Assembly: GCA_964350885.1 (NCBI GenBank) | Contig: CAYGKV010000002.1 | Location: 36,427-100,426, forward strand | Direction: 5' to 3' | DNA length: 64,000 bases | Source: an uncultured Candidatus Saccharibacteria bacterium | GTDB lineage: Bacteria > Patescibacteriota > Minisyncoccia > Phycocordibacterales > UBA2100 | Shown: one piece after another, positions 1-64,000 of the stretch | Position numbering within the stretch: position 1 is the stretch's first letter | How the letters are laid out: every line of letters begins with the position of its first letter | The notes under the pieces: model-generated | Database searches by the model: none | The model's input: only the letters and a program-made list of their open reading frames with translations | What the model was told of the DNA's origin: nothing | Program-made: the position numbers and the translations under genes

Positions 1-182
1 TCCGCAAGCACGCGCGGCGCAATCCCCGCTTGTTTGGCATATTGAAGTGCGACACCAGAGGAATAATCTCCGTTTTTCAATTCCGCTGGATGTTCGAGAG
101 AGATTTCACCCACACTAAACGAAATACCAGCATCTTTCGCGGCATGAGCGATTATTTCTTTCAACTGGCCAAAACCCCTCAT
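1..182 (-). CDS. argS: Arginyl-tRNA synthetase, N-terminal ~60 aa only (gene continues off the left edge)
   Basis: Reverse-complement translation from ATG at 180-182 gives MRGFGQLKEIIAHAAKDAGISFSVGEISLEHPAELKNGDYSSGVALQYAKQAGIAPRVLA. The GDY...LAK...PR pattern matches the ArgRS N-terminal add-1 domain. No stop within the window, so it is absent from the ORF track. Confidence 0.45.
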   Translation of the reverse strand, partial: MRGFGQLKEIIAHAAKDAGISFSVGEISLEHPAELKNGDYSSGVALQYAKQAGIAPRVLA

Positions 183-261
183 GTTGCGATTCTAACATCG
201 AAACGAAACCTCGCAGTCTGCATACCTGATCAAGCAAGACACTCCTGGACTCAGACGGCAG

Positions 262-306
262 CATGAAAAACACAAAAAAGAAGAGCCGGCCCCAGGGGAC
301 CGGCTC
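262..306 (-). terminator. Rho-independent terminator closing the minus-strand secE-nusG-rplK-ORF operon
   Basis: GC-rich hairpin GAGCCGGCCCC/GGGGACCGGCTC at 282-306. On the minus strand it is followed by a T-run (reverse complement of 263-281 = cttcttttttgtgtttttc). Confidence 0.5.
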
Positions 307-325
307 GATAGCACAGAGGAGTGAA

Positions 326-772
326 TCACCAGACCCACACCTCCTCCAAATACGGCGCGAGGCCGAATACAAACCTGCTGAAACTACCGGAAGTCTTGAA
401 TTCCGGGAGAATCAAGGTCGAGAACGACCTCTCAGGATGGTCCTCCCACCCAACCCTCTTGGGGTTGGTGAGCACCCTGTGCACATGCCAGGCACTGAAC
501 TCATCGAATTGAAGTGCTCGACGTTGATGCATGTCGTTCAACATGCACAGTCTCTCGGGGTCGCAGTCCCCGAACTTGACCGAGAGACTGACCCAGTCAT
601 CGAGCAGCGCGATGGCTCGGTGAATGTTCTTCCCCGAGACTACCAGGCGCGGGCGTCTCGGATTGATATCGCCCCCTCCCACAACGAGAAGGCCCCCCCG
701 GCCATGAACTTGCCGTGAGCACCCCACCTCCCCCATGCCAGCGAGCATGGAGGTTCTTTGTAGCTGATGCAT
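326..772 (-). CDS. Hypothetical protein (148 aa), no recognisable family
   Basis: ORF preceded by a strong SD (ggaggaaggg-aATG) and followed by the terminator above. It lies where rplA would be expected after rplK but is not L1-like. High local GC makes a spurious ORF possible. Confidence 0.35.
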   Translation of the reverse strand: MHQLQRTSMLAGMGEVGCSRQVHGRGGLLVVGGGDINPRRPRLVVSGKNIHRAIALLDDWVSLSVKFGDCDPERLCMLNDMHQRRALQFDEFSAWHVHRVLTNPKRVGWEDHPERSFSTLILPEFKTSGSFSRFVFGLAPYLEEVWVW

Positions 773-835
773 TCCCTTCCTCCTGTTTCCCCCTATGGGG
801 TTTATAAAGACCAGGAGGAGAGTGTACTACAAAGA

Positions 836-1255
836 CTACTCCGAGTCAATACCCATACTTCGGGCGGTGCCCGCGATGATTTTCCGTGCCTGCTCTATGT
901 CATTTGCATTCATATCCTCCATCTTTTCTGTCGCAATATCGGTGAGCTGCTGCTTGGTAAGCTTACCTACTTTGTTTTGCGCTTTGTCAGAACCCTTCTC
1001 CATGCCCATAGATTTCAAAATAAGACGCGAGGCTGGTGGCTTCTTCACGATGAAGGTGAAGGTGCGGTCCTTGTAGACCGTAAGGAGTACAGGAACGATC
1101 GAGCCCGCCATCGGACGAGTCAATGTATTGAATTGGTTGACGAACTCGCCGATATTCACGCCGGCAGGACCTAGTGCGGTGCCGACCGGAGGCGCGGGCG
1201 TAGCTTTCCCCGCCTCAATCTGGAGTTTAATTATCTTGGTTATTTCTTTTGCCAT
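836..1255 (-). CDS. rplK: 50S ribosomal protein L11
   Basis: [43 protein letters not shown] is a canonical L11 N-terminus. Conserved secE-nusG-rplK order. Confidence 0.95.
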
Positions 1256-1264
1256 AATTTTATC

Positions 1265-1807
1265 TTACACTCGCTGCACCTGGTCGGCCTCAAGCTCCAC
1301 CGGGGTCTCGCGACCAAACATCGGAACAAGCACTTTAACCTTTCCTCGCTCTTCGTCAATCTCGCCCACCTTACCTTCGAGATCTTTGAACGGACCGTCT
1401 ACAATGATGACCGCATCGCCCTCAGAAAGGTCGATTGCGTGTCGGACGGTGCCACCACCCGCACGCTTCAGGATTTTTTCGACTTCCTGCGGCTCAAGCG
1501 GCACCGCCTGATTCGCTGTACCGACAAACCCGGTAACTTGCGGCGTATTGCGCACAACACTCCACGCATCGTCATCAGCAATCATATCCACCAAGACGTA
1601 GCCCGGAAAAACCTTCTCTCTCACCTCCGTACGGCGACCATTCTTGATCTTTATCTTATTTTCCGTCGGCACGATGACATTAAAAATCTTCTCGGTCATG
1701 CCAAACGATTCCACGCGCTGCTTGAGATTGCGCGCCACAGCGTCCTCATACCCTGAGTACGTGTGCACTGCATACCACTCTCGCGCTTCTCCGTGTGTCT
1801 GTTTCAT
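1265..1807 (-). CDS. nusG: Transcription termination/antitermination factor NusG
   Basis: 180 aa. WYAVHTYSGYE NGN start and a KOW-like C-terminus (GKVGEIDEERGKVKVLV). Sits between secE and rplK. Confidence 0.95.
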   Translation of the reverse strand: MKQTHGEAREWYAVHTYSGYEDAVARNLKQRVESFGMTEKIFNVIVPTENKIKIKNGRRTEVREKVFPGYVLVDMIADDDAWSVVRNTPQVTGFVGTANQAVPLEPQEVEKILKRAGGGTVRHAIDLSEGDAVIIVDGPFKDLEGKVGEIDEERGKVKVLVPMFGRETPVELEADQVQRV

Positions 1808-1808
1808 G

Positions 1809-2105
1809 TTATTGCAGCTGTGGAATATCCTCCGAGCCAGAGCCGCTAGACGTGCTCACCGAATCGAGAATCAGCGACTCCGTAGTCGATGCGATTTCCT
1901 GCGATATCACGGGACTGGCTGGCAACACATCTAAGAGGCGCGCGAGGCCGCCGGTGAAAATGTAGTCGAACAGACCAAGATACAACGCGACGGCAATGGA
2001 GAGAAACGCAACCAAAATCGTGTATACGATGGTCTGCAATCGAGTTGGCCACGCCACATGTCGCAGCTCGCCCTGGGTGTCTTTGAGATATTGGATGAAT
2101 GACAT
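1809..2105 (-). CDS. secE: Preprotein translocase subunit SecE (start moved to internal Met MSFIQYL)
   Basis: Single C-terminal TM helix (IVYTILVAFLSIAVALYLGLF) and the KDTQGELRHVAWPTR motif typical of SecE. Directly upstream of nusG. The ORF-track start at 2219 is probably too long. Confidence 0.7.
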   Translation of the reverse strand: MSFIQYLKDTQGELRHVAWPTRLQTIVYTILVAFLSIAVALYLGLFDYIFTGGLARLLDVLPASPVISQEIASTTESLILDSVSTSSGSGSEDIPQLQ

Positions 2106-2171
2106 AAGAATTAGGTTGTAGGGGCTAGGTTCTAGCTTATAGGAAAAACTCCAATTTTGCCATTTTAAAAA

Positions 2172-2256
2172 CGCCTCGCGGCGTTTAAAACATACTACTT
2201 TTTCTAATACGAAAGTCAAGGCGTGCAGCCCGCCAGCCCTTGGCTGGCGGGCTGCA
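2172..2256. terminator. Two hairpins in the SIMPL-secE spacer (aacgcc-tcgc-ggcgtt flanked by A/T runs; a 15-bp perfect palindrome gtgcagcccgccagcc-cttg-ggctggcgggctgcac)
   Basis: Read directly: perfect inverted repeats at 2175-2193 and 2222-2256, immediately downstream (minus sense) of the 2264 gene stop. Confidence 0.4.
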
Positions 2257-2263
2257 CTCTTCT

Positions 2264-3079
2264 CTAGCGGATTTCGTACGTTACAGTTACGTTTGAGATA
2301 ATCTTGTTCTGACCGACCGGTATTTCCGGAGCAGCAGCCTTGGATTCCATCGCCATCATCACGTCGCCGCCACCGCGTCCGTAGGCGTACGGCATTGGAT
2401 AGCTGCCGTTCTCACTGAAACCGACGACACGCACGATTCGCACACCGAGCGATTCCGCAAGTACCTCGGCCTTTGCCTTCGCTTTTGCAATTGCCTTGTC
2501 GCGCGCCTCTGCCTCAAGCGCATCTTGATCGTCAATAGTGAATGAAAGACCAGAGACCGAAGAGGCACCGCGGGAGCCGACACCACTAAGCAAGTCCCCC
2601 GCCTTTTTCGTGTCGCGGACTTTGACCGTGAGCGTCTGAGAGACTTGGAATCCGCGAAGCGTTTGTTTACCAGGCGGACAGTAACCTCCCGAACATGCCG
2701 CATTGATGTAGTCGTATTGCGGGTAGACACTGTAATCCGTCGTCTGAATGTCCTTCTCATCGATCCCCTCTTTCTTCAAATACGCGATAATATCGTTGCC
2801 TTTCTTGGTTGCGACATCTTGTGCATCCTTCACCTCCTTCGCCTCCTCCTGGATCGTGACCGAGAAAGTCGCTGTATCAGGTACCGCAAATACTTCGCCG
2901 TCACCCGAGACACTGATGCTGTTGGTAGCCGCTACGCCACTCCCGATGAAACGAAGACCTTTGAGCTCGCCCACGGATGCAATGAGGAGAAAAAGTGCCA
3001 AAAATCCAAGGGCGGCCGCGCCCATCGTGCGCGGCCAGTGGGTTGCATTGATAATTTTGTCTGCAGTTTGTCCATCCAT
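2264..3079 (-). CDS. SIMPL-domain (DUF541, YggE-like) periplasmic protein
   Basis: Signal/TM at N-terminus. Long-range similarity to the 26 kDa periplasmic immunogenic protein family, supported by the VSGLSFTIDD...AIAKAKAKAEVLAESLG pattern. Confidence 0.75.
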   Translation of the reverse strand: MDGQTADKIINATHWPRTMGAAALGFLALFLLIASVGELKGLRFIGSGVAATNSISVSGDGEVFAVPDTATFSVTIQEEAKEVKDAQDVATKKGNDIIAYLKKEGIDEKDIQTTDYSVYPQYDYINAACSGGYCPPGKQTLRGFQVSQTLTVKVRDTKKAGDLLSGVGSRGASSVSGLSFTIDDQDALEAEARDKAIAKAKAKAEVLAESLGVRIVRVVGFSENGSYPMPYAYGRGGGDVMMAMESKAAAPEIPVGQNKIISNVTVTYEIR

Positions 3080-3224
3080 AGTGGTTACTTCTTAAGTTAA
3101 TTATTATTAAAGTATACACCCTTCGCGAGATTGAGACGTGGACCTGTTGCATATCTTACAGATCGGATCAACAGAGATCCTCCGCTACCGATAGAGGCGA
3201 GTATTAAAATAGTATACTTCGCAA

Positions 3225-3806
3225 ATGGATTTCTCTCAGATTCTCGCATTTCTCGAGGGGTCAAAATATTTTCTCCTATTCATCGGATCGTTTCTCGAAG
3301 GTTCGGTAGTCATGATGGGTGGTGGCGTGCTGTGGCATCTCGGCAAGGTTGATTTCTGGCCGATGTACCTCGCGGTTATCGGAGGAGATATACTCTCGGA
3401 TCTCGTGTGGTATTCGGTAGGATATTTTGCGGCTCGCCCGCTCGTTGTCCGCTGGGGATATCTGGTTGAAGCAACGCCCGAGGTCCTCGAAAAACTCGAG
3501 CGACGTTTCAAGAAGCACCAAAACCTCGTTTTACTCGCGTCCAAACTCACAATGGGTTTTGGCCTCATGATAGCAACGCTCATAACCGCCGGCATGATCC
3601 GCATGTCTCTCTGGCGCTACATGCTGATCAACATCAGTGCAGGATTTCTTTGGATATATTTCCTCGTACTCATCGGATACTATTTCGGCAACCTATTCGA
3701 ATTCGTCCCGCGTGAACTACAAATCGCATTCGGCATAGCCATCATAATCGGGGCATATTTTGGAATGAAGCGGATTAGTCGCTGGATAGCCCATTCGAAT
3801 TGGTAG
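3225..3806 (+). CDS. DedA/VTT (SNARE-associated) family membrane protein
   Basis: 193 aa with a multi-TM DedA signature (FLEGSVVMMGGGVL...KLTMGFGLMIATL...). Confidence 0.8.
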   Translation: MDFSQILAFLEGSKYFLLFIGSFLEGSVVMMGGGVLWHLGKVDFWPMYLAVIGGDILSDLVWYSVGYFAARPLVVRWGYLVEATPEVLEKLERRFKKHQNLVLLASKLTMGFGLMIATLITAGMIRMSLWRYMLINISAGFLWIYFLVLIGYYFGNLFEFVPRELQIAFGIAIIIGAYFGMKRISRWIAHSNW

Positions 3807-3815
3807 TACAATCCA

Positions 3816-4268
3816 ATGATGCTCGACATCCAACAAATTATTCTTGTCTTTGCGTGCATCTGGGGAGCCCTCATTGCTTCAGGGTTTTGGGAGGCGTACG
3901 TGGAGAGGAGAAATGCATGGGACAAAGGTAAGGTTGGTTGGAAGATCCATATCGGCTCGTTCTTTCTCACTGGATATCACTTCTATCTTTTTTGGGTCAT
4001 GTACCCTCTCCTCCTCGCGATTCCTTTTATTTTCACAGGGTGGAACCCGAGACTCTTTGGAGTCATCGTAAGTGCGTATGCAACAGGTATAATTTTGGAA
4101 GATCTTACGTGGTATCTCGTAAACCCCGTGGTGAAATTCAGGGAACTGTACACACCGTTCTCAGATTATTACCCGTGGGTCAAGATCGGCGGGAGCAAGA
4201 TAATCCCTGCGGGATACGTCGCTGGCATCGTTGTCGCACTTTTGTCCTGGTTTTTCTTGTGGAAGTAA
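3816..4268 (+). CDS. Hypothetical integral membrane protein (4 TM)
   Basis: Hydrophobic, Trp/Tyr-rich helices. No recognisable family. Confidence 0.5.
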   Translation: MMLDIQQIILVFACIWGALIASGFWEAYVERRNAWDKGKVGWKIHIGSFFLTGYHFYLFWVMYPLLLAIPFIFTGWNPRLFGVIVSAYATGIILEDLTWYLVNPVVKFRELYTPFSDYYPWVKIGGSKIIPAGYVAGIVVALLSWFFLWK

Positions 4269-4272
4269 GCTC

Positions 4273-5007
4273 TCAGGAATCAATCCGCGATTTCTTGATA
4301 TCGTGGTGGCCGATAGAGTATGGGCGCTTGAAAAGCACGGGCCACCAATAGTTGATCATGTACTTGAGGCACATCTGCCCGATGCCCTCTTGGTCGAATC
4401 GTCGTGACGATGAGTAGTTGTTGAAATCCATCCGCCACAATGTTTTTCCGATCCCATGAAAACGGCGCGCAAGATCAGTATCGTCGCCATAGAATGCAAG
4501 GGAGCGATCATGGCCGCCGATTTTTTTGAGCGCGTCGGCACGCATCGCGCAATTGCCCGCATTACCGATGTATCCAACGATCCAGTACACAGGTGGGGTG
4601 AACCACCAGATGGCATCGAGCAGCCATGACGGATAGCGGAGACTCTCTTTTCGATGATATTTATACGCACCGCTGAGGAAGACAACCTTGGGATCACTTT
4701 TGAACGTGCGCTCTATATATTCCGTCCACCCCCTCGGTATGTGCGTGTCTGCATCTACATATGCAAGGATCTCTCCCGTCGCCGCCTCTGCCCCCGTCTG
4801 TCGCGCATGGCCAGTCCCTTTGCGATCTTCGCGAATGACTATCACCCCGGGAAAGCTGCGTGCGATCGTAGCGGTGTTGTCGGTAGACGCGTTGTCTACA
4901 ACGATGATTTCTTTGAAACGTCCTCCTGCATGCCTAATTGCGGCATCGATACATCCGCCAATAAAAGCCTCTTCGTTGTAGGCGGGAATAATGAGCGAGA
5001 TGTTCAT
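4273..5007 (-). CDS. Family 2 glycosyltransferase
   Basis: N-terminus ISLIIPAYNEE, plus VVDNASTD and YVDADT (DxD) motifs, which are the classical GT-A/GT2 signature. Confidence 0.85.
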   Translation of the reverse strand: MNISLIIPAYNEEAFIGGCIDAAIRHAGGRFKEIIVVDNASTDNTATIARSFPGVIVIREDRKGTGHARQTGAEAATGEILAYVDADTHIPRGWTEYIERTFKSDPKVVFLSGAYKYHRKESLRYPSWLLDAIWWFTPPVYWIVGYIGNAGNCAMRADALKKIGGHDRSLAFYGDDTDLARRFHGIGKTLWRMDFNNYSSSRRFDQEGIGQMCLKYMINYWWPVLFKRPYSIGHHDIKKSRIDS

Positions 5008-5389
5008 GATTATTCCAGATACTGATCAAGAATCACAATACTACGACGCATCGCGACAAATGCATATCCCCACAGAATGGGAAGCCACAGCGGCGACTAT
5101 TCCTTGGCCTCTACTGGGAACGGTTTGAGGTAACGGATAAGAAAGTGGTGACAGTCATACCAAGCCCGATTATACGAGCCTTGATGCAAGCCGAGGGCAT
5201 GATCTTCACCGAGAAATACAAAGAATGCCTAAAACCACGGATCGTTACAGATATGGCGGTAGAATTCAGTCCGGTGGTGGCTGGAAAATCAAAACCCTTA
5301 GTTGCCCCTAAAACACAAAAATCGCGACATAATGCCGAGATTCCTGTGATGGTATCCAATCAACCGGACTCGGTTATATTAGATACCGT

Positions 5390-5468
5390 CTGGGGTGGTT
5401 GATGGGGCTCGAACCCACGACCGCCGGTACCACAAACCGGAGCTCTACCAGCTGAGCTACAACCACCA
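5390..5468 (-). tRNA. tRNA-His (anticodon GTG), CCA encoded, G-1 present
   Basis: Cloverleaf folded by hand: G-1 + GTGGTTG acceptor, D-arm GCTC/AGCTGGTA/GAGC, anticodon arm CCGGT-TTGTGGT-ACCGG, T-arm GTGGG-TTCGAGC-CCCAT, discriminator C, CCA. The extra 5' G pairing with C73 is the His hallmark. Confidence 0.9.
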
Positions 5469-5476
5469 TTCTGCGA

Positions 5477-5983
5477 CTATATAATTAAACCTTGAGCACG
5501 TCCATCGTCATAATGATGCACGATGTAGTGACAATTCCGACAGAGCCACGCGAGATTACTCAATGCGTTATTTCTTCGATCCTTGTCTTTGTGATGGACC
5601 TCAATAACGCGCTCGTCCTTCGTCTCGCATAATTCGCACACGGCCTCTCTTCCCGCTCGCTTCATAATACTTCTATACGATCCCCCACCATGCTGCCAAT
5701 TTGCATGTCGTGCCCCGCTAAACTCTTTGTTTCGCCAAATCGCTTGACAAGACTTGTCACAAAAGTATTTCTTGCTCTTTGAAGCGTTGATGTACTTTGG
5801 CGTGCGGTACACATCTTTTCCGCACCCTTCGCATATAAGCCACTTCCCCGTCCGCGCTGCCTCATGCTGACATTTTGCGGAACAATATTTTCCGTGCCCA
5901 TAAGACAGGTGCGATGGTTTGACAGTGAATATACTGTCACATTTTTTACATACAACCGCGACTCGGCTTCTCTTCCGTGCCAT
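5477..5983 (-). CDS. HNH endonuclease with N-terminal Cys4 zinc-ribbon repeats
   Basis: C-terminal HNH motif EVHHKDKDRRNNALSNLAWLCRNCH, plus several CxxC...CxxC pairs upstream. The stop lies 8 nt from the tRNA-His 5' end. Confidence 0.85.
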   Translation of the reverse strand: MARKRSRVAVVCKKCDSIFTVKPSHLSYGHGKYCSAKCQHEAARTGKWLICEGCGKDVYRTPKYINASKSKKYFCDKSCQAIWRNKEFSGARHANWQHGGGSYRSIMKRAGREAVCELCETKDERVIEVHHKDKDRRNNALSNLAWLCRNCHYIVHHYDDGRAQGLII

Positions 5984-6055
5984 GAGTTGATTATAGCAGG
6001 AAAGGTTGACGCTAAGGATTGTGGAATTAAGAACCTGCGAGAAACCCGATGGAAT

Positions 6056-7156
6056 CTAGCGCATTATCTCCTCAAGCTGATCCGCTGAAGGATCGTCGAC
6101 AGCCTTGAAAGAAATCCGCCCGATGAGCTGGCCGTACTGCGTGATGACGTTTACGCGCCACTTCCCCGGCGTTATGCCCGTCTTGATCGAATACCCGCGA
6201 TACCCGCCGTCGCGTCCGCCCAGAATCGGAAATCGCAACGTGTCTGTCGTTACCCATCCCGCCTCCGCATCATAACGCTGCCATTCATGCAGAATGATGG
6301 TGGACAAGCCCGACGGCGCAAAGATCGCGCTATATGCGTATGCCGTACTTCCCGAAGCACGATGAAAGGCGGTGTTGTACCGCAGGTATGCCTCATACCA
6401 TGGCACGGGCTCTGCCAAGAGTTGGTAGCTGCCGTTTGGGAGGCGCGTGACACCGTGATACACACCAGCGTCTTTGAGAGCGAGTGGTAGCGGCGGGATC
6501 GCGTTGGTGAAATATAGAATATTAAATACCACAAAGATGGCTGCGATTGAGCGCGCAACCCGCGTACGCTCTTGGAGCACGACTTCGGGAACAAGCCGGT
6601 ACAAAAACGAGAGGAAGAGCGCGATCAACGCAAGGCTCGCGAGGCCACTCGCCAAAAACATGTAGGGGCCGATTTGACGGAAGACGATTGGTAAGAAAAA
6701 GATAAGGAATGAGAAGAGGACGGTAAAAAATATCGAGATCTGAAATGCAAATTTCATATACAAACGCACGAAACGCTCATTTCCCAGGAGGAGCGCCGCC
6801 ACAAGGATCACAAAGATCCAACTCACCGAAAACGCGGCGCTTCGACTATAGAGCGAGAGGTACCCGCTGAAGAGACCGCCAAACGCAAACTGTGCCACAA
6901 CGGGGATGAGAGGGGTCGCTTTTAGGAGCCACGGCTGTTGCAATCGTCCGCTCGTAATCAAATTGATGGCGATGATACAGCCCGCTGCGATTGCGAGATA
7001 TGAAAAGAGGAGCACGTGACTCGACCACAGATCAACACGGCGCAATAGAATGAGGTTGTCCAACACAAACCCCGCGACGAGCGCGAAGGGGGAGATATAG
7101 CGCATATACCAGCTCGCCAACTCATCCACACTTTTAGGAAGGTATCGTCGAATCAT
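6056..7156 (-). CDS. Integral membrane protein (about 8 TM) with a C-terminal extracytoplasmic domain, possibly DUF2914-like
   Basis: Hydropathy pattern only. C-terminal soluble domain with a YHGVTRL...WYEAY pattern. Confidence 0.55.
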   Translation of the reverse strand: MIRRYLPKSVDELASWYMRYISPFALVAGFVLDNLILLRRVDLWSSHVLLFSYLAIAAGCIIAINLITSGRLQQPWLLKATPLIPVVAQFAFGGLFSGYLSLYSRSAAFSVSWIFVILVAALLLGNERFVRLYMKFAFQISIFFTVLFSFLIFFLPIVFRQIGPYMFLASGLASLALIALFLSFLYRLVPEVVLQERTRVARSIAAIFVVFNILYFTNAIPPLPLALKDAGVYHGVTRLPNGSYQLLAEPVPWYEAYLRYNTAFHRASGSTAYAYSAIFAPSGLSTIILHEWQRYDAEAGWVTTDTLRFPILGGRDGGYRGYSIKTGITPGKWRVNVITQYGQLIGRISFKAVDDPSADQLEEIMR

Positions 7157-7719
7157 GCAGGGTCGCGGTACTGGGGCGGATTTTCTTTTATGCCCGCATG
7201 GTGATTGGCAAGGCGCGTAAGTGCATACAAGAGCGAGGACAGCCGGTTCGCATATGCGCGGCTCGAATCACTCACCGCGCGCTCCCCTGCTTCGTGCAAC
7301 GTAACGAGACGACGTTCTGCTCTCCGCGCAACAGCGCGTGTGATATCAAGCCTTGAGGAAAGTTCGGTGCCGCCCGGCACGAGGAATGTCTTTATCGGCG
7401 GCATCTCGGATTCAATGCGATTGATGAGAACACCGAGCGCCTCGACGCTTGAGAGCGGTATTGATTTTGGAGCTCCCGCGACCTCAGCCTGGAGCGTAAA
7501 AAGGTGATCTTGTACATCGTGCAAGAAAATCTTCACTTTCCTCTCCTGCGTCACAAATTCATCCGGGCATTCTACTTTGCACCATCCGACGAGTGTATTG
7601 AGCTCATCGAGCATTCCGAGACATTCAAAAATAGGGCTCGCCTTAGATGCGCGTTGGCCCGGACCCGAATCAAAAAGCTTCGTGCTCCCTCCATCTCCTT
7701 TACCTGTAAAAAGCGCCAT
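7153..7719 (-). CDS. ATP:cob(I)alamin adenosyltransferase, PduO/MMAB type (start moved to MALFTGKGD)
   Basis: FTGKGDGGST N-terminus and a conserved PduO-type core. The ORF-track start at 7767 would overlap tRNA-Leu. The internal ATG at 7717-7719 sits 2 nt from the tRNA 3' end. Confidence 0.8.
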   Translation of the reverse strand: MALFTGKGDGGSTKLFDSGPGQRASKASPIFECLGMLDELNTLVGWCKVECPDEFVTQERKVKIFLHDVQDHLFTLQAEVAGAPKSIPLSSVEALGVLINRIESEMPPIKTFLVPGGTELSSRLDITRAVARRAERRLVTLHEAGERAVSDSSRAYANRLSSLLYALTRLANHHAGIKENPPQYRDPA

Positions 7720-7720
7720 G

Positions 7721-7804
7721 TGCCCGGGACAGGACTCGAACCTGCACGCCCTTACGGGCTTATCCACCTCAAGGATAAATGTCTACCAATTTCAACACCC
7801 GGGC
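7721..7804 (-). tRNA. tRNA-Leu (anticodon GAG), long variable arm, no encoded CCA
   Basis: 84 nt. Acceptor GCCCGGG/CCCGGGC, D-loop AATTGGTAGA, anticodon loop TTGAGGT, variable arm GCCCGTAAGGGCGT, T-arm GCAGG-TTCGAGT-CCTGT. Confidence 0.9.
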
Positions 7805-7854
7805 ATATTCTGCTGCTCGCCCACTATAGCCAACATTTGGATTTTCTTCAAACC

Positions 7855-8301
7855 CTACTTGGTTTCCTCGGCGACAGAAACCTCTTCTGTCGCGGCAGAC
7901 TCTTCCTCTTTTGCAACAAGCTTGGTCACTCCCGACGCATTCACCATCATGCGTGATCGGCGCAACTGCCGACGCGCTTCGCGGGCAACTTTCTCACGAA
8001 TGAAGTAGAGCTTCGCTCTGCGAACACGCGAGCGTTTTACGATTTCTATTTTGTCGATCATGGGAGAATAGAGAGGAAATATTTTCTCCACGCCAACGCC
8101 ACTTGCAACGCGACGAACCGTGAAAGTACCCCCCGCCTCCGTGCCGTGTTTGCGTGCGAGGACCAAACCTTCAAATGCCTGAAGCCGAACCTTCCCCTTC
8201 TCTTCGATTTTTTGCCATACACGGATAGTGTCGCCCGGCCGTAGATCGAAATTTTTTCGCGCATCCATGTCTACAGATGACGTTTTGACTGCGTTTTTCA
8301 T
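7855..8301 (-). CDS. rplS: 50S ribosomal protein L19
   Basis: RPGDTIRVWQKIEEKGKVRLQAFEGLVLARKHG...TFTVRRV...GVEKIFPLYSP...RRAKLYFIRE matches the L19 consensus. Carries an acidic C-terminal tail. Confidence 0.9.
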   Translation of the reverse strand: MKNAVKTSSVDMDARKNFDLRPGDTIRVWQKIEEKGKVRLQAFEGLVLARKHGTEAGGTFTVRRVASGVGVEKIFPLYSPMIDKIEIVKRSRVRRAKLYFIREKVAREARRQLRRSRMMVNASGVTKLVAKEEESAATEEVSVAEETK

Positions 8302-8346
8302 GTTGCGGCACTATACCATCGGTGCCTATGAAAAACAACTTTTTTG

Positions 8347-8420
8347 TGCGCGCTGAGGGATTCGAACCCCCGACCCTCTCAGTGTAAATGAGATGCTCTA
8401 ACCAACTGAGCTAAGCGCGC
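8347..8420 (-). tRNA. tRNA-Val (anticodon TAC), no encoded CCA
   Basis: GCGCGCT acceptor, D-arm GCTC/AGTTGGTTA/GAGC, anticodon arm TCTCA-TTTACAC-TGAGA, T-arm GGGGG-TTCGAAT-CCCTC. Confidence 0.9.
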
Positions 8421-8558
8421 GATGCTCTCATGCTACCTCGGAATCTCAGACTTTTCCACGCGCGGGGCAGGACACTTTACTGTTGCATCTGCTGATGCGA
8501 TGTGGTTCCTGCAGGCAAACGAGTATAAAACACGAGGTGGTTTGCGTTTTCATCCGTT

Positions 8559-8630
8559 TGCCCTCGGGAGGAATCGAACCTCCATAGCCGGCTTAGAAGT
8601 CCGGAGTTTTATCCATTAAACTACGAGGGC
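8559..8630 (-). tRNA. tRNA-Arg (anticodon TCT), no encoded CCA
   Basis: Acceptor GCCCTCG/CGAGGGC, D-loop AATGGATA containing A20, anticodon arm CCGGA-CTTCTAA-GCCGG, T-arm GGAGG-TTCGATT-CCTCC. Confidence 0.85.
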
Positions 8631-8935
8631 ACTTTACCCCTCCCCCAAGAATCAAATTGCACATAGGTTTTCCTCCTGTGGCAATTTGCACATCTTATCT
8701 CACATTTTTCTATCTCGCCAAGAACTGACTTCCACGACCAATGCCCGGACAACATTCTCGCGACATTTTTGAATTTCTTTTTAGAATCGCGATGGTCAAA
8801 TTCCAAAACAATAGGGTCTTTTTCACCACAATCAACGCACTGTTTGGCGCTCAAATAAAAGAGGAGTTCCTCCCGAATGCGTATCCGATGTCTCTTCTGT
8901 GCTGCGTACAAATCTTCTCTATTCTTGTAAGCCAC
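8621..8935 (-). CDS. HNH endonuclease (small, 104 aa)
   Basis: CVDCGEKD...LEFDHRD...CANCHRRK HNH signature. Its stop codon (8621-8623) overlaps the first 10 nt of tRNA-Arg(TCT). Confidence 0.8.
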   Translation of the reverse strand: MAYKNREDLYAAQKRHRIRIREELLFYLSAKQCVDCGEKDPIVLEFDHRDSKKKFKNVARMLSGHWSWKSVLGEIEKCEIRCANCHRRKTYVQFDSWGRGKVPS

Positions 8936-8980
8936 CCAAAGATTATAACATCGTATTCTAACCCGCGGCGGTCAACGTAA

Positions 8981-9307
8981 TCATCTACTTGGGTCCGTGA
9001 TCGTTTTCCCTCTCGTGGTTGTCAGAAGATCAAACTGCGATTGGCGATTCTCAAATCCACGGAGTGTCACGTCGAGTGCTGCGCGGTCAAGCGCGGATTG
9101 AGGTAGCGTAGACACTTTGCCCGTCCCATTCAAATCATTCAATATCCGCATGAGTCCCAAGACCCCATAAATGAGCACCGCAATAACGATGAGAAAGAAA
9201 CCTGCGAGAAGCGCAGACCAATAGAGGCTCGCGAGCGTGCGGATGCCCTCTGGTTCATGCCGCCCAGCGACAATCACTCTTGTGCTTTTTGTAAGATTGA
9301 ACTTCAT
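8981..9307 (-). CDS. Small membrane-anchored protein at the end of the pilMNO operon (start moved to MKFNLTK)
   Basis: One TM helix. The ATGA stop/start overlap with the upstream pilO-like gene suggests translational coupling. No family assigned (could be PilP-like). Confidence 0.45.
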   Translation of the reverse strand: MKFNLTKSTRVIVAGRHEPEGIRTLASLYWSALLAGFFLIVIAVLIYGVLGLMRILNDLNGTGKVSTLPQSALDRAALDVTLRGFENRQSQFDLLTTTRGKTITDPSR

Positions 9308-9864
9308 GATGAGGCATCGGGAGTTGTTAAGACACGAAGGTAGGCATTCATACGCCAAACCCCCGAGAGGCCCTTCTCGCTAGCGTTTGGGACGTATTCC
9401 ATATCGAGCCTACCGACTGTCGAAGGAAGAGGAAAAGTTTCAAAGAGTTGAAGCACATGCATGAGCGCGGAGAACTTCCCCTGTGCCTCAATGATAAACC
9501 CCGTCGCCACGATCCCTGCACTTGCCGCGGCTTGCGTAGGCGGTGCACTTTCTGGAATCACACTACTGACGGTAACCTTCACGCCTGCAGCTTTTCCTGT
9601 CGTCTCAATCAAGTTCACGATTGACACAACATCCATGCGAAAAATACCCTCGAGCGTGGCTCTCTCTTCTCTTGTATCTTGCGCAATTGAGTGAAGCCGT
9701 ATTGCTGATGTCTCTTTGCTCTCGGATTCCTGGGTCGCCTGCACGTAGAGTGCACGGTCGACTTCATCCGATTGGATGGTCCATGCAAACAACCCCACTG
9801 CTGCCCATGCAAGGAGCGCCATCGGAAAAAGAAACCAAGTAAGACGTGTGATCTTCTTTTTCAT
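9304..9864 (-). CDS. pilO: Type IV pilus assembly protein PilO-like
   Basis: N-terminal TM anchor followed by a periplasmic domain. Positioned after pilM and pilN in a tightly packed operon. Confidence 0.55.
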   Translation of the reverse strand: MKKKITRLTWFLFPMALLAWAAVGLFAWTIQSDEVDRALYVQATQESESKETSAIRLHSIAQDTREERATLEGIFRMDVVSIVNLIETTGKAAGVKVTVSSVIPESAPPTQAAASAGIVATGFIIEAQGKFSALMHVLQLFETFPLPSTVGRLDMEYVPNASEKGLSGVWRMNAYLRVLTTPDASS

Positions 9865-9868
9865 ACGA

Positions 9869-10387
9869 TTAGAATGTTCCTGTGAGCGTGACCGAGAACC
9901 GCCCGCCTTGCGTACCGGCTAAATCTCCAATAGGAATTGACACGGTTTTGAAATACGAATTCGATTGCAGCGTCTGTCGGTACGCACTGACTCCTTCTCG
10001 AGTACTCGCTGCACCAACTATCATAATTTCTCCAGATACGTATCGAATGTGATCGACAAAGACGCCTTTCGGCCGAAGAGAAAGCGCTATCTCTACCGCC
10101 GAGGAAAGCGTCGAGGTCGCGGATAAGAACGGCGAGAGTATCGTCATAAGTGATTGTGCTCGCGCAATCTCAATACGCTCATTTTGTGCTTCAGGTCTTT
10201 TTTCTCCCGAAGACGAGGGGAGGGCTGATCCGGTGTTCCCTACATGGAGTGCAAGGTACATGGGGAGAAGAGCGAACGCCGCAAGCAGTGCAGATACGAT
10301 CGCAACGAGAGAACCAGCGAGAATAAACCGACCTACATACATCCTCCATAGCGCTTTTTGGGCCCCGCGTGGAAGTAAATTGCTCAT
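9869..10387 (-). CDS. pilN: Type IV pilus assembly protein PilN-like
   Basis: LLP N-terminus, a single TM, and a 4-nt overlap with pilM. Confidence 0.6.
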   Translation of the reverse strand: MSNLLPRGAQKALWRMYVGRFILAGSLVAIVSALLAAFALLPMYLALHVGNTGSALPSSSGEKRPEAQNERIEIARAQSLMTILSPFLSATSTLSSAVEIALSLRPKGVFVDHIRYVSGEIMIVGAASTREGVSAYRQTLQSNSYFKTVSIPIGDLAGTQGGRFSVTLTGTF

Positions 10388-11478
10388 AGCGGGAGAGATC
10401 GAAGCGCCAAGCCGATGGCGGTCGCATACTGGAGAGACGTTCGCCGATCGATGGGCGGAATATACTCATTAAAATCACAGACATTCTGCCAGACATCGCC
10501 ATACACAGTCTGAGCATGTACGCGACCGGCAATATATTCCGTGAGACCATTCAAATTCGAGCTACCGCCTACCAGGACTATCCGCTCCACGCGTGTTATT
10601 TGATCACCTTTCTCATTCCTTCGTGTGTCCCAGTAGTGATAGTGCCGTGCGATTTCATCTCCAAATGCAGACGCGACCTTCATGATCGACTCCTGTTCGG
10701 GGGATTTCGTACTGTCGGAAGAGAGAAGCCCTTGTTCATTTTTAAATACCATTGCTTCGTAAGCAGAGAGAGAGGACTTCCCCGTCAGTGCGCGATTAAT
10801 TGCTTCACCCCCGATCTCAACCGTCGAAGTAAAAATAGGAATTCCTTGTTTCAAGACGGCAAATCCTGTACGGGCACGCCCAAAGTCAACGAGCAGCGTG
10901 ATGGGTTCATTTTCTGTGCCATGGGAGATTGCCCGTGCGATAGAGCGCGCCTCAATCTCAAGAGACAAGAGCGTAATTTCGGCAGCTTCAAATGCGGCGA
11001 CATATGTTTCGGCGAACTCACGAGAGAACACGACAACGCCAATCTCTTCACCTACGCCACTATGGCGCTGGATACGATCAAAATCGAACACGGCTGCTTC
11101 CGGGGCAATGGGAACACGGCCCTCAAATTCAAACTCAATCATGTGCAGCACTTCATCGCGCGATACTCCCTCTGGCACATGCATCTCAAAGACGTACGCC
11201 GCTTCTTCGGGAAGCGCTACATGTGCGCAGTCGATTCCCGGAAGACGTTGCTTGACTTTCTTGAGTATTTGCCCCAATGCTTCGACATCTTTGATAGTCC
11301 CATTCACAACTACCCCCTCTGGAAGAAGCTCTTCGCCATACGTCTCCACGCGATAACCGCTTCCGCTCTCCTCACCCAGCACAAGCCATTTGATAGACGA
11401 ATCAGAAACGTCGATCCCCGCCGAACGGGGAAAAATGAGAGAAGGGGTGGGGAACCAGCGCGCGAGCGTGCGCGACAT
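10384..11478 (-). CDS. pilM: Type IV pilus assembly ATPase-fold protein PilM (start may be 11526 or internal Met 11478)
   Basis: Actin-like/FtsA fold signatures (GIDVSDSSIKWLVL, LLVDFGRARTGFAV, IVLVGGSS). Confidence 0.8.
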   Translation of the reverse strand: MSRTLARWFPTPSLIFPRSAGIDVSDSSIKWLVLGEESGSGYRVETYGEELLPEGVVVNGTIKDVEALGQILKKVKQRLPGIDCAHVALPEEAAYVFEMHVPEGVSRDEVLHMIEFEFEGRVPIAPEAAVFDFDRIQRHSGVGEEIGVVVFSREFAETYVAAFEAAEITLLSLEIEARSIARAISHGTENEPITLLVDFGRARTGFAVLKQGIPIFTSTVEIGGEAINRALTGKSSLSAYEAMVFKNEQGLLSSDSTKSPEQESIMKVASAFGDEIARHYHYWDTRRNEKGDQITRVERIVLVGGSSNLNGLTEYIAGRVHAQTVYGDVWQNVCDFNEYIPPIDRRTSLQYATAIGLALRSLPL

Positions 11479-11547
11479 TGTGTGCAAACTCTCCCCAATA
11501 CGAGAACTCGATGTAAACGCCTTCATTAGAGTCTAGTATATCAGCGA

Positions 11548-11880
11548 TCAGCGCAGTTTTGTCCCCGATGTAAGAGGCCGTTCCGGATTAAGAAGAGCGG
11601 CACCTGCCTCATCACTCGCCGCGAGTAACATTCCCTGGCTTACGACTCCTCGAAGGGTTCTCGGGGCAAGATTCGTAATATACGGAAGCTGCTTGCCTAC
11701 CAACTCTTCCGGCTTTTTCCATTCGGCGATACCAGAGACGATTGTACGCTCGCCAAGCTCACCAAAATCCACCCTGCATTTAATGAGCTTGTCCGTCTCC
11801 GGCACCATTTCTGCAGTAATGACCGTCCCGATCCGAATATCGAGTTTTGCAAAATCTTCGTAACTAATTTCTTCATTCAT
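11548..11880 (-). CDS. tRNA-binding protein (EMAP/Trbp111/CsaA-type OB fold)
   Basis: KLDIRIGTVITAE...LIKCRVDFGE...TIVSGI...QGMLLAA is the standalone MetRS-C-terminal-like tRNA-binding domain. Confidence 0.8.
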   Translation of the reverse strand: MNEEISYEDFAKLDIRIGTVITAEMVPETDKLIKCRVDFGELGERTIVSGIAEWKKPEELVGKQLPYITNLAPRTLRGVVSQGMLLAASDEAGAALLNPERPLTSGTKLR

Positions 11881-11981
11881 CCCTGTATTGTAGCGTATCT
11901 CCCAAAAAGAGCGGAGTGTGGCCGTTTGACAGAGCCCTGCGCAGGGCGGCGGCCCGAGCAGAGAAAATTCTCACCATAGAA

Positions 11982-12389
11982 TTATTCGTGCTCTGGAGAA
12001 TGACCATCGGAGCGCATATCTAAATACCGCTGCAAGATAATTGCAGCCGCAGCTGCATCATCGTGTTCATTACCCTTTTCGGCATATCGCGATGCCTCGA
12101 TCGAACTTCCCGCCTCCCATCCGAGCATTATCGGTAACCCGGTGTGCTTTCTCAATTCTCCGACAAACGCTTCGAGGCCTTTGGTTATCGGATTCTCAAG
12201 TCCCGCAAAGGCACGCGTGTCGCCAACGACGATGGTCTCAACACGCTCATCTGCCGCAATGCCTTTCAGATGTGAGAATAATGTATCGTCGTTTGCCAAA
12301 ACTGTCCGTGGAAATGCAATCTTCCCATCTGAATCGGAAACCGCTACACCAACCCGCTTCGTACCATAATCAATTCCAAGGTATTTCAT
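11982..12389 (-). CDS. yqgF: Putative pre-16S rRNA nuclease / Holliday-junction resolvase-like YqgF (RuvX)
   Basis: [19 protein letters not shown] start and a conserved RNase H-like core. Confidence 0.85.
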
Positions 12390-12793
12390 AGAAGTTTCGA
12401 TGTTTTATACACCTCCGGTCTGAATGCTGAAAGCCGGACGATTTTTGTCTCGAGCCCTGCTCGCCGCAAATCTGCCTCCAGATGCTCCACATACTCGCCA
12501 CTCTGATCGTATCCAAGCGCGATACTATCCGGCCGAACGGCAACGATATGCGCGAGATAACCCGTTTCGTCGCCCAGAAGCGCTTCATCAACAAGCTCGT
12601 GTACCGCGACTCGCGCAGTCCGCTCATCTTCCCCGTGCCGCGGAGGCGCCCCCTTCACGCGCGCGACAGAGGAGTCGCGCGCGACAGAAACGATCAGGTG
12701 TGGTTCCGGAGAGAGTGCCCGCGCCTGTCTAAAAAAATCAACATGCCCTTCGTGGATCATATCAAACGTTCCGAAAACCATTATCCGTGCCAT
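12386..12793 (-). CDS. Cytidylyltransferase-fold FMN adenylyltransferase, archaeal RibL type (alternative: TagD-like glycerol-3-P cytidylyltransferase)
   Basis: [13 protein letters not shown] (HxGH nucleotidyltransferase motif) followed by [15 protein letters not shown]...VDEALLG, which aligns well with M. jannaschii RibL. Assigned from memory of the family, not from a search. Confidence 0.55.
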
Positions 12794-12823
12794 TGGACTT
12801 AGAGTATACCGCGCGGGCTTTCT

Positions 12824-13798
12824 TCACGACCGCACATCTGCAACCGCTGATTCCTCGTTAACGCGACTCAACATGATTATGGCGAGGAGGAGAAGGGCCG
12901 TGCCGATCCACTGCCCCGTCACAAGCCCGAGAAACGCTCCGGGAATCGGAGCCTGCGCTATGAAATACGCATTCACGAAAACAGCCGCGAGCGGGAACCC
13001 AAGCTCGGCAATCGTTGCAATCGACGCATTCGTAAACTGCAAACCGTAATAGTACAAAAAGAGTGAAAACACACCGGAGGTGAGTGCGATGATGACGATA
13101 AACAGCCAATCGGTCTGCGTAACAGATGCGATAGACGGAAACGAGTGTTGCGTCGTCGTTAGAATCGCTAGAAAAATAAATGCGATGATGAACCTGAGCG
13201 ACGTAAGTGTTTGGAATGCCGCTGTCCGTAGGACGTATTTACCCAGCACGGTCGAGGCACCCCACAAGACGGCGGCAGTAAGCGCCAAAAGCACTCCCAC
13301 GGTATTCGGATTGAATTCCTCTCCGGCATAGAGCCGCGGCACAAGGTCGGGAAAGCTGATGAGGTACGCGCCCGCAAGTGCCCCTCCGCTCCACAGCCAA
13401 AAATTCTTGTGCAGTTTTTCTCCCAAAAGAAGAACCGCAAGTGTGATCGCAATGAATGGCTGCACTTTTTGTAACAAAATCGATACCGATGGATTCACGT
13501 AGTGAAAAGACTCGGTGAAGGCCACTGATGCGAGAGCCGATCCTCCGATCGCGATTGCGAGCACTGCAGCCCACTCTCGCAGAGAAAGCTTGCGAACGTC
13601 GGCCCAATTGAAGAGGAGGATCGGGATTGCAATCAAGAGCGAGACGCCGTGTTCTGCAAGAACGATGAAATTGGATGAGAGGCCTTCCGTGAGATACGAA
13701 CGAAAGGGCGCATCGGTCGCCCAAAGTGCCGCAGCAAGAAACACAAAAGCCGGGCCAAAGATAGCAATAGAATGCCGCGAGAACATGATGGTAGACAT
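12824..13798 (-). CDS. EamA/DMT-superfamily transporter (10 TM)
   Basis: Two EamA repeats of 5 TM each. The family includes the riboflavin importer RibN. Confidence 0.8.
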   Translation of the reverse strand: MSTIMFSRHSIAIFGPAFVFLAAALWATDAPFRSYLTEGLSSNFIVLAEHGVSLLIAIPILLFNWADVRKLSLREWAAVLAIAIGGSALASVAFTESFHYVNPSVSILLQKVQPFIAITLAVLLLGEKLHKNFWLWSGGALAGAYLISFPDLVPRLYAGEEFNPNTVGVLLALTAAVLWGASTVLGKYVLRTAAFQTLTSLRFIIAFIFLAILTTTQHSFPSIASVTQTDWLFIVIIALTSGVFSLFLYYYGLQFTNASIATIAELGFPLAAVFVNAYFIAQAPIPGAFLGLVTGQWIGTALLLLAIIMLSRVNEESAVADVRS

Positions 13799-13804
13799 TC
13801 TACA

Positions 13805-14146
13805 CTATTCCTTAAAGTACGCCCGGGTCGCTGCGACATCACCGGCGATCGCGCTCCGCAAACTCTTGTCGTCTGCAAACCTCTTGTCGTCTCGAATCTT
13901 TTTTAATAACGCTATCGTCACGCTCCATCCGTACAGATCCTTTGAGAAATCCAGGATGTGAGCTTCCAGCACCTTTCTCTTCTGGTCTGCATACGCAACT
14001 GCTTCATATTCTTCCTCACCGATCTTCACCGTGGCTGCATAAATCCCCGATACCGACGTGTCATCCAACGGAATATTTACGGTTCGATACCCGAGCGCCT
14101 CTGCGCGTGCAGTACCTCTACCCACAATAGCTATATAGAAACTCAT
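13805..14146 (-). CDS. Standalone riboflavin kinase domain (start moved to MSFYIAIVGRG)
   Basis: VGRGTARAEALGYRTVNIP...GIYAATVKIGEEEYEAVAY...EAHILDFSKDLYGW is the RibF C-terminal (flavokinase) signature. The ORF-track start at 14254 would overlap tRNA-Ser. Confidence 0.7.
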   Translation of the reverse strand: MSFYIAIVGRGTARAEALGYRTVNIPLDDTSVSGIYAATVKIGEEEYEAVAYADQKRKVLEAHILDFSKDLYGWSVTIALLKKIRDDKRFADDKSLRSAIAGDVAATRAYFKE

Positions 14147-14155
14147 GGCGGAGGG

Positions 14156-14243
14156 AGTGAGATTCGAACTCACGGTGCCTTGCGACACTCTTGTTTTCAA
14201 GACAAGCGCGTTAGACCTCTCCGCCATCCCTCCCTTACGCCCG
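14156..14243 (-). tRNA. tRNA-Ser (anticodon TGA), CCA encoded
   Basis: 88 nt. Acceptor GGAGGGA/TCCCTCC, anticodon arm CTTGT-CTTGAAA-ACAAG, long variable arm, T-arm GTGAG-TTCGAAT-CTCAC, discriminator G, CCA. Confidence 0.9.
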
Positions 14244-14789
14244 CAGAATATCACGTAGCCAGCTTTTTTCTAAATAGTGCTCCTCGTAGTGACAATTCGG
14301 ACAAACTAGCTCCAGGTTTTCTAACGCATTATTGTCCCGATTTCTGTCTCTGTGATGTACGTGCAATATTTCAACTCTACTATAGCCGCATCGTTCACAT
14401 TTTGTGCCTCGCTGATTGACCAGTCGAATTTTCAAAGCACGCTCACTTACCACCTTGTCTCGAGGTCTGCCAATCTTGTACTTTATACCAGCTCTGTGTG
14501 TATTTGCACATGCCCTGCTACAGGTCTTCGCGTTTTTACTGGCAACAATAGGAGCGCCGCAAACCACACAGGGCATCTCTATTCTTTGTGAAATTCCGTA
14601 GCATAGTAGCCCACAAAACGCCCTGCCTTTGCTGGCTTGAAGCAGGATTGGTCGTCGGTATACGGGTCTATTACAAACAATACAGTTTACGTTAGGGTTC
14701 CTTTTGTATTGCTCAGCCACCCTTCCAGTGTACCACCGACAAACAAAACTCTTCGCACGCGTAAGAATGAGCTGAAAAACGCGATACAA
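14235..14789 (-). CDS. HNH endonuclease with N-terminal zinc-ribbon repeats
   Basis: HVHHRDRNRDNNALENLELVCPNCH HNH motif, plus CIVCN...CGLLC...CVVCG...CSRAC ribbons. Its stop (14235-14237) overlaps the tRNA-Ser 5' end by 9 nt. Confidence 0.85.
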   Translation of the reverse strand: MYRVFQLILTRAKSFVCRWYTGRVAEQYKRNPNVNCIVCNRPVYRRPILLQASKGRAFCGLLCYGISQRIEMPCVVCGAPIVASKNAKTCSRACANTHRAGIKYKIGRPRDKVVSERALKIRLVNQRGTKCERCGYSRVEILHVHHRDRNRDNNALENLELVCPNCHYEEHYLEKSWLRDILRA

Positions 14790-14797
14790 TACCCATC

Positions 14798-15268
14798 ATG
14801 CCCCCAGAGAGAACGACCTTGGAGTGGAGTGCGTATGAACACGAGCACATCCCGCGCGGGAGCGATTGGTATTGGGCGCTCGGCATCATCGCCGTCTCGG
14901 CCGCACTCACGAGCATTCTTTTTCACAACATCTTCTTCGCGATTATCATCGTTATCGCGGCAACAATACTCGGCATGCTCGCGAACACGCCACCGCACCG
15001 AGCGGAGTTCGAAGTCTCCGATCGCGGCATCCGCGTCGACGACACACTCCACGCGTACGAAGAAATAATTTCTTTTTGGGTGGAAGAAGAAAAAGGCCCG
15101 AATCCACTCCTCCTCGTCGACACCACCAAATTCATGTCGCCCAACCTGATCATCCCCCTTGAAGATATCGATCCGCATGCAGTGCGTACCTATTTGCAAG
15201 AGCACACCCAAGAAGTCCCTATGAAAGAACCGTTCGCGCACAAGATTCTTGAATTCTTTGGACTCTGA
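14798..15268 (+). CDS. Hypothetical 2-TM membrane protein
   Basis: ORF with two adjacent hydrophobic helices. No family assigned. Confidence 0.45.
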   Translation: MPPERTTLEWSAYEHEHIPRGSDWYWALGIIAVSAALTSILFHNIFFAIIIVIAATILGMLANTPPHRAEFEVSDRGIRVDDTLHAYEEIISFWVEEEKGPNPLLLVDTTKFMSPNLIIPLEDIDPHAVRTYLQEHTQEVPMKEPFAHKILEFFGL

Positions 15269-15330
15269 AAAATGCGCCCATCCGCGTTTTTCACCACTGA
15301 GCGAGCGGAGTGAGCCAAAGGGTTATCCGC

Positions 15331-17139
15331 CTAGGGCGTAATCGTAATCGTTGTCGTTGCCTCTCTCACTCCGCCACCGAGCGTCTCGCATTGAAGAAGA
15401 AAAACAGACTCTCCGACAATGGGGGAAGTCGATGCGACTCCGCTCGTACTCATATTCGATGCGTTCCTTGCGGTGAAATCAACTTGATCCGGACTCGACA
15501 CGACACAGGATTTCATACCACCAGTAAGCCAGCCGAGCACAGAAACACCATCTGGTGCTACGGTCTTCGGATTTGCTACGAAGATGCTGAAGGGCTTCGC
15601 AACCTGCACGCTGCATTGCGCATTGGTGAGAACGCCCAGATTTGCACAGGTGAGCCCAAACGAAGCGGTGTTGGTGCCGATAGGCGGAGTGGGGAGAGTG
15701 ATGCTCGTGGAGCCCGAAAGCGCCCCTCCCGTATCAAAGCCTTGCCCGACACTCTTTCCGATAGAGCATCCCCACGCGAGAGCGATCGCCATCCCCACAT
15801 CCGCCACTTTGGGCTGACAGGAGAGCTCTGCTTTTGGGGCAGCGCCACTGCCTCCCCCACCCCCCGGCTTACAAGGCTTCGGAGGTTCGGGGCGTGTAGG
15901 GGCCCCGACTCTATCACCGTACGCCGCATTGAGTCGTAGTTCGTAGTTGTATTGATCGAGTGCGCTCTGATACTCTTCGCGCTGCTGCTGATACTTCTGC
16001 TGTTGCTGTTGAAGGGCCGCGGAGTCGGTCGCGCATGTCTCGGGCTCGCCTCCTCCGCTACCTCCGCCTCCACCACCACTCCCGCCTCCTCCGAGCGCTT
16101 TCATGAGTTGATCCATAAATCCTCCCGGCGGAGCGCCACTACCTGGAGGTGGAGGAAATGTACTTTGTGGACCTGGCGGGCCGGGAGGACCTTGCGGACC
16201 CGGAGGACCTGGTGGGGCAAGGGGGTCCACCTTGGGTTTGAGCTCTTTCACATTGTCGGCAAAGAATTTTTTCTGCGCTTCAATCGCCGCAAGTTTTGCT
16301 TTTTCTGCGTCTAACTTTGCTTTCGCCTCGGCCAATACTCTCTCTTGCGTAGCTGTTCCCTGAACACTTGCCGCTTTCTCCGCCGCATCAACAGCTTGCT
16401 GAGCCTCTTTCACCACCTCAGCCTGTGCGGCTGCTTGTTCTCCGAAAGCATCGTAGATACCCTGCGCCTGCTCCGCAGAAAGTTGGGTTGGCGCAACGCC
16501 GCCAGAAGATGTAAGCGCGGGAGCACCATCAGCAGCCGTTGGTTTTGAAACCTCAACCCCGCCTTTGAATAACTCTGCCGGCTTACATACTTTTTTATCA
16601 CCCTCCATCTTGCAAACGCTTATCGCGCACTCTCCGTCTTTTGAATCAGGCACTCGGGAGGGATTTGTCACAGATGTAACTCTCCCCGGTTCGATATTTG
16701 CGGTACCCACCCTTCCTACGCATTGATAGTCACTTGGATTTTTACTCGGTTTTTTGCCTTTAATAAGAATCGCCCCGTGACATTTATCTAAGGCACCTAT
16801 ATCTCCTTTATCAGCAATACTTATTGCCTCGCCGTCGTCCTGTTTATCAAATGCCTTTTCTTTTGCCGCGGCACAGCTTATAGGTGCTTCAGTCTCTGGC
16901 GGAGTGGCGGGTGCTGTCGTTGATTTGTCTCCGCCTGTCTCCCCTTCTCCTTCTGTGGCAGAGCCCCCGAGCGAAGCGGTTTGGGATGATGGGTCGGTGC
17001 CAGGCGCGAGGGTTTCAACCCCTATCGCTGCGACACTGAGAAGCGCGACAAAGACAAGCGCGGGCAGAACCGCAAAGCCGCGATGCATAGAGCGATACAT
17101 GCGGCGATTATAGCATCGCGACCGTATGCGCAATGTCAT
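15331..17139 (-). CDS. Large secreted low-complexity protein with a collagen-like PPGPPGPQGPPGPPGPQ tract and poly-Gly/Ser runs
   Basis: 602 aa. N-terminal signal/TM (AVLPALVFVALLSVAAIG). Tracts GGGGSGGGGGGSGGG and QQQQQKYQQQREEY, an Ala/Lys-rich coiled-coil segment, and about 14 Cys. Confidence 0.65.
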   Translation of the reverse strand: MTLRIRSRCYNRRMYRSMHRGFAVLPALVFVALLSVAAIGVETLAPGTDPSSQTASLGGSATEGEGETGGDKSTTAPATPPETEAPISCAAAKEKAFDKQDDGEAISIADKGDIGALDKCHGAILIKGKKPSKNPSDYQCVGRVGTANIEPGRVTSVTNPSRVPDSKDGECAISVCKMEGDKKVCKPAELFKGGVEVSKPTAADGAPALTSSGGVAPTQLSAEQAQGIYDAFGEQAAAQAEVVKEAQQAVDAAEKAASVQGTATQERVLAEAKAKLDAEKAKLAAIEAQKKFFADNVKELKPKVDPLAPPGPPGPQGPPGPPGPQSTFPPPPGSGAPPGGFMDQLMKALGGGGSGGGGGGSGGGEPETCATDSAALQQQQQKYQQQREEYQSALDQYNYELRLNAAYGDRVGAPTRPEPPKPCKPGGGGGSGAAPKAELSCQPKVADVGMAIALAWGCSIGKSVGQGFDTGGALSGSTSITLPTPPIGTNTASFGLTCANLGVLTNAQCSVQVAKPFSIFVANPKTVAPDGVSVLGWLTGGMKSCVVSSPDQVDFTARNASNMSTSGVASTSPIVGESVFLLQCETLGGGVREATTTITITP

Positions 17140-17198
17140 GGAAATGAGAAATGTGGAGAAATGGGAAAATATGCTACATTTCTCCTGTTAGCCGTTTC

Positions 17199-17270
17199 GC
17201 TCTCGTCGTTCAATGGATCGGACACTTCCCTGCGAAGGAAGAAATGCAGGTTCGATTCCTGCCGAGGGCA
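17199..17270 (+). tRNA. tRNA-Arg with apparent anticodon GCG, no encoded CCA
   Basis: Acceptor GCTCTCG/CGAGGGC (one G-U pair), D-loop AATGGATC with A20 (an Arg identity element), anticodon arm CTTCC-CTGCGAA-GGAAG, T-arm GCAGG-TTCGATT-CCTGC. GCG at position 34-36 is unusual for bacteria. Confidence 0.7.
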
Positions 17271-17458
17271 TAGCATGGAGCGCAGCGAGATGCTGTGCCC
17301 GAGGAGCAAGAGTGCGGGGCACTCTTGCGTCAGGAATCGAAAGATTTTGCGGGGGCCCATTCAGTAGAATGGGTCGCAAAATCAGGGCTGAGAAATTTCT
17401 TGATGCGACGGCATTAAGAAATGTTCTTAGCCGATCCCCCCCGAGGGCACCAAGAGGT

Positions 17459-17725
17459 TTAGGCCGAAATCGTTCGGAGTTGTTTTGCAGCTCGCGACTT
17501 CATGCGCGCTGCTGTGTTTTTCTTGAGTGTGCCCGCTTTTGCTGCCTTATCTATCGCTTTGTAAAGAGCCGGGAGAATCGCCGCGGCTTCTTTTGCGCTC
17601 TTGCTGACCACCAATTTTTCCATTCCCTTCGTAGTATCCTTGACCGCCTTTTTGCGTCGTGTATTAAAAATGCGGCGACGTTCTGCTACGCGCTTTGCCT
17701 TTTTTGCCGAGCTTGTATTAGCCAT
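17459..17725 (-). CDS. rpsT: 30S ribosomal protein S20 (start moved to MANTSSAKKAKR)
   Basis: MANTSSAKKAKRVAERRRIFNTRRKKAVKDTTK is canonical S20. The ORF-track N-terminal extension is spurious. Confidence 0.9.
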   Translation of the reverse strand: MANTSSAKKAKRVAERRRIFNTRRKKAVKDTTKGMEKLVVSKSAKEAAAILPALYKAIDKAAKAGTLKKNTAARMKSRAAKQLRTISA

Positions 17726-17779
17726 CCGCGCGATAGTACATGAAATGCAGAGGACGTGCAACCGCGCTATGATGGTCGC

Positions 17780-18352
17780 ATGATCGGACATCTCTCTGGA
17801 ATGATCGTCGGGGTGCGTGCCGGATTTGCAATCCTCTCTGTGCACGGAGTCGGATACAAAATATTCATGACGCGCGAAATGCTTGCCACGACCAAGCCAG
17901 AAAAAGAAATCTCCGTATGGACGCATCTTGCCGTCCGCGAGAATAGCCTCGACCTCTATGGATTTTCTACAGAGGAGGAGCTGCGGCTCTTTGAGCTCCT
18001 CCTCACCGTCTCAGGTATCGGGCCAAAGTCAGGACTCGCTGTCCTCGATATCGCGACCGTGGAGACGCTCCGCAGTGCGATTGCGGGCGGCAACGCCTCG
18101 TACCTTACCAAGGTATCGGGGATCGGGAGAAAGACGGCAGAGAAAATTGTGCTTGAACTTCAAGACAAGGTGGGTGCGATTGCTGAAGGGAGTGCCGCCG
18201 CCCTTCACGGCGACGGCGAGGCGCTCGAAGCGATGCGGGCGCTCGGGTATTCGCAAGCGGAAGCGCGCGATGCGCTCCGCAAAGTGCCCGCCGAGATCGA
18301 GCGCTCCAACGAGCGCCTGCGCGAAGCATTGAAAATTCTCGGCAGAAAATGA
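17780..18352 (+). CDS. ruvA: Holliday junction DNA helicase RuvA (start at MIGHLSG)
   Basis: MIGHLSGMIVG start, HhH pair (LLTVSGIGPKSGLAVL ... LTKVSGIGRKTAEKIVLEL), and a C-terminal domain III. Confidence 0.9.
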   Translation: MIGHLSGMIVGVRAGFAILSVHGVGYKIFMTREMLATTKPEKEISVWTHLAVRENSLDLYGFSTEEELRLFELLLTVSGIGPKSGLAVLDIATVETLRSAIAGGNASYLTKVSGIGRKTAEKIVLELQDKVGAIAEGSAAALHGDGEALEAMRALGYSQAEARDALRKVPAEIERSNERLREALKILGRK

Positions 18353-19614
18353 CAGCAATGGCGTACCTGAAGAAACTTCTCAAAAAAATCGCCCCCAGCG
18401 CTCTGGTGTCTTCCTACCATTTCCTCCTCGCGTACGTAAGCGCACTTCGTTTCGGCTTTCCTTCGCACTCACTCATCGTGGTAGCAGTCACGGGGACAAA
18501 AGGAAAATCGTCGACCACCGAGATGCTGAATGCAATCTTTGAGGAGGCGGGGCACACTACAGCGCTCCTTAATTCAATCCGCATCAAAATCGGCGATCAG
18601 TCAGAGCCAAATCTTCTGCGCATGTCGATGCCGGGGCGATTTTTCATCCAACGCTTTTTGCGCAACTCGGTCGACAAAAAATGCTCCGTCGCGATTCTTG
18701 AAATGACTTCGGAGGGAGCCCGGCAGTACCGACACCGTGCAATCGCGCTCGATGCTCTCATCTTCACCGGCCTCGCGCCAGAACATATCGAATCGCACGG
18801 TTCGTATAAAGCATACTCGGATGCAAAATTTGAGATTGGGCGGCAACTGGCGCGGGCGCGTAAGCGCCCGCGCTTCATCGTTGCAAATGCAAACGACCCC
18901 GAGAGCGGTCGGTATCTCGAGCTCCCTGTCGAACACGCGCTCCCCTTCTCTCTGTCGTCGAACGCCCCTTGGTCTGCAGACGAGCACGGGGGATATTTCA
19001 CGTTTGATGGCTCAAAGATCCCCGTGCACATGCCGGGAGAATTCTCTCTCAGAAATGCGCTCGCCGCGTCAGTGCTCGCGTGTGCACTCGGCATTGAAAC
19101 GCAGGTGATCATGCGCGCGCTTGATAGATTGAGACGCATCCCCGGCCGCGCCGAGCGGATCGAAGTCGGTCAAGATTTTATTGTTGTAGTCGATTACGCG
19201 CACACGCCAGATTCGCTTACCGCATTGTATGAAGCATATAAAAACCGGAGGAAAATTTGCGTCCTGGGCGCCACAGGTGGCGGGCGCGATACGTGGAAGC
19301 GGCCGGTCATGGGTGGTCTTGCTGATACACATTGCGATCATGTGATCCTTACCAACGAAGATCCGTACGATGAAGATCCGGATGCGATCGTACAAGCACT
19401 CGCCCAAGGCATGAAGCGTGTCCCCGAGATACTAATGGATCGTCGTGCCGCGATTCGGCGCGGATGCGAGTTGGCGAACAAAGGCGACGCCGTCCTCATC
19501 ACCGGCAAGGGCACGGATCCGTGCATTTGCGGCCCCAATGGAAGCAAGGTCCCGTGGAGCGATGCGGAAGTGGCTCGGGAAGAGATCAAAAAAATCTCGG
19601 CGCGTACCGTATAA
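18349..19614 (+). CDS. murE: Mur ligase, MurE-like, with a short N-terminal domain
   Basis: P-loop VTGTKGKSSTT and VVDYAHTPDSL (the MurE DYAHTPD motif). The position equivalent to the DAP-specifying DNPR motif reads EDPY, suggesting a non-DAP diamino acid. Confidence 0.75.
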   Translation: MTAMAYLKKLLKKIAPSALVSSYHFLLAYVSALRFGFPSHSLIVVAVTGTKGKSSTTEMLNAIFEEAGHTTALLNSIRIKIGDQSEPNLLRMSMPGRFFIQRFLRNSVDKKCSVAILEMTSEGARQYRHRAIALDALIFTGLAPEHIESHGSYKAYSDAKFEIGRQLARARKRPRFIVANANDPESGRYLELPVEHALPFSLSSNAPWSADEHGGYFTFDGSKIPVHMPGEFSLRNALAASVLACALGIETQVIMRALDRLRRIPGRAERIEVGQDFIVVVDYAHTPDSLTALYEAYKNRRKICVLGATGGGRDTWKRPVMGGLADTHCDHVILTNEDPYDEDPDAIVQALAQGMKRVPEILMDRRAAIRRGCELANKGDAVLITGKGTDPCICGPNGSKVPWSDAEVAREEIKKISARTV

Positions 19615-19623
19615 TGATTCTGT

Positions 19624-20628
19624 ATGTCTTCTGGACACAAGCCGAGAATGATTCGAACAGTTCTCCTTGCGTCCGCAGCAATTTTTATTATCGGCCTCAT
19701 CATTTCCTGGTTCGTGACAGGGGGTGTGGCAGATACGGTACGCTCGGCAAAAAATCTCACCAATCCGGTCGAGTGGTTTTTGGGTGGGGATATGGTGGGG
19801 GGGTCTATACGTCTCCCGTGGCAACCCGAGATCACTCCCGTGCCAATTCAAGGATACGAGGCCGGAGTCGGCGACCGCTCTCTCTCCGAGCAGCGCGCGG
19901 CAATCGAGGCACTGTATGGGTCGACCGACATACCCGAAAGTGACGCACGAACGTTTGGTAATCCTTCTCCATATGTCGGTCGGATCATGTTTACAGACAA
20001 GAACATCTCGGAAAATAACCCATCCAGTGAGTACGTGGTGCTCACCGCAAGCGGAGGCACGCCCGTCGAGCTCGCGGGCTGGTCGCTACAAAGCGCGATC
20101 TCCGGAGTACGCATGACGATTCCGAGCGCCGCGCCGATCTTTATGCTCGGTGCTATCAATAGTCTCCAGCCAATATCCCTTGAGCCGGGCGCTTCGGTGA
20201 TTGTAACCAGCGGGATCTCTCCCGTAGGCTCATCGTTCCGCGAAAATATATGCACTGGGTACTTAAACGAGCTTCAATCCTTCACGCCACGCCTTACAAC
20301 GTCCTGCCCTGCGCCCTATGAGATGTTGCCTATAACGGCAGACAATATAAAAACGTATGGCGACGGGTGCCTCGACTATGTAAACAATCTGGAGCAGTGT
20401 CATTTCCCTTCAGATATCCCAAAAACTCTCTCTCCAGCCTGCCGTGTATTCGTCGCAGATACATTCTCGTACAACGGCTGCGTAAACACGCATCGGAATG
20501 AAAGTGGTTTCGCACGATCTTCGTGGCGTGCGTACCTCGGATTCGGCGCCAATCTGTGGAGAAATACGCACGACGTAATCCGCCTCCTCGACGAACGAGG
20601 ACAAGTGGTTGACGTACTCACCTACTGA
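19624..20628 (+). CDS. Membrane-anchored secreted protein with a lamin-tail-domain (LTD)-like segment
   Basis: N-terminal TM. NNPSSEYVVLTASGGTPVELAGWSLQSA resembles the LTD core (N..GEWVEL.N.G...V.L.GW.L). Confidence 0.55.
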   Translation: MSSGHKPRMIRTVLLASAAIFIIGLIISWFVTGGVADTVRSAKNLTNPVEWFLGGDMVGGSIRLPWQPEITPVPIQGYEAGVGDRSLSEQRAAIEALYGSTDIPESDARTFGNPSPYVGRIMFTDKNISENNPSSEYVVLTASGGTPVELAGWSLQSAISGVRMTIPSAAPIFMLGAINSLQPISLEPGASVIVTSGISPVGSSFRENICTGYLNELQSFTPRLTTSCPAPYEMLPITADNIKTYGDGCLDYVNNLEQCHFPSDIPKTLSPACRVFVADTFSYNGCVNTHRNESGFARSSWRAYLGFGANLWRNTHDVIRLLDERGQVVDVLTY

Positions 20629-21089
20629 ATCGTGTTGAACAAAATAATCCCCGCGGCAACGGAGACGTTCAAAGATTCTTTGCTGCCACGCATTGGGATT
20701 TCGATAATTTCGTCACATTTTTTCCTCAATTCTTTTGATAACCCGCGAACTTCGTTACCGAAGATAAAAAGTGTAGGCTTTTTTATTTTGAATGCACGAT
20801 AATCACCCGCACGCACATCTTGTTCGACCCCGACAACGGTCCACCCAGTATTCTTTAGCTTTGAGATACATGATGTAGGAGCTTTGAAGTATTCCCAAAC
20901 GAGACTCTTCTCGGCGCCAAGTGCTGTCTTTGCGATTTCTTTTTGCGCGCGCCCAAACCTATCGATCGGGGTAGGCGTGTACCCAGAGAGATACACGTGG
21001 GCAACGCCCGCCGCGTCGGCCGTACGAAATATCGAGCCGACGTTGTGCGAACTTCGAATATTGTGCAACAAAACTGCTATTTCTTTCAT
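20622..21089 (-). CDS. SpoU/TrmH-family RNA 2'-O-methyltransferase
   Basis: HNVGSIFRTADAAG and LIFGNEVRGLS...IPMRGSKESLNVSVAAGI are SPOUT class motifs. Confidence 0.8.
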   Translation of the reverse strand: MKEIAVLLHNIRSSHNVGSIFRTADAAGVAHVYLSGYTPTPIDRFGRAQKEIAKTALGAEKSLVWEYFKAPTSCISKLKNTGWTVVGVEQDVRAGDYRAFKIKKPTLFIFGNEVRGLSKELRKKCDEIIEIPMRGSKESLNVSVAAGIILFNTIQ

Positions 21090-21124
21090 GTCGGCACCAT
21101 ATCACGGGGGTGCTATAATCGCGG

Positions 21125-21470
21125 CATGCTTTCATTATTCCCCGAAATTCTTTTCCTCGCTCCAGTATCCGCGCTTCTTTTACGCCTCGCTCTCGCTTGT
21201 GTATTGGGGTATGCGGCGTGGAAACATGTTTCTCACGAAGAGAGTGTCGTTCGCGCGTTCAGTGTTTTCGAAATTGCGACTGCCGGAGTACTTATCGCTG
21301 GAGTGTGGACACAGGGCGCAGCCATCGCCGCGCTCGCTGTAATCGCCATACACGTTGCTATCCCACGGTTACGAACTGCAGCGCTCGGGACGACGCTGCT
21401 CTCGCTCGCCATTTCACTTTCGCTCGTTGTAACCGGAGCCGGCGCTCTCGCCTTCGACCTCCCGCTGTAG
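21125..21470 (+). CDS. Small 3-4 TM membrane protein (possibly DoxX-like); start at MLSLFPE
   Basis: Hydrophobic helices. The upstream part of the track ORF is probably non-coding. Confidence 0.4.
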
Positions 21471-21509
21471 TAGAAAACGAAGCGTGTATCTGCTACGATG
21501 CACAATCAT

Positions 21510-21580
21510 CCCCTCGTAGCTCAATGGTAGAGCATGTGCCTTTTAAGCACGTGACGGAGGTCCGATTCCTCCCGGGGGGA
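21510..21580 (+). tRNA. tRNA-Lys (anticodon TTT), no encoded CCA
   Basis: D-arm GCTC/AATGGTA/GAGC, anticodon arm TGTGC-CTTTTAA-GCACG, T-arm GGAGG-TCCGATT-CCTCC. The acceptor stem begins C1-G72 and position 55 is C, both slightly atypical. The exact 5' end is uncertain by 1 nt. Confidence 0.75.
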
Positions 21581-21603
21581 CTCGTGCCGTCATCAAATGA
21601 AAA

Positions 21604-21628
21604 GCCGCCCCAACTCGGGGCGGCTTTT
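21604..21628. terminator. Bidirectional rho-independent terminator between tRNA-Lys (+) and the convergent 21646 gene (-)
   Basis: aaaa-GCCGCCCC-aactc-GGGGCGGC-tttt: a perfect 8-bp GC stem flanked by A and T runs. Confidence 0.7.
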
Positions 21629-21645
21629 CGAGAACCGTGCTTCCG

Positions 21646-22278
21646 CTAGTTTGTGCGGAAGGTAGACGGCCATGTCAATTGCACGTTACCAGACCCGTCT
21701 CTCGTGTAGATGACGTAGTAGTACGTCGTGTTGTTCTGCAGCCCAGACAAAGACACGTTTTGAGACGTGCGCAGCAATGTATCAGTCATCGCTACACTTC
21801 CCCCGATCGTTGCATCAGTGAGTGTATCTGTCATGGAAGGCCACGAGGTACCGTAGTAGACAATTCCCGCAGCCTGCTCAGTGGTGTTCCACTGTATGGA
21901 TGCAGAATTCGCTCTTACGGTCGGTATTACTCCCCAGATCCTTGGCGCGTTAACGTCTGCACCAACGTTACCGCTCATTTGTGCATTGAGTGCGACGCGG
22001 GTAATAGGGCCGACGCGACCGACCGGATCAATGCCGTTGCGGACCTGGAACCTGGTGACTGCAGCTGCAGTCAGGTTTCCGAAGTAACCCGTCACGAGCC
22101 CCTGAGGATAGAGGGTCGCGTCTTTGGCGAGAAACGATTGGAGTGCGGAGACGTCCGAGCCGGACATGCCAACATCGAGAGACCGATTAAGAATTTCCGC
22201 GTTCGCGATGCCAGCGACCGAGAAGATCGCCAGCGCGAGCACTCCGAAGAAGGCTGAGAGATTTTTTGTTGTTGTCAT
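21646..22278 (-). CDS. Secreted protein with a peptidoglycan-binding (PG_binding_1) domain and a fibronectin-III domain
   Basis: Signal peptide. DVSALQSFLAKDATLYPQGLVTGYFGNLTAAAVTRFQVRNGI is the PGBD signature. The C-terminus has an Fn3-like NTTYYYVIY pattern. Confidence 0.7.
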   Translation of the reverse strand: MTTTKNLSAFFGVLALAIFSVAGIANAEILNRSLDVGMSGSDVSALQSFLAKDATLYPQGLVTGYFGNLTAAAVTRFQVRNGIDPVGRVGPITRVALNAQMSGNVGADVNAPRIWGVIPTVRANSASIQWNTTEQAAGIVYYGTSWPSMTDTLTDATIGGSVAMTDTLLRTSQNVSLSGLQNNTTYYYVIYTRDGSGNVQLTWPSTFRTN

Positions 22279-22433
22279 AATATTAGTTTTATACGATTAA
22301 GTTGCGAACCACGTACGAGATGGGTGTCGACCTTGAGTACACCTCTCGAGTGGGTAGATGTATCTACCCATAAGTGTGTCAAAGAGACCGTGTGGTTTTC
22401 ATGAAGATTGGCCCCGTCGAAGACAAACTTGAT

Positions 22434-22640
22434 TTATCGAGCAGGAGTCCCCGTGTCTGGAATTGGGATCGGCATAATGACATTTATATTTGTAGCATCA
22501 GAGGCCGCTCCTCTAAAAAAACCATTTTGGTACAAAGCAAAGCCGCCGACAGCGACCGCAATGATAATAATGAGTGCAACGACCCACCCTGCGCCGCTAT
22601 CGCTCGTAGCCGGTGTATTAGTAACGATTGTGTCTGCCAT
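22434..22640 (-). CDS. Possible small single-TM protein (68 aa from MADTIV)
   Basis: Weak. Hydrophobic core VVALIIIIAVAVGGFALY. A same-size ORF exists on the opposite strand and the two cannot be distinguished here. Confidence 0.25.
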   Translation of the reverse strand: MADTIVTNTPATSDSGAGWVVALIIIIAVAVGGFALYQNGFFRGAASDATNINVIMPIPIPDTGTPAR

Positions 22641-22720
22641 AAAATAAAAGTGAGCTGCTAAGCCCATAAGAATGACACAGCGCAAGTGAAGGGGGCGTGA
22701 ACAAAACTCACCGATTAAAT

Positions 22721-23263
22721 CTACTCGGCGCTGTTTAGCCGTTCAAGTTGCTGGACACGCATCTCGAGTTCCTTGGTCCTGTCCGACACAGCCGTATTGA
22801 GCTTCACGGCATAATCGCGGAGTTTCTCTTCAAGTTCTTTTTGCTTGGTTATATCTTCCATCGCCAAGAGCACTATAGGGTGGGAGCTCTGCGCCGAGTA
22901 GACCCGGCGGGCATTCAAAAGAATGATCCTCCGTCCTATGCCGGGAAAGACGTGGTCCACTTGGTAATCCGCAAAAAACGTACTCTTGGGCAGTATTTTC
23001 TCCAAAAGCTTCTTGAGAGCGGGAATGTCCCACTGCCCGTCACCCAAATCGTATACCAGCCTGCCTTCAGTGGCCTTCTTCGCAACTTTAAAGAATCGAT
23101 AGAAGGTCTTGTTGGCGGAAAGGACGCGAAGTTTCGGGTCCAGTATGAGGAAAGGCTCGCGGGCCGTGTCTATGACAGTGCGTATGTATATCCACGCAAC
23201 GCGCCACAATATATCCGCATCCGGTGGGCCTTTTTTCTGGACCTTCTTTTTTGGTTTTTTCAT
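22721..23263 (-). CDS. Standalone PAS-domain protein, paralogous to the PAS region of the 24794 kinase
   Basis: EPFLILDPKLRVLSANKTFYRFFKV...DIPALKKLLEKILPKSTFFADYQVDHVFPGIGRRIILLNARRV aligns with residues ~125-225 of the 24794 histidine kinase. Confidence 0.7.
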   Translation of the reverse strand: MKKPKKKVQKKGPPDADILWRVAWIYIRTVIDTAREPFLILDPKLRVLSANKTFYRFFKVAKKATEGRLVYDLGDGQWDIPALKKLLEKILPKSTFFADYQVDHVFPGIGRRIILLNARRVYSAQSSHPIVLLAMEDITKQKELEEKLRDYAVKLNTAVSDRTKELEMRVQQLERLNSAE

Positions 23264-23284
23264 ACGTAGTTTGAGCTTAACGCC

Positions 23285-24376
23285 CTATACCAAAGGCAGC
23301 GTGAAGAAGAAAATCGTCCCCTTCCCCTGGATGCTCTTGACCCAGAGCCGTTCGTTATGCCGTTTGATGATCTCTTTGGAGATATAGAGTCCCAACCCGG
23401 AGCCCGCGACATTCCCCGCCACTGTTTCGTTCGTACGGAAAAAGCGCGTGTATATTTCCCGCAGATCTTTCTTGGCGATACCGGGCCCGAAGTCCTGGAT
23501 CGAGATCGTGCATTTATTCTTTCGGCGTCCGATGTGTATGAACACTTTGTCGGCCTGAGGCGAATATTTAATTGCATTGGTGAGAAGGTTGATGAGTACT
23601 TGCGTAATACGGTCTTTGTCGGCGCGCACTTCGCGCCCGACCCCGCCCGTACAGGTGACCTTGTGAAGCGGGGTGGTTTCGTGAAAATCGCGGATGACTT
23701 TCGCGATAAGCGTATTTGGATTGAACACTTCTTTTTTGAGCTCCAATCTTCCTCCCTCAAGCTTACCCACGATCATCAAGTCATCAACAAGCGTCACTAG
23801 GCGGGCGGCCTGATTCTGGATATCTCGCAGCATGAGCAAATTTTGTTTATCGCCCTCTATCTGCAGTCGTCGCGCAAGAAGCTCCGAGTACAGCGAGAGC
23901 GTCGTAATCGGATTCTTGAGTTCGTGTGATGCGATGCCGATGTATTCATCTCTCCTCTGTTCGATTGCTCGTTGCTGCGAGATATCTTGCGTAATCAATA
24001 CGTAATACACCGCTCCTTTCTTGCCGTCCTTCACGCTCGTAATGTATGAACGCGCCCAAAAATGCGAGCCGTCCTTGCGCACGCGAATGCCTTCGGCCGT
24101 GAAGCCGCCTTTCTTTGCCGCAACCGCGAGTGCTTTTCTGAAGGCCTTGCGTCGTATTTCTTCTTTTGAGAAAAAGATGGAATAACTTTTCCCCATAACT
24201 TCATCCGCTGTATAGCCGATGAGCCGCTCAGAACTCATGTTCCAGCTGACGATACGTCCAAGACTGTCGAGCATGCATATGCCGTGCTCGTTTGTATTGT
24301 CAAATAGTACGCGGAGTTGCCGGTCGCTTTTGGTAGCGGTGTTCTTCGCGATTCTTTTTTGGTGGAGCGTTGCCAT
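23285..24376 (-). CDS. Cytoplasmic PAS-sensor histidine kinase
   Basis: PAS segment (GICMLDSLGRIVSWN...), H-box IASHELKNPITTL, and HATPase motifs (NLLTNAIKYS, DFGPGI, GSGLGLYISKEI). Confidence 0.85.
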   Translation of the reverse strand: MATLHQKRIAKNTATKSDRQLRVLFDNTNEHGICMLDSLGRIVSWNMSSERLIGYTADEVMGKSYSIFFSKEEIRRKAFRKALAVAAKKGGFTAEGIRVRKDGSHFWARSYITSVKDGKKGAVYYVLITQDISQQRAIEQRRDEYIGIASHELKNPITTLSLYSELLARRLQIEGDKQNLLMLRDIQNQAARLVTLVDDLMIVGKLEGGRLELKKEVFNPNTLIAKVIRDFHETTPLHKVTCTGGVGREVRADKDRITQVLINLLTNAIKYSPQADKVFIHIGRRKNKCTISIQDFGPGIAKKDLREIYTRFFRTNETVAGNVAGSGLGLYISKEIIKRHNERLWVKSIQGKGTIFFFTLPLV

Positions 24377-24793
24377 ACCGTGTGGTCAGCATCCGGGGGA
24401 CGAAAAGACTCCTTGGCCGAGGGTTGCGTGACCGATATTGAACTGGGGAAGGGACAGAAGATAGACAAGAAACATGTAGACCACCCGAGCGACTCCCTTC
24501 CAGATAGAGAAATCAGGCTACATAGTTGACGCTATCACACTTATCCACATGTCCCTACCTATTCTCTTTGCGCATGAAGAGGGATAACCTCTGTATAACG
24601 TATGTATAACGTGTAGATAGAGCTGTGGACACTGAAAGTCCCGCATATAAGCCACTCCCTTGGGCACTCCCCTTCTTCATACAAACTTCATAGAGCATGA
24701 GGTATAACAAACGTTGGCCTTAACCGAAGACATCAATACCCGCACAAGTCCTGGGGGATTCTTCCCGTTATTTCTCTGGATGAACAGATATAC

Positions 24794-26182
24794 ATGATAA
24801 AGAAAAAGGCCACTCAAAGCACAAAAAAACCACGCCGAACAACCAAAATCCGCCCCAAGAAACGACAACCTGTTCAAGATACGATTGCGCGTTTTAACGC
24901 CGCAACAATAGCGCGCGACGTCGCCGACCAGAAACGCGCGACGGAACTCGTCATCGCCAACAAAGAGCTGGTCTTCCAAAATAAGGAGAAGGAGAAGCGC
25001 TCAGCAGAGCTCGTGATTGCCAACAAAGAACTGGCATTTCAAAATATTGAAAAGGCGAAGCGCGCGGCTGAGATGGTCATCGCCAACAAAGAACTCGCGT
25101 TTCAGGCCAAGCTCGAACAAACTCTCTCCTACGCACAGGGAATTCTGGGCACTATGCGCGAGCCCCTGCTCGTCTTGGACAAAGATCTGCGCATCAAGAC
25201 CGCCAACGACGCCTTTTACACGATGTTCTCTATCACCGAGAAAGACACCGAGGGCGCGCTCATCTACGAGCTCAAGAACCGACGGTGGGACACCTCGCAG
25301 TTGCGTGAAGCTTTGGAGAAAATCCTCCCCCAGAAATCATCGTTCAGCGACCTCGAAATTACCTTCGATTTTCCCGGCATCGGTTCCAAAATCATGCTCT
25401 TCAACGGCCGCAGGCTCATCCAGAGCGAAGTGGGCGAGGATCTCATCCTTCTTGCCATGCAAGACATTACTGAGAAGCGCCTGCTTCAGCAGCGTAACGA
25501 CAGTTTCATGAGTATGGCGAGTCATGAACTCAAGACGCCCGTGACCACCATCAAGACGCTCGTGCAGATCCTTCAAAAACAACACGAGAGCAGCACCAAC
25601 AAAACACTCGTGGATTACCTCGGGCGTATGGCGCAGCAGACGGAGCAACTCACCAAACTCGTCACCGACCTTCTCGATGTGTCGAAGATCAAAGCAGACA
25701 AATTCGAACTCGAAGAAAAAGTATTCGACTTCGATCCGCTCGCGCTCGAGGTCGTCAAATCGTGCCAATTCCTCTCGCAAGAACACGAGATCATCCTCAA
25801 CGGAGAAACGGGCGCAAAAGCGTGCGGAGACCGCAACGCCATCGGCCGCGTATTCACCAACATCATCGTAAACGCCATCAAGTACGCCCCGAAGACTGAC
25901 AAAATCATCGTGACGCTCTCGCACACCAAGAATAACCTCTGTGTGAGTATCCAGGACTTCGGCGTGGGCATCGCTCCTGATCACACCGACAAGATCTTCC
26001 AGCGCTTCTTCCAGGTGGGCAATGAAAGCGGGCAGAATTTCGCGGGTTTAGGTATCGGCCTCTACATCGCACAAGCCATCGTGGCCCAACACAAAGGCCG
26101 CATATGGGTGGAGAGCAAAGAGGGTGCAGGTTCTACTTTCTTTTTCACCCTTCCGATAGCGTCTGAGAAAAAGAGCGTATGA
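24794..26182 (+). CDS. PAS-sensor histidine kinase with N-terminal 3x22-aa tandem repeats
   Basis: H-box MASHELKTPVTT, N-box NIIVNAIKYAP, G-boxes DFGVGI and GLGIGLYIAQAI. Its stop overlaps the start of the downstream receiver gene (ATGA). Confidence 0.85.
   Translation: MIKKKATQSTKKPRRTTKIRPKKRQPVQDTIARFNAATIARDVADQKRATELVIANKELVFQNKEKEKRSAELVIANKELAFQNIEKAKRAAEMVIANKELAFQAKLEQTLSYAQGILGTMREPLLVLDKDLRIKTANDAFYTMFSITEKDTEGALIYELKNRRWDTSQLREALEKILPQKSSFSDLEITFDFPGIGSKIMLFNGRRLIQSEVGEDLILLAMQDITEKRLLQQRNDSFMSMASHELKTPVTTIKTLVQILQKQHESSTNKTLVDYLGRMAQQTEQLTKLVTDLLDVSKIKADKFELEEKVFDFDPLALEVVKSCQFLSQEHEIILNGETGAKACGDRNAIGRVFTNIIVNAIKYAPKTDKIIVTLSHTKNNLCVSIQDFGVGIAPDHTDKIFQRFFQVGNESGQNFAGLGIGLYIAQAIVAQHKGRIWVESKEGAGSTFFFTLPIASEKKSV
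24938..25139 (+). repeat. Three tandem 66-nt (22-aa) in-frame repeats ELVIANKELxFQNxEKxKRxAE inside the kinase gene
   Basis: Read directly: ATELVIANKELVFQNKEKEKRS / AELVIANKELAFQNIEKAKRA / AEMVIANKELAFQAKLEQ, with matching 66-nt periodicity in the DNA. Confidence 0.7.
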
Positions 26183-26547
26183 ATGCCCTCCGCAAAAAGA
26201 AACGAATCTTAGTTATCGACGACAACACGGGCATCCTTTTTGCCATGCAACAAGCACTCGGCCTTAAAGACTACGATGTGCACATATCAGAGAAATTCAC
26301 GGGCGTTGATTCCGTAGCGAAAATTGCTCCGAACCTCATCTATCTCGACATCTCACTCGTGGGTCAGGACGGCCGCGAGATTTCGCGTGAACTTAAGAAT
26401 AACAAGAAGACGAAAAATATACCCATCATCATTCTTACCGCCTACCCCAACGCGGCCGAGCTCGCCAAAGAAGCTGGAGCAAACGACTTTCTCCCCAAAC
26501 CATTCGAACTTGATGACCTGTGGAAGATGACCGCGAAATACGCATAA
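26179..26547 (+). CDS. Single-domain response regulator (CheY-like receiver)
   Basis: ILVIDDNTG...LIYLDISL...IPIIILTAY...KPFE carries the receiver Asp pocket and the phosphoacceptor D. Confidence 0.85.
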   Translation: MNALRKKKRILVIDDNTGILFAMQQALGLKDYDVHISEKFTGVDSVAKIAPNLIYLDISLVGQDGREISRELKNNKKTKNIPIIILTAYPNAAELAKEAGANDFLPKPFELDDLWKMTAKYA

Positions 26548-26799
26548 CCCTCACCACATCTTCATGCTCACTTTGCTATCGTGAGTAGATGAATTATTTC
26601 GGACTGCTCAACCCGAAGCTGGAAACTCCCGCCTTGAAGAGCGTCCTCACGGAAAAGGGCGTGCGGTTAATGGCATTAGGCGCTTCGGGTTTGAACCGCA
26701 AGACCAACGTCCTACGCACTATGTTTGAAGCCAACCGCCACCGCGCATCATCGAGTTACTCCACCTGAGCGCTCAGCAATAGACTTTCTCTACAAAAAA

Positions 26800-27063
26800 T
26801 TAAGTCCCGAAGAGTTCGTGATGCGTGCCAATCGCGATGAAGCGCACAATGGTGGCGCTTTCGTGATAGAAAATTGCGCGGTAGTCGCCGGTCACGTTGA
26901 TACTCTTGCAGCCGATGTACGGACTGTGGAGTAAATGAATATTCAAAGCTGGGTCGAGCGGGTTCGAGATAAAGGTATTCCGACGTTCTTTAAACTTCTC
27001 CCTAATCTTGAGTGGGAGTTTCTGATAGCTCTTCTTGAATTTCTTGGAATAAAGAGCAATCAT
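26800..27063 (-). CDS. RelE/ParE-superfamily toxin
   Basis: 87 aa. KKFKKSYQKLPLKIREKFKERRNTFISNP...LHSPYIGCKSINVTGDYRAIFY...IVRFIAIGTHHE fits the RelE/YoeB fold pattern. Confidence 0.7.
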   Translation of the reverse strand: MIALYSKKFKKSYQKLPLKIREKFKERRNTFISNPLDPALNIHLLHSPYIGCKSINVTGDYRAIFYHESATIVRFIAIGTHHELFGT

Positions 27064-27069
27064 GGGTCT

Positions 27070-27354
27070 TTACCGTTTACCATCAAGCCACTTATCCGCA
27101 TCACTCACATTCGTAAACGCAGGAGAAAACGCCGCATCATTGCCCTCCCTGATGTCGCGAAGGGCTTGGTCGAGTATCTTTCGGGTCTTCGCATTCGGCA
27201 CAAGCGGCTCTCCAAACTCAATGCGCTGGTCCTTGGCGAATTGTTTGAGCTGACGGTTCACTACCATTGAGAGCGGTACGCCGATTTTCTTTGCCACCCT
27301 TCGGGCATTATCGCGTACATCTTTGTCCACCTTAAAACTCATGACTGTTTTCAT
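27070..27354 (-). CDS. DinJ/RelB-like antitoxin (start uncertain: Met at 27354 or 27342)
   Basis: MSFKVDKDVRDNARRVAKKIGVPLSMVVNRQLKQF ribbon-helix-helix N-terminus. Lies 6 nt upstream of the toxin. Confidence 0.6.
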   Translation of the reverse strand: MKTVMSFKVDKDVRDNARRVAKKIGVPLSMVVNRQLKQFAKDQRIEFGEPLVPNAKTRKILDQALRDIREGNDAAFSPAFTNVSDADKWLDGKR

Positions 27355-27436
27355 ATATACTGATGGATTAGAAGTATAACCTAAGTATATACAACGGTAG
27401 TATTTTGTCAACCTATCAAATCCCCGCGCACTGTAC

Positions 27437-27733
27437 CTACTTGCCCCCTTTTTGAACTTGCTGAATCCCCTGCTTCACGCCTCTCGCAAAGTCGTGCCCG
27501 AACTCACTGACCTTCCCTGCGGCTTTCTTCAACGCATCTTTTGCTTTTTGCTGACCGGGCTTTGATTCTTGCCACTTCTTCTCTGCATCCCGTGCGAGCT
27601 CAGCGGTCTTCTCCTTAAGCGCCTCTATGCTCGCTGCTGTGCCCACGATGGCATCGCGTGTCGCTTTGGCCACATCCCATGGCTTCTCTGTGTTTGGGGT
27701 ATTCATATACGGAAAGTATACGAAACCTCCCAT
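27437..27733 (-). CDS. Small hydrophilic Lys/Ala-rich protein, hypothetical
   Basis: ORF only. No family assigned. Confidence 0.35.
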   Translation of the reverse strand: MGGFVYFPYMNTPNTEKPWDVAKATRDAIVGTAASIEALKEKTAELARDAEKKWQESKPGQQKAKDALKKAAGKVSEFGHDFARGVKQGIQQVQKGGK

Positions 27734-27806
27734 GAATCCCTCGTGAACTTCTGTCCGCTGTCCTCTTGGCTGTGGCCAGTTGTCGTGATCGCCGCTCTTG
27801 CCACCT

Positions 27807-28322
27807 CTAATCTTTTCTCACGAACTGCGCGTCGATTGTTGGTTCTGCGCCACTTTTGACAAGTTGGCCTGTAATCATGACGACATCACCTACCTCAATA
27901 TTTTCCGAGGCTGCCTTCTGGCCCTTTGATGTTAAGAACTTCGTACCGGAGTCAGTGGTTATCGTCCACGTAAAATTCATCGAGTCCCAATCCATTGATA
28001 CACGTATGGTGCTGCGGGATTTTTCTATAACGGTAGCGCCGCGCAGAAGCACCAGGCCATTGTTCGCAATGTGTACTTCACGCATGGGTGCCTCCCTGGT
28101 CGCGATCATCGCTGCCGCCGCTTCTGCTTGGCCGGTTGCTGAGAGATACACCGTACCCGAGGAGACGCCGCCTGCGACACCTTTCTGCGGCAGTGTCCAT
28201 GCTTGCACTTGGTACACAAACAGGCCAGCTAAGAAAAGCACGGCAACCGAAGCTACCGCGACAAAGAGTGTTCCGCGCGAGAACGAGAATAGAAATGGGA
28301 TGGTGCGCAGTGAGAGCGGCAT
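27807..28322 (-). CDS. Hypothetical membrane-anchored protein (start moved to MPLSLRT)
   Basis: One N-terminal TM. The start at 28367 would overlap the GlsB-family gene. Confidence 0.45.
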   Translation of the reverse strand: MPLSLRTIPFLFSFSRGTLFVAVASVAVLFLAGLFVYQVQAWTLPQKGVAGGVSSGTVYLSATGQAEAAAAMIATREAPMREVHIANNGLVLLRGATVIEKSRSTIRVSMDWDSMNFTWTITTDSGTKFLTSKGQKAASENIEVGDVVMITGQLVKSGAEPTIDAQFVRKD

Positions 28323-28327
28323 AGATT

Positions 28328-28579
28328 TTAACGCCGCAGAGCTCTCACAATGACGATGAGTACACACGCGCCCACAAGCGCCACGAGGAAGCTATACAGA
28401 TTGAAGCCGCCTACACCGGATTCTCCAACAAGGCTCATGAGCCAACCGCCTATAACAGCACCCACGATACCGACAATGACATTTAATATAATCCCTTGCT
28501 CGGCGTCTGTCTTCATAATGAGAGAAGCAACCCAGCCAACAAGCCCGCCGAATACAATCCAAATAATGACTCCTTCCAT
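28328..28579 (-). CDS. GlsB/YeaQ/YmgE (transglycosylase-associated) family small membrane protein
   Basis: IIWIVFGGLVGWVASLIM...GIILNVIVGIVGAVIGGWL signature. Confidence 0.8.
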   Translation of the reverse strand: MEGVIIWIVFGGLVGWVASLIMKTDAEQGIILNVIVGIVGAVIGGWLMSLVGESGVGGFNLYSFLVALVGACVLIVIVRALRR

Positions 28580-28582
28580 ATA

Positions 28583-29059
28583 TTATTGTTCTTGAGCGTT
28601 TAATTTGATCGCCGCCTCTGGAGTCGAAACTGTTTTTCCCATCAGGAATAACCTGACGACACCGTACGCCAACACGAGATACACAAACATTGCGAGAAGT
28701 GTCGTCCATTCGAAGATGTTGCCTGCAACTTGCGAAACGCGGAAGACATTGAGGAATGGGGCGGCAAAAACATACGTTACTCCGTAGATGAAGGCGCTGA
28801 AGCCGGCATCAGGGTTTGCCCCCAGTAATTTGAGAACGAACCGGAAGGCGAGCAATATTTCTATGAGACCGAGGATATACCACGCGATCTGTGTGCCTCG
28901 ATACAGTGGCTTTGTGCTGGGAGAATTGAATGAGTCCATATCTATAGTGTGTTTATCTTTGTAGGATGAGAGGGTATTTAAGTCGACGCTCATAAATTTA
29001 TAATCTTGTTCATGAACAATAGCCAATAGCAGATGAAGAGTAGGTGAAGGGAGATGCAA
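28583..29059 (-). CDS. YggT/YlmG-family membrane protein (true start probably an internal Met)
   Basis: ILGLIEILLAFRFVLKLLGANP...FIYGVTYVFAAPF matches YggT. Confidence 0.6.
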   Translation of the reverse strand: MHLPSPTLHLLLAIVHEQDYKFMSVDLNTLSSYKDKHTIDMDSFNSPSTKPLYRGTQIAWYILGLIEILLAFRFVLKLLGANPDAGFSAFIYGVTYVFAAPFLNVFRVSQVAGNIFEWTTLLAMFVYLVLAYGVVRLFLMGKTVSTPEAAIKLNAQEQ

Positions 29060-29062
29060 CGA

Positions 29063-29090
29063 GCCGCCGCGTTAAACGCGGCGGCTTTTC
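29063..29090 (+). terminator. GC-rich hairpin followed by TTTT on the plus strand
   Basis: GCCGCCGCG-ttaaa-CGCGGCGGC-ttttct. Placement is odd, since the flanking genes are on the minus strand. It could be an orphan terminator or a 5'-UTR structure of the YggT-family gene. Confidence 0.35.
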
Positions 29091-29130
29091 TGCAGTCCCA
29101 AGATTCTCAGAATCAATTCGGGCGACTTTT

Positions 29131-30213
29131 TTATTTTGTCTTGAAGGTCTCGCGATCTCCACGCACCACTCCAACACCACTTTGTGCCACGAGGCGGACG
29201 TAATACGTCGTGTTGGGGTTTAGACCTGAAACGTCTGAATCGACTGAGGTGGGGTTCGTGCCTGCCCCCGCCGATTTCTGAGCCGTAGTCTTGAGCAACA
29301 CTGATCCCAAAAGAGAATCGGTGCTGTACTCAAACCAGTACTTCGTTTCGGTTCCATTGGGATCGACGGTGCCACGCATCGTTGCGGTCGAGGTGCCTAT
29401 GGCATTTGTGCTTCTCGTGGTAGCAGAGGGGGCAACTCCAGCTGGAGGGCCATTCGTCGTGAAGCTCTGCGTCGAACCATTCACCGTACCGTATTGATTC
29501 TGTGCATTGACGCGGAAGTAGTATTTCGTCTGCGGATTCAACCCAGAGACAGCGGCAGAGACCGCGACTGCGCCACTTCCCGTACCGGCTGATTGGAATG
29601 CGGACACTCGGCCGAAGTCAGTGGTGACCCCGTACTCGAACCAGAACGTCGTTTGCGACGCATGCGGATCTACTCGTCCATGCAGAGTCGCGCTGTTGCG
29701 CGCCACGTCCCCTGCCGCATTCGTGCTCGCCGAAGGAGGGGTCCCTTGCGCGGGAGGATTATTGTTGGTGCTAAAGGTTTGCGTCGCGCCATTCACCGTA
29801 CCGTATGAATTTTTGGCACTGAGACGAAAATAGTAGCTCGTATTGGCACGCAGTCCTGTAATGTAGCCTGGGGAAGGTATGGCACTCCAGCCCGAACCAA
29901 TCGCTTGTGAAGATGTCTGTTTGCCTAAAGAAGCAGATTCTCCGTACTCATACCAGTATGTCGTCGGGGCACCGTTAGGTGTTACTTTCCCTGTTACAAC
30001 AGCGGTCGAATTCGACGGCGCTACACTCGCGTCACTGACGACGCTCGGTGCGCTGGCTTGCGATTCTGGAGTCGGGATCGGGTCCGGAGTATTGACGATG
30101 GGCGTCGACGTAGCATTCCCGGGAATCGTCCCGCTTTGATTATTGTAATAAATGAAACCTCCTACCATGAGCGCCACGAGAATTACTCCTACTATAACTG
30201 CGTTCGTATTCAT
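29131..30213 (-). CDS. Secreted protein with three fibronectin-III-like repeats (start moved to MNTNAVIVG)
   Basis: N-terminal signal/TM. Three repeats ending in YYFRLSAKNSYGTVNGATQTFST, YYFRVNAQNQYGTVNGSTQSFTT and YYVRLVAQSGVGVVRGDRETFKT. Confidence 0.65.
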   Translation of the reverse strand: MNTNAVIVGVILVALMVGGFIYYNNQSGTIPGNATSTPIVNTPDPIPTPESQASAPSVVSDASVAPSNSTAVVTGKVTPNGAPTTYWYEYGESASLGKQTSSQAIGSGWSAIPSPGYITGLRANTSYYFRLSAKNSYGTVNGATQTFSTNNNPPAQGTPPSASTNAAGDVARNSATLHGRVDPHASQTTFWFEYGVTTDFGRVSAFQSAGTGSGAVAVSAAVSGLNPQTKYYFRVNAQNQYGTVNGSTQSFTTNGPPAGVAPSATTRSTNAIGTSTATMRGTVDPNGTETKYWFEYSTDSLLGSVLLKTTAQKSAGAGTNPTSVDSDVSGLNPNTTYYVRLVAQSGVGVVRGDRETFKTK

Positions 30214-30353
30214 ACGATTAAATGTATTATTACTAAGTAGACTCAATCGTACGTCCGCGTTCATGAAGAGTTGGTGAACATCGCCCGAGTAATGCATGTA
30301 CGCCGTTAACCCACGGAAGCAGGCGAGGCACTGTATGGGTGTTGCGGGAAAAA

Positions 30354-31028
30354 TCAACTGCGAAGCCGGTACCCTATACCGCGAACAGTTTCGAGGGCGC
30401 CATCCGCGTCGTCTCCATTGAGTTTTCGACGGAGGTTTTTCACATGAACGTCGACGACGTTGCTAAATCCGGCATAATTGAAATCCCACAGATGCGTGAG
30501 GAGGTCTTCGCGGTTTACGACCTGATTTGGATGACGAATGAAATATTCGAGAAGTCCGTACTCCTTCAGGGTGAGGAGTATTTCGCGTCCCGCACGTGTC
30601 GCGCGACGGGTGTTTGGATCAAGTTCGATGTCGCCTGAGTGCAAGACTTGCGGAAGTGCTTCGTTCGGCCGACGCAAAAGCGCGTGCAAGCGTGCGTTCA
30701 GTTCGGCAAAGGAAAACGGCTTCACGAGATAGTCGTCGGCGCCGGACATCAGAAGCTTTACTTTTGTGTCAGTCTCCGACTGTGCTGTGAGGATAAGCAC
30801 CGGTACCGTAACGCCCTTTTCACGCATCGTGGTACACACTTCATGCCCGCTCATCGACGGGAGATTGAGGTCGAGAATTACCACATCGTAATCACTGCGA
30901 TGCAATGAGATGCGCGTCAGCGCTTTTGCTCCGTCTGAAACGATATCGACGGTGTAGCTTTCCGCTTCGAGCCCGTGCTTGAGGGCGTCTGCAAGCTCTT
31001 TTTCATCTTCAACAAGTAATATTTTCAT
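30354..31028 (-). CDS. OmpR/PhoB-family response regulator (start at MKILLVEDE)
   Basis: Receiver domain (ILLVEDE...VVILDLNLP...VLILTA) followed by a winged-helix trans_reg_C (LTLKEYGLLEYFIRHPNQVVNREDLL...RRKL). Confidence 0.85.
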   Translation of the reverse strand: MKILLVEDEKELADALKHGLEAESYTVDIVSDGAKALTRISLHRSDYDVVILDLNLPSMSGHEVCTTMREKGVTVPVLILTAQSETDTKVKLLMSGADDYLVKPFSFAELNARLHALLRRPNEALPQVLHSGDIELDPNTRRATRAGREILLTLKEYGLLEYFIRHPNQVVNREDLLTHLWDFNYAGFSNVVDVHVKNLRRKLNGDDADGALETVRGIGYRLRS

Positions 31029-31122
31029 TGTGGTGAGGGCCCAAGCTCTTACTACACACTGCGCCTCGCATGCCACTGTACACCTTCGTAGGTGAACATT
31101 TCATGAAGATCAGAACATGCCT

Positions 31123-32352
31123 CTACTGGGCGGTGAGAGCCTTCTCGAGCCGCTCGAGGGCGAGGGCGAAAGCCGCGCGGCGGAGGTCAATCTTCAGTCG
31201 TAGACTCATACCCCACACGTTGTTAGCCTCTCGTTCGAGCAGTATGCGGAGCTTCCCGAGCACGTCTTTCTCGCTCCAATGTTCATTCTTGAGGTTTTGC
31301 TCCCACTCGTATGTCGAGACCACGACACCGCCGGCGTTTGCAAGAATATCGGGCACGACGTGGACCTTTTTTTTGAAAAGAATGTCGTCGGCCTTCGTTG
31401 AGGTCGGCCCATTAGCGAGCTCAAGCACAACCTTCGCCTTAATTTTCTTGGCATTCTTGTCTGTAATCTGACTCTCAAGCGCCGCGGGGATGAGGACATC
31501 GCATTCCAATTCCAACAGTTTCGCATTACTCACTGCTTGTGCGTCTGGAAATCCTTTGAGGCTTCCGTTTTCTTTTTTGTATTTCTCTACCTGCGCGGGA
31601 TCCAGCCCATGCTCCGCATACACCCCACTTTTCGAATCCGACATGGCAAGAATTGTGTGTCCATGCTGATGAAATATTCTTGCAGCGTGCCCACCTACGT
31701 TTCCCATCCCCTGTATGACAACCGTCACAGAATCCGGAAGTTTCATATTTTTCTGTAACGCTTCAAATACATAAAACCCTCCGACTCCAGTCGCTGCCCC
31801 GCGCCCCTCCGAGCCACCATTGTCGAGCGGCTTCCCCGTGAAGGTCGCGTTGCGTTTGTCGCCGGTTATTTTGTTATACTCATCTGCCATCCACGTCATT
31901 ATTTCGGACGTTGTATTCACATCCGGCGCTGGCACGTCTCGCTCCGGCCCCAAAAGAGGATGGAGTGCGCGCACCCAGCCACGCGAAAGACGCTCGAGTT
32001 CGGCTTTGGAAAGCTGGCGCGGATCGACGGTGACTCCTCCCTTCCCGCCCCCCATGGGAATTCCCGCGACGGCGCATTTGAGCGCCATCCAGAAAGCGAG
32101 TGCGCGGACTTCATTGATGTCAGCGTCGGGATGATATCGAATGCCGCCTTTGTAGGGCCCGCGAAGTGCGTTGTATTGCACACGAAATCCCTCAAAGACC
32201 TTGGTCTTTCCGTTATCCATTGCAACAGGGATTGAGACGGTGATCTCGCGATCTGGGTGAGCGAGCCGCGCGCGGAGTTCATCGGAGACGGCAAAGATTT
32301 TGTAGGATCTGACGAGCTGTTTTTGCGCCTCTTCAAATGGATTCGACTTCAT
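31123..32352 (-). CDS. gdhA: Glutamate dehydrogenase (start moved to MKSNPFEEAQ)
   Basis: KGGIRYHPDA (the catalytic Lys box), a GGxGxxG Rossmann motif (VVIQGMGNVGGHAA), and overall Glu/Leu/Phe/Val dehydrogenase architecture. Confidence 0.9.
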   Translation of the reverse strand: MKSNPFEEAQKQLVRSYKIFAVSDELRARLAHPDREITVSIPVAMDNGKTKVFEGFRVQYNALRGPYKGGIRYHPDADINEVRALAFWMALKCAVAGIPMGGGKGGVTVDPRQLSKAELERLSRGWVRALHPLLGPERDVPAPDVNTTSEIMTWMADEYNKITGDKRNATFTGKPLDNGGSEGRGAATGVGGFYVFEALQKNMKLPDSVTVVIQGMGNVGGHAARIFHQHGHTILAMSDSKSGVYAEHGLDPAQVEKYKKENGSLKGFPDAQAVSNAKLLELECDVLIPAALESQITDKNAKKIKAKVVLELANGPTSTKADDILFKKKVHVVPDILANAGGVVVSTYEWEQNLKNEHWSEKDVLGKLRILLEREANNVWGMSLRLKIDLRRAAFALALERLEKALTAQ

Positions 32353-32375
32353 GAGCCGAATAATAGACTGTCGTA

Positions 32376-33614
32376 TCAAATCTTCAACCCCACGACGACC
32401 GAGCCCGATATGGTCGAGCCGTCTGATACTGAACACGTGATAGTAAAGGTGACTGCTTCTGTGATAGGCACGGTAGCCGCGCCGCCTGAGAGAGATTGGT
32501 GATTGAAGTTGCCATCACTTGCTTTTTCGACGCAGCTGAGGACACCTTGTGCGCTCCAGAAAATCGAGGTGCGCCCACCCAACGGTACTGATGGAGGAGA
32601 CGCCCAGATATCCACCTGCGGTTGCACCGAGGGCGTGGAAGTAGCAGGGGTGGTTGAGGTCGCCCGTATCACCGTACTCCTCTGAACAAGTGTTACTTGC
32701 GAAGTCGTTGATGTGGCAAACCCCACCTGATAGCCTCGTGCCTTGCACAAATTATCGAAAAATGCGGATGTGGCTATTTTCGAGAGGAAGTTGCTCGACC
32801 AGGGGCGAGACTGACACCATCGGGCGACAAGACTCGTAGACTGTTGACCGCTTGATGTTTCTGATCCAAGAAAGCCCGAAATTTCAACATTTCTTTCCTC
32901 ATCACGAAAACCTGCGATGATTGTCGCGTCTCGAAAACGCGTCAAAATATCACCACGCAGACCTACCGCTGGACCATTCAAGCCACCGAGATTTGGCTGG
33001 AATATAGTGCGTAATGGTGGAGATGCACGAGGGGTCGTGGGGGCAGTGCCTGTGGCACCTGTCGTTGCCGGAACGATTATCGCCGGATTGATAATCCCAC
33101 TTACCGGATCTAGAGTCACATCAATCCCCGCCGAAACATCCGGCACATACTGCGCACATGGATCGGATAGCCGAGAAATATCTGATGTCTGGAAATACTG
33201 AGTACATCCCTCAAAGCCGGGTGGTGATGTCCATCCGCCACCTCCCCCGCCGCCCTGCATGAGCTTGTCCATGAGCTGCTTTAACACGTCGGAGAGGAGC
33301 TTCTGCGCGGGATCAAACGTACCATCACTGTTGGAAAGTGCTTTGCATTTGAAAGTAGCGACGCATTTGCCCATCGTCCTAAACCCCTGCGTGTCATCCC
33401 AACAATCGCACATAAATTTATTGTTGCCGGCTTTGCAGCCATGCTTACCCATGACCTTGCCACAACCGCATTCTTGTTTGACGGGGACACACATCTCATT
33501 TGCTTCCAAGCTAAGCCCTTGTACTGCCATCGGTAAAACAAACATGACCGAAATGAAGACAGGTGTCGCAAGCGCATAGATGGCTTTTGAGTGATACGCG
33601 CTATACACATTCAT
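32376..33614 (-). CDS. Secreted cysteine-rich protein, hypothetical
   Basis: Signal peptide, then a about 60-aa segment with 12 Cys (CVPVKQECGCGKVMGKHGCKAGNNKFMCDCW...), then a Thr/Ser/Gly-rich region. Confidence 0.5.
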   Translation of the reverse strand: MNVYSAYHSKAIYALATPVFISVMFVLPMAVQGLSLEANEMCVPVKQECGCGKVMGKHGCKAGNNKFMCDCWDDTQGFRTMGKCVATFKCKALSNSDGTFDPAQKLLSDVLKQLMDKLMQGGGGGGGWTSPPGFEGCTQYFQTSDISRLSDPCAQYVPDVSAGIDVTLDPVSGIINPAIIVPATTGATGTAPTTPRASPPLRTIFQPNLGGLNGPAVGLRGDILTRFRDATIIAGFRDEERNVEISGFLGSETSSGQQSTSLVARWCQSRPWSSNFLSKIATSAFFDNLCKARGYQVGFATSTTSQVTLVQRSTVIRATSTTPATSTPSVQPQVDIWASPPSVPLGGRTSIFWSAQGVLSCVEKASDGNFNHQSLSGGAATVPITEAVTFTITCSVSDGSTISGSVVVGLKI

Positions 33615-33632
33615 AGAATACCTTTTATCGTA

Positions 33633-34271
33633 TCACAGCCCCGAGAGGGCAAACCGCTCTAGCGCATTCTCAAGCTCCTCTCCTCGGCGACGCGCTTCGT
33701 GCGGAAGTTCGGCGAGGGCGACAACGAGTCTTCGTGCTCGTTCTTTCGCTTCGCCAGGCCGAGATTTCATAAAAAAATCCTTCGCTCCCCAAAAGAGTAC
33801 GCCGTGCAAGGCTTCGGGAGCAGTGCCTTTCACAAATTCTTTCTGCAAAGCAAGCCAGAGCGCTCGCTTGTCTCCGCGCGCAAGTGCGTGCCCCAAATCG
33901 AATACACTGCTATCGCGCTTCTTCGCCGCCGCGTCATAGCGTTCGGATCGCTCCGCATACTTCTCTACTCGTTTTCGTGTATCCGCATCGAGCTTCTCTT
34001 CAAGTATGAAAAAGGGTTCTTTTGCTTTCCCCAAAATCGGGAGCGAGCTCATGATGCGTACTCGCATGTCTGCGTTGTTCAGCACTCCGTCAAACACAAC
34101 TATTTGTGCGTCCCCAAACATTCCCTCGCCTTGGAGCGAGGCTTCCAAATCAGCAAGCGTGTTGGCATCGGAAATACGCGTGATCGTGGCATGCCCAGAT
34201 TCTTTTTGTACCGCGGTGTTGAGCGCGGCGCGCGCCTTCTCTCGATCAGTCCCGGTGTATAAATACAACAT
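33633..34271 (-). CDS. holA: DNA polymerase III delta subunit-like (short)
   Basis: MLYLYTGTD start and a C-terminal LGHALARGDKRALWLALQKEFVKGTAPEALHGVLFW pattern resembling HolA. It is 212 aa, shorter than typical. Sits next to polA. Confidence 0.4.
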   Translation of the reverse strand: MLYLYTGTDREKARAALNTAVQKESGHATITRISDANTLADLEASLQGEGMFGDAQIVVFDGVLNNADMRVRIMSSLPILGKAKEPFFILEEKLDADTRKRVEKYAERSERYDAAAKKRDSSVFDLGHALARGDKRALWLALQKEFVKGTAPEALHGVLFWGAKDFFMKSRPGEAKERARRLVVALAELPHEARRRGEELENALERFALSGL

Positions 34272-34272
34272 A

Positions 34273-36681
34273 CTATCGAGGGATTTTTTTCATCGCTCCC
34301 CAATTCTGACCCACCGCTGCTTCTGCGATAATAGGGACATATGAGAGTTTCGCGATCGGGGCCACGGATTCCATCACGCTCCGTATCGCTGGAGCGACCT
34401 CACGCACGATCGCTTCATCAACTTCATACACCAATTCGTCGTGTACCTGGAGCACCAGCGCTACGCGATCTCGCCAGCCATTTTTCTCGATGAGTGTATC
34501 CGCTTCTACCATCGCGCGCTTCACGATGTCGGACTGCGTGCCTTGGATGGGCGCGTTTACCGCCATGCGCTCGGCTTGCGCTTTGAGACCCGGGATGGAT
34601 GACTTGAGCGCAGGAAAATATCTTCGTCGTCCGTAGAGGGTCTCCGTGTACCCGAGCCGAGTCGCTTCCGCTTTCGTGTTTTCAATGTAGCGCGCGAGGC
34701 CAGAAAAATCTTTGAAGTACTCTTCGAGAAACACAGCGGCGTCCTCGCGTGAGACACTTTCGCCCAAACTCGCACGCAACGCATTCACGCCCATGCCGTA
34801 CAAAATGCCGAAGTTGATGACCTTCGCCTTGCGCCGCATTTCATAATCCACCTTGTCTTCTGATACGTTAAATACTTCCGAAGCAACGGCGGCGTGCACG
34901 TCCCCTCCCTGCTTAAAAACCTCCACGAGTCTTCTGTCTCCGGAGAGGCCGGCTGCAATACGCAGTTCTATCTGCGAATAATCGAGCGCGAGCAAGACGC
35001 GATTCTTCGGCGCGGCAAACGCAGATCGGATGCGCCGACCCAAGTCCGACTTGATAGGAATGTTCTGAAGATTAGGGTTTTGGCAACCCATACGCCCTGT
35101 CACGGTGCCAGTTTGCAAGAACTCTGCTCGCAAACGACTATCCGCCCCGAGGAGAGCGGGCATTTTTTCTATATACGTGGAGAGAAGTTTCTGAAGCTCA
35201 CGATATGCAAGAATGTCAGCGATGATCGGATGCATGCCCGCGAGCTTCTCAAGCTCACTCTCTTTTGTCGTCCGAGCTCCTCCCGCCGTTTTCTTCTGAC
35301 GCACGGGGTTTACCTTCAGCTCGTCATACAAAATAACACCAAGTTGTTTGGGAGAATTGATGTTGAATTCGTGGCCAGCGTGAGCGTAAATCTTTCCAGC
35401 GCGTATTCCCAATTCTTTCCCATATTCTCGAGAAAGTTCTTTGAGGTGCGGAGCATCGACGTACACTCCCGTCGCGTTCATACGCTGCACAATTGAAATC
35501 AGCGGCTTTTCTATTGTCTCGAAGACTTCGTGCAGGCGCCCGGTCGAGCGCAATTCTTTGAACACCGCCTCGCGCGCCTGTTCAAAATCTTCCGTCCGCG
35601 CATACTCCAATATGTCATCGAGTGTCGGATTCGTCGTGTCCGAATGAAGGAGCCAGAGCGCGAGAGCCGTTTCCCGCAATTCATTTTCATCAACGGCGGG
35701 TCGCTCTGCTGATGAATCCGCGCGTGCGTGTTCTTCGCTCCCACGCTGTGCCAGCTGTATGCGCCCTTTGAGTGAGCGAAATTCGAGCTCATCGCACAGC
35801 GCTGCTATTCCCTCTGCGTGATCTTCCATCCGCCATGGATGATCCGGCAATTCAAACGTAATCGGCACGTCGCGATGAATGGTAGCCAAGTGCTTCGACA
35901 AACGCGAGGCCTCCTCACCCTCTTTGAGGAGAGTGATGACGCGCGGCTTGATACCTTTTTTCGCAAATTCGTCCGGCGTCTTCTTCAACGTCTTGTAAAT
36001 GTTTTCTATGGAACCAAATTGTTGTATAAGCTCCGTCGCCGTCTTTTCTCCAATCCCCTTAATCCCCTTTATGTTGTCCGACTGATCGCCGCACATACCC
36101 TTGTAATCAGTCACATGCTCGGGGCCAAAACCATACCGCTCATGCACAGCTTTCTCATCATAGAATTTCATGTTGGAAATCCCGGTGAGAAGCCGATAGA
36201 CAGTCACGCGACCATCGACAATAAGCTGCAACATGTCCATATCGCCCGTGAGGATGACGGTCTCGAGGTCTTTTCTTTTCGCAACCTGTGCCGCTACCGT
36301 CCCCACCACATCATCCGCTTCGTATCCCACCGCGTCGAGAACCGGAATTCCAAACGCATCGAATACGCTATTCGCCCTCTTCAATTGTTCTACCAACGCA
36401 TCTTCCGTCTTTGCTCGCGCCCCTTTGTACTCTTCGAACAACTCGTGACGATATGTCTTTTCTGCACGATCACGCGCAGCAAGGATGTAATCGGGTTTCA
36501 AATCGGCAATTGATTTGAGAAGCATCGTCATGAGGCCATAGAGCGCCCCTGTCGGTGCGCCGTCTGAAGAAGAAAGATCGGGGAGCGCGTGGTACGCACG
36601 GTGAAGAATCGCGTGCGAATCGAGCAGCAAGAGACGCTTCGGCTGTCCACCGTCTTCTGATTTAATTTTTTTCTGTGCCAT
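34273..36681 (-). CDS. polA: DNA polymerase I (5'-3' exonuclease + polymerase domains; start at MAQKKIK)
   Basis: 5'-nuclease motifs (LLLLDSHAILHRAYHA, GYEADDVVGT), polymerase motif A (DYSQIELR), motif B (RRKAKVINFGILYG) and motif C (VHDELVYE). Confidence 0.9.
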   Translation of the reverse strand: MAQKKIKSEDGGQPKRLLLLDSHAILHRAYHALPDLSSSDGAPTGALYGLMTMLLKSIADLKPDYILAARDRAEKTYRHELFEEYKGARAKTEDALVEQLKRANSVFDAFGIPVLDAVGYEADDVVGTVAAQVAKRKDLETVILTGDMDMLQLIVDGRVTVYRLLTGISNMKFYDEKAVHERYGFGPEHVTDYKGMCGDQSDNIKGIKGIGEKTATELIQQFGSIENIYKTLKKTPDEFAKKGIKPRVITLLKEGEEASRLSKHLATIHRDVPITFELPDHPWRMEDHAEGIAALCDELEFRSLKGRIQLAQRGSEEHARADSSAERPAVDENELRETALALWLLHSDTTNPTLDDILEYARTEDFEQAREAVFKELRSTGRLHEVFETIEKPLISIVQRMNATGVYVDAPHLKELSREYGKELGIRAGKIYAHAGHEFNINSPKQLGVILYDELKVNPVRQKKTAGGARTTKESELEKLAGMHPIIADILAYRELQKLLSTYIEKMPALLGADSRLRAEFLQTGTVTGRMGCQNPNLQNIPIKSDLGRRIRSAFAAPKNRVLLALDYSQIELRIAAGLSGDRRLVEVFKQGGDVHAAVASEVFNVSEDKVDYEMRRKAKVINFGILYGMGVNALRASLGESVSREDAAVFLEEYFKDFSGLARYIENTKAEATRLGYTETLYGRRRYFPALKSSIPGLKAQAERMAVNAPIQGTQSDIVKRAMVEADTLIEKNGWRDRVALVLQVHDELVYEVDEAIVREVAPAIRSVMESVAPIAKLSYVPIIAEAAVGQNWGAMKKIPR

Positions 36682-37123
36682 ACGTGATGGTGCGTGAATC
36701 ACCAGATCCATGCAGTGTAATGCGGATGACATCCTTCGGCACGGCCTCCGCCACGCGCTCGGGCCACTCGAGTACGATGAGATTGCCCGGGTCCTGCAGA
36801 AGCTCTCTCCATCCTAGATGCTCAAGCTCGTGCACCCCCCGTAGTCGATACGCATCTATATGAACAAGACGTGTGAATTTCTGCCCCTTGAGCCCTTCCT
36901 GCACAGGCAGGGCATAGATCTTCTCAAGGACGAATGTCGGGCTCGTGACCACCTCTTCTACACCAAACGCTTCCGCAACTGCCTGTGCAAACGTAGTCTT
37001 CCCCGCGCCCAGCTCCCCTGAGAGCGCGACGACAGTCGCGTGTGCTTTGTGCGGTACAAGGCCGCTCACAAATTCAGCCGCATGCCGCTTCATGGCCTCC
37101 GCGTCCACAATCTTGGGCTTCAT
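36662..37123 (-). CDS. tsaE: tRNA threonylcarbamoyladenosine biosynthesis ATPase TsaE (YjeE)
   Basis: Walker A LSGELGAGKTTFAQA followed by VTSPTFVL, which is the TsaE signature. Confidence 0.85.
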   Translation of the reverse strand: MKPKIVDAEAMKRHAAEFVSGLVPHKAHATVVALSGELGAGKTTFAQAVAEAFGVEEVVTSPTFVLEKIYALPVQEGLKGQKFTRLVHIDAYRLRGVHELEHLGWRELLQDPGNLIVLEWPERVAEAVPKDVIRITLHGSGDSRTITYGTEKN

Positions 37124-37178
37124 ACAGGCATTCTATCACCCACTCATTTTCTGCCCGTGATGCGCTACAATAGGGGGA

Positions 37179-38876
37179 ATGGCCACGCAGTTTAATGAAA
37201 AGAAACAAGACGAGCGCCTCCACGAGCTTCGGGGCCGCGAAGAAGAGCAGCTTGCCGAAATGCTCTCCGGAAAATATGGCATCGAGTATGCCGATCTCAC
37301 CTCGAAAGCAATCGACACCGACTCCCTCCGGCTCGTGGACGAAACTACCGCGCGAAGCGCGGAAGTAGCAGGGTTTCGCAAGGTCAACAAAAAGCTCTCG
37401 CTTGCAGTGCGCGCACCTGAACGCCCCGACACGCTACAGGTTGTTGCGGGCCTTGAGCGTCTGGGATACCAAGTTGAGCGTGTGATGGTCTCGCGCGCAT
37501 CGCTTGAACACGCATGGGATCGGTACCACGATCTGTCGTACGCGACCGAGACGGAAGCGGGAATCCTCACTCTTTCAAACGAAACCATCCAGCAGATGCT
37601 CGAGAAGCTGAAGACGATGAAGGATGTGCGCGTGGAGATACAATCTCATGCTGGATCGAAGGACGCACACCGCATTTCCCGCGTCCTCGAGATTGTCATG
37701 GGCGGGGCACTTTCTCTCGGTGCATCCGACATCCACATGGAGCCAGAAGAAGAAACCGTACGGATGCGCTACCGACTTGACGGCGTCTTGATTGAAGTCG
37801 CGACGTTTGACGCGCCGACATACGCCCTGGTTTCTTCCCGTATCAAACTCCTCTCCGGACTCAAACTCAATATAAAAAACGCCGCCCAAGACGGCCGTTT
37901 CTCGATTGTCGTGAATGCAAAAGAAATTGAGATTCGTACCTCAATACTCCCCGGAGCATATGCAGAAACGATCGTCATGCGCGTTCTCGATCCTACGACC
38001 ATCGCGCTCCCTATGGAAGCGCTTGGCTTCGACAAATACCTCGTGGAAATATTTGCCCGTGAAATCGCGAAGCCGAACGGCCTCATACTAAACACCGGAC
38101 CGACCGGAAGCGGAAAAACGACGACCCTCTACGCATTCTTGCGCCAAGTACACAATCCGGGAATCAAGATCGTTACCATCGAAGACCCGATCGAATATCA
38201 CTTGCCAGGGATTGTGCAGACCCAAGTCTCAAAAGACTACTCTTTTGCGCTCGGACTTCGCTCCACACTTCGCCAAGACCCGGATGTCATCATGGTGGGC
38301 GAAATCCGCGATGCAGAAGTCGCCGCAACGGCGGTAAACGCCTCTCTCACTGGCCACTTGGTGTTCTCCACCTTGCACACCAACGACGCTGCGGGCACCT
38401 TCCCCCGTCTTATCGACATGGGAATAAATGCTGACATCTTGGGCGCTGCGCTCACTGTGACAATGGCGCAGCGTCTCGTACGACGCCTATGCCCGCATTG
38501 TCGCGTACCACAGCCAATCGGCGCAGATGATCTGAAAGCCATCGAGCCGATTTTGCGCAACATTCCTCACGCTGATGAACTGCCTGCAAATCGCGAGACA
38601 ATGTGGCTACCTAAGGGGTGCCCCAAGTGTGGCGGCCTGGGATACAAGGGTCGTATCGCCGTTGTGGAGGTAATTCTTATGGATAAAGAGATCGAGGAGT
38701 GCGTGCGGCACTCATCGAGTGATCGTGACATCTGGAAAGCGGCAACACACCAAAAAATCCGCCGAATGGCGCAAGATGGTGTCGTAAAGGTATTACAGGG
38801 GGTCACCTCTCTTGAGGAGCTGGGTCGTGTCATTGATCTTCATGACGAAGTGATGTTAGAAACAATCGGTAATTAA
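37179..38876 (+). CDS. pilB: Type IV pilus/type II secretion assembly ATPase (PilB/GspE family)
   Basis: T2SSE_N-like N-terminus, Walker A GPTGSGKTTTLYA, Asp box, Walker B (DVIMVGEIRD), His box (TLHTND), and a tetra-Cys motif CPHC...CPKC. Confidence 0.85.
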   Translation: MATQFNEKKQDERLHELRGREEEQLAEMLSGKYGIEYADLTSKAIDTDSLRLVDETTARSAEVAGFRKVNKKLSLAVRAPERPDTLQVVAGLERLGYQVERVMVSRASLEHAWDRYHDLSYATETEAGILTLSNETIQQMLEKLKTMKDVRVEIQSHAGSKDAHRISRVLEIVMGGALSLGASDIHMEPEEETVRMRYRLDGVLIEVATFDAPTYALVSSRIKLLSGLKLNIKNAAQDGRFSIVVNAKEIEIRTSILPGAYAETIVMRVLDPTTIALPMEALGFDKYLVEIFAREIAKPNGLILNTGPTGSGKTTTLYAFLRQVHNPGIKIVTIEDPIEYHLPGIVQTQVSKDYSFALGLRSTLRQDPDVIMVGEIRDAEVAATAVNASLTGHLVFSTLHTNDAAGTFPRLIDMGINADILGAALTVTMAQRLVRRLCPHCRVPQPIGADDLKAIEPILRNIPHADELPANRETMWLPKGCPKCGGLGYKGRIAVVEVILMDKEIEECVRHSSSDRDIWKAATHQKIRRMAQDGVVKVLQGVTSLEELGRVIDLHDEVMLETIGN

Positions 38877-38900
38877 TCGATCGTCGTATATCATACGCGT

Positions 38901-39275
38901 ATGACCACCCCACAAAAAATCCTTATGATCGATGACGATTCGTTTTTTACATCAATCATCGCTGCTGCATTCAAAAAAAATGGATTCGAGGTGCTCTCTG
39001 CCACAAGCGGACCGACCGGGCTCGAGATCGCGCGCTCAGAAAAACCCAATCTGGTGCTTCTTGATCTCGCCATGGCCGGTACCGATGGATACGCGACCCT
39101 CAAAGGACTTAAGGCCGACCCTGCAACGGCGCATGCGCCCGTCGTCATCCTCAGCAGCTTAAATGCAGACGAAGAGATCGAGAGGGCGCGAGTGAGCGGC
39201 GCGGCCGACTTCCTCGTGAAGATGAACCACACGCCCGAGCAGCTCGTCACGCGTGTCAAAGAGCTTTTGGCGTAG
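38901..39275 (+). CDS. Single-domain response regulator adjacent to pilB (PilH-like)
   Basis: ILMIDDD...LVLLDLAMAGTDG...VVILSS...K receiver motifs. Confidence 0.8.
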   Translation: MTTPQKILMIDDDSFFTSIIAAAFKKNGFEVLSATSGPTGLEIARSEKPNLVLLDLAMAGTDGYATLKGLKADPATAHAPVVILSSLNADEEIERARVSGAADFLVKMNHTPEQLVTRVKELLA

Positions 39276-39615
39276 AAAATCTCTTGCCCATTTTAGACCA
39301 CAGAGACGCATTGCACGGAGGCCGCACAGTGTTATGTTTTAGCGTAGGAGTGAAGAGATTTGAGCACTATCGGGCGATGCTTTTATGCAAAGTTGCGACT
39401 GAGACCTGAGGATAGAGGCAGCACTCTGCCGCAAGCGGCAAAACCGCCTCGTCCTTGGAGAAGTCACCATCGCCCGATACTGCGCACATCTCTTTTTGTC
39501 AAAAGAGTGAAGCGAAATTCACTGAATGCGAGTGTAGCACATTAAATGTGTTTGTCAAGTCAGTCTACAGCCTCGCCCCTCTCGCCTTGCGAGAGCAACC
39601 GAGCCTCTCTATGCT

Positions 39616-40629
39616 ATGACCTCAAAAGATCAATCAACAATAGAAAAAAGCCCACGCTCGCTCGACCAGGCGCTGCGCCCTGAATCGTGGAAGGAGTATG
39701 TGGGTCAGCCGACGATAAAAGAAAATCTCCGCATCCTCCTCACTGCAGCAAAGGGCCGCAACCACCAGCCCGAACACGTGCTTTTGTACGGTCCGCCGGG
39801 GCTCGGCAAGACCACGCTCGCCCATTTGATGACCAAAGAGATTGGGGCCAACATGCGCTCCACCTCCGGCCCCGCAATTGAGCGCGTGGGCGACCTCGCC
39901 GCCATTCTCACCAATCTTTCAGCGGGAGACGTTTTGTTCATTGACGAAATTCATCGCCTCAATCGCACCATAGAAGAAGTGATGTACCCCGCAATGGAAG
40001 CGGGGGTGCTCGATATCGTGATAGGCAAGGGCCCCTCCGCGCGTACCGTGCAGCTCGAGCTTCCCCCGTTTACCCTCATCGCCGCCACCACACGAATCTC
40101 GATGCTCTCCGCCCCGCTGCGCTCTCGTTTTTCCGGCGGCACGTTTCGTTTGCAATATTATTCCGACAACGAGATTGCGGAAATCCTGAAACGCTCTGCA
40201 AAAATATTGAAAATAGAAGTGGACGACGAATCGCTCAAAGAGGTCGCGACACGAAGTCGCGCCACACCGCGCACCGCAAATTATCTTTTGAAACGCGCGC
40301 GCGATTTCGCGGAAGTAAATGGCGAGCCGCTAAACTTGAAGACGGTAAGAAAAGCGCTCGCGCTTTTGGAAATCGACGAAGGCGGGCTCAACCAAACTGA
40401 CCGCGATATCTTGACACTGCTCGTAGAAAAATTCGGCGGTGGGCCCGTCGGCCTCAAAACCATCGCCGCCTCCCTCTCCGAAGAGGAAGCGACGATAGAG
40501 GAAGTGAACGAGCCGTACCTCATGCAGCTCGGCTTCCTAGAACGCACCCCCCGCGGCCGCGTCGTCACCAAAAAAGGCTACGAACACATCGGCGCCGAAG
40601 TGCCACGCGCGCAAGAGAAACTTCTTTAA
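39616..40629 (+). CDS. ruvB: Holliday junction DNA helicase RuvB
   Basis: LRPESWKEYVGQ, Walker A GPPGLGKTTLAHL, FIDEIHRL, and a C-terminal winged helix. Confidence 0.95.
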   Translation: MTSKDQSTIEKSPRSLDQALRPESWKEYVGQPTIKENLRILLTAAKGRNHQPEHVLLYGPPGLGKTTLAHLMTKEIGANMRSTSGPAIERVGDLAAILTNLSAGDVLFIDEIHRLNRTIEEVMYPAMEAGVLDIVIGKGPSARTVQLELPPFTLIAATTRISMLSAPLRSRFSGGTFRLQYYSDNEIAEILKRSAKILKIEVDDESLKEVATRSRATPRTANYLLKRARDFAEVNGEPLNLKTVRKALALLEIDEGGLNQTDRDILTLLVEKFGGGPVGLKTIAASLSEEEATIEEVNEPYLMQLGFLERTPRGRVVTKKGYEHIGAEVPRAQEKLL

Positions 40630-40633
40630 AAAA

Positions 40634-41749
40634 TCAGGACCGCACGATTCTCAACAACGCATCAAAGCGATAGAATTTTTCCCTCCCATGTGAAACATAC
40701 GGACGCAGTACGCCTGTCTCGACAAATTTCTCGAGCAAGTTGTATACAGTATTTTTACTATTTGCATGAATCGCGTCCCGCACTTTATTCGCCGAGACAA
40801 TCGGTGATTTGAATAACAGATCGAGTACGGTTATGGCGTGGCGTGAACGAATCTTCGGTAATACTTCTATTTTCAAGGTCTCATACAGTTTTTGTATTTT
40901 GGTCGCTAGCTCTCCCGTCATTCGGGCCTGTGCGGCTGTTGCGGTAAGAAAAAATTTCATCCAAGAAATCCAATCTTGATTGGTGTCCACTTTGTGGAGG
41001 AGGTATTGATATTCGGTTTTGTGTTGCTCAAGGTAATGACTTACGTAAAGCACGGGCGTTGGTAAAAGGTTTGTCTGACAAAGAAAGAGAGGGACGATCA
41101 AGCGTCCTATCCGACCGTTTCCGTCCAAGAAGGGGTGTATTGCCTCAAATTGATAGTGAGCTACCCCAATGCGTACAAGAGGATCTTTTTCTACGTCGGT
41201 ATTCAGATATTTTTCCCAATTATTTATCAACTCTTGTATATCGGTATGGACGGGGGGCATGTAGTCTCCCACCCGCACTTGCTTGCGTCGAAAATTACCT
41301 CGATCTTTGTCTGCCCCACGAACGGAACGCAAAAGAACTCCGTGCGTTTTTTTTAGGAGATTCTCCCCAATGGGTCGATTCTGCAATTCGCGCAACGCAA
41401 CTTCCATGGCTCGCTCATAATTCAAAATTTCCATCACATCCTGGAATCGTTGCTCTGATTCTGCGTTACGTGTGTCTTCGCTAGTTTTTTGTTCGGGTTT
41501 GTCAGAAGCCTCGACCTTCAATACATCCTCAAGAGTTGCGCGGGTTCCCTCAATGGCTGAACTCGCTATCGCTTCGCGCTTCCTAAAAGGCGCGATTAGA
41601 ATATCTGGGTCCGGCAATGCGGTTAAAAGACCCTTTAACTCACCGACAGCAGCGTGCGCCGCAGTCAATTCGTCGACGATATCTCCTCGGAATATCTGCG
41701 GTGGTAGTTTTTTAACTTTCGCTGGTTTTTGTTCATCTTTGTTTTCCAT
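40634..41749 (-). CDS. Fic-family protein (AMPylator fold) with a C-terminal winged-helix
   Basis: Canonical Fic motif HPFLDGNGRIGR within IHPFLDGNGRIGRLIVPLFL. An N-terminal inhibitory-helix-like (S/T)xxxE(G/N) region (IASSAIEGT) is also present. Confidence 0.85.
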   Translation of the reverse strand: MENKDEQKPAKVKKLPPQIFRGDIVDELTAAHAAVGELKGLLTALPDPDILIAPFRKREAIASSAIEGTRATLEDVLKVEASDKPEQKTSEDTRNAESEQRFQDVMEILNYERAMEVALRELQNRPIGENLLKKTHGVLLRSVRGADKDRGNFRRKQVRVGDYMPPVHTDIQELINNWEKYLNTDVEKDPLVRIGVAHYQFEAIHPFLDGNGRIGRLIVPLFLCQTNLLPTPVLYVSHYLEQHKTEYQYLLHKVDTNQDWISWMKFFLTATAAQARMTGELATKIQKLYETLKIEVLPKIRSRHAITVLDLLFKSPIVSANKVRDAIHANSKNTVYNLLEKFVETGVLRPYVSHGREKFYRFDALLRIVRS

Positions 41750-42310
41750 AATGTTGGGTTTGGTATATGCCTCATCCCAATATTGAACGATTTATTGGGA
41801 TAAGTCAAGTGCTGTTCCCAATCAATGCTTAGTGCGTTGGAGATTGATTTTGGGGATAAGGGGAGTTGCGGAGAAAATGACGTGTACTATGGAGATCACA
41901 ACGCACGGTAAGCCAAACGACCCATTTCGGGTCGTTTGGCTTTCTGGTCATTCAAGGGGTCGCGTAATCTGCTCCATGTGTCTTGATACGATCTCCACAC
42001 ACTTCGCACATGAGCTCACCGCACTGACCAAACTATTCCCGCGATGTCCTGGTGGTTTGATACACCGATAGACCCAGAGGAACTGTCGCCTGTTTGTCGG
42101 GGATTACTCCCGTCCTCTTGGCGACGACCGACGCACGGTTAGGCACATCGATACAAGAAATACTACCGCATCAAAAAAACTGCGGGAAACGCGGCAAGCC
42201 CGAAAAATAGTGGATTTCGAGTGGATAGAACTGTGCATAAGCTTGTGGCCTTGCTAGGTAAAAAAAGGAGGAGTATGCTCCGAATTCAACAACGGAAAAG
42301 GAACGAGATC

Positions 42311-42835
42311 ATGACCGTCGCGTTGAAAATATTGGTCTTTTTATTGATTCTTGCGGCTATGCCAGCGAACGCCCAAGAGTACGAAGGGTGCCCACGGACA
42401 ATGCAAGGCTACGGTGGGTTCGGAGCCCCCTCGGCAGAAGGACTGCTCGCGCAAAAAAAGCGCGACGAGGCCGCGCGAATCGACGCCTGCAAAAGGATGC
42501 TCGAATCGGACCCTGCCCCCTTCAGCTACTGGGGATGCAGGCACGCCGAGGCCCACTGTAAAAGGTGGGCCGAGCAACTACAGGAGTCCACGGGGGTCTC
42601 GTGCTGCAGCTCTCCGTACGATGGGGAGTGCCGCGTGTCCCGTCTCGGCGAAGGCGGCAGGACCGTCGAAATCGACGGGATCTCTTGCCCCGTCCCTGTG
42701 GGCGTACACTGGGGAGGTATCCTCGGTATCGAGGTGGGGCTGGTGCTCGTGTGCGCTAACCCATCGCAGACGGATGCGAGCGGCGTGCGCCGCTGTCCGA
42801 CCATCTACTGCATCGGTGCAGAGACTGGCTTCTGA
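42311..42835 (+). CDS. Secreted Cys-rich hypothetical protein (start at MTVALKILVF)
   Basis: Signal peptide ending ANAQE. About 10 Cys. Confidence 0.45.
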   Translation: MTVALKILVFLLILAAMPANAQEYEGCPRTMQGYGGFGAPSAEGLLAQKKRDEAARIDACKRMLESDPAPFSYWGCRHAEAHCKRWAEQLQESTGVSCCSSPYDGECRVSRLGEGGRTVEIDGISCPVPVGVHWGGILGIEVGLVLVCANPSQTDASGVRRCPTIYCIGAETGF

Positions 42836-42944
42836 TGAGGCTCCCCTCCCATGAAAGGCCTTCCTTTTTCTTCGTGCTGAGCGAGGAGGGGTGGGTCTTT
42901 CTTTTTTTGATTGTCAGCCATACTCCATGTGGTATGTTTTTCTC

Positions 42945-43475
42945 ATGTCAGGACACAACAAATGGGCACAAATCAAGCGGCAGAAGGGCGCGGCGGACGC
43001 GGCAAAAAGCAATTTATGGGGCAAGCTTGGAAAGCGTATAGCCGTGGAGAGTAAAAAGGCGGGCGGTGACGTAAATTCGCCGGGGCTTCGCACGATTATC
43101 GAAACCGCGAAAAAGACAAACATGCCAAAAGACACGATCGACCGCGCTATCGCAAAAGGGATCTCTGCGGATGCGGCCGACCTCGAGGCAATAACCTACG
43201 AAACATACGGGCCCGGTGGCGCAGCGATCGTGATCGAGACGCTAACTGACAGCCGCAACAGAACGGCCCAGGAGATAAAACATCTGCTTTCTGAGCTCGG
43301 GCTCGCTCTCGCCACTCCCGGGAGCGCCTTGTGGGCATTTGAGCGGGTAGGAACGACGTATGTGCCGAAGACGACCGTGCCACTCGGAGAATCCGACAAC
43401 GCGAAATTAATGGAGCTTCTTGAAAAGATAGACGCGCATGACGATGTGGAGGAAGTGTGCACGAACGCGGAATGA
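42945..43475 (+). CDS. yebC: YebC/PmpR-family transcriptional regulator (start at MSGHNKWAQIK)
   Basis: MSGHNKWAQIKRQKGAADAAK is the diagnostic YebC N-terminus. Conserved yebC-ruvC adjacency. At 176 aa it is shorter than typical. Confidence 0.8.
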   Translation: MSGHNKWAQIKRQKGAADAAKSNLWGKLGKRIAVESKKAGGDVNSPGLRTIIETAKKTNMPKDTIDRAIAKGISADAADLEAITYETYGPGGAAIVIETLTDSRNRTAQEIKHLLSELGLALATPGSALWAFERVGTTYVPKTTVPLGESDNAKLMELLEKIDAHDDVEEVCTNAE

Positions 43476-43487
43476 TACTCTTGGGAC

Positions 43488-43961
43488 ATGAAGGTACTCG
43501 CGATAGATCCGGGATACGGCAGGTGTGGCGTTGCGGTCGTTGAGAAAAGCCGTGGTGGAAAAGAAGTCCTTCTCTATTCCGAATGCATCGAGACCTCGTC
43601 GAAGTCGAGTTTCTCGGAGCGACTCGCGATCATCGTGGGGGCATGCGCGAATCTCATAAAAAAACATGCCCCCGATTGCGTAGCGCTCGAAAAGCTTTTT
43701 TTTGCGAAAAACCAAAAGACCGCCATGCACGTCGCTGAAGTCCGCGGCGCCCTTATCTCCGCTGCATCGAGTGCTGGGCTTACGGTGTTTGAATACACGC
43801 CGGGCGAAGTGAAGAGCGCAGCTGCAGGGTTCGGTGGTGCCGACAAGAAGGCAGTGGCTTCGATGCTCCGTGCGCTCGTAAAAATAGAAAAACGGATTGA
43901 GCACGACGATGAATACGACGCGATCGCGATCGCAGTTACACACCTCGCACGTGCACGATAG
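43488..43961 (+). CDS. ruvC: Holliday junction resolvase RuvC
   Basis: MKVLAIDPGYGRCGVAVV start and a C-terminal DAIAIAVTH motif. Confidence 0.9.
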   Translation: MKVLAIDPGYGRCGVAVVEKSRGGKEVLLYSECIETSSKSSFSERLAIIVGACANLIKKHAPDCVALEKLFFAKNQKTAMHVAEVRGALISAASSAGLTVFEYTPGEVKSAAAGFGGADKKAVASMLRALVKIEKRIEHDDEYDAIAIAVTHLARAR

Positions 43962-43985
43962 AGACTGGCAAGATACAATTCCGCA

Positions 43986-46388
43986 ATGCGCACCCGCCGG
44001 AAACACACGTTCTCTCAATTGGTTGAGATGAGCTTCATCGCCGCGTTAGCCCTTGGCCTCGTCGCGGTTGGCGCCCTGCTTCTCTGGGCAGCATTCGTCG
44101 CGATCCCCGCGATCAACAGCTTCGAGAGCCGGAGGGTTGCTGAGTCGACGAAGATATTCGACCGCACCGGCAACGTCGTGCTCTACGATGTTCATGGCAC
44201 CATGCGCCGCACTGCCGTACCTCTTGAGGCAATATCGCTCTACATCCAACATGCGTCTGTGGCGATCGAAGATGCCGAATTCTATCAACATTTCGGGTTT
44301 CGCCCACTCTCTTTTTTGCGCGCAGTCATCGCCAACGTAACAACGGGTTCATTCAAGCAGGGTGGCTCAACGATCACGCAACAAGTGGTGAAAAACGCCC
44401 TCCTCACACAAGACAAAACTATTCTGCGCAAAATAAAAGAAATCGTGCTCGCGATCAAGCTCGAGCGAGTATATTCAAAAGATCAAATACTCACGACCTA
44501 CCTCAACGAAAATCCCTACGGCGGCACGATCTATGGCGTACAAGAAGCGAGCCAGTATTTCTTCGGCATTGACGCAAAAGACGTAGACCTTGCACAAGCC
44601 GCGTACCTCGCAGCACTCCCCAAAGCGCCGACATACTACTCCCCGTATGGGAACCACCGCGAAGCTCTCGATGCACGCAAAGATCTTGTTCTCGCAAAAA
44701 TGAAAGAGCACAAACTCATCACCAACGAAGAGTACGAAAACTCAATAAAAGAAAAAGTGTTGTTCCGCGACACCGCGGAAGCCGGAATTAAAGCCCCGCA
44801 TTTTGTTTTCTACATTCGAGAGTACCTCGAACAAAAGTACGGGGCAGATGCAATTACTAACGGCGGCCTCCACATCGTTACCACCCTCGATTACGGTCTT
44901 CAGAAAAAGGCCGAGGAAACGGTAGCCAAGTTCGCCCCGGGAATGCTGAAAAACTTTAACGCGTCGAATGCTGGCATGGTAGCGATAGATCCAAAAACAG
45001 GCCAGGTCCTCGCCATGGTGGGTTCCAAAGGATATTTTGACGAGACGATCGATGGTAAGGTCAATATCGTTTTGTCCAAACGCCAACCGGGCTCGTCGTT
45101 TAAACCTTTCGTATACGCGACCGCATTTGAAAAGGGGTACACTCCCGAAACGACCGTGTTTGACCTGAAGACACAGTTTTCAACCTCCTGCGCGCCGCAA
45201 GACATACAGAATGAGACGGCTCCGTGCTACTCACCAAACAATTTCGACGGCGTGTTCAAGGGGCCTATAACGCTCCGCAACGCGCTCGCGCAATCTGTCA
45301 ACGTCCCGGCAGTGAAAACACTCTACCTAGCTGGTATCCCGGCGTCACTCAGGATGGCGCGCGATCTGGGCATCACAACGCTCGGGGATCAAAATCAATA
45401 CGGCCTTACGCTCGTCCTCGGCGGTGGCGAGGTAACCTTACTTGAAATGACTGGGGCGTACAGTGTGTTCGCAAATGACGGCGTGCGGAATGCTCCCACC
45501 GGGATCTTGCGAATCGAGGACAAGGGTGGAAACATCCTTGAAAGCTACGAAGAAAAAGGGGCGCGGGTTTTGGACCCCCAGATCGCACGACAAATCAATG
45601 ACATTCTTTCTGACAACGTCGCGCGTACCCCTGAATTTGGCGCCAATTCTCCGCTCAACTTCACCGACTACGACGTTGCGGACAAAACGGGAACGACCAA
45701 TGATTATCGAGATGTGTGGATATTGGGCTATACACCGAGTATGGCTGTCGGGGCGTGGGCGGGCAACAACGACAACACGCCGATGGCAAAAAAGATCGCG
45801 GCATTCATCGTCGCTCCGATGTGGCATGAGTTTATGGAATATGCTCTTGGTAAATACTCGTCTCCGACTGATGCTTTCCCGCCCCCGTTGCCGGATTCTG
45901 ATGTCGCCTCATTGCCGGCCGTATTAAACGGGAACTGGAATACGGATCCATCCCAGGGAATCCACGAAATTCTCTACTGGTTAGACAAAGACAACCCGCG
46001 CGCGGGACGCCCAGAGAACCCTTCCAGCGATTCTCAATTTGCCCACTGGGACTACCCGGTCTCTCTCTGGACAGGACGGGGTGGCTCATCGGGTATTAGC
46101 GTCGGGGCAGGAGGAGGTCTTCTTACTAATTTTCAAATCACATCTCCGCGCGCAGGCGCGGTCATTCCTGCGGAGACCCCCCTGGTACTTCGGGCATTCT
46201 CTCCGCGACCAGAAACTATTTCCCACGTTTCGTATTATATAAACAACTCTCTTGTCGGAACCGCCGCCCAGTCCCCGTACGATGTCGAATTTACCCCCTT
46301 TATCCGGGGGGTTACGCTCGTACGAGCGGTCGCTTCGTACCTTGATACAAAGAAAGAAGAGCACACGAGCGTGTTTATGGTTCAGTAA
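43986..46388 (+). CDS. Class A penicillin-binding protein (transglycosylase + transpeptidase) with a C-terminal extension
   Basis: N-terminal TM. GT51 motifs (AIEDAEFYQH, GGSTITQQVVKN). TPase motifs SSFKP, SVN (QSVNVP) and KTG (DKTGTTN). Confidence 0.9.
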   Translation: MRTRRKHTFSQLVEMSFIAALALGLVAVGALLLWAAFVAIPAINSFESRRVAESTKIFDRTGNVVLYDVHGTMRRTAVPLEAISLYIQHASVAIEDAEFYQHFGFRPLSFLRAVIANVTTGSFKQGGSTITQQVVKNALLTQDKTILRKIKEIVLAIKLERVYSKDQILTTYLNENPYGGTIYGVQEASQYFFGIDAKDVDLAQAAYLAALPKAPTYYSPYGNHREALDARKDLVLAKMKEHKLITNEEYENSIKEKVLFRDTAEAGIKAPHFVFYIREYLEQKYGADAITNGGLHIVTTLDYGLQKKAEETVAKFAPGMLKNFNASNAGMVAIDPKTGQVLAMVGSKGYFDETIDGKVNIVLSKRQPGSSFKPFVYATAFEKGYTPETTVFDLKTQFSTSCAPQDIQNETAPCYSPNNFDGVFKGPITLRNALAQSVNVPAVKTLYLAGIPASLRMARDLGITTLGDQNQYGLTLVLGGGEVTLLEMTGAYSVFANDGVRNAPTGILRIEDKGGNILESYEEKGARVLDPQIARQINDILSDNVARTPEFGANSPLNFTDYDVADKTGTTNDYRDVWILGYTPSMAVGAWAGNNDNTPMAKKIAAFIVAPMWHEFMEYALGKYSSPTDAFPPPLPDSDVASLPAVLNGNWNTDPSQGIHEILYWLDKDNPRAGRPENPSSDSQFAHWDYPVSLWTGRGGSSGISVGAGGGLLTNFQITSPRAGAVIPAETPLVLRAFSPRPETISHVSYYINNSLVGTAAQSPYDVEFTPFIRGVTLVRAVASYLDTKKEEHTSVFMVQ

Positions 46389-46425
46389 GAGTTTTTTCCC
46401 TTGAGGACGAGCAAAAACCACTACA

Positions 46426-47520
46426 CTATCGATTCAATGGCATCACGAGATAGAGGAAGCTTGCATCTGAAACGCCACGGATAACAAGAGGCTTCCCAGC
46501 ACCAGCGAAACCAAGCACGACCGAGTCAGACTCGATTACCGGAAGACAATCGGCCAAGTAGCCAATATGAAAATTAATGTCGAGGTCTTCGCCCGAGAGC
46601 GCGGCGTCAATCGAATCCGACATCTCTCCAACGTCAGAACTGCGAGCTGTCGCGCTGAAAATCTTTCGTTTTGGGTACACGTGCAACCCAACATGTTGGT
46701 CGTTTCCAGAAAATACACGCGCCTTCCGTAGCATTTCTGCAAAATCATTTTTAAGTATCGTCGCCTCAGTAGTGGAGGCCTTTGGAATAATTTCTTTATA
46801 GTTTGGAAATGTGCCGTCGACAACCCGCGATACATACCGCACCACCCCGGAGGAAACGGACATCTGAGAATCATCCGCGGTAAGTGTTAGCGCCTCACTA
46901 TCCACCCTCTCAAGTACGTGCGCCAACTCGAGCGCGTGCTTCAAAGGGATAAGGAGTTCGGTTTTGCTTTTTCCTGCGCCTGTAACCATCTTTTCCGCGA
47001 GCCTAAAGGAATCTGTCGCGACACACACAATGTTGCCAGATGAAATGGAAATATACACACTTCCCAATTCCGGTCGGATCATTGAAGGAGATGCCGAATA
47101 CGAAACCGACTGTATTCCCCGCATAAGCTGATCTCGAGAGACAGTCATCCCCCCTCGATCCCGCTCTTCACCAAGCACAGGAAACTCTTCGTGAGGAACT
47201 GTCTTAATAAGCGTTTTCGTCCCCTTTGACTCAACCATTAAATTCCCCTCCTCTGTTTTAAACACAACCCTCTCTCCAGAAATAGATCTCAACGTCTGCG
47301 AAAGAACTACCACAGGAACAGCAACAATTCCTTTTTCCTCAATATCACAAGGGACGACCACTTCAATACCGGCCTCTAAGTTTGTTGCCCTTACAACAAA
47401 CTCACTACCAACATCAAAAAGAACACATGAGAGTACCGGCAACGACTCTTTTTTTCCCGTAATTCTTTCCGCTAACATCACCGCGTTTAGAATTTTTTCT
47501 TTTGTTGTTGTTATCTTCAT
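46426..47520 (-). CDS. dnaN: DNA polymerase III beta sliding clamp
   Basis: Three-domain clamp, about 364 aa. MKITTTKEKILNAV start. Located immediately downstream of dnaA. Confidence 0.9.
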   Translation of the reverse strand: MKITTTKEKILNAVMLAERITGKKESLPVLSCVLFDVGSEFVVRATNLEAGIEVVVPCDIEEKGIVAVPVVVLSQTLRSISGERVVFKTEEGNLMVESKGTKTLIKTVPHEEFPVLGEERDRGGMTVSRDQLMRGIQSVSYSASPSMIRPELGSVYISISSGNIVCVATDSFRLAEKMVTGAGKSKTELLIPLKHALELAHVLERVDSEALTLTADDSQMSVSSGVVRYVSRVVDGTFPNYKEIIPKASTTEATILKNDFAEMLRKARVFSGNDQHVGLHVYPKRKIFSATARSSDVGEMSDSIDAALSGEDLDINFHIGYLADCLPVIESDSVVLGFAGAGKPLVIRGVSDASFLYLVMPLNR

Positions 47521-47734
47521 ATATATTTATATATAAATACTATTACTACTATTAGTGGTGTTGATAGTGTGGAGAAGCTTGTTTCGTGTAATGGTTGTTG
47601 GTGTTTTTGAGTGTTTTGATTTGTTGAGAAGTGTTTGGGTTGGTGTTGGTTGTTTGGGGATAGTATTGATCGTGTAATTTTTATGTGGATTACGTGTTTT
47701 TGGCGCAGTGGATGTACACGTGATATCCACGGAG
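47521..47734. promoter_or_regulatory. Putative oriC: AT-rich block + period-3 TAY repeat + about 150-nt G/T-only tract with DnaA-box-like 9-mers, between dnaA and dnaN
   Basis: Seen directly. 47521-47537 is an AT-only block. 47538-47555 reads tac-tat-tac-tac-tat-tag (bottom strand TAA-TAG-TAG-TAA-TAG). 47556-47700 contains only 5-6 C residues. The 9-mers TGTGGAGAA (47567), TGTGGATTA (47684) and ATATCCACG (47722) are 1-2 mismatches from the TTATCCACA consensus. Confidence 0.55.
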
Positions 47735-49084
47735 TTATGCATGAATGAGTGTGCGAATATGGTCGAGTTCTTTTTCGAGCGCGATGTTTGTTCGCATCTC
47801 TTCTTTAATTTTTTCACATGAATGGATGACTGTTGTGTGGTCACGACCACCAAGCTTCTCTCCTATGGATGGATACGAAACACTAAATTCCTCACGTAAC
47901 ATATACATAATAATCTGTCGCGGCTTAACCACCTCTTTTTTGCGGGTCTTCTCATAGATACTTTTCTCGGCGATATCATAATACTGAGCAATTCGACGGA
48001 CTACCTCGTCGACCGAGACGCCACGGTTTGGCTTTACGTTGTGCTTGATGAGTGCTCGCACGTCTATATGAGAAACAACCTTCCCTTTTAGCTGAGATTT
48101 ACACACAATCATGTTGAGGACCCCCTCAAGCTCGCGGATATTCCCCCGCAAGTTCTCGGCGATATACTGGATGATGTCTTCGGGTATAGAGAAGCCATGC
48201 TGTTCTATCTTGGCCCGGATAATCGCAGTTCGTGACTCGATGTCGGGCTCCGGGATCTCAGCGATCATCCCCGCCCCAAACCGCCCCTTAAGGCGATCTT
48301 CGAGCCCCAGAAGAAGTGCGGGGTGTTTGTCGGAAGAGAAAACAATCTGCTTGTTGTTGTCGCGCATCGCGTTGAAAAGGTGGAACAACTCCTCCTGTGT
48401 TTTTTCCGTATTCGCAATGAACTGTACGTCGTCCATGATGAGGACGTCGTATTGTCGGTACTGATCTTTGAAATTGTTGGCGTGCCCTGCGCGCACCGCG
48501 TTGATGTAGTCTACCGAGAATCGCTCCGAAGTGACGTAAAGAACTTTTTTGTTGGCGTGTATTTTTTTGAAGTAGTTTCCCACCGCCTGGATGAGGTGTG
48601 TCTTGCCATGCCCCGTCGATCCGTAGATGAAAAGTGGGTTATAGGCGAGCCCTGGCCGGTCGAGTATTGCTTTTGCGGCAGCGTGCGCAAGCTCGTTGAA
48701 GGGGCCGACCACGAACGTCTCAAATGTATAGCGAGGATTTAGGTTATCGCGCTTATCAATGTAGAGGGCCTGGAGATCGAGCGCGGCATTTTCGGAGGCT
48801 TGTGTGTGCGAGGCCTTGCGTTCTGTCGGGGTAGAAGCAGAGCGATGCACAACATATTCGACGGTACGAATCGAGCTATCAAGACCCCGCAAGGCCTTGA
48901 GGATCAGTTTATGGTGCTTATCCATAAGCCACTCTTTGACGATCTTCGAGGGCACCGCCACGTGCACAACGCCGTTTTCATGGCTGGCCACGTCAGTGTT
49001 TCGAAACCACGTGCGGAATGAAGCTTCAGACGTTCCCAGCTCTATCTGAACGAGTGCGTTTTGCCACAATTCTCTGTTAGTCAT
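47735..49084 (-). CDS. dnaA: Chromosomal replication initiator DnaA (start moved to MTNRELWQ)
   Basis: Walker A LFIYGSTGHGKTHL, box VII/sensor motifs, and a C-terminal domain IV HTH (HTTVIHSCEKI). The ORF-track start at 49474 overlaps rpmH. The internal ATG at 49082-49084 yields a 449-aa DnaA. Confidence 0.9.
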   Translation of the reverse strand: MTNRELWQNALVQIELGTSEASFRTWFRNTDVASHENGVVHVAVPSKIVKEWLMDKHHKLILKALRGLDSSIRTVEYVVHRSASTPTERKASHTQASENAALDLQALYIDKRDNLNPRYTFETFVVGPFNELAHAAAKAILDRPGLAYNPLFIYGSTGHGKTHLIQAVGNYFKKIHANKKVLYVTSERFSVDYINAVRAGHANNFKDQYRQYDVLIMDDVQFIANTEKTQEELFHLFNAMRDNNKQIVFSSDKHPALLLGLEDRLKGRFGAGMIAEIPEPDIESRTAIIRAKIEQHGFSIPEDIIQYIAENLRGNIRELEGVLNMIVCKSQLKGKVVSHIDVRALIKHNVKPNRGVSVDEVVRRIAQYYDIAEKSIYEKTRKKEVVKPRQIIMYMLREEFSVSYPSIGEKLGGRDHTTVIHSCEKIKEEMRTNIALEKELDHIRTLIHA

Positions 49085-49349
49085 AAATGATATATGTATA
49101 CGTACGTGAGTTCGCGCATTATACGCGGCGCGTTTGCGAAAGAAAGGAAGGGCATGTCGTGCAGCGTTGTTCATAAGGTGTGGATAGGGTGGGGAGATGG
49201 GTTTCGCGAGCGCGATGCGCAAAAGGGTACGGGGCTTTGCCTGCTGGCAAACCCCTGAAGTCTCGCGCCGTCGCGCTCCGAACCCCCTTTTGCGCACCGC
49301 TCTCGCTCGGTGGGGTTGAAAAAAGGAAAAAATCGGGTATAGTGGTCCA

Positions 49350-49484
49350 ATGAAACGAACATGGCAGCCAAAGAAGCGCAAACGAGCAAAAACGCACGGC
49401 TTTCGTGCGCGTAGTATGACCAAGTCGGGTCGAAACGTTCTGGTACGCCGTCGCCGCAAGGGCCGCGCACGCATTTCGGTCTAG
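49350..49484 (+). CDS. rpmH: 50S ribosomal protein L34 (not in the ORF track, 44 aa)
   Basis: Hand translation gives [44 protein letters not shown], which is canonical L34. It lies immediately upstream of rnpA, as is universal. Confidence 0.85.
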
Positions 49485-49488
49485 AATA

Positions 49489-49866
49489 ATGCCATCAAAA
49501 CACCGGCTGTCGCACGCCGAACTCGTTCGCCTCTCGAAAATGAGAGTGGCGCGCACTCACGGGGCGCACTTTTCTCTCACCAGCGTGCTCTTCCCCGAGG
49601 GAGGGAGGCCTAAATTCGCATGTGTGGTGAGCAAGAAGATTGCGCTGCGCGCGGTTGATAGGAATCGCATACAACGTCGCTGTCGAGAGCTTGTCCGCAA
49701 TCAGATCAGCGCGCTTCATGAACCATATGCGCTTGTGTTGTATGCAAAGCGGGGTGCCTCAACCCTGTCATTTGAAGAGACTAGGAAGGATGTAGTGGCG
49801 CTGTTGGTGCGCTCTGGAGTGTTTGCATCAGGCGGCAGGCAGGATACAATCTCTGGAATACAATGA
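49489..49866 (+). CDS. rnpA: RNase P protein component
   Basis: About 125 aa basic protein with KFACVVSKKIALRAVDRNRIQRRCRE (the RNR motif). rpmH-rnpA-yidC synteny. Confidence 0.85.
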   Translation: MPSKHRLSHAELVRLSKMRVARTHGAHFSLTSVLFPEGGRPKFACVVSKKIALRAVDRNRIQRRCRELVRNQISALHEPYALVLYAKRGASTLSFEETRKDVVALLVRSGVFASGGRQDTISGIQ

Positions 49867-50597
49867 TCTCCCAGATTTTTCACGCAGTCGTGTATGACCC
49901 GTTGTACAACGGGCTTGTGTTTTTTGTTGAAATCATCCCGACGCACGATATGGGGCTTGCCGTGATCGCGGTTACGATTGTGGCCCGCTTCATCATCTAT
50001 CCCCTATCGCAACGGGCGATCCATGCGCAGATGGTGATGAAGAAGCTCGTCCCGGAGATCGAGAAACTCAAGGTGAAATTCAAAGATGATCGAGCAGAAC
50101 AGGGCCGGGCCATGTTTGCTCTGTATCGTGAACACGGCGTTCATCCCCTTGCGAGCATCGGCCTTCTCTTCGTTCAGCTACCGGTTTTGCTCGGGCTCTA
50201 CTGGGTTTTCTATAGCGGAGGGTTCCCGCAGGTTGATCCAGCTCTTCTCTACTCGTTTGTCCCTATGCCGACGGAAATCAACATGGAGTTTCTCGGTTTT
50301 GTGGACATGAGCGCAGATCGCAACATTGTCCTCGCACTCTTGGTGGCGCTCTCTCAACTTGTGTATTCTCGTCTCTCAATGGGGCCACGCCAGAAAGTGC
50401 TCGACGCGACGCCCGTCGAAGCATCGCTCTCAGGAGATTTCGCGAAGAGTTTTGATCTTCAGGCGCGGTATGTGTTTCCGATCCTCTTTGGCGGGATATC
50501 GTATTTTGTTGCTTCGGCGGTACCACTCTTTTGGCTTACGAGCAATCTTTTCATGATCGGCCAGGAGTTCGTCGCGGGGAGACGGTGGAAGGGGTAG
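49863..50597 (+). CDS. yidC: Membrane protein insertase YidC/Oxa1 (short form)
   Basis: 5-TM core. Overlaps the rnpA stop by 4 nt. Confidence 0.85.
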   Translation: MISQIFHAVVYDPLYNGLVFFVEIIPTHDMGLAVIAVTIVARFIIYPLSQRAIHAQMVMKKLVPEIEKLKVKFKDDRAEQGRAMFALYREHGVHPLASIGLLFVQLPVLLGLYWVFYSGGFPQVDPALLYSFVPMPTEINMEFLGFVDMSADRNIVLALLVALSQLVYSRLSMGPRQKVLDATPVEASLSGDFAKSFDLQARYVFPILFGGISYFVASAVPLFWLTSNLFMIGQEFVAGRRWKG

Positions 50598-50634
50598 TCT
50601 CGCCTCTTTGTAAAAGGCCGAGCAAAGGGGTATA

Positions 50635-51132
50635 GTGCCTCGCATGGAATCTGTCGAGACAATCATTAAAGAATTGCTTTCGAGACTCGATGTTCCGTTT
50701 ACCGGAGTTGAGCACAGCGCTATCGCGGGACAAGAAGTCTATTCCATACAAACAACCGCCGCGCAGGCTTTGATTGGCGTGCGGGGAGAGACGCTCCATG
50801 CACTCGACATGTTGGTGAAGAAGATATACGAAAAGAGCCTTCCTGCAGATGCGACCGATGCCGCGCTCTCCGCGCAGGTGGGAGAGCGTACGCCGATGTT
50901 TCTTATCGATGTCAACGATTATCGCACGAACCAAATAAAAGAATTGCAGACGAAAGCGCAGATGATGGCAGAGAGGGCGCGCTCCTTTCAGTACGACGTC
51001 GAGCTCTCCCCCATGAGCTCCTACGAACGCCTCATCGTCCACACGACATTGCAGGGTGCTCCAAACGTAAAGACGGTGTCGCAGGGTGAGGGGCGAAATC
51101 GCAGAGTGGTGATTAAGTATTCAACAGAATGA
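50635..51132 (+). CDS. Jag/KhpB (KH + R3H RNA-binding protein)
   Basis: Conserved rnpA-yidC-jag order. KH-like GVRGETLHALDMLVKK and a C-terminal R3H-like SYERLIVHTTL. Confidence 0.75.
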   Translation: MPRMESVETIIKELLSRLDVPFTGVEHSAIAGQEVYSIQTTAAQALIGVRGETLHALDMLVKKIYEKSLPADATDAALSAQVGERTPMFLIDVNDYRTNQIKELQTKAQMMAERARSFQYDVELSPMSSYERLIVHTTLQGAPNVKTVSQGEGRNRRVVIKYSTE

Positions 51133-51137
51133 AGTGT

Positions 51138-51980
51138 TTATCTTGCGATTAAGCTTGCCGCGTCCCCGCTCTCGTTTTCACAGTCTCCGATGCTCGAGTT
51201 AAAGCGTGGGTAACCATCTGGACAAGAGAAACCGGAACTCGGCGCTATGTAAAATGACCCGTTTGTTCTTTTGCAAAGCCCTCCCCCGTCGTATGTATCG
51301 TTTTGCGAACACGTTAACTGAGCAGCCCTGAAGACGCACGTTCCGTACGCTGAATCAGCGTACGTACTCATTTGAGCAGCAAGCGTATCACAGACGACTT
51401 TGCCGTCTGCCCCGCTGTAACATCTTTCTCCTCCTGGCGTTTGTGTGCACCACTTGTCGACGGAGGAATTTTGGTCAACTCCCTGCGCGTCAAAGCTCGC
51501 CGGAGGCGCTACTCCGCTATCCCCGTCCACTCCCGGGTGTGCCTGAGAGGTCGGTGAAGTCACTGAATTCTCTCCGATCACATCTAGTGCCTTCAGGCTC
51601 AAAATATCCGGATTGATCTGGTTCAAAATAATCCAAATCGAGAGGAGAAGGAGAAGTCCGAAGGTTACGTCTCCAAGAATTGCTTTTGCTTCACCTTTTT
51701 TACTCCACATGTCCGATTGGCCCATGTAGAGATATCCTGCGTATGCTATTCGCAACACAGCCGCAATTGCGCCGATAATTATCGCGAACCTAAAGAGGCT
51801 GTTGATAAAATCAGAGAAGCTGCCTGGTGTATTATTGTAGAGTTCCCCGAGAGGTCCTCCTTGTGTCCCCGCGAGGGGCACAAATGCGGTCTCAGCGGCA
51901 TACGCCACATATGCCATGGTCAGTAAACTGGCGAACGTGATAAGCGATATAATTCCGATTTGGAAAGAGGCTCGACGCAT
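51138..51980 (-). CDS. VirB2/TrbC-like pilin-fold protein (signal peptide + two hydrophobic helices) with a about 150-aa Cys-rich C-terminal extension
   Basis: Signal peptide MRRASFQIGIISLITFASLLTMAYVAYA. Helix 1 FRFAIIIGAIAAVLRIAYAGYLYM and helix 2 VTFGLLLLLSIWIILNQ. The C-terminal half has about 11 Cys. Last gene of the T4SS-like cluster. Confidence 0.5.
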   Translation of the reverse strand: MRRASFQIGIISLITFASLLTMAYVAYAAETAFVPLAGTQGGPLGELYNNTPGSFSDFINSLFRFAIIIGAIAAVLRIAYAGYLYMGQSDMWSKKGEAKAILGDVTFGLLLLLSIWIILNQINPDILSLKALDVIGENSVTSPTSQAHPGVDGDSGVAPPASFDAQGVDQNSSVDKWCTQTPGGERCYSGADGKVVCDTLAAQMSTYADSAYGTCVFRAAQLTCSQNDTYDGGGLCKRTNGSFYIAPSSGFSCPDGYPRFNSSIGDCENESGDAASLIAR

Positions 51981-51982
51981 AT

Positions 51983-53377
51983 TTATTCTTCAATTCGCAA
52001 GAGCCACAGTGATTTGTCAGCGGCGTTCATAAAGGCAAGGTGTGTTCCGGCTCTGCTAATCGTGAGGTTTTCCATATCTATCGAAGTGCCCGGTTCAGGC
52101 GCGTACAGTATTTCGGCCGTGCCAGCGTTCGTGTCTACTCGCCACAGCACATCTGATGAGTGTGTGGCGCCGCGGTACCAATCGTCGAGGAAGTATCGTG
52201 CCGTAATCCCCTGCGGTACACCGCAGTAAGCCACGGAACTTCTCCCAGGCAACCACACACACTTGTCCGCAATCGTTCGGACAGGTAAGCGGATCATGGT
52301 ACTGCTTGCTTGTGTGTGCGCGAATAAGGTGAGTGCGCCGCCGCTCGATTGTCCGTACAAAAATGCGCCGCCTTCTCTTCCAAGAACGGTGAGTCCGGGG
52401 ATTGAGCGAATGAGTGGGGAGAGCACTCCACTGCTCGTCATTTCGTACGCATAACCGGGCGTGTCGTCGCTTGCCGCTTGCGTGAGGATAATGCGTCCAT
52501 CCGAGAGCCACTGCGAGCGCCAATTTGGTAGAACAGAAGTAAAGATACGCTTTGGTTCGTCGCCATTCCACTTAGAAAGGATCCCGACTGTCCCCAGTCC
52601 TTCGCGAACGAGATAAAACAGGGCGCCTGTTTTTGGGTTTGAAGTGATGTGCATGATGTTTTGCGCGAGGGAAACGTTGGATAGCGTAGCTGACTCGGTT
52701 GCGGTCGAGCCCTCGCCCGTGCTCGTCGAAATTGAACCGACGATCGTTACGATGTCCCCGCTATCGTTCAGTGAGCGTTGCACGATACGCCCGTTCGTGA
52801 AGAATGCCTCCTGGATTTTCGGCAAGAGCGTATTTGTGACTCGGAGCGTCGTCGCCGTCTCAGGATCGGTCTCAAATACATATCCACTTGAGCGCTCGAC
52901 ATACTGCAATCGTTCGCCCTTTCTTGTTTGCACAAAAGACAAGCCAGCCACGGGCTTGTTGTGAATTTGCGAGAATTGTGGCGGGCGCTTAATCGCAGGA
53001 ACGGGAGACTCTCCTGTCGTAACCGATAGCGTAGTCTCTTCGTCGGTCGGCCCTTCTGAGATCCCCGCGGTGAATCCATCGAGAGATGCGGGGTCAGTTA
53101 CTCCCGTCCCCTCTCCTCCGATTATTGAATTCAAGAGTCGGGAGAAGATCCCTGCCTCTGATTTTGGAGCAAAATCTGTTTGCGGAGCCGTACCCTTAAG
53201 AGCCGACACGCCGGTCACACCCGAGCCCCCTTGAGGTGCCCGGTAGCCACGTGCGGTCGCTTCTTGCAAGACTTCCCGTGATTGTGTTTTAAGAAAGAAG
53301 TACCAGCCAGAAAACGCGCCGAGAATGAGGATGATCGTGGCCGCAAGAGCATAGGTGATGATGGTTTGTGTGCGCAT
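51983..53377 (-). CDS. Membrane-anchored extracytoplasmic protein, hypothetical (repeat-rich, possibly a beta-propeller)
   Basis: Single N-terminal TM, then 430 aa rich in Thr/Ser/Gly. No family assigned. The start overlaps the upstream gene by 1 nt. Confidence 0.5.
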   Translation of the reverse strand: MRTQTIITYALAATIILILGAFSGWYFFLKTQSREVLQEATARGYRAPQGGSGVTGVSALKGTAPQTDFAPKSEAGIFSRLLNSIIGGEGTGVTDPASLDGFTAGISEGPTDEETTLSVTTGESPVPAIKRPPQFSQIHNKPVAGLSFVQTRKGERLQYVERSSGYVFETDPETATTLRVTNTLLPKIQEAFFTNGRIVQRSLNDSGDIVTIVGSISTSTGEGSTATESATLSNVSLAQNIMHITSNPKTGALFYLVREGLGTVGILSKWNGDEPKRIFTSVLPNWRSQWLSDGRIILTQAASDDTPGYAYEMTSSGVLSPLIRSIPGLTVLGREGGAFLYGQSSGGALTLFAHTQASSTMIRLPVRTIADKCVWLPGRSSVAYCGVPQGITARYFLDDWYRGATHSSDVLWRVDTNAGTAEILYAPEPGTSIDMENLTISRAGTHLAFMNAADKSLWLLRIEE

Positions 53378-53379
53378 AC

Positions 53380-54432
53380 CTATTGCTCGAAGCTGCCAAA
53401 CTGATCAATAGCCGAGGTGTCTTCCGAGAAGGTGACTCCCCACGATCCCCTTGAGTCCAGATAGTAATTTGTGCTGTGCGCTAAGGTTAGGTTGAGGAGT
53501 GCGATACCACGTGAATTTGCCGCATTGATCGTTATCTTATCTTGACGAGCGTTTGGTACTAGGCGACCGTTGATCCGCCATTCATAGGAGAGCGCAGGGT
53601 CTTCGGCGTGTGTCGCCTGCGCAAAATACGGCACTGCTACGAAGGTCATTTCTGAGCCAGGGACAAACGTGTTTGCGCCGAGCGCCTTGTAGTACATAAC
53701 GCCAAATAGTGGGTGGTCTTGGTACAGGGTGAGGAGGGGCTTCGCAGGAGAGAGAGAAAAGGACGCTTCGTTTACTAATACTCCATCAAGTGAATGCGCC
53801 TCGACGGTGATTTGGTCGGTACCGAAGAGGTTTTGCACAGGAATGATGGCGCTTGACTTGCCTCGCCCCGAGGCGCTGCCAAGAACCTCGCCGTTCTTTT
53901 TCCAGATGAAATTGATCTCGGAATCCGTGAGGTTCGATCCTCCTCTCCTGAAAAGTGGAGCTGCCTGCAGGCGTAGACTGGTCCCTGCTGAGGCGCGTGG
54001 ACGGCCGCGGTAGAAGGGCGGGATGTATGCACTGGAGTCTGATAGAAGATCGATATGGGTGGGGGCAATCGTAGCGCGTGCGATGGCGCTCAGCTCATCT
54101 GGCGCAGCTACGGAGATTTCGACCTCAGTCTCTGTCCCCAGAGTTCCAGCGACAATATTTGCAGTTGTAACACCCTTTCCCCTCGCGATTATTTCACCAT
54201 TCGCGCGCCACACGAGTTCGGATTGTTCGAGATCGAGAATCGAGCTCTGTGCTTCCAGGAGAACCGTGTCTTGTGGCGCTGGATATCGCGGGGTGTAGGT
54301 GATCAGCACAGAATTTTCTATTCCCATGAGCCCCACCTGTGCGTACGTTGGTGCGACGAATATGCCACACATCCCGAGCACTCCCACGAAGAGAGCAACG
54401 TTTCTGCGCGTGCTACCACTCGACGTGTTCAT
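53380..54432 (-). CDS. Secreted hypothetical protein
   Basis: Signal peptide ...GIFVAPTYAQV. The ATGA overlap with the VirB4 gene suggests translational coupling. Confidence 0.5.
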   Translation of the reverse strand: MNTSSGSTRRNVALFVGVLGMCGIFVAPTYAQVGLMGIENSVLITYTPRYPAPQDTVLLEAQSSILDLEQSELVWRANGEIIARGKGVTTANIVAGTLGTETEVEISVAAPDELSAIARATIAPTHIDLLSDSSAYIPPFYRGRPRASAGTSLRLQAAPLFRRGGSNLTDSEINFIWKKNGEVLGSASGRGKSSAIIPVQNLFGTDQITVEAHSLDGVLVNEASFSLSPAKPLLTLYQDHPLFGVMYYKALGANTFVPGSEMTFVAVPYFAQATHAEDPALSYEWRINGRLVPNARQDKITINAANSRGIALLNLTLAHSTNYYLDSRGSWGVTFSEDTSAIDQFGSFEQ

Positions 54433-56363
54433 TGTGCTGTTGGAGCAGCGGGAGGCTGCGGGTTGAAATTTACCGGAGCGGATTGAACCCGAGTAGCTTC
54501 GGCCGTGGTGTTTTCGGCGTTTATCCTAGCGACGTCCTGCCCCGCGTCATTTGCCTCGGCGAGTTCTTGTTTTGCTTTTTTGATGGCGAGGATTTGCGAC
54601 GGATCGGAGGTGATGATCTGATCCTCGGTGTAGGAGGCAATTACTTTGATCGCTACGTGTTTCAATCCTGCAAAGAAGATCCCCTCCCCCACGTCCGATT
54701 CTAGGAGTAGATACTTTTCCTCATCCGACAGTTTGAATGTTTGTTGGACGAGGTCTACTGATGTCGGTGATTGTCGTAGGAGAAGCTGGATAGAGGAGTT
54801 CGTAATCATTGCGGTACCGTACGGAGATGTTAGGAAGTCGTTTACGTCTTGCGTGATCGTCGAGAGTCCCAGGTAGTATTTACGTCCACGCTTTGCAATT
54901 CCGAAGAGAAACGATGCCGTGTCTTGCGATTTCATCATCCACCACGCCTCGTCGATGATGAGGAGACGCTTGCGGAGCTCTTTACGCACGGCATTCCAAA
55001 TGTGGTGTGTAATGATGTACATTGCAACGGGCTTCAAGTCGTCCTCCATGTCGCGTACGGAGAAAACGACAAGTTTTTTGTTCATATCGACGTTGGTCGG
55101 ACGATTCATAAATCCAGACCACGTGCCCTTGGTGTACTTTGAGAGCCGTGCGACCAGTGAGTCAGAGCCTTCCATACCAGAGAGCACCAGTTCGAAATCC
55201 GAGAGGAGCGGTGGCTCAATTGAGGCGAAATTCGCATCTGCCGTAATGTCTTTCAAAGCGTACGTTTCAGTGATGGCGCGGTCGATCACCGCGTCTTCCT
55301 CCGGCGTGAGGCCTCCGAGCATGATGCGGAAGAGGCCGACCAGCGTGATGATGTTGCTGCGCAAAATATCGGATGGATTTTCATCCTCGCGAGGGATTGG
55401 GAGATCAAAAGGATTGATGTGGTGTTCGGAAGAGAGGGAGATGTTGAAATATCGTCCGCCGACGGTGGTTGCCAGGTATTCATACTCACGCTCAGGGTCG
55501 ATCACAATCACTTCGGTATCAAACATGAGGCTGCGTAATATCTCGAGCTTTGTCGTGTAAGATTTACCGGCGCCTGATTTTGCAAACGTTACGGAGTTGT
55601 AATTTTCGAGTGAAAAACGATCAAACAATATGAGTGAAGAGTTGTGTCTGTTGATGCCGTAAAGAATTCCTCGATCGGACGTGAGGTCGAATGAGATAAA
55701 GGGGAAAATGGAAGACAGCGGCGCAGAATTGAGTTTGGTGTGGACATTGATCTCATCCATCGCAAGCGGAATCACCGAGCGGAACCCCTGCTCCTGTTGG
55801 AAGAGCGCAGGTCGGATGTAGACGAGGCGTGATTCGAGGATCGAACGTACCTCGGTTTCCACTTTGTCGATCTCCTCTCGCGTGCTTCCGTAGATGGTGA
55901 GGTACAGGCCCACCTCGAATATACGCTCCTGCGCCTGTTGGAGCGAATTGCGTAGCTGCTCAAGGTCGGTGTAGGCGGTGTCGAGCATAGGATCGCGCAC
56001 CATTCCCTTCCCTTCTCGCGAACTAATCTGACTCTGCACCTCAGCGACTTTCTTCTGGAATTTCCTCAGCATTTCATTCGTGTCCATGGGGTGAATGAAA
56101 ATAGAAATATCGATCACCTTGTCCATGTTGATGATCGGAGCAAACCAGCCTGTGGTAAGGAAGCGCGGATAGGAAATGACAAAAAATGTGCGCGCGATCT
56201 TCTCTCCAAGGTCAAGCTCGCGCGAGCTGATCCGAAGCGCGTGCGGAGCTATCACATCCTGTAAATCCAAGATGCCCGATTTATAAATTTCTTCTGGAAG
56301 GACGGGTAATACATTCGGGCTTTCCGTCGGTTTCCTCCGTTTGAATAAGTCTATGAGTGCCAT
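54429..56363 (-). CDS. VirB4/TrbE/TraC-family type IV secretion ATPase (C-terminal about 640 aa)
   Basis: Walker A VTFAKSGAGKSYTTK and Walker B LLIIDEAWWMMKSQD (DEAW is typical of VirB4). Confidence 0.85.
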   Translation of the reverse strand: MALIDLFKRRKPTESPNVLPVLPEEIYKSGILDLQDVIAPHALRISSRELDLGEKIARTFFVISYPRFLTTGWFAPIINMDKVIDISIFIHPMDTNEMLRKFQKKVAEVQSQISSREGKGMVRDPMLDTAYTDLEQLRNSLQQAQERIFEVGLYLTIYGSTREEIDKVETEVRSILESRLVYIRPALFQQEQGFRSVIPLAMDEINVHTKLNSAPLSSIFPFISFDLTSDRGILYGINRHNSSLILFDRFSLENYNSVTFAKSGAGKSYTTKLEILRSLMFDTEVIVIDPEREYEYLATTVGGRYFNISLSSEHHINPFDLPIPREDENPSDILRSNIITLVGLFRIMLGGLTPEEDAVIDRAITETYALKDITADANFASIEPPLLSDFELVLSGMEGSDSLVARLSKYTKGTWSGFMNRPTNVDMNKKLVVFSVRDMEDDLKPVAMYIITHHIWNAVRKELRKRLLIIDEAWWMMKSQDTASFLFGIAKRGRKYYLGLSTITQDVNDFLTSPYGTAMITNSSIQLLLRQSPTSVDLVQQTFKLSDEEKYLLLESDVGEGIFFAGLKHVAIKVIASYTEDQIITSDPSQILAIKKAKQELAEANDAGQDVARINAENTTAEATRVQSAPVNFNPQPPAAPTAQ

Positions 56364-56369
56364 ACGTAT

Positions 56370-57029
56370 TTATTTCTCGATCGTTATCGGCTTTCCCTCT
56401 TCTCCAGGGTTGAACATCTTGTAGAGGAGCTCAATAGCTTCTTCCGTCCCCAGCTGCACGGTGCGCACCCCGGTGCGCACGAGACCCTGCTGCACGATTG
56501 AGATGCGTTGTTCGAGCTGGGAGACTTGCTCTTCGAACGTTCGGTTGGATTCTTCAGAGCTTTTCGTTTTCTTTCCAAAGGGGAGGAGCGAGCTGATCCC
56601 CTTTCCTGTGATAGCGATAGATGGAGAGTATGGGACGCTGATAAAGAAATTTTTTGTCATGATATTCGCCGCTTCAGTGAAGCTCTTGATGAATTGGATG
56701 TATTCGCGGATCTGTATTCGCATGAGGTCGTCAAGCTGCGCTTTGTATGCGACCTCGAGCGTTTCGATGTATGGGCGAATATCGAGCATGCGCGATTGTA
56801 CGAATATTTGCACTGAAAAATCGAGCGAGTTGAGGAAGTTTTGGAACTGTATGATAAAGGCGGTTTGTTCATCCTCTGATTTCAGTGCGAAGTTGAGTGA
56901 AGATGCAAGGAGGATCGCTCGCAGGCTACCGTCTTTGAGGACGATGACACCGTCGCGGACCTCGGAAACAGGCAGGAAATCCTGTGTAGATTTGGCACTT
57001 GCGCGCGGGTTTTTGTTTTGTGTAGGCAT
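56370..57029 (-). CDS. VirB4 N-terminal-domain-like protein encoded as a separate ORF 6 nt upstream of the ATPase
   Basis: FLPVSEVRDGVIVLKDGSLRAILLASSLNFALKSEDEQ resembles the start of VirB4/TraC N-domains. A TAA stop at 56370-56372 is followed by an ATG at 56361-56363 in a different frame. Confidence 0.5.
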   Translation of the reverse strand: MPTQNKNPRASAKSTQDFLPVSEVRDGVIVLKDGSLRAILLASSLNFALKSEDEQTAFIIQFQNFLNSLDFSVQIFVQSRMLDIRPYIETLEVAYKAQLDDLMRIQIREYIQFIKSFTEAANIMTKNFFISVPYSPSIAITGKGISSLLPFGKKTKSSEESNRTFEEQVSQLEQRISIVQQGLVRTGVRTVQLGTEEAIELLYKMFNPGEEGKPITIEK

Positions 57030-57038
57030 GGCGCATTA

Positions 57039-57554
57039 TTAAAGCTCTTGTGCTCGGCCCGTGGCTTCGCGGGCGGTGCGTACCGGGGCTGCGATATTCT
57101 CATGGCGTCGCAAAGTATCTAGCTCTCCCTCGCTCACCCCCTGTGCAACACGATCCTTGATGTCCAAGCTCCATGAAAGCTCATGAAGTTTGCTGTCGGA
57201 GAGTTTCGGGGTGTACAGCCGCTCTCCTTCTCTCGGAGCAAGCTTCCCGATGATTGGCGGAATCACATTCTTCTTGTGGACGTTGTTCCAGAGGTACAAT
57301 TTACTGCGTAAAAAAAAGAAGAATGCATTTTCGAGTCCGATAATGAATGGTCGACCGTTGAATTGGAAAAATGCGAGACTCGCGACAAGTCCGCCGGTAA
57401 TGGCAATCAGGGGTCCGGCTACATAGATCGGTAGTATGCGCCACATAATATAGGAGGCACCGGCGCCACCGCCAATGTAGATGAATTGTTTGAAGGTCAA
57501 AGGACCGAAAATCTTGTCTTCAACCTCAATAAATTGCGGCACTTGAAACTGCAT
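57039..57554 (-). CDS. PrgI/VirB3-like small 2-TM protein
   Basis: MQFQVPQFIEVEDKIFGPLTFKQFIYIGGGAGASYIMWRILPIYVAGPLIAITGGLVASLAFF matches the PrgI-family pattern. It sits immediately upstream of VirB4, as in Gram-positive-type T4SS. Confidence 0.5.
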   Translation of the reverse strand: MQFQVPQFIEVEDKIFGPLTFKQFIYIGGGAGASYIMWRILPIYVAGPLIAITGGLVASLAFFQFNGRPFIIGLENAFFFFLRSKLYLWNNVHKKNVIPPIIGKLAPREGERLYTPKLSDSKLHELSWSLDIKDRVAQGVSEGELDTLRRHENIAAPVRTAREATGRAQEL

Positions 57555-57596
57555 GGTTCCATTATATCAGTGCGCTGAGCGGTACTTTGGCGTTGT

Positions 57597-58169
57597 TCAC
57601 GCTGGCGGCTCTCGATACGGATCGTCTTCGACGGATGGTCGAACTGACGAAGGCTCTCCCGCTTTGTACGCGGCAGAAATCGGGGCGCGCTCTACGCGTT
57701 GGGTTGGTGGCGCGGAGGGCGGGGTCGCGGGGAGAGTGGGGGCGCTTGGTGTGTTGGAAGGAATCGCTGCCTCCGAAAGAATCTGCGCCCGCGCCGCCTC
57801 TACTCCGCTCACTTCCGCCGCTTTTGCATCGGGATGTTCGAGTAGCCGCTCTAGTTCTCCCCTGATCGGCTCGAATACAATCTTTGAGATGTCTGCGGCC
57901 AACGAGGCCGACATCTCAGGAGAAATATCGAGATCGGCTCGCAAATTTTCTGCGAGCTTGTCGGTTTCTTGGAAGCCCAGCAGCGTAAGCAAAACTTCAT
58001 TTTCAAGTAATTGCCATTGATCCACATGCAGTTTATTTGTACTTGCCAGTTCACGCATCTGTTTTTCGACATCGGCGGACGTGATTGCATCTTGCACAAC
58101 TTTCGGCAGCTCTTTAAAGCGCGCGCGGATTTTTTCGTCAAGATCATTTTGCGAATTTTTTGTTTCCAT
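57597..58169 (-). CDS. Hypothetical acidic cytoplasmic protein with a Pro/Ala-rich tail
   Basis: ORF within the cluster. No TM and no family assigned. Confidence 0.45.
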   Translation of the reverse strand: METKNSQNDLDEKIRARFKELPKVVQDAITSADVEKQMRELASTNKLHVDQWQLLENEVLLTLLGFQETDKLAENLRADLDISPEMSASLAADISKIVFEPIRGELERLLEHPDAKAAEVSGVEAARAQILSEAAIPSNTPSAPTLPATPPSAPPTQRVERAPISAAYKAGEPSSVRPSVEDDPYREPPA

Positions 58170-58172
58170 AAT

Positions 58173-60542
58173 TTAGTGTGTATCTGGAGCTGCTGCCGGG
58201 GCGGCAGAGGAAGCTGTCTCTTTTTGCATCTCTTCGAATACTTTGCGGAGTTTCGCGGTGCTCACCTTCCCCTTATATTTTTCTGCCGTCTCGGCAGCGA
58301 CTGCAGCATTAGCTCCCGTGAACTTCCCCACCAATCGAGTAAGCACGTCTCCCTGTCTTTCCCCGATCTTCCCAGCGATATCTTCTGCACTCTGAGCGAG
58401 AGAAAGCGTAGCTTCCGTTTGAGCCTCTTTTATCGCGTTCGCGGTTTCTTTGTCGTGGTCCTCGAGTCCCTTCAGGGCTTCTACGACCGGCTTCTCAATG
58501 ACATTGATGCGGCCTTGTATTCTCTCCACGATATCCTTCGCATTATTAATGCGGTTCTTTTCCACGGCCATCTCAGCTGCGTGTTGTGCTTGTGTAATTG
58601 TTCCGGCGTTGAGTTGTTGGTCGAGCGCAACCTTGTTGCGTGAGGATGTATCCTCCGCAGTTCGCAAGTCCTGCTGCGCGGCAGTCATTTTTCGTGGGAG
58701 TTCTTCCAACTCTTTTGTTTGATTGGCAATTGCCTCGGCAGAATTCTTCGTTGCCTCAAGCTGCTCTCGTTGCGCCCTTCGAGCCTCCCGGGTCGTCTCT
58801 TCTGCAACTTTGCGTGCGCCCTCGTTGTCTTTCTCCGACGGGGCGATTTTTGCAGCGGATTTTTCGGCAGCCTCGGCTCGCGCCTTGATGGTTCCCGCAA
58901 AGCTCTTCGTGTCTTTCGATGAGGCGCCCGCAGCAAAGCCCTTAATTCCCACAGCGCCCAATGCAGCCTTCGCTCCCGCAGTATCCATGAGGTTGAATTT
59001 CTTATCAGCCAATGAACCTAGGCGCCCGGCAGTTGCTAGCTTGCTTGCAGCAAGTTTCTTCTGTAGGGCAGCCTCTGCCCACGCCTGGCTCGCAATGCCG
59101 AAGTTCCCCGCTCGCTCGTGTCTTCGAGCCGCTATCTCTGCCGTCGCCGCCGCATCACGCGCCACGCCGGCCTCTTTCCCGTACCTTTTACCGGCAAAAT
59201 ATGCTGGTGCGCCAATACCCAGGCGCCCCAGCGCCCCTGCAAGGCGCGATCCGAGTGTGAGAGGGAGCACCGCTGCCATAGCCGCCATGCTAAATCCAGA
59301 AATCTTACTTGCGAAAGTGCTTGAAAGTTTGAATGCTATGAACAGCATGCCGAGTATAAGGATGAAATTAAAGAGCGCGGCGATGTTGGCTCCGGGTTCT
59401 GTGCTCGTCATGAGCGCGCCCAATGTTCCACATTTTGCAACCTCCCCGGCTCCATTACAGATCGCCGAGCTGAGTGCTTGCGATATATTCAATGTCACCC
59501 ACAGTAGCAACATCAGCACCGGAGCAAGCGCGGCGCTACCAATGAGTGACTTCCACCACGCATCCCACCCATAGCTACTCCCCGACCATTTGGGGACGAG
59601 GTAGCTCGCGAATGCGATTGACGCGGTAATCATGAGAAAAATGAGAATCAAAGCACGTGAGACCAAAAGAAACGTGCCATAAAAGAATATAATCGCAGTT
59701 GCAATAAGGAATACAAATGAGATAAGGCCATAAATAAGACCGACCGACGCATCGTCATTGTTTTCTTGGATTTCACGGAGCGTATAGTACGAGTCGTAGA
59801 TGCCGGTTACTCCGAGGAATTGCATGAAGCTCCCTGCGATACCGTTCTTTTCTTTTTGTGTCACTTGGATATCTGCGCTGTTTGAAATGTCGCCCCCACC
59901 AATCTCAAGTGCCCCCCCCTCATCCGTACTTTGTAGTGCTGCCACGTAGAATTGGTTTGCCGTAAAATTTGATGCGTCCACAATCATTTTGGTAAAAAGG
60001 AGGCTGAAGTTGATGAGAACCGCGATAATAAGCACGTTGGCGATCAGTTTCTTCTGCCCGTATTCTTTGAGCCCGATAATGATAGAAAGTGCGATGAAGG
60101 TGAATATGCCAATGATCAAGATGTTGGCGATATCGCGGAATGCCGTCCACGCGATGTTCACGCCCCCCTCGACGTGCTTGAAAATGCCTGCTTGGAAATT
60201 GACCGTTGTAGCTTTGAGCGCGAATTCAAATAAAAGACCGGCCCAGGTGAGTAGCAGTATTCCGAAGTACATGAAAAGCGATCCAATTCCTGCGAAGATT
60301 CCTCGCATTAGACACGTGAAGGGGTTGAGCAAATTTTCCAAGTCACCTGCGCATTCGACGGGCCCACCAGCTTCACGTATAGAACCAACAACCTGTCCGG
60401 CACCATCAATACAGTTAAGGCTTCTATCTTCTACCTCAGAGCCCGGGGGACACTCGGCGGCCTCGGCTTGTCGCGGAAGTACGAATACTCCCGATGTCAC
60501 TAGAAGTATTGACAGGCAAAAAAAAGTGGCCGTTTTTCTCAT
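58173..60542 (-). CDS. VirB6/TrbL-like polytopic membrane protein with a about 300-aa Ala/Lys/Glu coiled-coil C-terminal tail (start at MRKTATFF)
   Basis: Signal peptide, then a Cys-containing periplasmic loop, then at least 8 TM helices, then the coiled-coil tail (AAATAEIAARRHERAG...KLAASKLATAG...ARAEAAEKSAAK...). Confidence 0.55.
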   Translation of the reverse strand: MRKTATFFCLSILLVTSGVFVLPRQAEAAECPPGSEVEDRSLNCIDGAGQVVGSIREAGGPVECAGDLENLLNPFTCLMRGIFAGIGSLFMYFGILLLTWAGLLFEFALKATTVNFQAGIFKHVEGGVNIAWTAFRDIANILIIGIFTFIALSIIIGLKEYGQKKLIANVLIIAVLINFSLLFTKMIVDASNFTANQFYVAALQSTDEGGALEIGGGDISNSADIQVTQKEKNGIAGSFMQFLGVTGIYDSYYTLREIQENNDDASVGLIYGLISFVFLIATAIIFFYGTFLLVSRALILIFLMITASIAFASYLVPKWSGSSYGWDAWWKSLIGSAALAPVLMLLLWVTLNISQALSSAICNGAGEVAKCGTLGALMTSTEPGANIAALFNFILILGMLFIAFKLSSTFASKISGFSMAAMAAVLPLTLGSRLAGALGRLGIGAPAYFAGKRYGKEAGVARDAAATAEIAARRHERAGNFGIASQAWAEAALQKKLAASKLATAGRLGSLADKKFNLMDTAGAKAALGAVGIKGFAAGASSKDTKSFAGTIKARAEAAEKSAAKIAPSEKDNEGARKVAEETTREARRAQREQLEATKNSAEAIANQTKELEELPRKMTAAQQDLRTAEDTSSRNKVALDQQLNAGTITQAQHAAEMAVEKNRINNAKDIVERIQGRINVIEKPVVEALKGLEDHDKETANAIKEAQTEATLSLAQSAEDIAGKIGERQGDVLTRLVGKFTGANAAVAAETAEKYKGKVSTAKLRKVFEEMQKETASSAAPAAAPDTH

Positions 60543-60544
60543 AT

Positions 60545-62206
60545 TTATCTTCTCCACGTGTCTCGCCACGCTTGGATTACTGCAGGATTGTTGACGTTGC
60601 ACCAGCCGATTGCGGGGCTAGGATCATCTGCCCAAGACTTCACCGTGTCGGTAACGAGTGTGTTCATCGCGGCTTGGACGCTGTTGAGTTGTCGCACGAT
60701 GCCATTGGGGCCGTCGATGTCTGTCTGCGTATGGATCTGGCGTTGCGCTACGAGCGCGTCGAGTGCCAAGAGGGCGTTGTGCTGCGCATCAGGAGAAGAG
60801 GTGTTGGAGACGCCGCGGATGAGAGTGTCGATCCGTGCGAGTGCCGCCTGAGAAGTCACGGTGTTGGTAGCAGCGATTGCTACAAGTGGAGAAATTTGTG
60901 TCGTTATGACCGATTGTGCGTACCCGGCGGTTGAGGTCGCTACTCTGTACGTGACGGTCTGAGGGTTTAGTGGGTCGCCTTCCTTGCCAGTGCACTCGTT
61001 GAGCGCATTGGGCGCGCTCACGCTGCAGACTCTCGAGATGATGAGATCCCAACATTGGTTTTCGGCACCTCTTAGCTGAGCGCCTGCTTGCGTGAGTGCG
61101 GCAACGATCGCGTTTGCGGTCTGGAGGTATGCGACTTCTACTTGCCGCGCCGTCGCGAGGACCTGAAGCGCTAAGTTGGTCGCCGCGTTGCGGAGCCCTT
61201 GTGCAGAGCCCGACACAACCCGATCAATGTATGAGGGCTGGCCGCCCGTGCTTTTTGAGATCCCCGCGAGACCACCGGGGCCTCCGATAATTTGTGTCTC
61301 GAGCCCAGCGAAGAGGGCGCCGATCATCTGACCAATGTCGTTTGCTTGTTCAAGCTGGCGGACGGAGCTGTCGAGGATGTTTTGGAAGGATTCTTGCACG
61401 GTCACTGAAGGTGTGAGGACTCTCCGTGCGAGAGGGTCTGAAGCGTTGTCAGTAAGTGCGTAGTAGCCTCGCCCCCAATTCCATTCGTCGCGTTGAGCGG
61501 CCATAGCAGCTCCTGCTCGAGCGTCCCGCATTTCAATAGCACGCATCTTCGCCCAGAAAGGATTGCATGCCGGATTTGTTCCTGCATAGAAGGCTTCCCA
61601 GTTGAAGTTTTCTGTGGGATTCTTCTGGTAAATAGAGATGTCCCCTTGGAATGGGCAGGTGAGCGCTGATGTGGGATCTCGAGTTTCAGTCTGATAACTC
61701 ACTCCCACGGCACGTATCACGTCACTCTTGAATGCGGGATTAAGAGCTTGTAATTCTGGACCTCGCAAGAATGTTGCTACGGTAGGGTCGCTCACGTACG
61801 TGAGCATCTCCTGGGTCTGGTTTTCTACGAATTGTTTGTTTCCCCCGCGACCCGTCTGAATAGCGGTATCGGCTTTTCTCGTGATCGCGGCCAAGGCCGC
61901 TTCGCGCTGGCGGACGACGATGTTGCGCAGCACGCATTCTTTGTAGACGAGAACGCCAGTATTCAATTCGACCGCATAATCCGCGACAGGCACGTATGGT
62001 CCTCCTATGGCAACTGTCGACCCGACACTTGCGCCACCGGTTCTGTTGCAGTCGAAAATACCCTGCACGTTGAAGCCCGGGGTCGTGCTCGCCAACGTGT
62101 TGGCCAGATCAGCCGGTGTGGGGGACGTAGTTTGGGCGTATGCAGCTATCGGTAGCATCCATAGGAATACGAATACGAGAGTCGTTATGTGGTTTCGTAT
62201 ACTCAT
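60545..62206 (-). CDS. Secreted hypothetical protein (553 aa)
   Basis: Signal peptide ...PIAAYAQT. Ala/Thr/Gln-rich. No family assigned (a VirB5- or VirB8-like role is possible but unsupported). Confidence 0.5.
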   Translation of the reverse strand: MSIRNHITTLVFVFLWMLPIAAYAQTTSPTPADLANTLASTTPGFNVQGIFDCNRTGGASVGSTVAIGGPYVPVADYAVELNTGVLVYKECVLRNIVVRQREAALAAITRKADTAIQTGRGGNKQFVENQTQEMLTYVSDPTVATFLRGPELQALNPAFKSDVIRAVGVSYQTETRDPTSALTCPFQGDISIYQKNPTENFNWEAFYAGTNPACNPFWAKMRAIEMRDARAGAAMAAQRDEWNWGRGYYALTDNASDPLARRVLTPSVTVQESFQNILDSSVRQLEQANDIGQMIGALFAGLETQIIGGPGGLAGISKSTGGQPSYIDRVVSGSAQGLRNAATNLALQVLATARQVEVAYLQTANAIVAALTQAGAQLRGAENQCWDLIISRVCSVSAPNALNECTGKEGDPLNPQTVTYRVATSTAGYAQSVITTQISPLVAIAATNTVTSQAALARIDTLIRGVSNTSSPDAQHNALLALDALVAQRQIHTQTDIDGPNGIVRQLNSVQAAMNTLVTDTVKSWADDPSPAIGWCNVNNPAVIQAWRDTWRR

Positions 62207-62973
62207 GAATTTTTCTGTTTGTAGTAGCTCGCAAACGCCTTGAACGAGGAGTACATCTCGGCCTCGGCTTCGTTGTAGGTGCGCAAAAGGGCGACCGATG
62301 CGTACGGATCGGCGGCGTTTAGAGCGAGCGCATCGAGCGTGGAAGCAAATTTTTCCATTGCGTTTAGGATCGCCACATGTCGAGTTACCGCGTCTGCGGG
62401 AGTTACGACCTGTGCCGTTGCCTTTGCGGCATCGCGGTAGTACTGGGCGACCTCCTTGAGACGCTTCAAATATTTTGTGTCCTGTGTAGCAATGTAGTAG
62501 GCAAAGATCTCGAATTCAGGTTGTGTGTTGACCCGCATCGGCGCGAGCGATGCGCGGAGATCGTCGCTGTATTTTTGTTGGCGCGCTACCGACGTATCGG
62601 AATCGGTCTTTATATCCGACGAAGTGTAGGAGTGGTATGGAACCGCTGGACTCAGAGCTTCCGCCATAATGGTGGCCACGCCGGCCCCCACATCCTCGGT
62701 ATACATGCCCTGTTCTTGAAGCGCTGAGTATCTCGACACGACCTCTTCAAAGATCGCGGATCCAAGCGTGGATTCTTCCGGTGGCGCTATCTCAATCGGC
62801 GCAGGGTTCGTGCCTCTTTCAGGGCTGCTCGCAATGTATGAAGTCATGATGTTTTTTTGTTGCACCATTTCCTTTATTTGCCAGCCGGACGCTGCGAGGA
62901 GTACAAAAATAGAGAGCGCGGCAGTTATCCCAATATTCGAAAAACCGCTAACGTACGAGCGTTTGTTTTCCAC
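62203..62973 (-). CDS. Membrane-anchored hypothetical protein
   Basis: N-terminal TM ITAALSIFVLLAASGW. A C-terminal Ala-rich helical domain has loose similarity to the 63170 gene product. Confidence 0.5.
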   Translation of the reverse strand: MENKRSYVSGFSNIGITAALSIFVLLAASGWQIKEMVQQKNIMTSYIASSPERGTNPAPIEIAPPEESTLGSAIFEEVVSRYSALQEQGMYTEDVGAGVATIMAEALSPAVPYHSYTSSDIKTDSDTSVARQQKYSDDLRASLAPMRVNTQPEFEIFAYYIATQDTKYLKRLKEVAQYYRDAAKATAQVVTPADAVTRHVAILNAMEKFASTLDALALNAADPYASVALLRTYNEAEAEMYSSFKAFASYYKQKNS

Positions 62974-63169
62974 ATGGATTAGTATAGCGCACGGGAACCA
63001 AGTGGTAGGTTCTACGAACCAGGTTTTAGGGGAAATCCTCGCAGAAATTTACGAGCCAAGTCTCAGGCGGTCTTGCTTAGAGATCGCCCACAAATAACAT
63101 GAGCGTCATTTGTGGGCGACCACGTAGTGCCGCACCCGTATTCTGTAGACTTTATTTATCGATGAGGCC

Positions 63170-63955
63170 TTAGAGCGCTCCTTGTGTAAACGTAAAGACG
63201 CTCCCCGCGTCATTCGGGTCAAACACAATCCCGTAGGCACTCAAGATGGTTGCAAGAGAGACGTAATTTTTCACAAGGGTGTCCGCAGAGGCGTTGTATG
63301 CCTCGATGGCGCTCAGAAATTCCGTATCATTCGTCGCCTCGGGCACGAGAGCGAGCTTTTTTCCGGTCTCAATGTAGTTTTTTGCGAGTGTTGTGTGAGC
63401 GGCAGCGACTCCACCGGGGACATCCGTGATGTTGTTTACGAGATTATTTCCCACGTCCTCCAGAGAACGAGCGAGGTAGCGGACGGCCGCCGCCTTGGCC
63501 GGGTCTCCCCTATCCTCGGCTTGATCCTTGAGGATTACCGCCGCAGTCGGATTTTGCTGCTCGAAAGATTGGATGTACGAACCAGCGTAGTTTCCATAAT
63601 CGTACACCGCTTGCTGAGTCGCTGACAGCGTTTTCTTAGGCGCGGTAGTGCTAATGAGGTTTGTTGGGATAAGTGAGTAGGTATCTTCTACTATAGCGCC
63701 GGTTGGGGGGTTCTGGGGAGGCTGTGTACTTTGGGTCAACGTCGAGATAAATTCATTGAGATCAAATGAGTCTATCGCTCCGGGGCTCGGCTGGAGAACG
63801 GCGGGAGGAATGTAGGTGTATGGGGCGTTATCTTGCACGCGCCCTATGTGCCGCTTCGGTGTCCCTGTGTTTTGAGTCGGGGTATGTGAAGTGGGATCCA
63901 AGACGCCCAAGTTGTTCCCGCCCCATGTGGTTGCTGTGTTAGAAACGGGCGCCAT
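63170..63955 (-). CDS. Hypothetical protein, first gene of the cluster visible in the window (start ATG at 63953-63955, or the GTG at 63970 used by the track)
   Basis: ORF only. Its C-terminal region (LSAIEAYNASADTLVKNYVSLATIL) resembles a similar region in the 62203 product. Confidence 0.4.
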   Translation of the reverse strand: MAPVSNTATTWGGNNLGVLDPTSHTPTQNTGTPKRHIGRVQDNAPYTYIPPAVLQPSPGAIDSFDLNEFISTLTQSTQPPQNPPTGAIVEDTYSLIPTNLISTTAPKKTLSATQQAVYDYGNYAGSYIQSFEQQNPTAAVILKDQAEDRGDPAKAAAVRYLARSLEDVGNNLVNNITDVPGGVAAAHTTLAKNYIETGKKLALVPEATNDTEFLSAIEAYNASADTLVKNYVSLATILSAYGIVFDPNDAGSVFTFTQGAL

Positions 63956-64000
63956 TGATTTTTTCTGCACGACCCATGCACCAGCGAGTATTGTGAGTGC

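Follow-up and report, generated by a model that had tools for sequence, protein, structure and literature searches.

Why do three HNH endonuclease genes, all within the 64-kb stretch of DNA from a candidate-phyla-radiation (CPR) bacterium analysed here (the window), each stand directly 5' of a tRNA gene? We consider it likely that they are free-standing homing-endonuclease genes belonging to two HNH families, with each lineage specialised on one tRNA gene.

HNH genes and tRNA 5' ends in the window

The tRNA genes were placed with ARAGORN and Rfam, and both set their boundaries close to the HNH stops and not well away from them. The open reading frames 5477-5983, 8621-8935 and 14235-14789 were confirmed on the minus strand, the strand of the adjoining tRNA genes as given in the preliminary description, and Pfam and PHROGs assign all three products (HNH1, HNH2 and HNH3) to the HNH type. 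HNH1 (5477..5983, minus strand) ends with a TAG stop at 5477, which leaves 10 nt to the +1 position of tRNA-His(GTG) and 9 nt to its encoded G-1 (5467), instead of the 8 nt first described. This tRNA gene (5391..5467, minus strand; ARAGORN/Rfam 5391/5394-5466; 62.9 bits in Rfam) also encodes its CCA. The TAG stop of HNH2 (8621..8935, minus strand) at 8623-8621 forms U8-A9-G10 of tRNA-Arg(TCT) (8559..8630, minus strand; ARAGORN/Rfam 8558/8559-8630/8631; Rfam 67 bits at 8559-8630) and its final codons CCC TCG TAG are tRNA nucleotides 2-10, so that the stop indeed falls within the first 10 nt of the tRNA, as noted before. For HNH3 (14235..14720, minus strand), the overlap of 9 nt with tRNA-Ser that had been described turns out to be an abutment: the TAA stop at 14237-14235 is followed by 1 nt and then by +1 of tRNA-Ser(TGA) at 14233 (14146..14233, minus strand; ARAGORN/Rfam 14146/14149-14233; 61.9 bits in Rfam; encoded CCA).

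HNH1 (168 aa) carries two CxxC...YCSxxC zinc modules followed by the HNH domain, and HNH3 (161 aa, GTG start) exceeds the Pfam cut-offs for PF01844 (27.0 versus 21.4 bits) and PF13392 (24.9 versus 24.8 bits). With 28-32 % identity the two form one family, and both contain two CxxC...CxxxC modules, which agrees with the zinc-ribbon repeats previously ascribed to two of the three proteins. The HNH3 reading frame is open back to a TTG at 14789; since P0121, which is 99 % identical, has 161 aa, the true start is probably the GTG at 14720. HNH2 (103-104 aa, GTG start; AF2 pLDDT 86) belongs to a different, shorter family and is predicted to be a minimal HNH endonuclease. In the 31 members of the HNH1 family, C116, C119, H130, H131, D133, N143, C148, N150, C151, H152 and H156, the predicted catalytic and zinc residues, are invariant, and the catalytic residues of the HNH2 family are invariant as well.

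Genes are densely packed in patescibacterial genomes, and the window has several further genes that overlap or abut each other, which could mean that ordinary small genes come to lie before tRNAs simply because intergenic space is short. However, of the credible genes in the window, the three HNH genes alone adjoin the 5' end of a tRNA. Among the 74 non-overlapping reading frames of at least 80 aa in the window, four stop near a same-strand tRNA 5' end (-35 to +40 nt), and the hypergeometric chance that the three HNH genes are found there is about 6e-5, in keeping with the earlier judgement that three such placements are improbable. Also, 149 of 189 homologues, on unrelated contigs, abut or overlap a tRNA 5' end in the same manner, each subfamily with its own tRNA. 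Coincidence is already refuted by this family-wide, tRNA-specific linkage, and we give it practically no weight. The remaining four tRNA genes of the window have no HNH partner, as stated previously, and neither family HMMs nor a motif scan revealed further members of the two families or another canonical HNH motif in the 64 kb. The fourth reading frame near a tRNA 5' end (20943-21470) overlaps a SpoU methylase gene on the opposite strand and is probably not a real gene.

Linkage to single tRNA species across homologues

The homologue set (n=189) comprises other genomes, metagenomes and this window. In loci selected through HNH1, a HNH1-like gene lies directly 5' of 74 of the 80 tRNA-His genes, with gaps of -23 to +36 nt and of exactly -15 in 27 cases. 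HNH3-like genes abut tRNA-Ser(TGA) in all four independent homologues, and HNH2-like genes precede 22 of the 24 tRNA-Arg(TCT) genes in the loci of close HNH2 relatives, 19 of which stop exactly at nucleotide 10 of the tRNA. Each subfamily keeps to one tRNA species even in hosts that diverge widely. Often a reading frame stops only within conserved nucleotides of the tRNA (U8-A9-G10, or positions 13-15), and the tRNA genes stay intact beside them. Other tRNAs adjoin the more distant relatives of HNH2, namely Gly(CCC), Arg(TCG), Pro(TGG), Leu, Val, Thr and Lys, again frequently with a 10-nt overlap. Because the three genes and their relatives stand flush with tRNA starts in about 150 genomes and phages, we read them as selfish, tRNA-tracking homing endonucleases. 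Among the readings offered in the preliminary description, this is the one we favour, based on tRNA linkage, sporadic occupancy, empty sites, incongruence and phage homology.

In about 10 % of cases, the HNH gene follows the same tRNA or converges on it (loci L017, L019, L044, L073, L077, L100), so that being linked to the tRNA gene seems to count for more than lying on its 5' side. These arrangements, together with the absence of HNH genes from most relatives, speak against the role in tRNA 5' processing that had also been considered.

The strict tRNA specificity of each subfamily could also be expected if the protein were a ribonuclease or toxin that cuts the tRNA itself while the neighbouring gene supplies a replacement, by analogy to the Septu HNH protein PtuB and tRNA-Tyr (PMC13096335). 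We hold this to be very improbable: no copy has a partner ATPase or immunity gene next to it, the adjacent tRNA is an ordinary resident gene, so that self-cleavage would be lethal, and the combination of zinc-finger arrays with an HNH domain is characteristic of homing enzymes that bind DNA (phrog_1271). The PHROGs matches are to phage HNH endonucleases (phrog_1271, E 4e-20; phrog_2255, E 3e-23). The homing-endonuclease reading also gains from the mycobacteriophage PegLeg, as HNH2 is homologous to its gp102 (43 % identity over 94 % of the query, E 2e-17), which shows an identical arrangement and overlaps tRNA-Met by 10 nt; PegLeg gp96 and an HNH gene of Vibrio phage D254 stop 2-3 nt short of a tRNA. 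At about 150 aa, the phage proteins exceed HNH2 in length; they have an N-terminal zinc-ribbon extension and are encoded in multi-tRNA arrays, whereas HNH2 of the CPR genomes is minimal, is preceded by a conserved promoter motif and adjoins a chromosomal tRNA-Arg(TCT) that stands alone.

Occupied and empty sites

Occupancy is sporadic. In loci chosen through HNH1, tRNA-Arg(TCT) is occupied in 0 of 14, and in loci chosen through HNH2, tRNA-His is occupied in 0 of 7. The comparison with unoccupied alleles that had been proposed earlier succeeded for tRNA-Arg(TCT): the syntenic loci L161, L024 and L167 show the pil gene, a TTGACC-17-TAGGAT promoter and the tRNA without HNH2. In general, unoccupied relatives have TTGACC, then 17 nt, TAGGAT or TACGAT, 8-16 nt and tRNA-Arg(TCT), and the HNH genes are located in the short space separating the resident tRNA gene from its promoter. 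For HNH1 and HNH3, in contrast, unoccupied tRNA genes occur only in more distant genomes with different neighbours and are therefore not strict empty sites. No presence/absence polymorphism was found within the species; all the further contigs of this strain are identical.

These sites also bear on the possibility that the tRNA is not an invaded resident but cargo, moving with the nuclease gene as a mobile cassette. HNH genes are known from tRNA arrays of mycobacteriophages, mycobacteria and other phages (PMC5966550, PMC6582537, PMC6409571), including those of PegLeg (Pope et al., 2014, as cited in these papers), and have been tied to the spread of such arrays (PMC5966550, PMC8421152); in the literature on tRNA-array HNH genes we found no mention of the precise overlap with a tRNA. 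Relatives of HNH2 do lie within phage-like tRNA arrays (L110, L132, L133, L135, L148, PegLeg and Vibrio phage D254). Furthermore, D-stem variants of tRNA-Arg (a 13:22 difference) correlate with the presence of HNH2, in a count that ignores phylogeny, as would be expected from co-transfer of the tRNA 5' half. Nevertheless, tRNAs occupy the same syntenic positions with or without HNH (L161, L024 and L167 versus the window), none of the CPR loci examined has a second copy of the same tRNA, and the order CobA-like gene, DUF2914, (HNH1), tRNA-His is kept, so that we regard tRNA cargo as unlikely. For a homing endonuclease acting on a resident tRNA gene, the 13:22 difference is the only hint of how an occupied gene might escape cleavage.

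The HNH proteins are better conserved than many adjacent housekeeping proteins. HNH2 shows 65-78 % identity among its best 120 matches, and is 66-74 % identical where PilM reaches 31-36 %. Relative to the window, L024 has flanks of 72-88 % identity and an HNH1 of only 49 %, and L004 has flanks of 63-64 % and an HNH1 of 75 %. This mismatch of HNH and flank identities favours the homing reading. Within the clade of the window (L002/L161), HNH1 identity (73 %) tracks that of the flanks (73-85 %), indicating vertical inheritance there. High conservation would fit recent horizontal spread and, equally, purifying selection for a host function. Indeed, domesticated genes with a cellular function tied to the tRNA (transcription regulation, processing, gene repair or maintenance), kept adjacent for co-expression, could account for the unusually high conservation of HNH2, which exceeds PilM, RuvX and the neighbouring tRNA-binding protein, as well as for the invariant catalytic residues and the conserved promoter and start-codon architecture; an Anabaena HNH gene is co-regulated with a tRNA operon (PMC8421152). 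However, most related genomes, among them close syntenic relatives, lack an HNH gene at the same tRNA, side and orientation vary (L017, L019, L100 and others), and the closest annotated relatives are phage homing-type HNH endonucleases. Degraded copies are present as well, with an in-frame TGA in one (L038) and frameshifts or tandem duplications in others (L131, L113, L058, L050). We judge domestication quite unlikely. Taken together, invariant residues and degraded copies appear as signs of an active but decaying element.

Promoter-like elements and proposed route of spread

A -10 box, recognised by consensus match, stands about 6 nt ahead of each of the three HNH starts. For HNH1, this is the extended -10-like TGcTATAAT (5990..5998, minus strand) 6 nt upstream of the ATG, a spacing that predicts a leaderless or very short-leader mRNA; most members of the family have the box at about -6, often with TTTACA 17 nt upstream. 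In the HNH2 element, the 5' motif GGGTTAGAAT-N5-TGtTATAAT (8942..8964, minus strand) ends in an extended -10 box 6 nt before the GTG start and is common to about 22 HNH2 elements from hosts with 29-62 % G+C. A hairpin proposed in this motif received no support from covariation. By comparison with the empty sites, TTGACC (8970..8975, minus strand) is the -35 box kept from the resident promoter of tRNA-Arg(TCT). HNH3 is preceded by the extended -10-like TGgTACACT (14727..14735, minus strand) 6 nt upstream of its GTG, and the homologous elements are TGGTACACTGG, TGGTATAGTGG and TGGTATACTGG in L167, L169 and L173. Since HNH2 and HNH3 leave no room for a promoter before the tRNA and the -10 box sits before the HNH start, the HNH genes and their downstream tRNAs are probably co-transcribed, a suggestion of the preliminary description that promoter spacing and boxes make likely. 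At HNH1, the -10 hexamer of a promoter-like TGGACG-17-TATAGT (5476..5504, minus strand; a consensus match only) coincides in part with the stop codon of the gene, and transcripts from this site would begin about 3 nt upstream of tRNA-His. The TATAG of the site, in the last codons (L-I-V/I-stop), is kept in the closest relatives L001-L008.

We propose that the HNH enzyme would cut the same tRNA gene in genomes without an HNH copy and that, after DNA uptake, recombinational repair from the occupied copy would copy the nuclease gene in, a spread modelled on the route of SegB through the T4 tRNA cluster. An extended -10 promoter carried by the element itself, about 6 nt upstream of the start codon, would yield an mRNA with no leader or almost none, and the tRNA would be made on the shared transcript and freed by RNase P. 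Release in this way would mean no loss to the host, so that a place directly 5' of a tRNA would serve as the kind of safe harbour that other homing endonucleases find in introns or inteins.

The tRNA-tracking HNH genes are thus a variant of a pattern already known from phage tRNA clusters, with T4 SegB and the HNH genes of phage and mycobacterial tRNA arrays as precedents. SegB homes in the T4 tRNA cluster by recognising the T-psi-C motif (PMC2330249; see also PMC13096335). Like the genes described here, it lies among or next to tRNA genes and is missing in related genomes in which the tRNA region persists; it recognises a conserved tRNA-gene motif, and gene conversion spreads it together with tRNA DNA nearby. 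SegB is, however, a GIY-YIG enzyme of a phage, whereas HNH1-3 are predicted HNH nucleases of bacterial chromosomes; each adjoins the very start of a single essential tRNA gene, and every subfamily has its own tRNA species. In Anabaena 7120, the HNH homing-endonuclease gene all8564 is likewise conserved upstream of tRNA genes, a long operon with which it is induced (PMC8421152). In contrast to HNH1-3, it is part of a horizontally transferred plasmid array of 20 to 40 tRNAs with no abutment reported, and a search of the plasmid collection gave no sign that its sequence is related to that of HNH2. As with intron- and intein-borne homing endonucleases, a selfish nuclease gene that has settled at a conserved essential gene would cost its host less; those elements are removed at the RNA or protein level, whereas HNH1-3, which have no intron or intein, would be removed through 5'-leader processing by RNase P.

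HNH genes and tRNA junctions in the window

Three minus-strand ORFs with HNH signatures each lie directly 5' of a minus-strand tRNA gene. HNH1 (5477-5983, 168 aa) stops 10 nt before +1 of tRNA-His(GTG), or 9 nt when counted to the encoded G-1. HNH2 (8621-8935, 104 aa, GTG start) ends with the codons ...GTG CCC TCG TAG, where the G of this last GTG is nucleotide 1 of tRNA-Arg(TCT) and the TAG stop is formed by U8-A9-G10. In HNH3 (14235-14720 or 14235-14789), a TAA stop is followed by one base and then by tRNA-Ser(TGA). The preliminary description had the ORF coordinates right and the adjacency as well; its spacing of 8 nt for HNH1 has to be corrected to 9-10 nt, and the overlap it claimed for HNH3 does not exist. 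ARAGORN detects seven tRNA genes in the window, six of which are confirmed by Rfam with the same boundaries. Among 74 non-overlapping ORFs, only the three HNH genes and one doubtful ORF, antisense to a SpoU methylase gene, end beside the 5' end of a same-strand tRNA. The probability of such an HNH-tRNA placement by chance is about 6e-5, and the pairing noticed earlier is real and far above chance expectation. The three tRNAs are uninterrupted (Rfam 62-67 bits) and the HNH ORFs lie outside the mature tRNA apart from the terminal 10-15 nt; the HNH genes are not carried in an intron or intein. Besides, ARAGORN places a tRNA-Leu(GAG) at 7720-7804 (minus strand) that is absent from the Rfam run at gathering threshold. 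The mechanically listed ORF 7153-7767 (GTG) overlaps this call, and the CobA-like gene therefore probably begins at a later ATG.

HNH1 is a paralogue of HNH3 (28-32 % identity), and both have two CxxC...CxxxC zinc modules before the HNH core; HNH2 represents a distinct minimal family. Family HMMs and a motif scan found no further members of these two families in the 64-kb window. HNH3 scores above the Pfam cut-offs (PF01844, 27.0 bits vs. 21.4; PF13392, 24.9 vs. 24.8), and HNH1 and HNH2, slightly under these cut-offs, match PHROG HNH families at E-values of 4e-20 and 3e-23. For HNH1 and HNH3, the matches are to phrog_1271 and to "intron-encoded HNH endonuclease" genes of phages, crAss-like ones among them. 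The catalytic His, the structural Asn, the metal-binding His and two CxxC zinc pairs of the HNH (beta-beta-alpha-metal) superfamily are present; invariant positions are C116, C119, H130, H131, D133, N143, C148, N150, C151, H152 and H156 in the HNH1/3 family and C33, D35, C36, D47, H48, C82, N84, C85 and H86 in the HNH2 family. AlphaFold2 models (pLDDT 86 and 88.7) show a strand-strand-helix arrangement at the HNH motif. A Foldseek comparison of both models with the PDB gave nothing significant, the best weak matches being Gme HNH nickase and Cap5, and profile searches against PDB sequences gave only weak matches, confined to the HNH core, with IscB and a group II intron maturase.

Several other functions were considered for these proteins. 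An RNA-guided nuclease of the IscB/OMEGA type is rejected, as the HNH core alone matches the IscB model, and weakly (19-23 bits vs. a cut-off of 175), the proteins have 103-168 aa and the neighbouring RNA is the ordinary resident tRNA. A tRNA-cleaving toxin was likewise considered and rejected. A role in tRNA 5' processing, one of the options raised by the preliminary description, is not supported: the genes are sporadically distributed, every subfamily is bound to one tRNA, and there is no similarity to the RNase P protein or to PIN-type HARP.

Association of each HNH lineage with one tRNA gene

A profile scan for HNH1 with one genome per species yielded 435 relatives, every one in a Patescibacteria-type assembly; 80 loci were retained. 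At 74 of these 80, the HNH1 relative lies directly 5' of tRNA-His(GTG) on the same strand, with gaps of -23 to +36 nt (negative values denote overlap) and an overlap of exactly 15 nt in 27 loci. All four independent homologues of HNH3 (61-84 % identity) adjoin tRNA-Ser(TGA), with gaps of +4, +3, 0 and -15 nt. For HNH2, at least 1960 relatives of about 103 aa are present in the protein collection; they are 65-78 % identical among the best 120, and their C-termini (KPL, KPS, MPS, APVA) are encoded by tRNA acceptor-stem codons. In a sample of 80 metagenome loci, close HNH2 relatives lie directly 5' at 22 of 24 tRNA-Arg(TCT) genes, with tRNA nucleotide 10 as the exact end point of 19 of them. More remote relatives (42-57 % identity), found in soil bacteria with high G+C and in phage-like tRNA arrays, likewise precede Gly(CCC), Arg(TCG), Pro(TGG), Leu(CAA), Val(TAC), Thr(GGT), Lys(TTT) and Gly(ACC). 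Taking all families together, 149 of 189 HMM matches adjoin a tRNA 5' end; the pattern is family-wide.

Other arrangements occur occasionally. In five HNH1 loci, the HNH gene instead follows tRNA-His at a distance of about 85-130 nt (L017, L019, L044, L073 and L077, where L numbers denote loci of relatives), and in L100 an HNH2 gene is convergent with tRNA-Arg. This suggests that the linkage to the tRNA gene weighs more than the 5' position. In all six loci, the tRNA is preceded at 9-12 nt by a TATAAA or TATAAC box of its own.

Two loci collected through HNH1 (L051 136-381 and L056 2373-2579, both minus strand) also carry HNH2-like genes of about 40 % identity directly 5' of tRNA-Pro(TGG), and one genome can thus hold both families at different tRNAs, as is the case in the window. 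In six metagenome contigs with 60-67 % G+C (L119, L121, L130, L137, L139, L160), proteins of 300-350 aa are encoded directly 5' of tRNA-Gly(CCC), in which a zinc ribbon and an HNH2-like core are present as two tandem copies in a single chain. Such proteins are pseudo-dimers within one chain and recall the monomerisation of LAGLIDADG homing enzymes.

A further feature was considered as part of the element. The three bases before +1 are nearly always ATG, sometimes GTG or TTG, in the window (5467-5469, minus strand) and at all tRNA-His genes of L001-L160, the G being the encoded G-1; in the group with a 15-nt overlap, this ATG is an in-frame Met codon of the HNH gene. Since it also occurs at unoccupied tRNA-His genes and in phage-like arrays, it belongs to the tRNA, as G-1 plus a leader or transcription-start preference, and the A and U before G-1 probably reflect a preference in transcription start or in the RNase P leader.

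Empty sites and a probable homing-type mechanism

The locus L161 retains the gene order of the window, namely CTP-transferase, RuvX, tRNA-binding protein, PilM, three small genes (presumably pilus genes), tRNA-Arg, tRNA-Val, L19, tRNA-Leu, the CobA-like gene, DUF2914, HNH1 and tRNA-His, with a flank identity of 46-85 %. HNH2 is missing there, and the last small gene after pilM is followed immediately by TTGACC-17-TAGGAT, 8 nt and tRNA-Arg(TCT). The TTGACC box is retained in the window, where the HNH2 element starts nine bases later. The tRNA-Arg(TCT) loci of L024 and L167 have this arrangement as well and are likewise free of HNH2. For HNH2, the empty sites are syntenic; for HNH1 and HNH3, the unoccupied tRNA genes observed are non-syntenic only. 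In loci picked via one family, the tRNA of the other family was occupied in 0 of 14 cases for Arg(TCT) and in 0 of 7 for His. From these comparisons, the HNH genes appear to be dispensable insertions. No displaced copy of the tRNA 5' end, comparable to the target-site duplication that integrative elements leave at tRNA 3' ends, is visible upstream of HNH2. Regarding presence or absence within the species, a lookup of the L19 protein of the window gave two contigs, both identical to the window.

Identity values of HNH genes and flanks are incongruent for several loci: L024 shares 72-88 % identity with the window in the flanks and 49 % in HNH1, L004 shares 63-64 % in the flanks and 75 % in HNH1, and HNH2 is 66-74 % identical where PilM is only 31-36 %. 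Within the clade of the window, HNH identity is congruent with the flanks. The tRNA itself differs as well, as pair 13:22 of the D-stem is U:A or A:U in 24 of 26 HNH2-occupied tRNA-Arg(TCT) genes, whereas C:G is found in 13 of 18 unoccupied ones (window and L016-L167; Fisher 1.2e-5, a value that ignores phylogeny and serves as a lead only). Co-conversion of the 5' half of the tRNA could account for this difference, as could an immunity polymorphism. The 13:22 difference is also the single hint at site-specific cutting of alleles that lack the gene, with gene conversion to follow.

Some copies appear damaged or duplicated. L038 carries an in-frame TGA (3052-3054) at a near-invariant glycine of its HNH1-like gene (GGA to TGA); the ORFs next to it are read normally with the standard code. 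Either this copy is decaying, or the TGA is a sequencing error, or the host uses UGA for Gly. The HNH copies of L131 and L113 have split frames. Tandem HNH1-like genes precede a single tRNA-His in L058 (3004-3459 and 3500-3952) and L050 (2598-2975 and 3007-3441), which suggests that the site was invaded repeatedly or that the gene was duplicated there.

It is well supported by the comparative evidence that HNH1-3 are tRNA-gene-specific genes of homing type, and the selfish homing-endonuclease reading, already listed in the preliminary description, is the most likely mechanism. The genes would be free-standing homing-endonuclease genes, each lineage being specialized on a single tRNA gene: the enzyme would cleave the unoccupied tRNA gene, and the HNH gene would then be copied in through recombinational repair. 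The placement would be harmless because the tRNA remains intact and expressed.

Homing at tRNA genes has precedents. SegB of phage T4 is a GIY-YIG homing endonuclease of a tRNA cluster, with the T-psi-C motif as its recognition site (PMC2330249). Pfam, NCBIfam and PHROGs yield HNH matches only, and our genes are not SegB members; the mode of action may resemble SegB. HNH genes are recognised in phage, plasmid and mycobacterial tRNA arrays and were proposed to spread these arrays (PMC5966550, PMC6582537, PMC6409571), and an Anabaena tRNA operon has an upstream HNH gene that is co-regulated with the operon (PMC8421152). A search of the plasmid collection for a relative of HNH2 linking to Anabaena all8564 gave no match. 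HNH2 and gp102 of mycobacteriophage PegLeg belong to one protein family (43 % identity, tblastn E 2e-17), and gp102 overlaps tRNA-Met by 10 nt, exactly as HNH2 overlaps its tRNA. The distance to the following tRNA is 3 nt for PegLeg gp96 (tRNA-Tyr) and 2 nt for an HNH gene of a Vibrio phage. HNH1 and HNH3, in contrast to the gp102 type, match a different phage family (phrog_1271). Our literature searches gave nothing specific on a case in the candidate phyla radiation (CPR); we found no description of single chromosomal tRNA genes colonised across Patescibacteria, of a rule of one subfamily for one tRNA, of base-precise abutment with stops at U8-A9-G10 or positions 13-15, or of a start-proximal promoter of HNH genes.

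If the homing reading is true, nucleases of this type would occupy single essential chromosomal tRNA genes across the CPR, beyond phage arrays. Each subfamily would provide a test set of one nuclease and one natural target gene (His, Ser-TGA, Arg-TCT, Gly-CCC, Pro and others), suited to studying the recognition of tRNA-gene DNA by HNH and zinc-finger proteins, and the elements would mark recombination among tiny-genome organisms with competence-type pili. The HNH2 family is probably under-annotated: the exact HNH2 sequence of the window is absent from a collection of 15 billion proteins, public contigs identical to the window (L178, L179) have no gene call at 8621-8935, and gene callers seem to miss such ORFs because of their overlap with tRNAs.

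Predicted promoters and expression architecture

Each of the three HNH genes carries a TGn-extended -10 box whose end lies 6 nt ahead of the start codon (HNH1 TGcTATAAT, HNH2 TGtTATAAT, HNH3 TGgTACACT). Most family members share such a start-proximal -10 box, in the HNH1 family often with TTTACA 17 nt upstream, and leaderless or near-leaderless mRNAs are therefore predicted. HNH2 elements from hosts with 29-62 % G+C have a common 5' DNA motif, GGGTTAGAA-N5-TGnTAyAAT-CC. A hairpin or inverted repeat (GGGTT...AAYCC) within it was rejected, as its covariation is indistinguishable from that of shuffles and slid controls.

The space between ORF and tRNA is too small for a promoter in HNH2 and HNH3; the tRNA is thus probably part of the HNH transcript and set free by RNase P. 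At HNH1, the sequence TGGACG-17-TATAGT forms a second promoter-like site that overlaps the stop, from which tRNA-His could be transcribed separately. Where the stop codon lies within the tRNA, the RNase P cut would leave a message without a stop codon. If the homing reading is true, this base-precise placement would use universally conserved tRNA nucleotides as stop codon, and the pairs are suited to asking whether RNase P processing substitutes for splicing for a selfish gene.

A more far-reaching and rather unlikely reading would make the tRNA 5' side a third safe harbour beside introns and inteins, with the nuclease mRNA as pre-tRNA leader. As RNase P would free the tRNA, the host would bear zero cost. 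With the stop at U8-A9-G10 or positions 13-15 of the mature tRNA, the nuclease would be made from unprocessed transcripts only, the non-stop message would be a built-in limit on a toxic enzyme, and the D-stem 13:22 variant beside HNH2 would be an immunity allele.

A DnaA-box-like motif lies some 40 nt ahead of the HNH1-like start, upstream of the promoter; it is aattccacaa in the window (6019-6028, minus strand) and also occurs in L002, L003, L006, L049-L051 and L075. It reads ATATCCACAA in these loci, the DnaA consensus being TTATCCACA, and may bind a regulator, mark the left edge of the element or belong to the target.

Follow-up and report, generated by a model that had tools for sequence, protein, structure and literature searches.

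Where on its chromosome does an uncultivated bacterium of the CPR start replication, and how is this start site built? In the literature searched, we found no paper characterising an origin of CPR/Patescibacteria, and Table S1 from the survey of basal unwinding systems (BUS) by Pelliciari 2021 comprises no CPR genomes. We addressed this question in a 64-kb stretch of DNA of Candidatus Kaiserbacteria (hereafter the window, meaning the whole stretch analyzed), which carries rpmH, dnaA, and dnaN, with a spacer of 214 nt between dnaA and dnaN (47521-47734). The genes at the locus are the following:

46426-47520, minus strand: dnaN (DNA polymerase III beta clamp), 364 aa, with three beta-clamp Pfam domains
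47735-49084, minus strand: dnaA, 449 aa, assigned by Pfam
49350-49484, plus strand: rpmH (ribosomal protein L34), assigned by Pfam, divergent from dnaA; rnpA, yidC, and jag come after it

The origin-linked neighborhood rpmH-dnaA-dnaN is present at this locus. The order dnaA->dnaN is kept in 80 of 80 relatives, and rpmH<-dnaA->dnaN was found in all 78 relatives with an rpmH match. The cumulative G-C curve of the 64-kb window has its minimum at 47549, inside the triplet array of the spacer, the skew being -0.054 on its left side and +0.047 on its right. Genes to the right of the origin lie mostly on the minus strand, as they do on the left, and the switch is thus not a coding-strand effect. The sign of the skew also changes across the spacer in 64 of the 66 relatives with enough flanking sequence. 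A preliminary description of this DNA had singled out the spacer as a putative oriC and had proposed to check it by cumulative GC skew and by comparison with relatives. Both checks speak for it, given the position of the minimum in the window, the sign switch in the relatives, and the conservation of the spacer elements, including the triplet array, in 80 species. As judged from sequence, the spacer is a Bacillus-type basal unwinding system, which supports the same reading. The dnaA-dnaN spacer, together with a three-box cluster upstream of dnaA, is very probably the chromosomal oriC. The elements of the spacer are:

47521-47539, no strand: A/T-only block of 19 nt, presumed DNA unwinding element
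47538-47555, plus strand: trio array on the canonical-polarity strand, which carries the 5'-TGTGGATAG-3' boxes; 5'-TAC TAT TAC TAC TAT TAG-3'
47540-47554, minus strand: trio array on the dnaA/dnaN coding strand; 5'-TAA TAG TAG TAA TAG-3'
47555-47558, minus strand: G+C-rich gap of 4 nt between the proximal box and the first TAR triplet (R = A/G), CCAC on the coding strand
47559-47567, minus strand: proximal box CTATCAACA, 2 mismatches; family consensus NTATCCACA, starting at -13 from the first TAR; counterpart of B. subtilis box 7
47568-47576, minus strand: distal box of the tandem pair, TTCTCCACA, 1 mismatch; family consensus TT[A/C]TCC[A/C]CA at -22; counterpart of B. subtilis box 6
47556-47700, plus strand: G+T-rich, C-poor box region (DnaA-oligomerisation region), including the C-free run 47586-47670
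47622-47630, minus strand: co-oriented box TTCTCAACA; TTYTCAACA at -76/-78 in at least 50 of 80 spacers
47655-47663, minus strand: co-oriented box CTATCCCCA, conserved position near -110
47684-47692, minus strand: co-oriented box TAATCCACA, 1 mismatch, conserved position near -138
47711-47731, plus strand: inverted box pair by the dnaA stop codon, ATATCCACG at 47723-31 and a weaker ATGTACACG at 47711-19

To compare the spacer with those of related species, we aligned 80 sequences, i.e., the window and 79 relatives. In 80 related species, the sequence between the elements has diverged and the positions of the elements are fixed. The fixed set comprises five co-oriented DnaA boxes, of which two abut, one or two inverted boxes, a 4-nt gap, five TAR triplets, and an A/T block terminating at the ATG of dnaN. 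Even in the closest relatives, the elements stand as conserved islands in an otherwise diverged spacer. Since boxes, trio array, and AT block keep the same relative positions in 80 diverged species, their arrangement is more than chance. The module box-box-NNAC-TAR x5-AT block was found in 80 of 83 Kaiserbacteria loci, and the same module in 54 of the 77 distant loci that were scored.

The spacer contains six sites with at most two mismatches from TTATCCACA in 214 nt, two of them with one mismatch (47568-76 and 47684-92) and four with two (47559-67, 47622-30, 47655-63, and 47723-31). The preliminary description had listed three such 9-mers, which exist but are an undercount; the mismatch-tolerant search that it proposed gave these six, at positions conserved in relatives. 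Family spacers carry on average 3.8 forward and 1.4 reverse boxes with at most two mismatches, against 0.69 and 0.24 in shuffled sequences. The conserved offsets are -138, -110, -77, -22, and -13 for forward boxes and -177 and -165 for reverse ones, the latter two taking the form TGTGGATAN-N3-TGTGNAYA in other members of the family. In the window, every forward offset is occupied by a box, and so is the reverse one at -177.

The spacer agrees with the search rule for BUS of Pelliciari 2021. This rule takes a box with at most two mismatches at 0-16 bp from the trios, a second co-oriented box with at most four mismatches at 0-3 bp from the first, and three or more NAN triplets in a row on the strand that is written as 3'-AATAGGTGT(box)...-5'. 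In the window, 12-13 nt separate TTCTCCACA (1 mismatch) from the first triplet (spacer 12), CTATCAACA (2 mismatches) abuts this box in a pair conserved across the family, and the plus strand reads 3'-GAT TAT CAT CAT TAT CAT AAA TAT-5', i.e., eight triplets with a central A.

Next to the box cluster lies an AT-rich stretch of 41 nt whose duplex has the lowest stability in the 64-kb window (47512-47552, -36.7 kcal/mol; the next is at -41.7 and the median at -57.9). An AT-only block in the spacer had been described before, and positions 47521-47539, within this duplex, are indeed all A/T (19 nt). Around it, 43 of the 50 positions of 47496-47545 are A/T; the dnaN ATG directly adjoins the block, and the first ten or so codons of dnaN are A-rich. 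All relatives have an AT-rich block after the trios. Expression signals of dnaN must share the spacer, and this could explain part of its conservation.

Boxes also occur on the other side of dnaA, so that box clusters flank the gene on both sides, as in bipartite origins:

49118-49123, minus strand: -10 hexamer TATAAT of the dnaA promoter, within GCGTATAATG; a GCGTATAATG-like element is found in 77 of 79 relatives
49168-49198, minus strand: second cluster, three co-oriented boxes ATCTCCCCA-cc-CTATCCACA-cc-TTATGAACA with an 11-nt period

The box-like site that had been noticed in the dnaA-rpmH spacer (49085-49349) proves to be the middle box of these three, TGTGGATAG at 49179-49187. The three-box cluster is found in 58 of 79 relatives, at a constant 72 nt from the -10 element.

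The array at 47538-47555 is the longest (TAN)n run of the 64-kb window. It had been described as six TAY triplets and is made of five TAY and one TAG; the five TAA/TAG triplets reported on the bottom strand are present at 47540-47554. Reportedly, the DnaA-trio consensus set out by Richardson in 2016 is 3'-[G/A]A[T/A]-5'. The minus-strand TAA/TAG triplets match 3'-[G/A]AT-5' perfectly, as had been stated, but they do so on the strand carrying 5'-TTATCCACA-3', which is opposite to B. subtilis relative to the orientation of the boxes. We defined polarity from Pelliciari 2021 Table S1 and from PMC10316083. On the canonical strand, whose 3' end adjoins the boxes, the array counted from the boxes reads 3'-GAT TAT CAT CAT TAT CAT-5'. 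In other words, only the first triplet (GAT) has the purine at its 3' position, and triplets 2-6 are YAT (Y = C/T) in the window and almost always so in the family. The purine-type triplets sit on the complementary strand, and TAR also occupies the box strand in at least 54 relatives at a greater distance. Across the aligned set of 80 spacers, the minus-strand triplets have A at position 2 in 80/80, T at position 1 in 75-77/80, and a purine at position 3 in 72-79/80, with CAA/CAG and AAG as variants. The central A of the minus strand is thus present in 80/80 for each of the five triplets; that of the plus strand is found in 75-77/80 and is replaced by G in CAR loci. The gap between box and array has the family consensus [C/G]-C-A-C, with the last C in 67 of 80.

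We considered whether the array could be a wall of in-frame stop codons after dnaA. This was rejected: in relatives, the distance between the dnaA stop and the array varies (179, 181, 193, and others) and is no fixed multiple of 3, and the CAA/CAG variants are not stop codons. A partner box of canonical polarity for the TAR strand (5'-TGTGGATAA-3') was sought downstream of the array inside dnaN, and none was found there; the only matches, of the TGAAGATAA type, lie at the ATG-AAG-ATA start of dnaN in 14 of 80 loci and are explained by coding.

How does this origin compare with known ones? The preliminary description had likened its box-trio-AT layout to incC of B. subtilis, whose BUS is the subject of Richardson 2016/2019 and Pelliciari 2021, 2023. 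Much of this likeness is real. Both occupy the dnaA-dnaN spacer, and in both there is another box cluster upstream of dnaA; they also share, in the same order, a pair of co-oriented boxes that nearly abut, a G+C-rich gap of 4 nt, a TA array of period 3, and an AT-rich block by dnaN. The gap of the window has the length of the CCGG-type gap of Firmicutes, Deinococcus, and cyanobacteria. The box strand reads TTATCCACA-AATCCACA-GGCC-... in B. subtilis and TTCTCCACA-CTATCAACA-CCAC-... in the window. After the gap, however, the box strand of B. subtilis continues as CTA CTA TTA CTT CTA CTA, with the TAG/TAA trios on the complement, whereas that of the window continues as TAA TAG TAG TAA TAG and carries the trios itself. 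The resemblance is therefore inexact. Unlike in B. subtilis, the five upstream boxes of the window all have the same orientation, and hardly any G is present on the coding strand of the box region.

The strand with TAA/TAG in the window is opposite to that in B. subtilis, T. maritima, H. pylori, and E. coli. In Thermotoga maritima, oriC has three TAG repeats (the "eTrio") and a DnaA-oligomerising region (PMC10316083). The TAG repeats, there essential for unwinding and single-strand binding, are shared with the window, as are a five-box cluster flanking the unwinding element and an inverted box, which is tolerated in the cluster (PMC10316083). It differs in its 12-mer boxes, in the canonical strand of its TAG repeats (3'-box...GAT GAT GAT-5'), and in the mechanism proposed for it, in which the single strand is recruited to box-bound DnaA without a continuous filament (PMC10316083). 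Among gammaproteobacterial origins of the E. coli type, the trios predicted on the canonical strand are also rich in YAT, and Pelliciari 2021 Table S1 has predicted pyrimidine-first trios for Pseudoalteromonas haloplanktis, Buchnera, and Aggregatibacter. The string of Pseudoalteromonas given there, 3'-CAT CAT CAT TAT CAT TAT-5', is almost that of the plus strand of the window and hence provides a precedent for reading this strand. The architecture of these E. coli-type origins is rearranged, with a single box, a 10-13-nt spacer, and no dnaA-dnaN link, while that of the window is of the tandem-box and 4-nt-gap type. Finally, Helicobacter pylori oriC2 is also part of a bipartite origin split by dnaA, and differs in its canonical polarity and species-specific box consensus (PMC8235120, as cited in PMC10316083).

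The layout of the spacer suggests how it may work. DnaA-ATP would bind the five co-oriented boxes, the last two of which abut and lie 4 nt from the period-3 TA array. This tandem pair would direct a head-to-tail DnaA oligomer onto one strand of the array, with one protomer per triplet, each contacting its triplet by the initiator-specific motif (ISM) in domain III. This would open both the array and, next to it, the 19 A/T-only nt before the start codon of dnaN; helicase would be loaded at the opened region, and forks would depart in both directions. The sequences themselves show the elements with their order, spacing, and conservation, the skew switch, and a co-variation of the trio base with the ISM (see below), from which we infer DnaA binding, unwinding, and the choice of a held strand at the spacer.

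Which strand would be held is a question on which the DnaA protein itself has some bearing. Aligned to the B. subtilis DnaA chain of PDB 8BTG, the DnaA of the window has V at the position of N187, I at I190, V at I193, K at R202, and E at E228. In B. subtilis, Asn187 contacts the central adenine of the trio (PDB 8BTG). This position is V, I, or M across the family and N in 95 of 119 diverse DnaA representatives; Kaiserbacteria DnaA thus differ from that of B. subtilis by Val/Ile for N187 and Lys for R202. An explanation of the flipped trios by the lost Asn187 equivalent is not supported, since TAR is on the box strand also in distant relatives whose residue is N or Q. The ISM varies together with the base of the trio. 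All six CAA/CAG loci have SERF-TTDFL, and 77/77 TAR loci have [AS][VIM]DY[IML] or TTDYI. Three of the six CAA/CAG loci were forecast from the DnaA protein and then confirmed in the DNA. The six CAR loci fall in 3-4 separate groups in crude NJ trees without support values, so that the co-variation may reflect a single event. It lends indirect support to a reading of the triplets by the ISM, as far as sequence comparison can tell; the Val/Ile in place of the adenine-contacting N187 speaks against it.

We give the canonical strand, i.e., the window plus strand (3'-GAT YAT YAT YAT YAT YAT-5'), about an even chance of being held; the opposite, minus strand is a possibility that we hold with less than even confidence, and a system in which both strands are held appears improbable. 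That Kaiserbacteria and a broad range of their CPR relatives hold the 5'-TAR-3' strand, which runs 5' to 3' away from the tandem boxes, is a tentative proposal, on the doubtful side. The B. subtilis origin is inactivated when its boxes 6/7 are turned around with respect to the trios, and reading of the TAR strand would therefore need a different geometry. Against the canonical strand, B. subtilis DnaA captures a G where the triplets of this strand after the first have a pyrimidine in the window. The conservation of the minus strand (invariant A, 3' purine, variable 5' T/C/A) fits the known trio logo, and that of the plus strand does not; the pattern thus seems to agree better with the minus strand, as 3'-[G/A]A[T/C]-5'. 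The CAA, CAG, and AAG variants all retain the 3'-[G/A]A-5' dinucleotide captured by B. subtilis DnaA. The T-to-C change of the trio co-varies with residues aligned to F189/I190, and in the B. subtilis structure I190 flanks exactly the third base of the trio.

Each outcome has its own consequences. If the TAR strand is held, the polarity would be opposite to that of every characterised origin and imply a different geometry of filament loading, e.g., fold-back recruitment or swivelled domains III/IV, and the pairs TTDFL/CAR and xVDYI/TAR would make a ready-made specificity switch. If the canonical strand is used, the accepted trio would be widened to 3'-YAT-5' in an origin of ancestral type. In either case, a tandem-box and 4-nt-gap module that is shared with Firmicutes, Deinococcus, cyanobacteria, and others but has the purine trio strand flipped breaks the polarity rule of model organisms in more than 130 genomes, and the co-variation between trio base and DnaA ISM is a natural experiment on single-strand reading and on the held strand. 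The locus would also provide the first origin anatomy for CPR, conserved in a large uncultivated lineage, and knowing it in Kaiserbacteria may be useful for closing and orienting genomes and for estimating growth rates from coverage.

Could the spacer be only regulatory, with its boxes serving DnaA autoregulation or the control of dnaN, its AT block and TA repeats forming a dnaN promoter or an unstructured leader without Shine-Dalgarno sequence, and the origin lying elsewhere? There is no Shine-Dalgarno sequence ahead of dnaN, 19 A/T-only nt precede its ATG, and RNA from the coding strand of the box region has essentially no structure (MFE of -0.7 kcal/mol against a median of -38), all of which would suit such a leader. 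The constant 72 nt between promoter and upstream boxes likewise resembles autoregulation. Yet the skew switches exactly at the array, the geometry of tandem boxes, 4-nt gap, and period-3 array is that of the BUS of many phyla, and the trio base co-varies with the single-strand-binding motif of DnaA, which is no expression element. A consensus scan for promoters and terminators found none in the spacer, sigma-70-like promoters included, and gave only the rpmH promoter (49316-49343) and sites at chance level. The two roles are also compatible, the B. subtilis origin being likewise within the dnaA-dnaN operon. Hence, we consider a purely regulatory spacer very improbable and retain the oriC reading.

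A distinct question is why the box region is so poor in C. The roughly 150 nt almost devoid of C that had been pointed out are there, with 4 C in 47550-47699 (window median of 40 per 150 nt), and 47586-47670 is an 85-nt C-free run, the next longest run of the window without a given base being 46 nt. This C-free run is bounded by a direct repeat, TCGTGTAAT (47584-92 and 47670-78), which is absent from relatives and thus treated as chance. The G+T strand bias stressed in the preliminary description is real, as 79 of 80 relatives have more C than G on the coding strand (median skew of -0.41), but it is not an independent signal of an origin: the co-oriented boxes have no G on the minus strand (no C on the plus strand), and the segments between them are equally depleted. 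Because boxes and inter-box DNA both lack G on the coding strand, hairpins cannot form on either strand (DNA MFE of -0.8 and -1.2 against a median of -16.8). The bias is a property of the box region at the level of composition. We found no support for selection against secondary structure on top of composition, the median z against the sequences' own shuffles being -0.5. An open 40-aa frame with a GTG start on the plus strand (47555-47677) might suggest a small hydrophobic protein, or the spacer a structured non-coding RNA. The chance of either is practically negligible: the antisense ORF is conserved neither in its length nor in its sequence (median of 23 aa, unrelated peptides) and was rejected, an Rfam scan of 46300-49600 with E-values up to 1 matched no family to the dnaA-dnaN spacer, and neither strand can fold. 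The bias could be a mutational footprint, a plus strand that is often single-stranded losing C and A through C-to-T and A-to-G deamination where coding does not constrain it. This is a possible explanation, held with less than even confidence. It agrees with a composition that is kept while the sequence is not (inter-box segments diverge even in the closest relatives), with a bias of the same sign but widely varying degree (G from 1% to more than 20%), with the leading-strand skew of the right replichore, and with low structure fully explained by composition. It sits less well with a skew of about 0.6-0.9, roughly ten times that of the replichore, with the canonical model, which keeps the box region double-stranded, and with the weak bias of the rpmH-dnaA spacer (-0.13); part of the bias is, moreover, a by-product of co-orientation, as the boxes have no G on the coding strand. 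Somewhat less likely is a functional bias, with C/A-rich inter-box DNA acting as low-affinity co-oriented DnaA sites or as a hairpin-free landing platform that would guide a one-directional DnaA-ATP oligomer to the trios or ease helicase loading. All five co-oriented boxes point to the trios, the DNA between them is rich in words resembling the box core (CAACA/CCACA/ACACC), and the lack of hairpins on both strands and the recurrence across the family fit as well. No conserved inter-box motif was found, however, nor added selection against structure past composition, and about a third of the relatives have 15-25% G (26 of 80 above 15%) with boxes and trios unchanged, which indicates that the property is dispensable.

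The 214-nt spacer between dnaA and dnaN (features listed below), described preliminarily as a putative oriC, lies at a switch of the GC skew. The cumulative G-C minimum of the window is found at 47549, within the triplet array of the spacer, and the G-C skew is -0.054 to its left and +0.047 to its right. On both sides of the origin, most large ORFs lie on the minus strand, hence the switch is not a coding-strand effect. Among 80 relatives (one genome per species, DnaA 79-93% identical), dnaA is followed by dnaN in all 80, rpmH lies upstream in 78, and 64 of the 66 with enough flank show the same skew change across the spacer. The oriC interpretation is well supported.

43986-46388, plus strand, class A penicillin-binding protein gene near the spacer
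46426-47520, minus strand, dnaN
47521-47734, dnaA-dnaN spacer, 214 nt
47735-49084, minus strand, dnaA, 449 aa according to Pfam domains and homologues
49350-49484, plus strand, rpmH, followed by rnpA, yidC and a jag-like R3H gene

The mechanical dnaA ORF spans 47735-49474 (579 aa), and its 130 surplus codons cross both the promoter and the boxes located between rpmH and dnaA. We place the true start at 49084, because Pfam domains, homologues and the conserved promoter all position it there. The window belongs to the genome of a Candidatus Kaiserbacteria bacterium (CPR/Patescibacteria). A protein identical to its DnaA exists in the public protein collection, and named homologues at 83-88% identity are Kaiserbacteria or Patescibacteria.

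The spacers have diverged even between the closest relatives, save for sharp conserved islands. When spacers were compared across genomes, as the preliminary description had proposed, the boxes and the triplet array were found at set positions. The conserved layout is given below on the dnaA/dnaN coding strand, with offsets counted from the first TAR triplet (R = A or G).

-177 and -165, reverse-oriented boxes, directly after the dnaA stop
about -138, -110 and -77, forward boxes, that at -77 being TTYTCAACA
-22 and -13, tandem box pair, TT[A/C]TCC[A/C]CA then NTATCCACA
4-nt gap between the tandem pair and the TAR array, its last two bases AC
triplet array of five TAR after the gap
A/T DNA, TATTTATATA-like, from the TAR array to the dnaN ATG

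The window has a box at each forward position and at -177. Boxes are enriched about 5.5-fold over shuffles, with 3.8 forward versus 1.4 reverse boxes per spacer. In the window, six 9-mers lie within two mismatches of TTATCCACA; box-like sites had been noted before, but only three of them. In 58 of 79 relatives, the rpmH-dnaA spacer holds three boxes of one orientation, repeated every 11 nt. In the window this cluster occupies 49168-49198, exactly 72 nt upstream of the dnaA -10 element GCGTATAATG (49118-49123), a distance constant in nearly all relatives; its middle box is the previously noticed TGTGGATAG at 49179-49187. Hence, the origin region is two-part, as in B. subtilis, and the cluster looks like a DnaA autoregulation module doubling as the second half of the origin.

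The other elements of the spacer were largely as first described. Positions 47521-47539 are all A/T, and 47512-47552 is the least stable 41-nt duplex of the window (-36.7 kcal/mol; next -41.7, median -57.9). The minus strand of 47540-47554 reads TAA TAG TAG TAA TAG, the expected five TAA/TAG triplets. On the plus strand, 47538-47555 (TAC TAT TAC TAC TAT TAG) is the longest (TAN)n run of the window, with five TAY triplets (Y = C or T) instead of six, the last being TAG. There is no Shine-Dalgarno sequence before dnaN, and 19 A/T-only bases directly precede its ATG; relatives have 9-36 nt of AT-rich DNA between trios and dnaN. Translation of dnaN must then start in an unstructured or leaderless context overlapping the presumed unwinding element.

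The locus is of a known kind, the basal unwinding system (BUS) of Pelliciari 2021, made of boxes and DnaA-trios, in a consistent lineage-wide variant. It is a variant in three respects: relative to the boxes, purine-type trios lie on the other strand; the adenine-contacting Asn of DnaA is replaced; and one trio base varies together with the DnaA motif that binds single strands. The window spacer agrees with every published BUS search rule (box with at most 2 mismatches, optional second box, spacer of at most 16 bp, at least 3 NAN triplets). In the part of Table S1 of that survey used here, the trio strand is written 3' to 5', and B. subtilis is given as AATAGGTGT-TTAGGTGT-CCGG-GAT GAT AAT GAA GAT GAT. 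Therefore the B. subtilis 5'-TTATCCACA-3' strand goes on 5'-GGCC-CTA CTA TTA CTT CTA CTA-3', and the TAG/TAA trios are on the opposite strand, their 3' end facing the boxes. This polarity also holds for E. coli, T. maritima, H. pylori, Deinococcus, Aquifex, cyanobacteria, Dictyoglomus, Synergistetes and Geobacter, and the T. maritima paper (PMC10316083) places the trios on that strand in B. subtilis, H. pylori and T. maritima itself.

The window shares with B. subtilis the tandem boxes and the 4-nt gap, but carries purine-type trios on the box strand itself, which continues after the boxes as 5'-CCAC-TAA TAG TAG TAA TAG-3'. The canonical strand (the trio strand with its 3' end toward the boxes, here the plus strand) reads 3'-GAT TAT CAT CAT TAT CAT AAA TAT-5'. 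The proposed match to the trio consensus and to B. subtilis incC thus holds for the box-trio-AT order and the trio sequence, but not for the trio strand. With both arrangements scored symmetrically, the flipped one was called in 80 of 83 Kaiserbacteria loci and in 54 of 77 scored distant metagenomic loci (DnaA 52-61% identical to that of the window), the remaining distant loci being mostly ambiguous TAA-only arrays. Control origins from Firmicutes and Deinococcus were called canonical in 5/6. In the distant relatives (L081-L160), which are AT-rich, the tandem boxes share one base (TTATCCACATATCCACA), much as in B. subtilis, where boxes 6/7 have a 9+8 arrangement. In several of them (e.g., L081, L106, L133, L143) the spacer is far longer, at 300-590 nt, and the box-trio module is distant from dnaN.

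The evidence on which strand DnaA reads points both ways. It may read the canonical plus strand, which preserves the geometry of all studied origins; the B. subtilis origin is inactive once boxes 6/7 are reversed. On the plus strand the box-proximal triplet is a perfect 3'-GAT-5', owing to a conserved C just ahead of the first TAR (67/80). Arrays starting with GAT and continued by YAT are almost absent from the Table S1 entries used here, which hold only GAT TAT TAT TAT of the eight possible GAT-YAT-YAT-YAT strings. Some gammaproteobacterial single-box origins listed there have predicted YAT-rich trios, and those predicted for Pseudoalteromonas are 3'-CAT CAT CAT TAT CAT TAT-5', so the plus strand reading is not without precedent. 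However, conservation on this strand is lower at the central A, which natural variants lose. DnaA may instead read the 5'-TAR-3' triplets of the minus strand, whose conservation pattern is that of the published trio logo: in all five triplets position 2 is A in 80/80, position 3 a purine in 72-79/80 and position 1 T in 75-77/80. Every natural variant (CAA/CAG in loci L036, L072, L076 and L161-163; AAG in L030, L096, L104 and L148; CAA in L101, L107 and L130) retains there the 3'-[G/A]A-5' dinucleotide captured by B. subtilis DnaA.

We aligned the DnaA of the window to the B. subtilis chain of PDB 8BTG: N187 corresponds to V, I190 to I, I193 to V, R202 to K and E228 to E. In the family, the residue aligned to N187 is V, I or M as a rule; of 119 diverse DnaA representatives, 95 have N there and 5 have Q. 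The flip does not depend on losing this Asn, since distant relatives with N or Q also carry TAR on the box strand. The first three CAA/CAG loci encode the distinct motif SERF-TTDFL in place of SERF-[AS][VIM]DY[IML]. Four more TTDFL proteins were found among homologues, and the three whose DNA was examined all had CAA CAA CAG CAA CAG behind tandem boxes. TTDFL thus accompanies CAA/CAG arrays in 6/6, against 0/77. One locus, L069, has TTDYI and keeps a TAR array, so the change goes with the residues at the F189/I190 positions. The third trio base, which B. subtilis DnaA does not capture, is flanked by I190 and I193 in the B. subtilis structure; on the minus strand reading, it is exactly the base changed from T to C. 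In neighbor-joining trees of DnaA (motif masked) and DnaN, crude and without support values, the six loci are spread over three or four separate groups.

The C-poor stretch described earlier was confirmed, 47550-47699 having 4 C per 150 nt (median 40). It includes an 85-nt C-free run (47586-47670), the next longest single-base-free run of the window being 46 nt. The coding strand of the box region has C>G in 79/80 relatives (median skew -0.41, G at most 10% in 37), and the window is near the extreme with 3% G. Part of the bias comes from the five co-oriented boxes, which have no G on this strand; the DNA between boxes is just as depleted (3 C per 89 nt, plus strand). The bias has one clear physical effect, in that neither strand of 47556-47700 is able to fold: the MFE is -0.7 and -14.6 kcal/mol as RNA (median -38) and -0.8 and -1.2 as DNA (median -16.8), and no random window came as near zero. 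The bias may be a deamination-type mutational footprint on the plus strand, may reflect selection for a hairpin-free or low-affinity-site platform, or may provide an unstructured dnaN leader. In relatives, composition fully accounts for the low structure, and we found no conservation of inter-box sequence among them. Coding and RNA-family readings of the spacer were rejected. The 9-mer TCGTGTAAT occurs twice on the plus strand (47584-47592 and 47670-47678), 86 nt apart, and its C residues (47585, 47671) are the exact limits of the C-free run; the repeat is absent from relatives, and its chance probability within 214 nt is about 0.1.

Left of the origin lie genes for a type II/IV secretion ATPase (T2SSE; 37179-38876, plus strand) and a Fic/DOC family protein (40634-41749, minus strand). 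On the right, 51138-63970 is a long minus-strand gene block, head-on to the rightward fork. It contains a type IV secretion pilin-like gene (51138-51980), a TraG/VirB4-like P-loop ATPase gene (54429-56363) and large ORFs lacking a Pfam match (51983-53377, 53380-54432, 56370-57029, 58173-60602, 60545-62206 and 62203-62973), and probably corresponds to the type IV secretion cluster reported for Patescibacteria (PMC12102498). The most A-poor 100 nt of the window (58744-58843, 6 A; surrounding AT skew -0.23) fall within the unannotated minus-strand ORF 58173-60602.

Follow-up and report, generated by a model that had tools for sequence, protein, structure and literature searches.

Which genes occupy the far end of the 64,000-nucleotide stretch of DNA analyzed here (the window)? 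Eleven minus-strand ORFs, g1 to g11, all co-directional, span 51138 to beyond 64000 (Table 1), with a GC content of 0.527 compared with 0.521 in the remaining window; g1, which runs off the end, is complete as a 294-aa ORF in record L001 (8920–9804). On the g11 side, the cluster is packed against jag, which ends at 51132 in convergent orientation, leaving 5 nt between the two genes. The jag gene belongs to a block with rpmH (49350–49484), rnpA, and yidC, and dnaA and dnaN adjoin it. The ORF calls bear out the gene number, orientation, and neighbors proposed in an earlier sequence-only reading of this DNA, which fared less well on gene spacing and on its count of secreted proteins of no recognized family. 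It had described a single operon with gaps of 0–4 nt throughout; the gaps from g1 to g11 are in fact 196, −4, 2, 3, 42, 9, 6, −4, 2, and 2 nt. The TATACT hexamer between g1 and g2 may be the promoter of a leaderless g2–g5 transcript, and the TATAAT hexamer between g5 and g6 is a candidate internal promoter for a leaderless prgI-trsD-virB4-g9-g10-pilin transcript. A TATA[ACT]T motif ending 4–10 nt before the prgI start recurs in 38 of 68 related loci; the corresponding count for virB4 is 2 of 74.

Table 1. Genes and candidate promoter elements of the cluster, in window positions
Feature	Positions	Strand	Description	Basis or placement
g1	63170..64000	-	Membrane-anchored protein, full length 294 aa, runs off the window	ORF call
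TATACT	62981..62986	-	-10-like hexamer	7 nt upstream of g2 GTG, within 196-nt g1–g2 gap
g2	62203..62973	-	Membrane-anchored protein, 256 aa	ORF call
g3	60545..62206	-	Secreted protein, 553 aa	Start overlaps g2 stop by 4 nt
g4	58173..60542	-	Extended VirB6-like protein, most likely 789 aa	Fold-level match
g5	57597..58169	-	190 aa	No TM segment or signal peptide
TATAAT	57561..57566	-	-10 hexamer	6 nt upstream of prgI ATG, within 42-nt g5–g6 gap
g6	57039..57554	-	PrgI/VirB3-like small membrane protein, 171 aa	PF12666
g7	56370..57029	-	TrsD-like protein, 219 aa, VirB4 N-terminal domain as its own gene	NCBIfam
g8	54429..56363	-	VirB4-family ATPase, 644 aa, middle and C-terminal motor domain	conju_CD1110
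g9	53380..54432	-	Exported or anchored protein, 350 aa, three internal repeats	Start overlaps virB4 stop by 4 nt
g10	51983..53377	-	464 aa, N-terminal TM anchor, low-complexity linker	Profile vs PDB
g11	51138..51980	-	VirB2-type T4SS pilin	PF18895, TrbC

VirB4 with TrsD, PrgI/VirB3, a VirB6-like protein, and a VirB2-type pilin—parts of a type IV secretion system (T4SS)—could all be identified in the cluster by profile searches and structural modeling. The anticipated VirB4 ATPase, g8, scores 358.9 bits against conju_CD1110 in NCBIfam (E = 5.5e-107), above the cut-off of 325; it also matches P-loop_TraG, AAA_10, and DUF87 in Pfam, and its Walker A (AKSGAGKS) and Walker B (LLIIDE) motifs are both intact. 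The gene preceding it, g7, matches VirB4_CagE over positions 2–179 (E = 3.8e-7), TrsD/TraD NF041427 (E = 2.8e-5), and VirB4_plasma (E = 4e-10) in NCBIfam. The two genes share a reading frame, their junction consisting of TAA plus two codons, and g7 stands as its own ORF in 79 of 81 loci; because it represents a split-off VirB4 N-terminal domain, its product is likely cytoplasmic. PrgI/VirB3, also expected from the earlier reading, was recovered as g6, which exceeds the Pfam cut-off for PF12666 (37.7 bits against 27; E = 3.1e-9) and is present in 76 related loci.

The case of g4, first read as an 809-aa VirB6/TrbL-like protein, is less simple. Translation most likely begins at an ATG 2 nt past the g3 stop codon, for a length of 789 aa, as called in public records. 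A signal peptide, a small cysteine-containing strand region, and ~6–7 TM helices (aa 74–440) are followed by a tail, a ~350-aa coiled coil rich in Ala, Lys, and Glu. No VirB6 HMM in Pfam or NCBIfam matches g4, and profile-profile comparison with VirB6 is marginal (hhalign probability 1.4%); two independent fold searches, however, upheld the VirB6-like call, and the top PDB matches of the AlphaFold model are DotA and TrwI/VirB6, suggesting homology to VirB6 at the level of the fold only. The pilin assignment of g11 held more broadly: its own match to PF18895 (E = 1.6e-4) lies below the Pfam cut-off, but 30 of 35 orthologs match that family (best E = 2e-10) and 7 of 35 match TrbC. A signal peptide precedes a two-helix hydrophobic core (aa ~55–125) and a Cys-rich C-terminal extension of ~155 aa. 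Most homologs are 155–200 aa long and align over just 40–58% of g11, and the extension is lineage-specific.

What are the other genes of the cluster? Six products had been grouped as secreted or anchored proteins without a family, but two do not belong there: the 219-aa protein is the TrsD-like VirB4 N-terminal domain (g7), and the 190-aa g5, being without TM segment or signal peptide, is presumably cytoplasmic. The latter, present in 69 of ~81 related loci, combines a conserved N-terminal region of ~110 aa and a Pro-rich linker with a conserved D-P-Y-R-E motif in the C-terminal part, where D, Y, and E are invariant and P and R nearly so. Neither g1—an N-terminal TM segment, a Pro-rich linker, and a C-terminal domain—nor g2 matches anything in Pfam, NCBIfam, or PDB sequences. 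They are evidently paralogs, because iterated HMMs started from each converge on an identical set of 73 ORFs; more distant relatives have a single copy in their place. The g3 product has a signal peptide, eight cysteines, and an elongated all-helical bundle, some of its homologs bear an FN3 domain, and no sequence relation to VirB5 was detectable. We tentatively read the g9 repeats as Ig-like beta-sandwich domains: the g9 profile finds the Ig-like domains of Hoc in the PDB (E = 0.003), and 5–8 of 38 orthologs weakly match BiPBP_C, Ig_3, or PKD. Similarly, g10 tentatively includes a TolB-like beta-propeller (TolB in the PDB, E = 0.012; PD40 repeat matched by 4 of 37 orthologs). The two genes are found in 79 and 72 loci, respectively.

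Is the cluster part of a mobile element? As the sequence-only reading had proposed, no T4CP (VirD4), VirB11, relaxase, or integrase was found in 51138–64000. The window ORFs tested, which were chiefly the larger ones, yielded none, and records for the genes in the next 10 kb past 64000 list none either; the inspected sequence amounts to ~74 kb, and a coupling protein or relaxase may be encoded elsewhere in the genome. Nor was a VirB8-like or VirB1-like component identified inside the cluster. An integrated conjugative element (ICE) or its remnant, with relaxase, coupling protein, and integrase either decayed or outside the inspected region, would account for a VirB4 of the monoderm conjugative element family (CD1110/CTn2-type) and for TrsD and PrgI, both known from pGO1 and pCF10-type plasmids. 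The absence of integrase, relaxase, and T4CP from the tested ORFs and the recorded 10 kb speaks against it, as do a base composition without anomaly and housekeeping genes on both flanks (ksgA and uvrD on one side; jag, yidC, rnpA, rpmH, and dnaA on the other). Moreover, the cluster is fixed in position between ksgA and jag-yidC-rnpA-rpmH-dnaA: most of the 80 Paceibacteria species genomes compared keep the order uvrD-ksgA-[g1..g11]-jag-yidC-rnpA-dnaA-dnaN, the cluster diverging in step with its neighbors, and seven further proteins are co-inherited with the core T4SS parts in unchanged order. This conserved order argues that the cluster is vertically inherited and not an ICE.

Conservation differs sharply along the cluster. 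Among closer relatives, identity is 87–92% for VirB4 and 75–86% for TrsD, compared with 54–76% for DnaN and 48–68% for YidC, whereas exported parts reach 30–50%, and the C-terminal extension of the pilin finds no match. The ATPase is thus by these comparisons more conserved than DnaN, and the surface parts and pilin C terminus diverge fast. A motor so conserved is unexpected in a decaying element, and the ICE explanation, intact or remnant, is largely refuted and strikes us as extremely improbable. A conserved motor combined with divergent exported parts is the pattern that selection would be expected to leave on a machine facing its host.

We consider it very probable that the cluster is the chromosomal T4SS typical of the class Paceibacteria (Patescibacteria/CPR), derived from monoderm conjugation machinery. 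The organism is so assigned because VirB4 is 74–92% identical in the best 80 species genomes, which are labeled Paceibacteria or Parcubacteria; the closest relatives carry the labels Kaiserbacteria or Nomurabacteria, and homologs named Kaiserbacteria were found. The earlier idea of a chromosomal, non-mobilizing T4SS in a small-genome, episymbiont-like organism is supported, and it agrees with two published accounts, in which the system is already described with the same interpretation (Quiñonero-Coronel et al. 2025, PMC12102498; Wang et al. 2023, PMC10633639). In Saccharibacteria, a homologous T4SS is essential for epibiotic growth (PMC10633639; reviewed in PMC12857230).

How might such a machine work? 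VirB4/TrsD, PrgI, and the VirB6-like protein would form a membrane translocon that assembles the predicted VirB2-type pilus, and the wall-crossing, host-touching part may be built or decorated by g3 (helical), g9 (Ig-like repeats), g10 (beta-propeller), and g1/g2 (anchored paralogs). The machine would then move macromolecules between episymbiont and host rather than its own DNA by conjugation. A dedicated DNA-uptake machine like ComB (Helicobacter) or Ced (Crenarchaeota), importing host or environmental DNA for nucleotides or genes, is a less likely reading that is a sub-case of this explanation and does not contradict it: CPR bacteria lack nucleotide synthesis, relaxase and T4CP are absent as in ComB, and the g8 ATPase domain weakly resembles CedB (E = 1.4e-8). 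Import of DNA or other macromolecules is also favored by the authors of PMC12102498. The CedB match, however, covers only residues 440–510 and is far weaker than those to VirB4 and conjugation families, nothing specific to ComB or Ced turned up among the components, and Saccharibacteria take up transforming DNA through comEC, which is dispensable for growth, whereas their T4SS is essential (PMC10633639, PMC12857230).

True conjugation, with a T4CP and an unrecognized relaxase elsewhere in the chromosome and chromosomal DNA moving between Paceibacteria cells, seems to us improbable. T4CP homologs are frequent in Patescibacteria and usually lie far from virB4 (PMC12102498), and our inspection covered part of a 129-kb contig. 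Yet relaxases occur in only ~100 Patescibacteria genomes, rarely near virB4, and the distant T4CP homolog of Southlakia epibionticum is non-essential while its T4SS genes are essential (PMC12102498). Near-universal retention and extreme motor conservation in tiny genomes are a better fit to core physiology.

How does the locus compare with known systems? It is a well-preserved new member of the kind described in the 2023–2025 papers and no new type of machine. With the Patescibacteria T4SS in its Paceibacteria arrangement (PMC12102498; Microb Genom 11:001409) it has in common VirB4, an adjacent TrsD homolog, PrgI/VirB3, a VirB6-like protein, and a VirB2-like pilin; those systems are likewise chromosomal, placed beside dnaA, dnaN, rnpA, rpmH, and ksgA—a location thus already published—and without a nearby relaxase or T4CP. 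A LysM-Peptidase_M23 gene lies ~4 kb upstream here (L001 4296–5342), and such genes are among the VirB1-like matches in that study. There is no difference in kind, although in this lineage HMMs miss the VirB6-like protein, which was recognized only by structure. The T4SS of S. epibionticum ML1 (SEML1_0006–0019, PMC10633639) is also monoderm-type and chromosomal, near the start of genome numbering, and its cluster includes pilin genes but neither a relaxase nor a coupling protein that could be recognized. Functional data exist for this member only, the T4SS being essential for epibiotic growth. In Saccharibacteria there is an array of ~6 divergent pilin genes, and virB4 is followed by peptidase and lysozyme genes; here, a single pilin has a long, variable C-terminal extension, and putative Ig-repeat and propeller proteins follow virB4.

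MPF_FATA systems (pGO1 TrsC/D/E, pCF10 PrgH/I/J, CTn2 CD1110) share with the locus PrgI, a VirB4 above the curated CD1110-family cut-off, the TrsD/TrsE split of VirB4 seen in pGO1, and the absence of outer-membrane core components. Unlike them, the locus lacks a T4CP (PcfC/TrsK), relaxase, oriT context, and PrgB-type adhesin, is chromosomal and vertically inherited, and has a VirB2-type pilin, which to our knowledge Gram-positive T4SSs lack. As for MPF_T (R388 Trw, Agrobacterium VirB), the pilin falls in the VirB2/TrbC-like superfamily, TrwI/VirB6 and DotA are the nearest structural matches of the g4 membrane domain, and the secreted, helical g3 lies directly upstream of the VirB6-like gene, the place of virB5 in MPF_T operons. 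The locus differs from MPF_T in having no VirB7, VirB9, or VirB10 outer-membrane core proteins, VirB11, or VirD4, and g4 is more than twice as long as TrwI, with an added coiled-coil tail. To the known system, our analysis adds the non-uniform gaps, the conserved prgI -10 box, the g1/g2 paralogy, the putative g9 and g10 folds, and the conservation contrast; the accessory neighbors left unannotated in PMC12102498 (g1/g2, g3, g5, g9, and g10) now emerge as a conserved set.

What kind of system do the eleven genes encode, and has it been described before? The cluster, eleven co-directional ORFs on the minus strand running from 51138 to the end of the window and numbered g1 to g11 in transcription order, is a real, correctly recognized feature and a new member of a kind that has been described before. 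Quiñonero-Coronel et al. (2025) recognized a VirB4 clade specific to Patescibacteria, which is related to the MPF_FATA class of mating-pair formation (MPF) systems and accompanied by TrsD, PrgI/VirB3, VirB6, and VirB2-like pilins; a relaxase or type IV coupling protein (T4CP) is usually absent near virB4, and in Paceibacteria and Microgenomatia the T4SS typically adjoins dnaA, dnaN, rnpA, rpmH, and ksgA (PMC12102498). The Tn-seq work of Wang et al. (2023) found the Saccharibacteria counterpart, with pilins present and coupling and relaxase proteins absent, to be essential for epibiotic growth—a requirement known for S. epibionticum only (PMC10633639)—and a 2025 review counts it as a new type of T4SS, one with which a monoderm may assemble a pilus (PMC12857230). 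Our locus matches the Patescibacteria-clade system (PMC12102498) in its MPF_FATA-related VirB4, TrsD, VirB3/PrgI, and VirB2-like pilin, in having no nearby relaxase or T4CP, and in its siting beside dnaA, rnpA, rpmH, and ksgA. The sequence-only reading had proposed a chromosomal, nonmobilizing T4SS, which agrees with these published descriptions (PMC12102498, PMC10633639, PMC12857230), and because the same system is already in the literature, the finding is not new. As an example from Paceibacteria the locus is clean and complete, its set of 11 genes is defined, and it represents no new kind of system.

Features of the cluster, its neighborhood, and the rest of the window (L001, source locus extending beyond the window; L063, a related locus)
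Feature	Position	Strand	Description
g1	63170 to beyond 64000	-	294 aa full length (public contig)
g2	62203-62973	-	256 aa
g3	60545-62206	-	553 aa
g4	58173-60542	-	789 aa, from same ATG as public gene calls
g5	57597-58169	-	190 aa
g6	57039-57554	-	171 aa
g7	56370-57029	-	219 aa
g8	54429-56363	-	644 aa
g9	53380-54432	-	350 aa
g10	51983-53377	-	464 aa
g11	51138-51980	-	280 aa
C-terminus of g5 (with DPYRE motif)	57597-57620
C-terminal extension of g11	51141-51608
TATAAT hexamer	57561-57566	-	before prgI (g6)
TATACT hexamer	62981-62986	-	before g2
jag	50635-51132	+
yidC	49863-50597		upstream of jag
rnpA	49489-49866		upstream of jag
rpmH	49350-49484		upstream of jag
dnaA, mechanical ORF	47735-49474	-	579 aa
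dnaN	46426-47520	opposite to jag
Fic/DOC family protein	40634-41749	-	Fic_N + Fic; adjoins ruvB
PilB-like ATPase	37179-38876	+	565 aa; MshEN + T2SSE, E 8.6e-113
ORF	32376-33614	-	412 aa
ORF	15331-17139	-	602 aa
PilM	10384-11526	-	E 4.3e-35
LysM + Peptidase_M23 protein	L001:4296-5342	opposite to cluster	~4 kb past 64000
Pilin of related locus	L063:13769-14800

How well do the core components match known families? The proposed VirB4 ATPase and PrgI/VirB3 protein both score above model cut-offs: g8 against NCBIfam conju_CD1110 (CD1110-type VirB4; 358.9 bits vs. a cut-off of 325, E 5.5e-107) and g6 against PF12666 (PrgI/VirB3; 37.7 bits vs. 27, E 3.1e-9). Weaker NCBIfam matches of g8 (VirB4_CagE, TraC, and others), Pfam matches to P-loop_TraG, AAA_10, and DUF87, and the presence of both Walker A and Walker B fit the same family, and we assign g8, on its HMM scores, to the VirB4-family ATPases related to the MPF_FATA class; it is 74–92% identical to the VirB4 proteins of 80 Paceibacteria genomes. 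Its neighbor g7 had been counted among the unrecognizable proteins but matches VirB4_CagE over positions 2 to 179 (E 3.8e-7), with g8 covering from about position 180–270 onward, as well as TrsD/TraD NF041427 (E 2.8e-5); these matches identify g7 as the VirB4 N-terminal domain in the form of a separate TrsD-type protein. The two genes lie 6 nt apart in the same frame, with a TAA and two codons between them, and the split is kept in 79 of 81 related loci. Such an arrangement is known from pGO1, and among the T4SS components of Patescibacteria TrsD is reported to be the commonest (PMC12102498). The TAA stop, the conserved split, and the known TrsD arrangement thus mark a real split gene. Stop-codon recoding, read-through, or a frameshift at this junction is ruled out by the stop and the conservation of the split.

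The VirB2/TrbC-like pilin claim for g11 holds through its orthologues. The protein's own PF18895 score falls just under the cut-off (22.1 bits vs. 26.6, E 1.6e-4), yet among 35 orthologues 30 match this family (best E 2e-10) and 7 match TrbC/VirB2, and many homologues carry a precomputed PF18895 annotation. The alignment consists of a signal peptide, a conserved two-helix hydrophobic core, and an unconserved C-terminal extension, and on these profile and alignment grounds g11 is a VirB2-type pilin. It aligns with relatives over its first 80–150 residues only; the Cys-rich C-terminal half, shared by almost no homologue, is essentially unique, most homologues being only 155–200 aa long. The L063 pilin has an NlpC/P60 (E 2.5e-5) / CHAP (E 0.0066) hydrolase as its C-terminal extension.

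For g4, proposed as a VirB6/TrbL-like protein, the HMM check failed and the fold search succeeded. No Pfam or NCBIfam HMM, including VirB6/TrbL PF04610, matched it, and none of its best 120 homologues (0/120) carries a Pfam domain. Besides a signal peptide, the predicted protein contains roughly six or seven hydrophobic helices and a coiled-coil tail of 350 residues; its length had been given as 809 aa, a value that came from a mechanical ORF whose GTG start lies upstream, within g3. The AlphaFold2 model for residues 1–441 (95 sequences) is confident (pLDDT 84.5, pTM 0.76), its polytopic helical membrane domain has the VirB6 fold, and a Foldseek search against 350,542 chains ranked TrwI first (probability 0.99 but E 0.035). 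Comparison of the g4 family by hhalign with a VirB6 profile of 10 plasmid-derived sequences was marginal (E 0.038, probability 1.4%), while superimposing an invariant Trp of both families in an equivalent helix region; when PDB sequences were searched with the g4 profile, the sole matches were coiled-coil artefacts caused by the C-terminal tail. Because a fold match stands against the lack of any HMM match, g4 is accepted as VirB6-like at the level of the modeled fold, and not as a proven member of Pfam's VirB6 family. That only structure reveals the VirB6-like protein in this lineage goes beyond the published description, and a structure-based assignment is supplied for a lineage in which HMMs fail.

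Could the cluster be the MPF module of an integrated conjugative element (ICE) or a plasmid? The absence of VirD4, VirB11, relaxase, and integrase noted from the sequence was upheld: no relaxase, T4CP, VirB11, or integrase Pfam domain occurs in the cluster or in 20 other window ORFs of at least 240 aa each, which match only housekeeping, two-component, type IV pilus (PilB-like, PilM), and Fic families. The only T2SSE-family ATPase has an MshEN domain and a length that mark it as PilB-like, not VirB11. An inspection past 64000 agreed: among the genes recorded for the next 10 kb there is no relaxase, T4CP, VirB11, or integrase; the source contig (129 kb, ENA ERZ27247820) continues there with ksgA, uvrD, a LysM-Peptidase_M23 gene, and purA, followed further on by a DUF202 gene, a comM-like gene, and a dksA/traR-type zinc-finger gene. 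With none of these found in the cluster, the 20 window ORFs, or the 10 kb beyond, the ICE reading is not supported, and we reject it. No DNA-processing genes were found near the cluster; a conjugative role may nonetheless be served by distant T4CP and relaxase genes, and the machine may also import DNA. The locus itself comprises the membrane translocon genes of a monoderm-type T4SS and a pilin, fixed in the chromosome.

How widely is this arrangement shared? At least 576 relatives of the VirB4 were found in a species-representative genome collection; the best 80 of these are 72–92% identical over the best aligned segment, nearly all of them labeled Parcubacteria/Paceibacteria, Kaiserbacteria, Nomurabacteria, or unclassified Patescibacteria. 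Most of these loci have the gene order uvrD-ksgA-g1..g11-jag-yidC-rnpA-dnaA-dnaN in common, and after profile iteration each cluster gene is present in 55–79 of roughly 81 loci, with a single rearrangement (in more distant relatives the pilin gene comes before g10). The GC content of the cluster (0.527) agrees with that of the rest of the window (0.521). Conservation is strongly asymmetric; this, the pilin extension, and the -10-like hexamers described below are further additions to the published account. Among the closer relatives (L007–L031), the motor proteins VirB4 (87–92% identity) and TrsD (75–86%) stand above the housekeeping proteins DnaN (54–76%), YidC (48–68%), and KsgA (54–69%, omitting one 46% value from an incomplete, 67-residue alignment at the end of a contig), and the exported cluster proteins reach only 30–50%. 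The sharp contrast between an extremely conserved motor in the cytoplasm and exported parts that evolve quickly singles out the likeliest determinants of host specificity.

Is the cluster a single operon? The genes are co-directional and tightly packed, although the uniform 0–4 nt spacing first described is not borne out: the successive gaps from g1 to g11 are 196, -4, 2, 3, 42, 9, 6, -4, 2, and 2 nt. The two larger gaps each contain a -10-like hexamer 6–7 nt before the start codon, and the one before prgI is kept in 38 of 68 relatives, vs. 2 of 74 at the control (virB4) junction. None of the cluster genes is preceded by a visible Shine-Dalgarno motif. The hexamers suggest internal promoters with leaderless transcripts rather than one single operon. 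A generic promoter and terminator scan was uninformative, with fewer matches than in shuffled controls, and neither the Rfam nor the tRNA scan detected an RNA gene within or adjoining the cluster.

What can be said of the accessory proteins? Their genes form a conserved, ordered set, which goes beyond the published description. Iterated profiles of g1 and g2 converge on the same 73 ORFs, and the two are paralogues by this convergence (direct BLASTP of one against the other gave no match); closer relatives carry two copies and more distant ones one. Each has one N-terminal TM segment, an anchor topology that also occurs in g9 and g10, and profile searches against PDB sequences gave no VirB8-like match. 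The exported g3 has a signal peptide, 8 Cys, and a confident model (pLDDT 82.4) of an elongated all-helical bundle; an extra FN3 domain in some homologues fits an extracellular location. A 2-sequence VirB5 profile aligned the invariant VPVxD of g3 with IPVFD (E 0.014), but a 9-sequence profile aligned the signal peptides alone and the IPVFD-type motif is not conserved in VirB5, leaving an identification of g3 as VirB5 unsupported. The sequence of g9 contains three internal repeats, which together with weak matches to Ig-like domains (Hoc, E 0.003; BiPBP_C, Ig_3, or PKD in 5–8 of 38 orthologues) tentatively suggest an Ig-like fold, as weak TolB/PD40 signals (E 0.012; PD40 in 4 of 37 orthologues) tentatively suggest a beta-propeller in g10. 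Finally, g5 has no hydrophobic segment and is presumably cytoplasmic; a conserved N-terminal region and a proline-rich, otherwise little conserved tail lead to a conserved C-terminal DPYRE motif, with D, Y, and E invariant and P and R each present in ≥90% of 37 aligned orthologues, and this motif could be a docking peptide. Profiles of g1/g2, g3, and g5 gave no informative match against PDB sequences and Pfam.

How might the parts work together? VirB4/TrsD, PrgI, and the VirB6-like protein would assemble a VirB2-type filament, the exported accessory proteins would form a wall-spanning or host-contact part, and the machine would mediate nonconjugative macromolecule exchange with a host cell. 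We infer a host-interface signature from the conservation asymmetry, the pilin extension, and the hexamers. A bolder proposal, which we consider rather doubtful, is that g1/g2, g3, g5, g9, and g10, together with the variable pilin C-terminal domain, constitute a Paceibacteria-specific host-contact module on a monoderm T4SS core. The pilus would then display a fast-evolving cargo or adhesin domain, for which the NlpC/P60/CHAP hydrolase at that pilin position in one relative is cited, and the Ig-repeat and beta-propeller proteins would form a wall-spanning or tip structure. If such a module exists, an episymbiont could use it to get through the envelope of a specific host and import macromolecules. 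The Patescibacteria T4SS is among the few machines kept almost universally by ultra-small, host-dependent bacteria and is essential in the only species tested; for structural work, its accessory proteins at this locus offer a sensible point of entry.

The cluster and jag are convergent, with 5 nt between the cluster end and the jag stop, and dnaA lies on the strand opposite to jag, with a probable true start near 49084 (MTNRELW...). The mechanical dnaA ORF reaches ~130 codons beyond the likely start; this extension is antisense to rpmH and is an ORF-listing artefact, not a long DnaA. Cumulative GC skew has its minimum at 46–48 kb and changes sign near dnaA (~47–49 kb), which fits an origin adjoining dnaA. 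If the origin is there, the 12.8-kb cluster is transcribed toward it, head-on to replication. The orientation of the cluster relative to jag and dnaA is identical in all related loci containing those genes.

Elsewhere in the window, both type IV pilus genes are separate from the T4SS cluster, a Fic/DOC family gene is present, and the 602- and 412-aa ORFs had no Pfam match at E <= 0.001. At least seven related loci also have the LysM + Peptidase_M23 gene upstream of uvrD; LysM/M23 proteins have been counted among VirB1-like matches, and VirB1 homologues are virB4-associated in Paceibacteria (PMC12102498).
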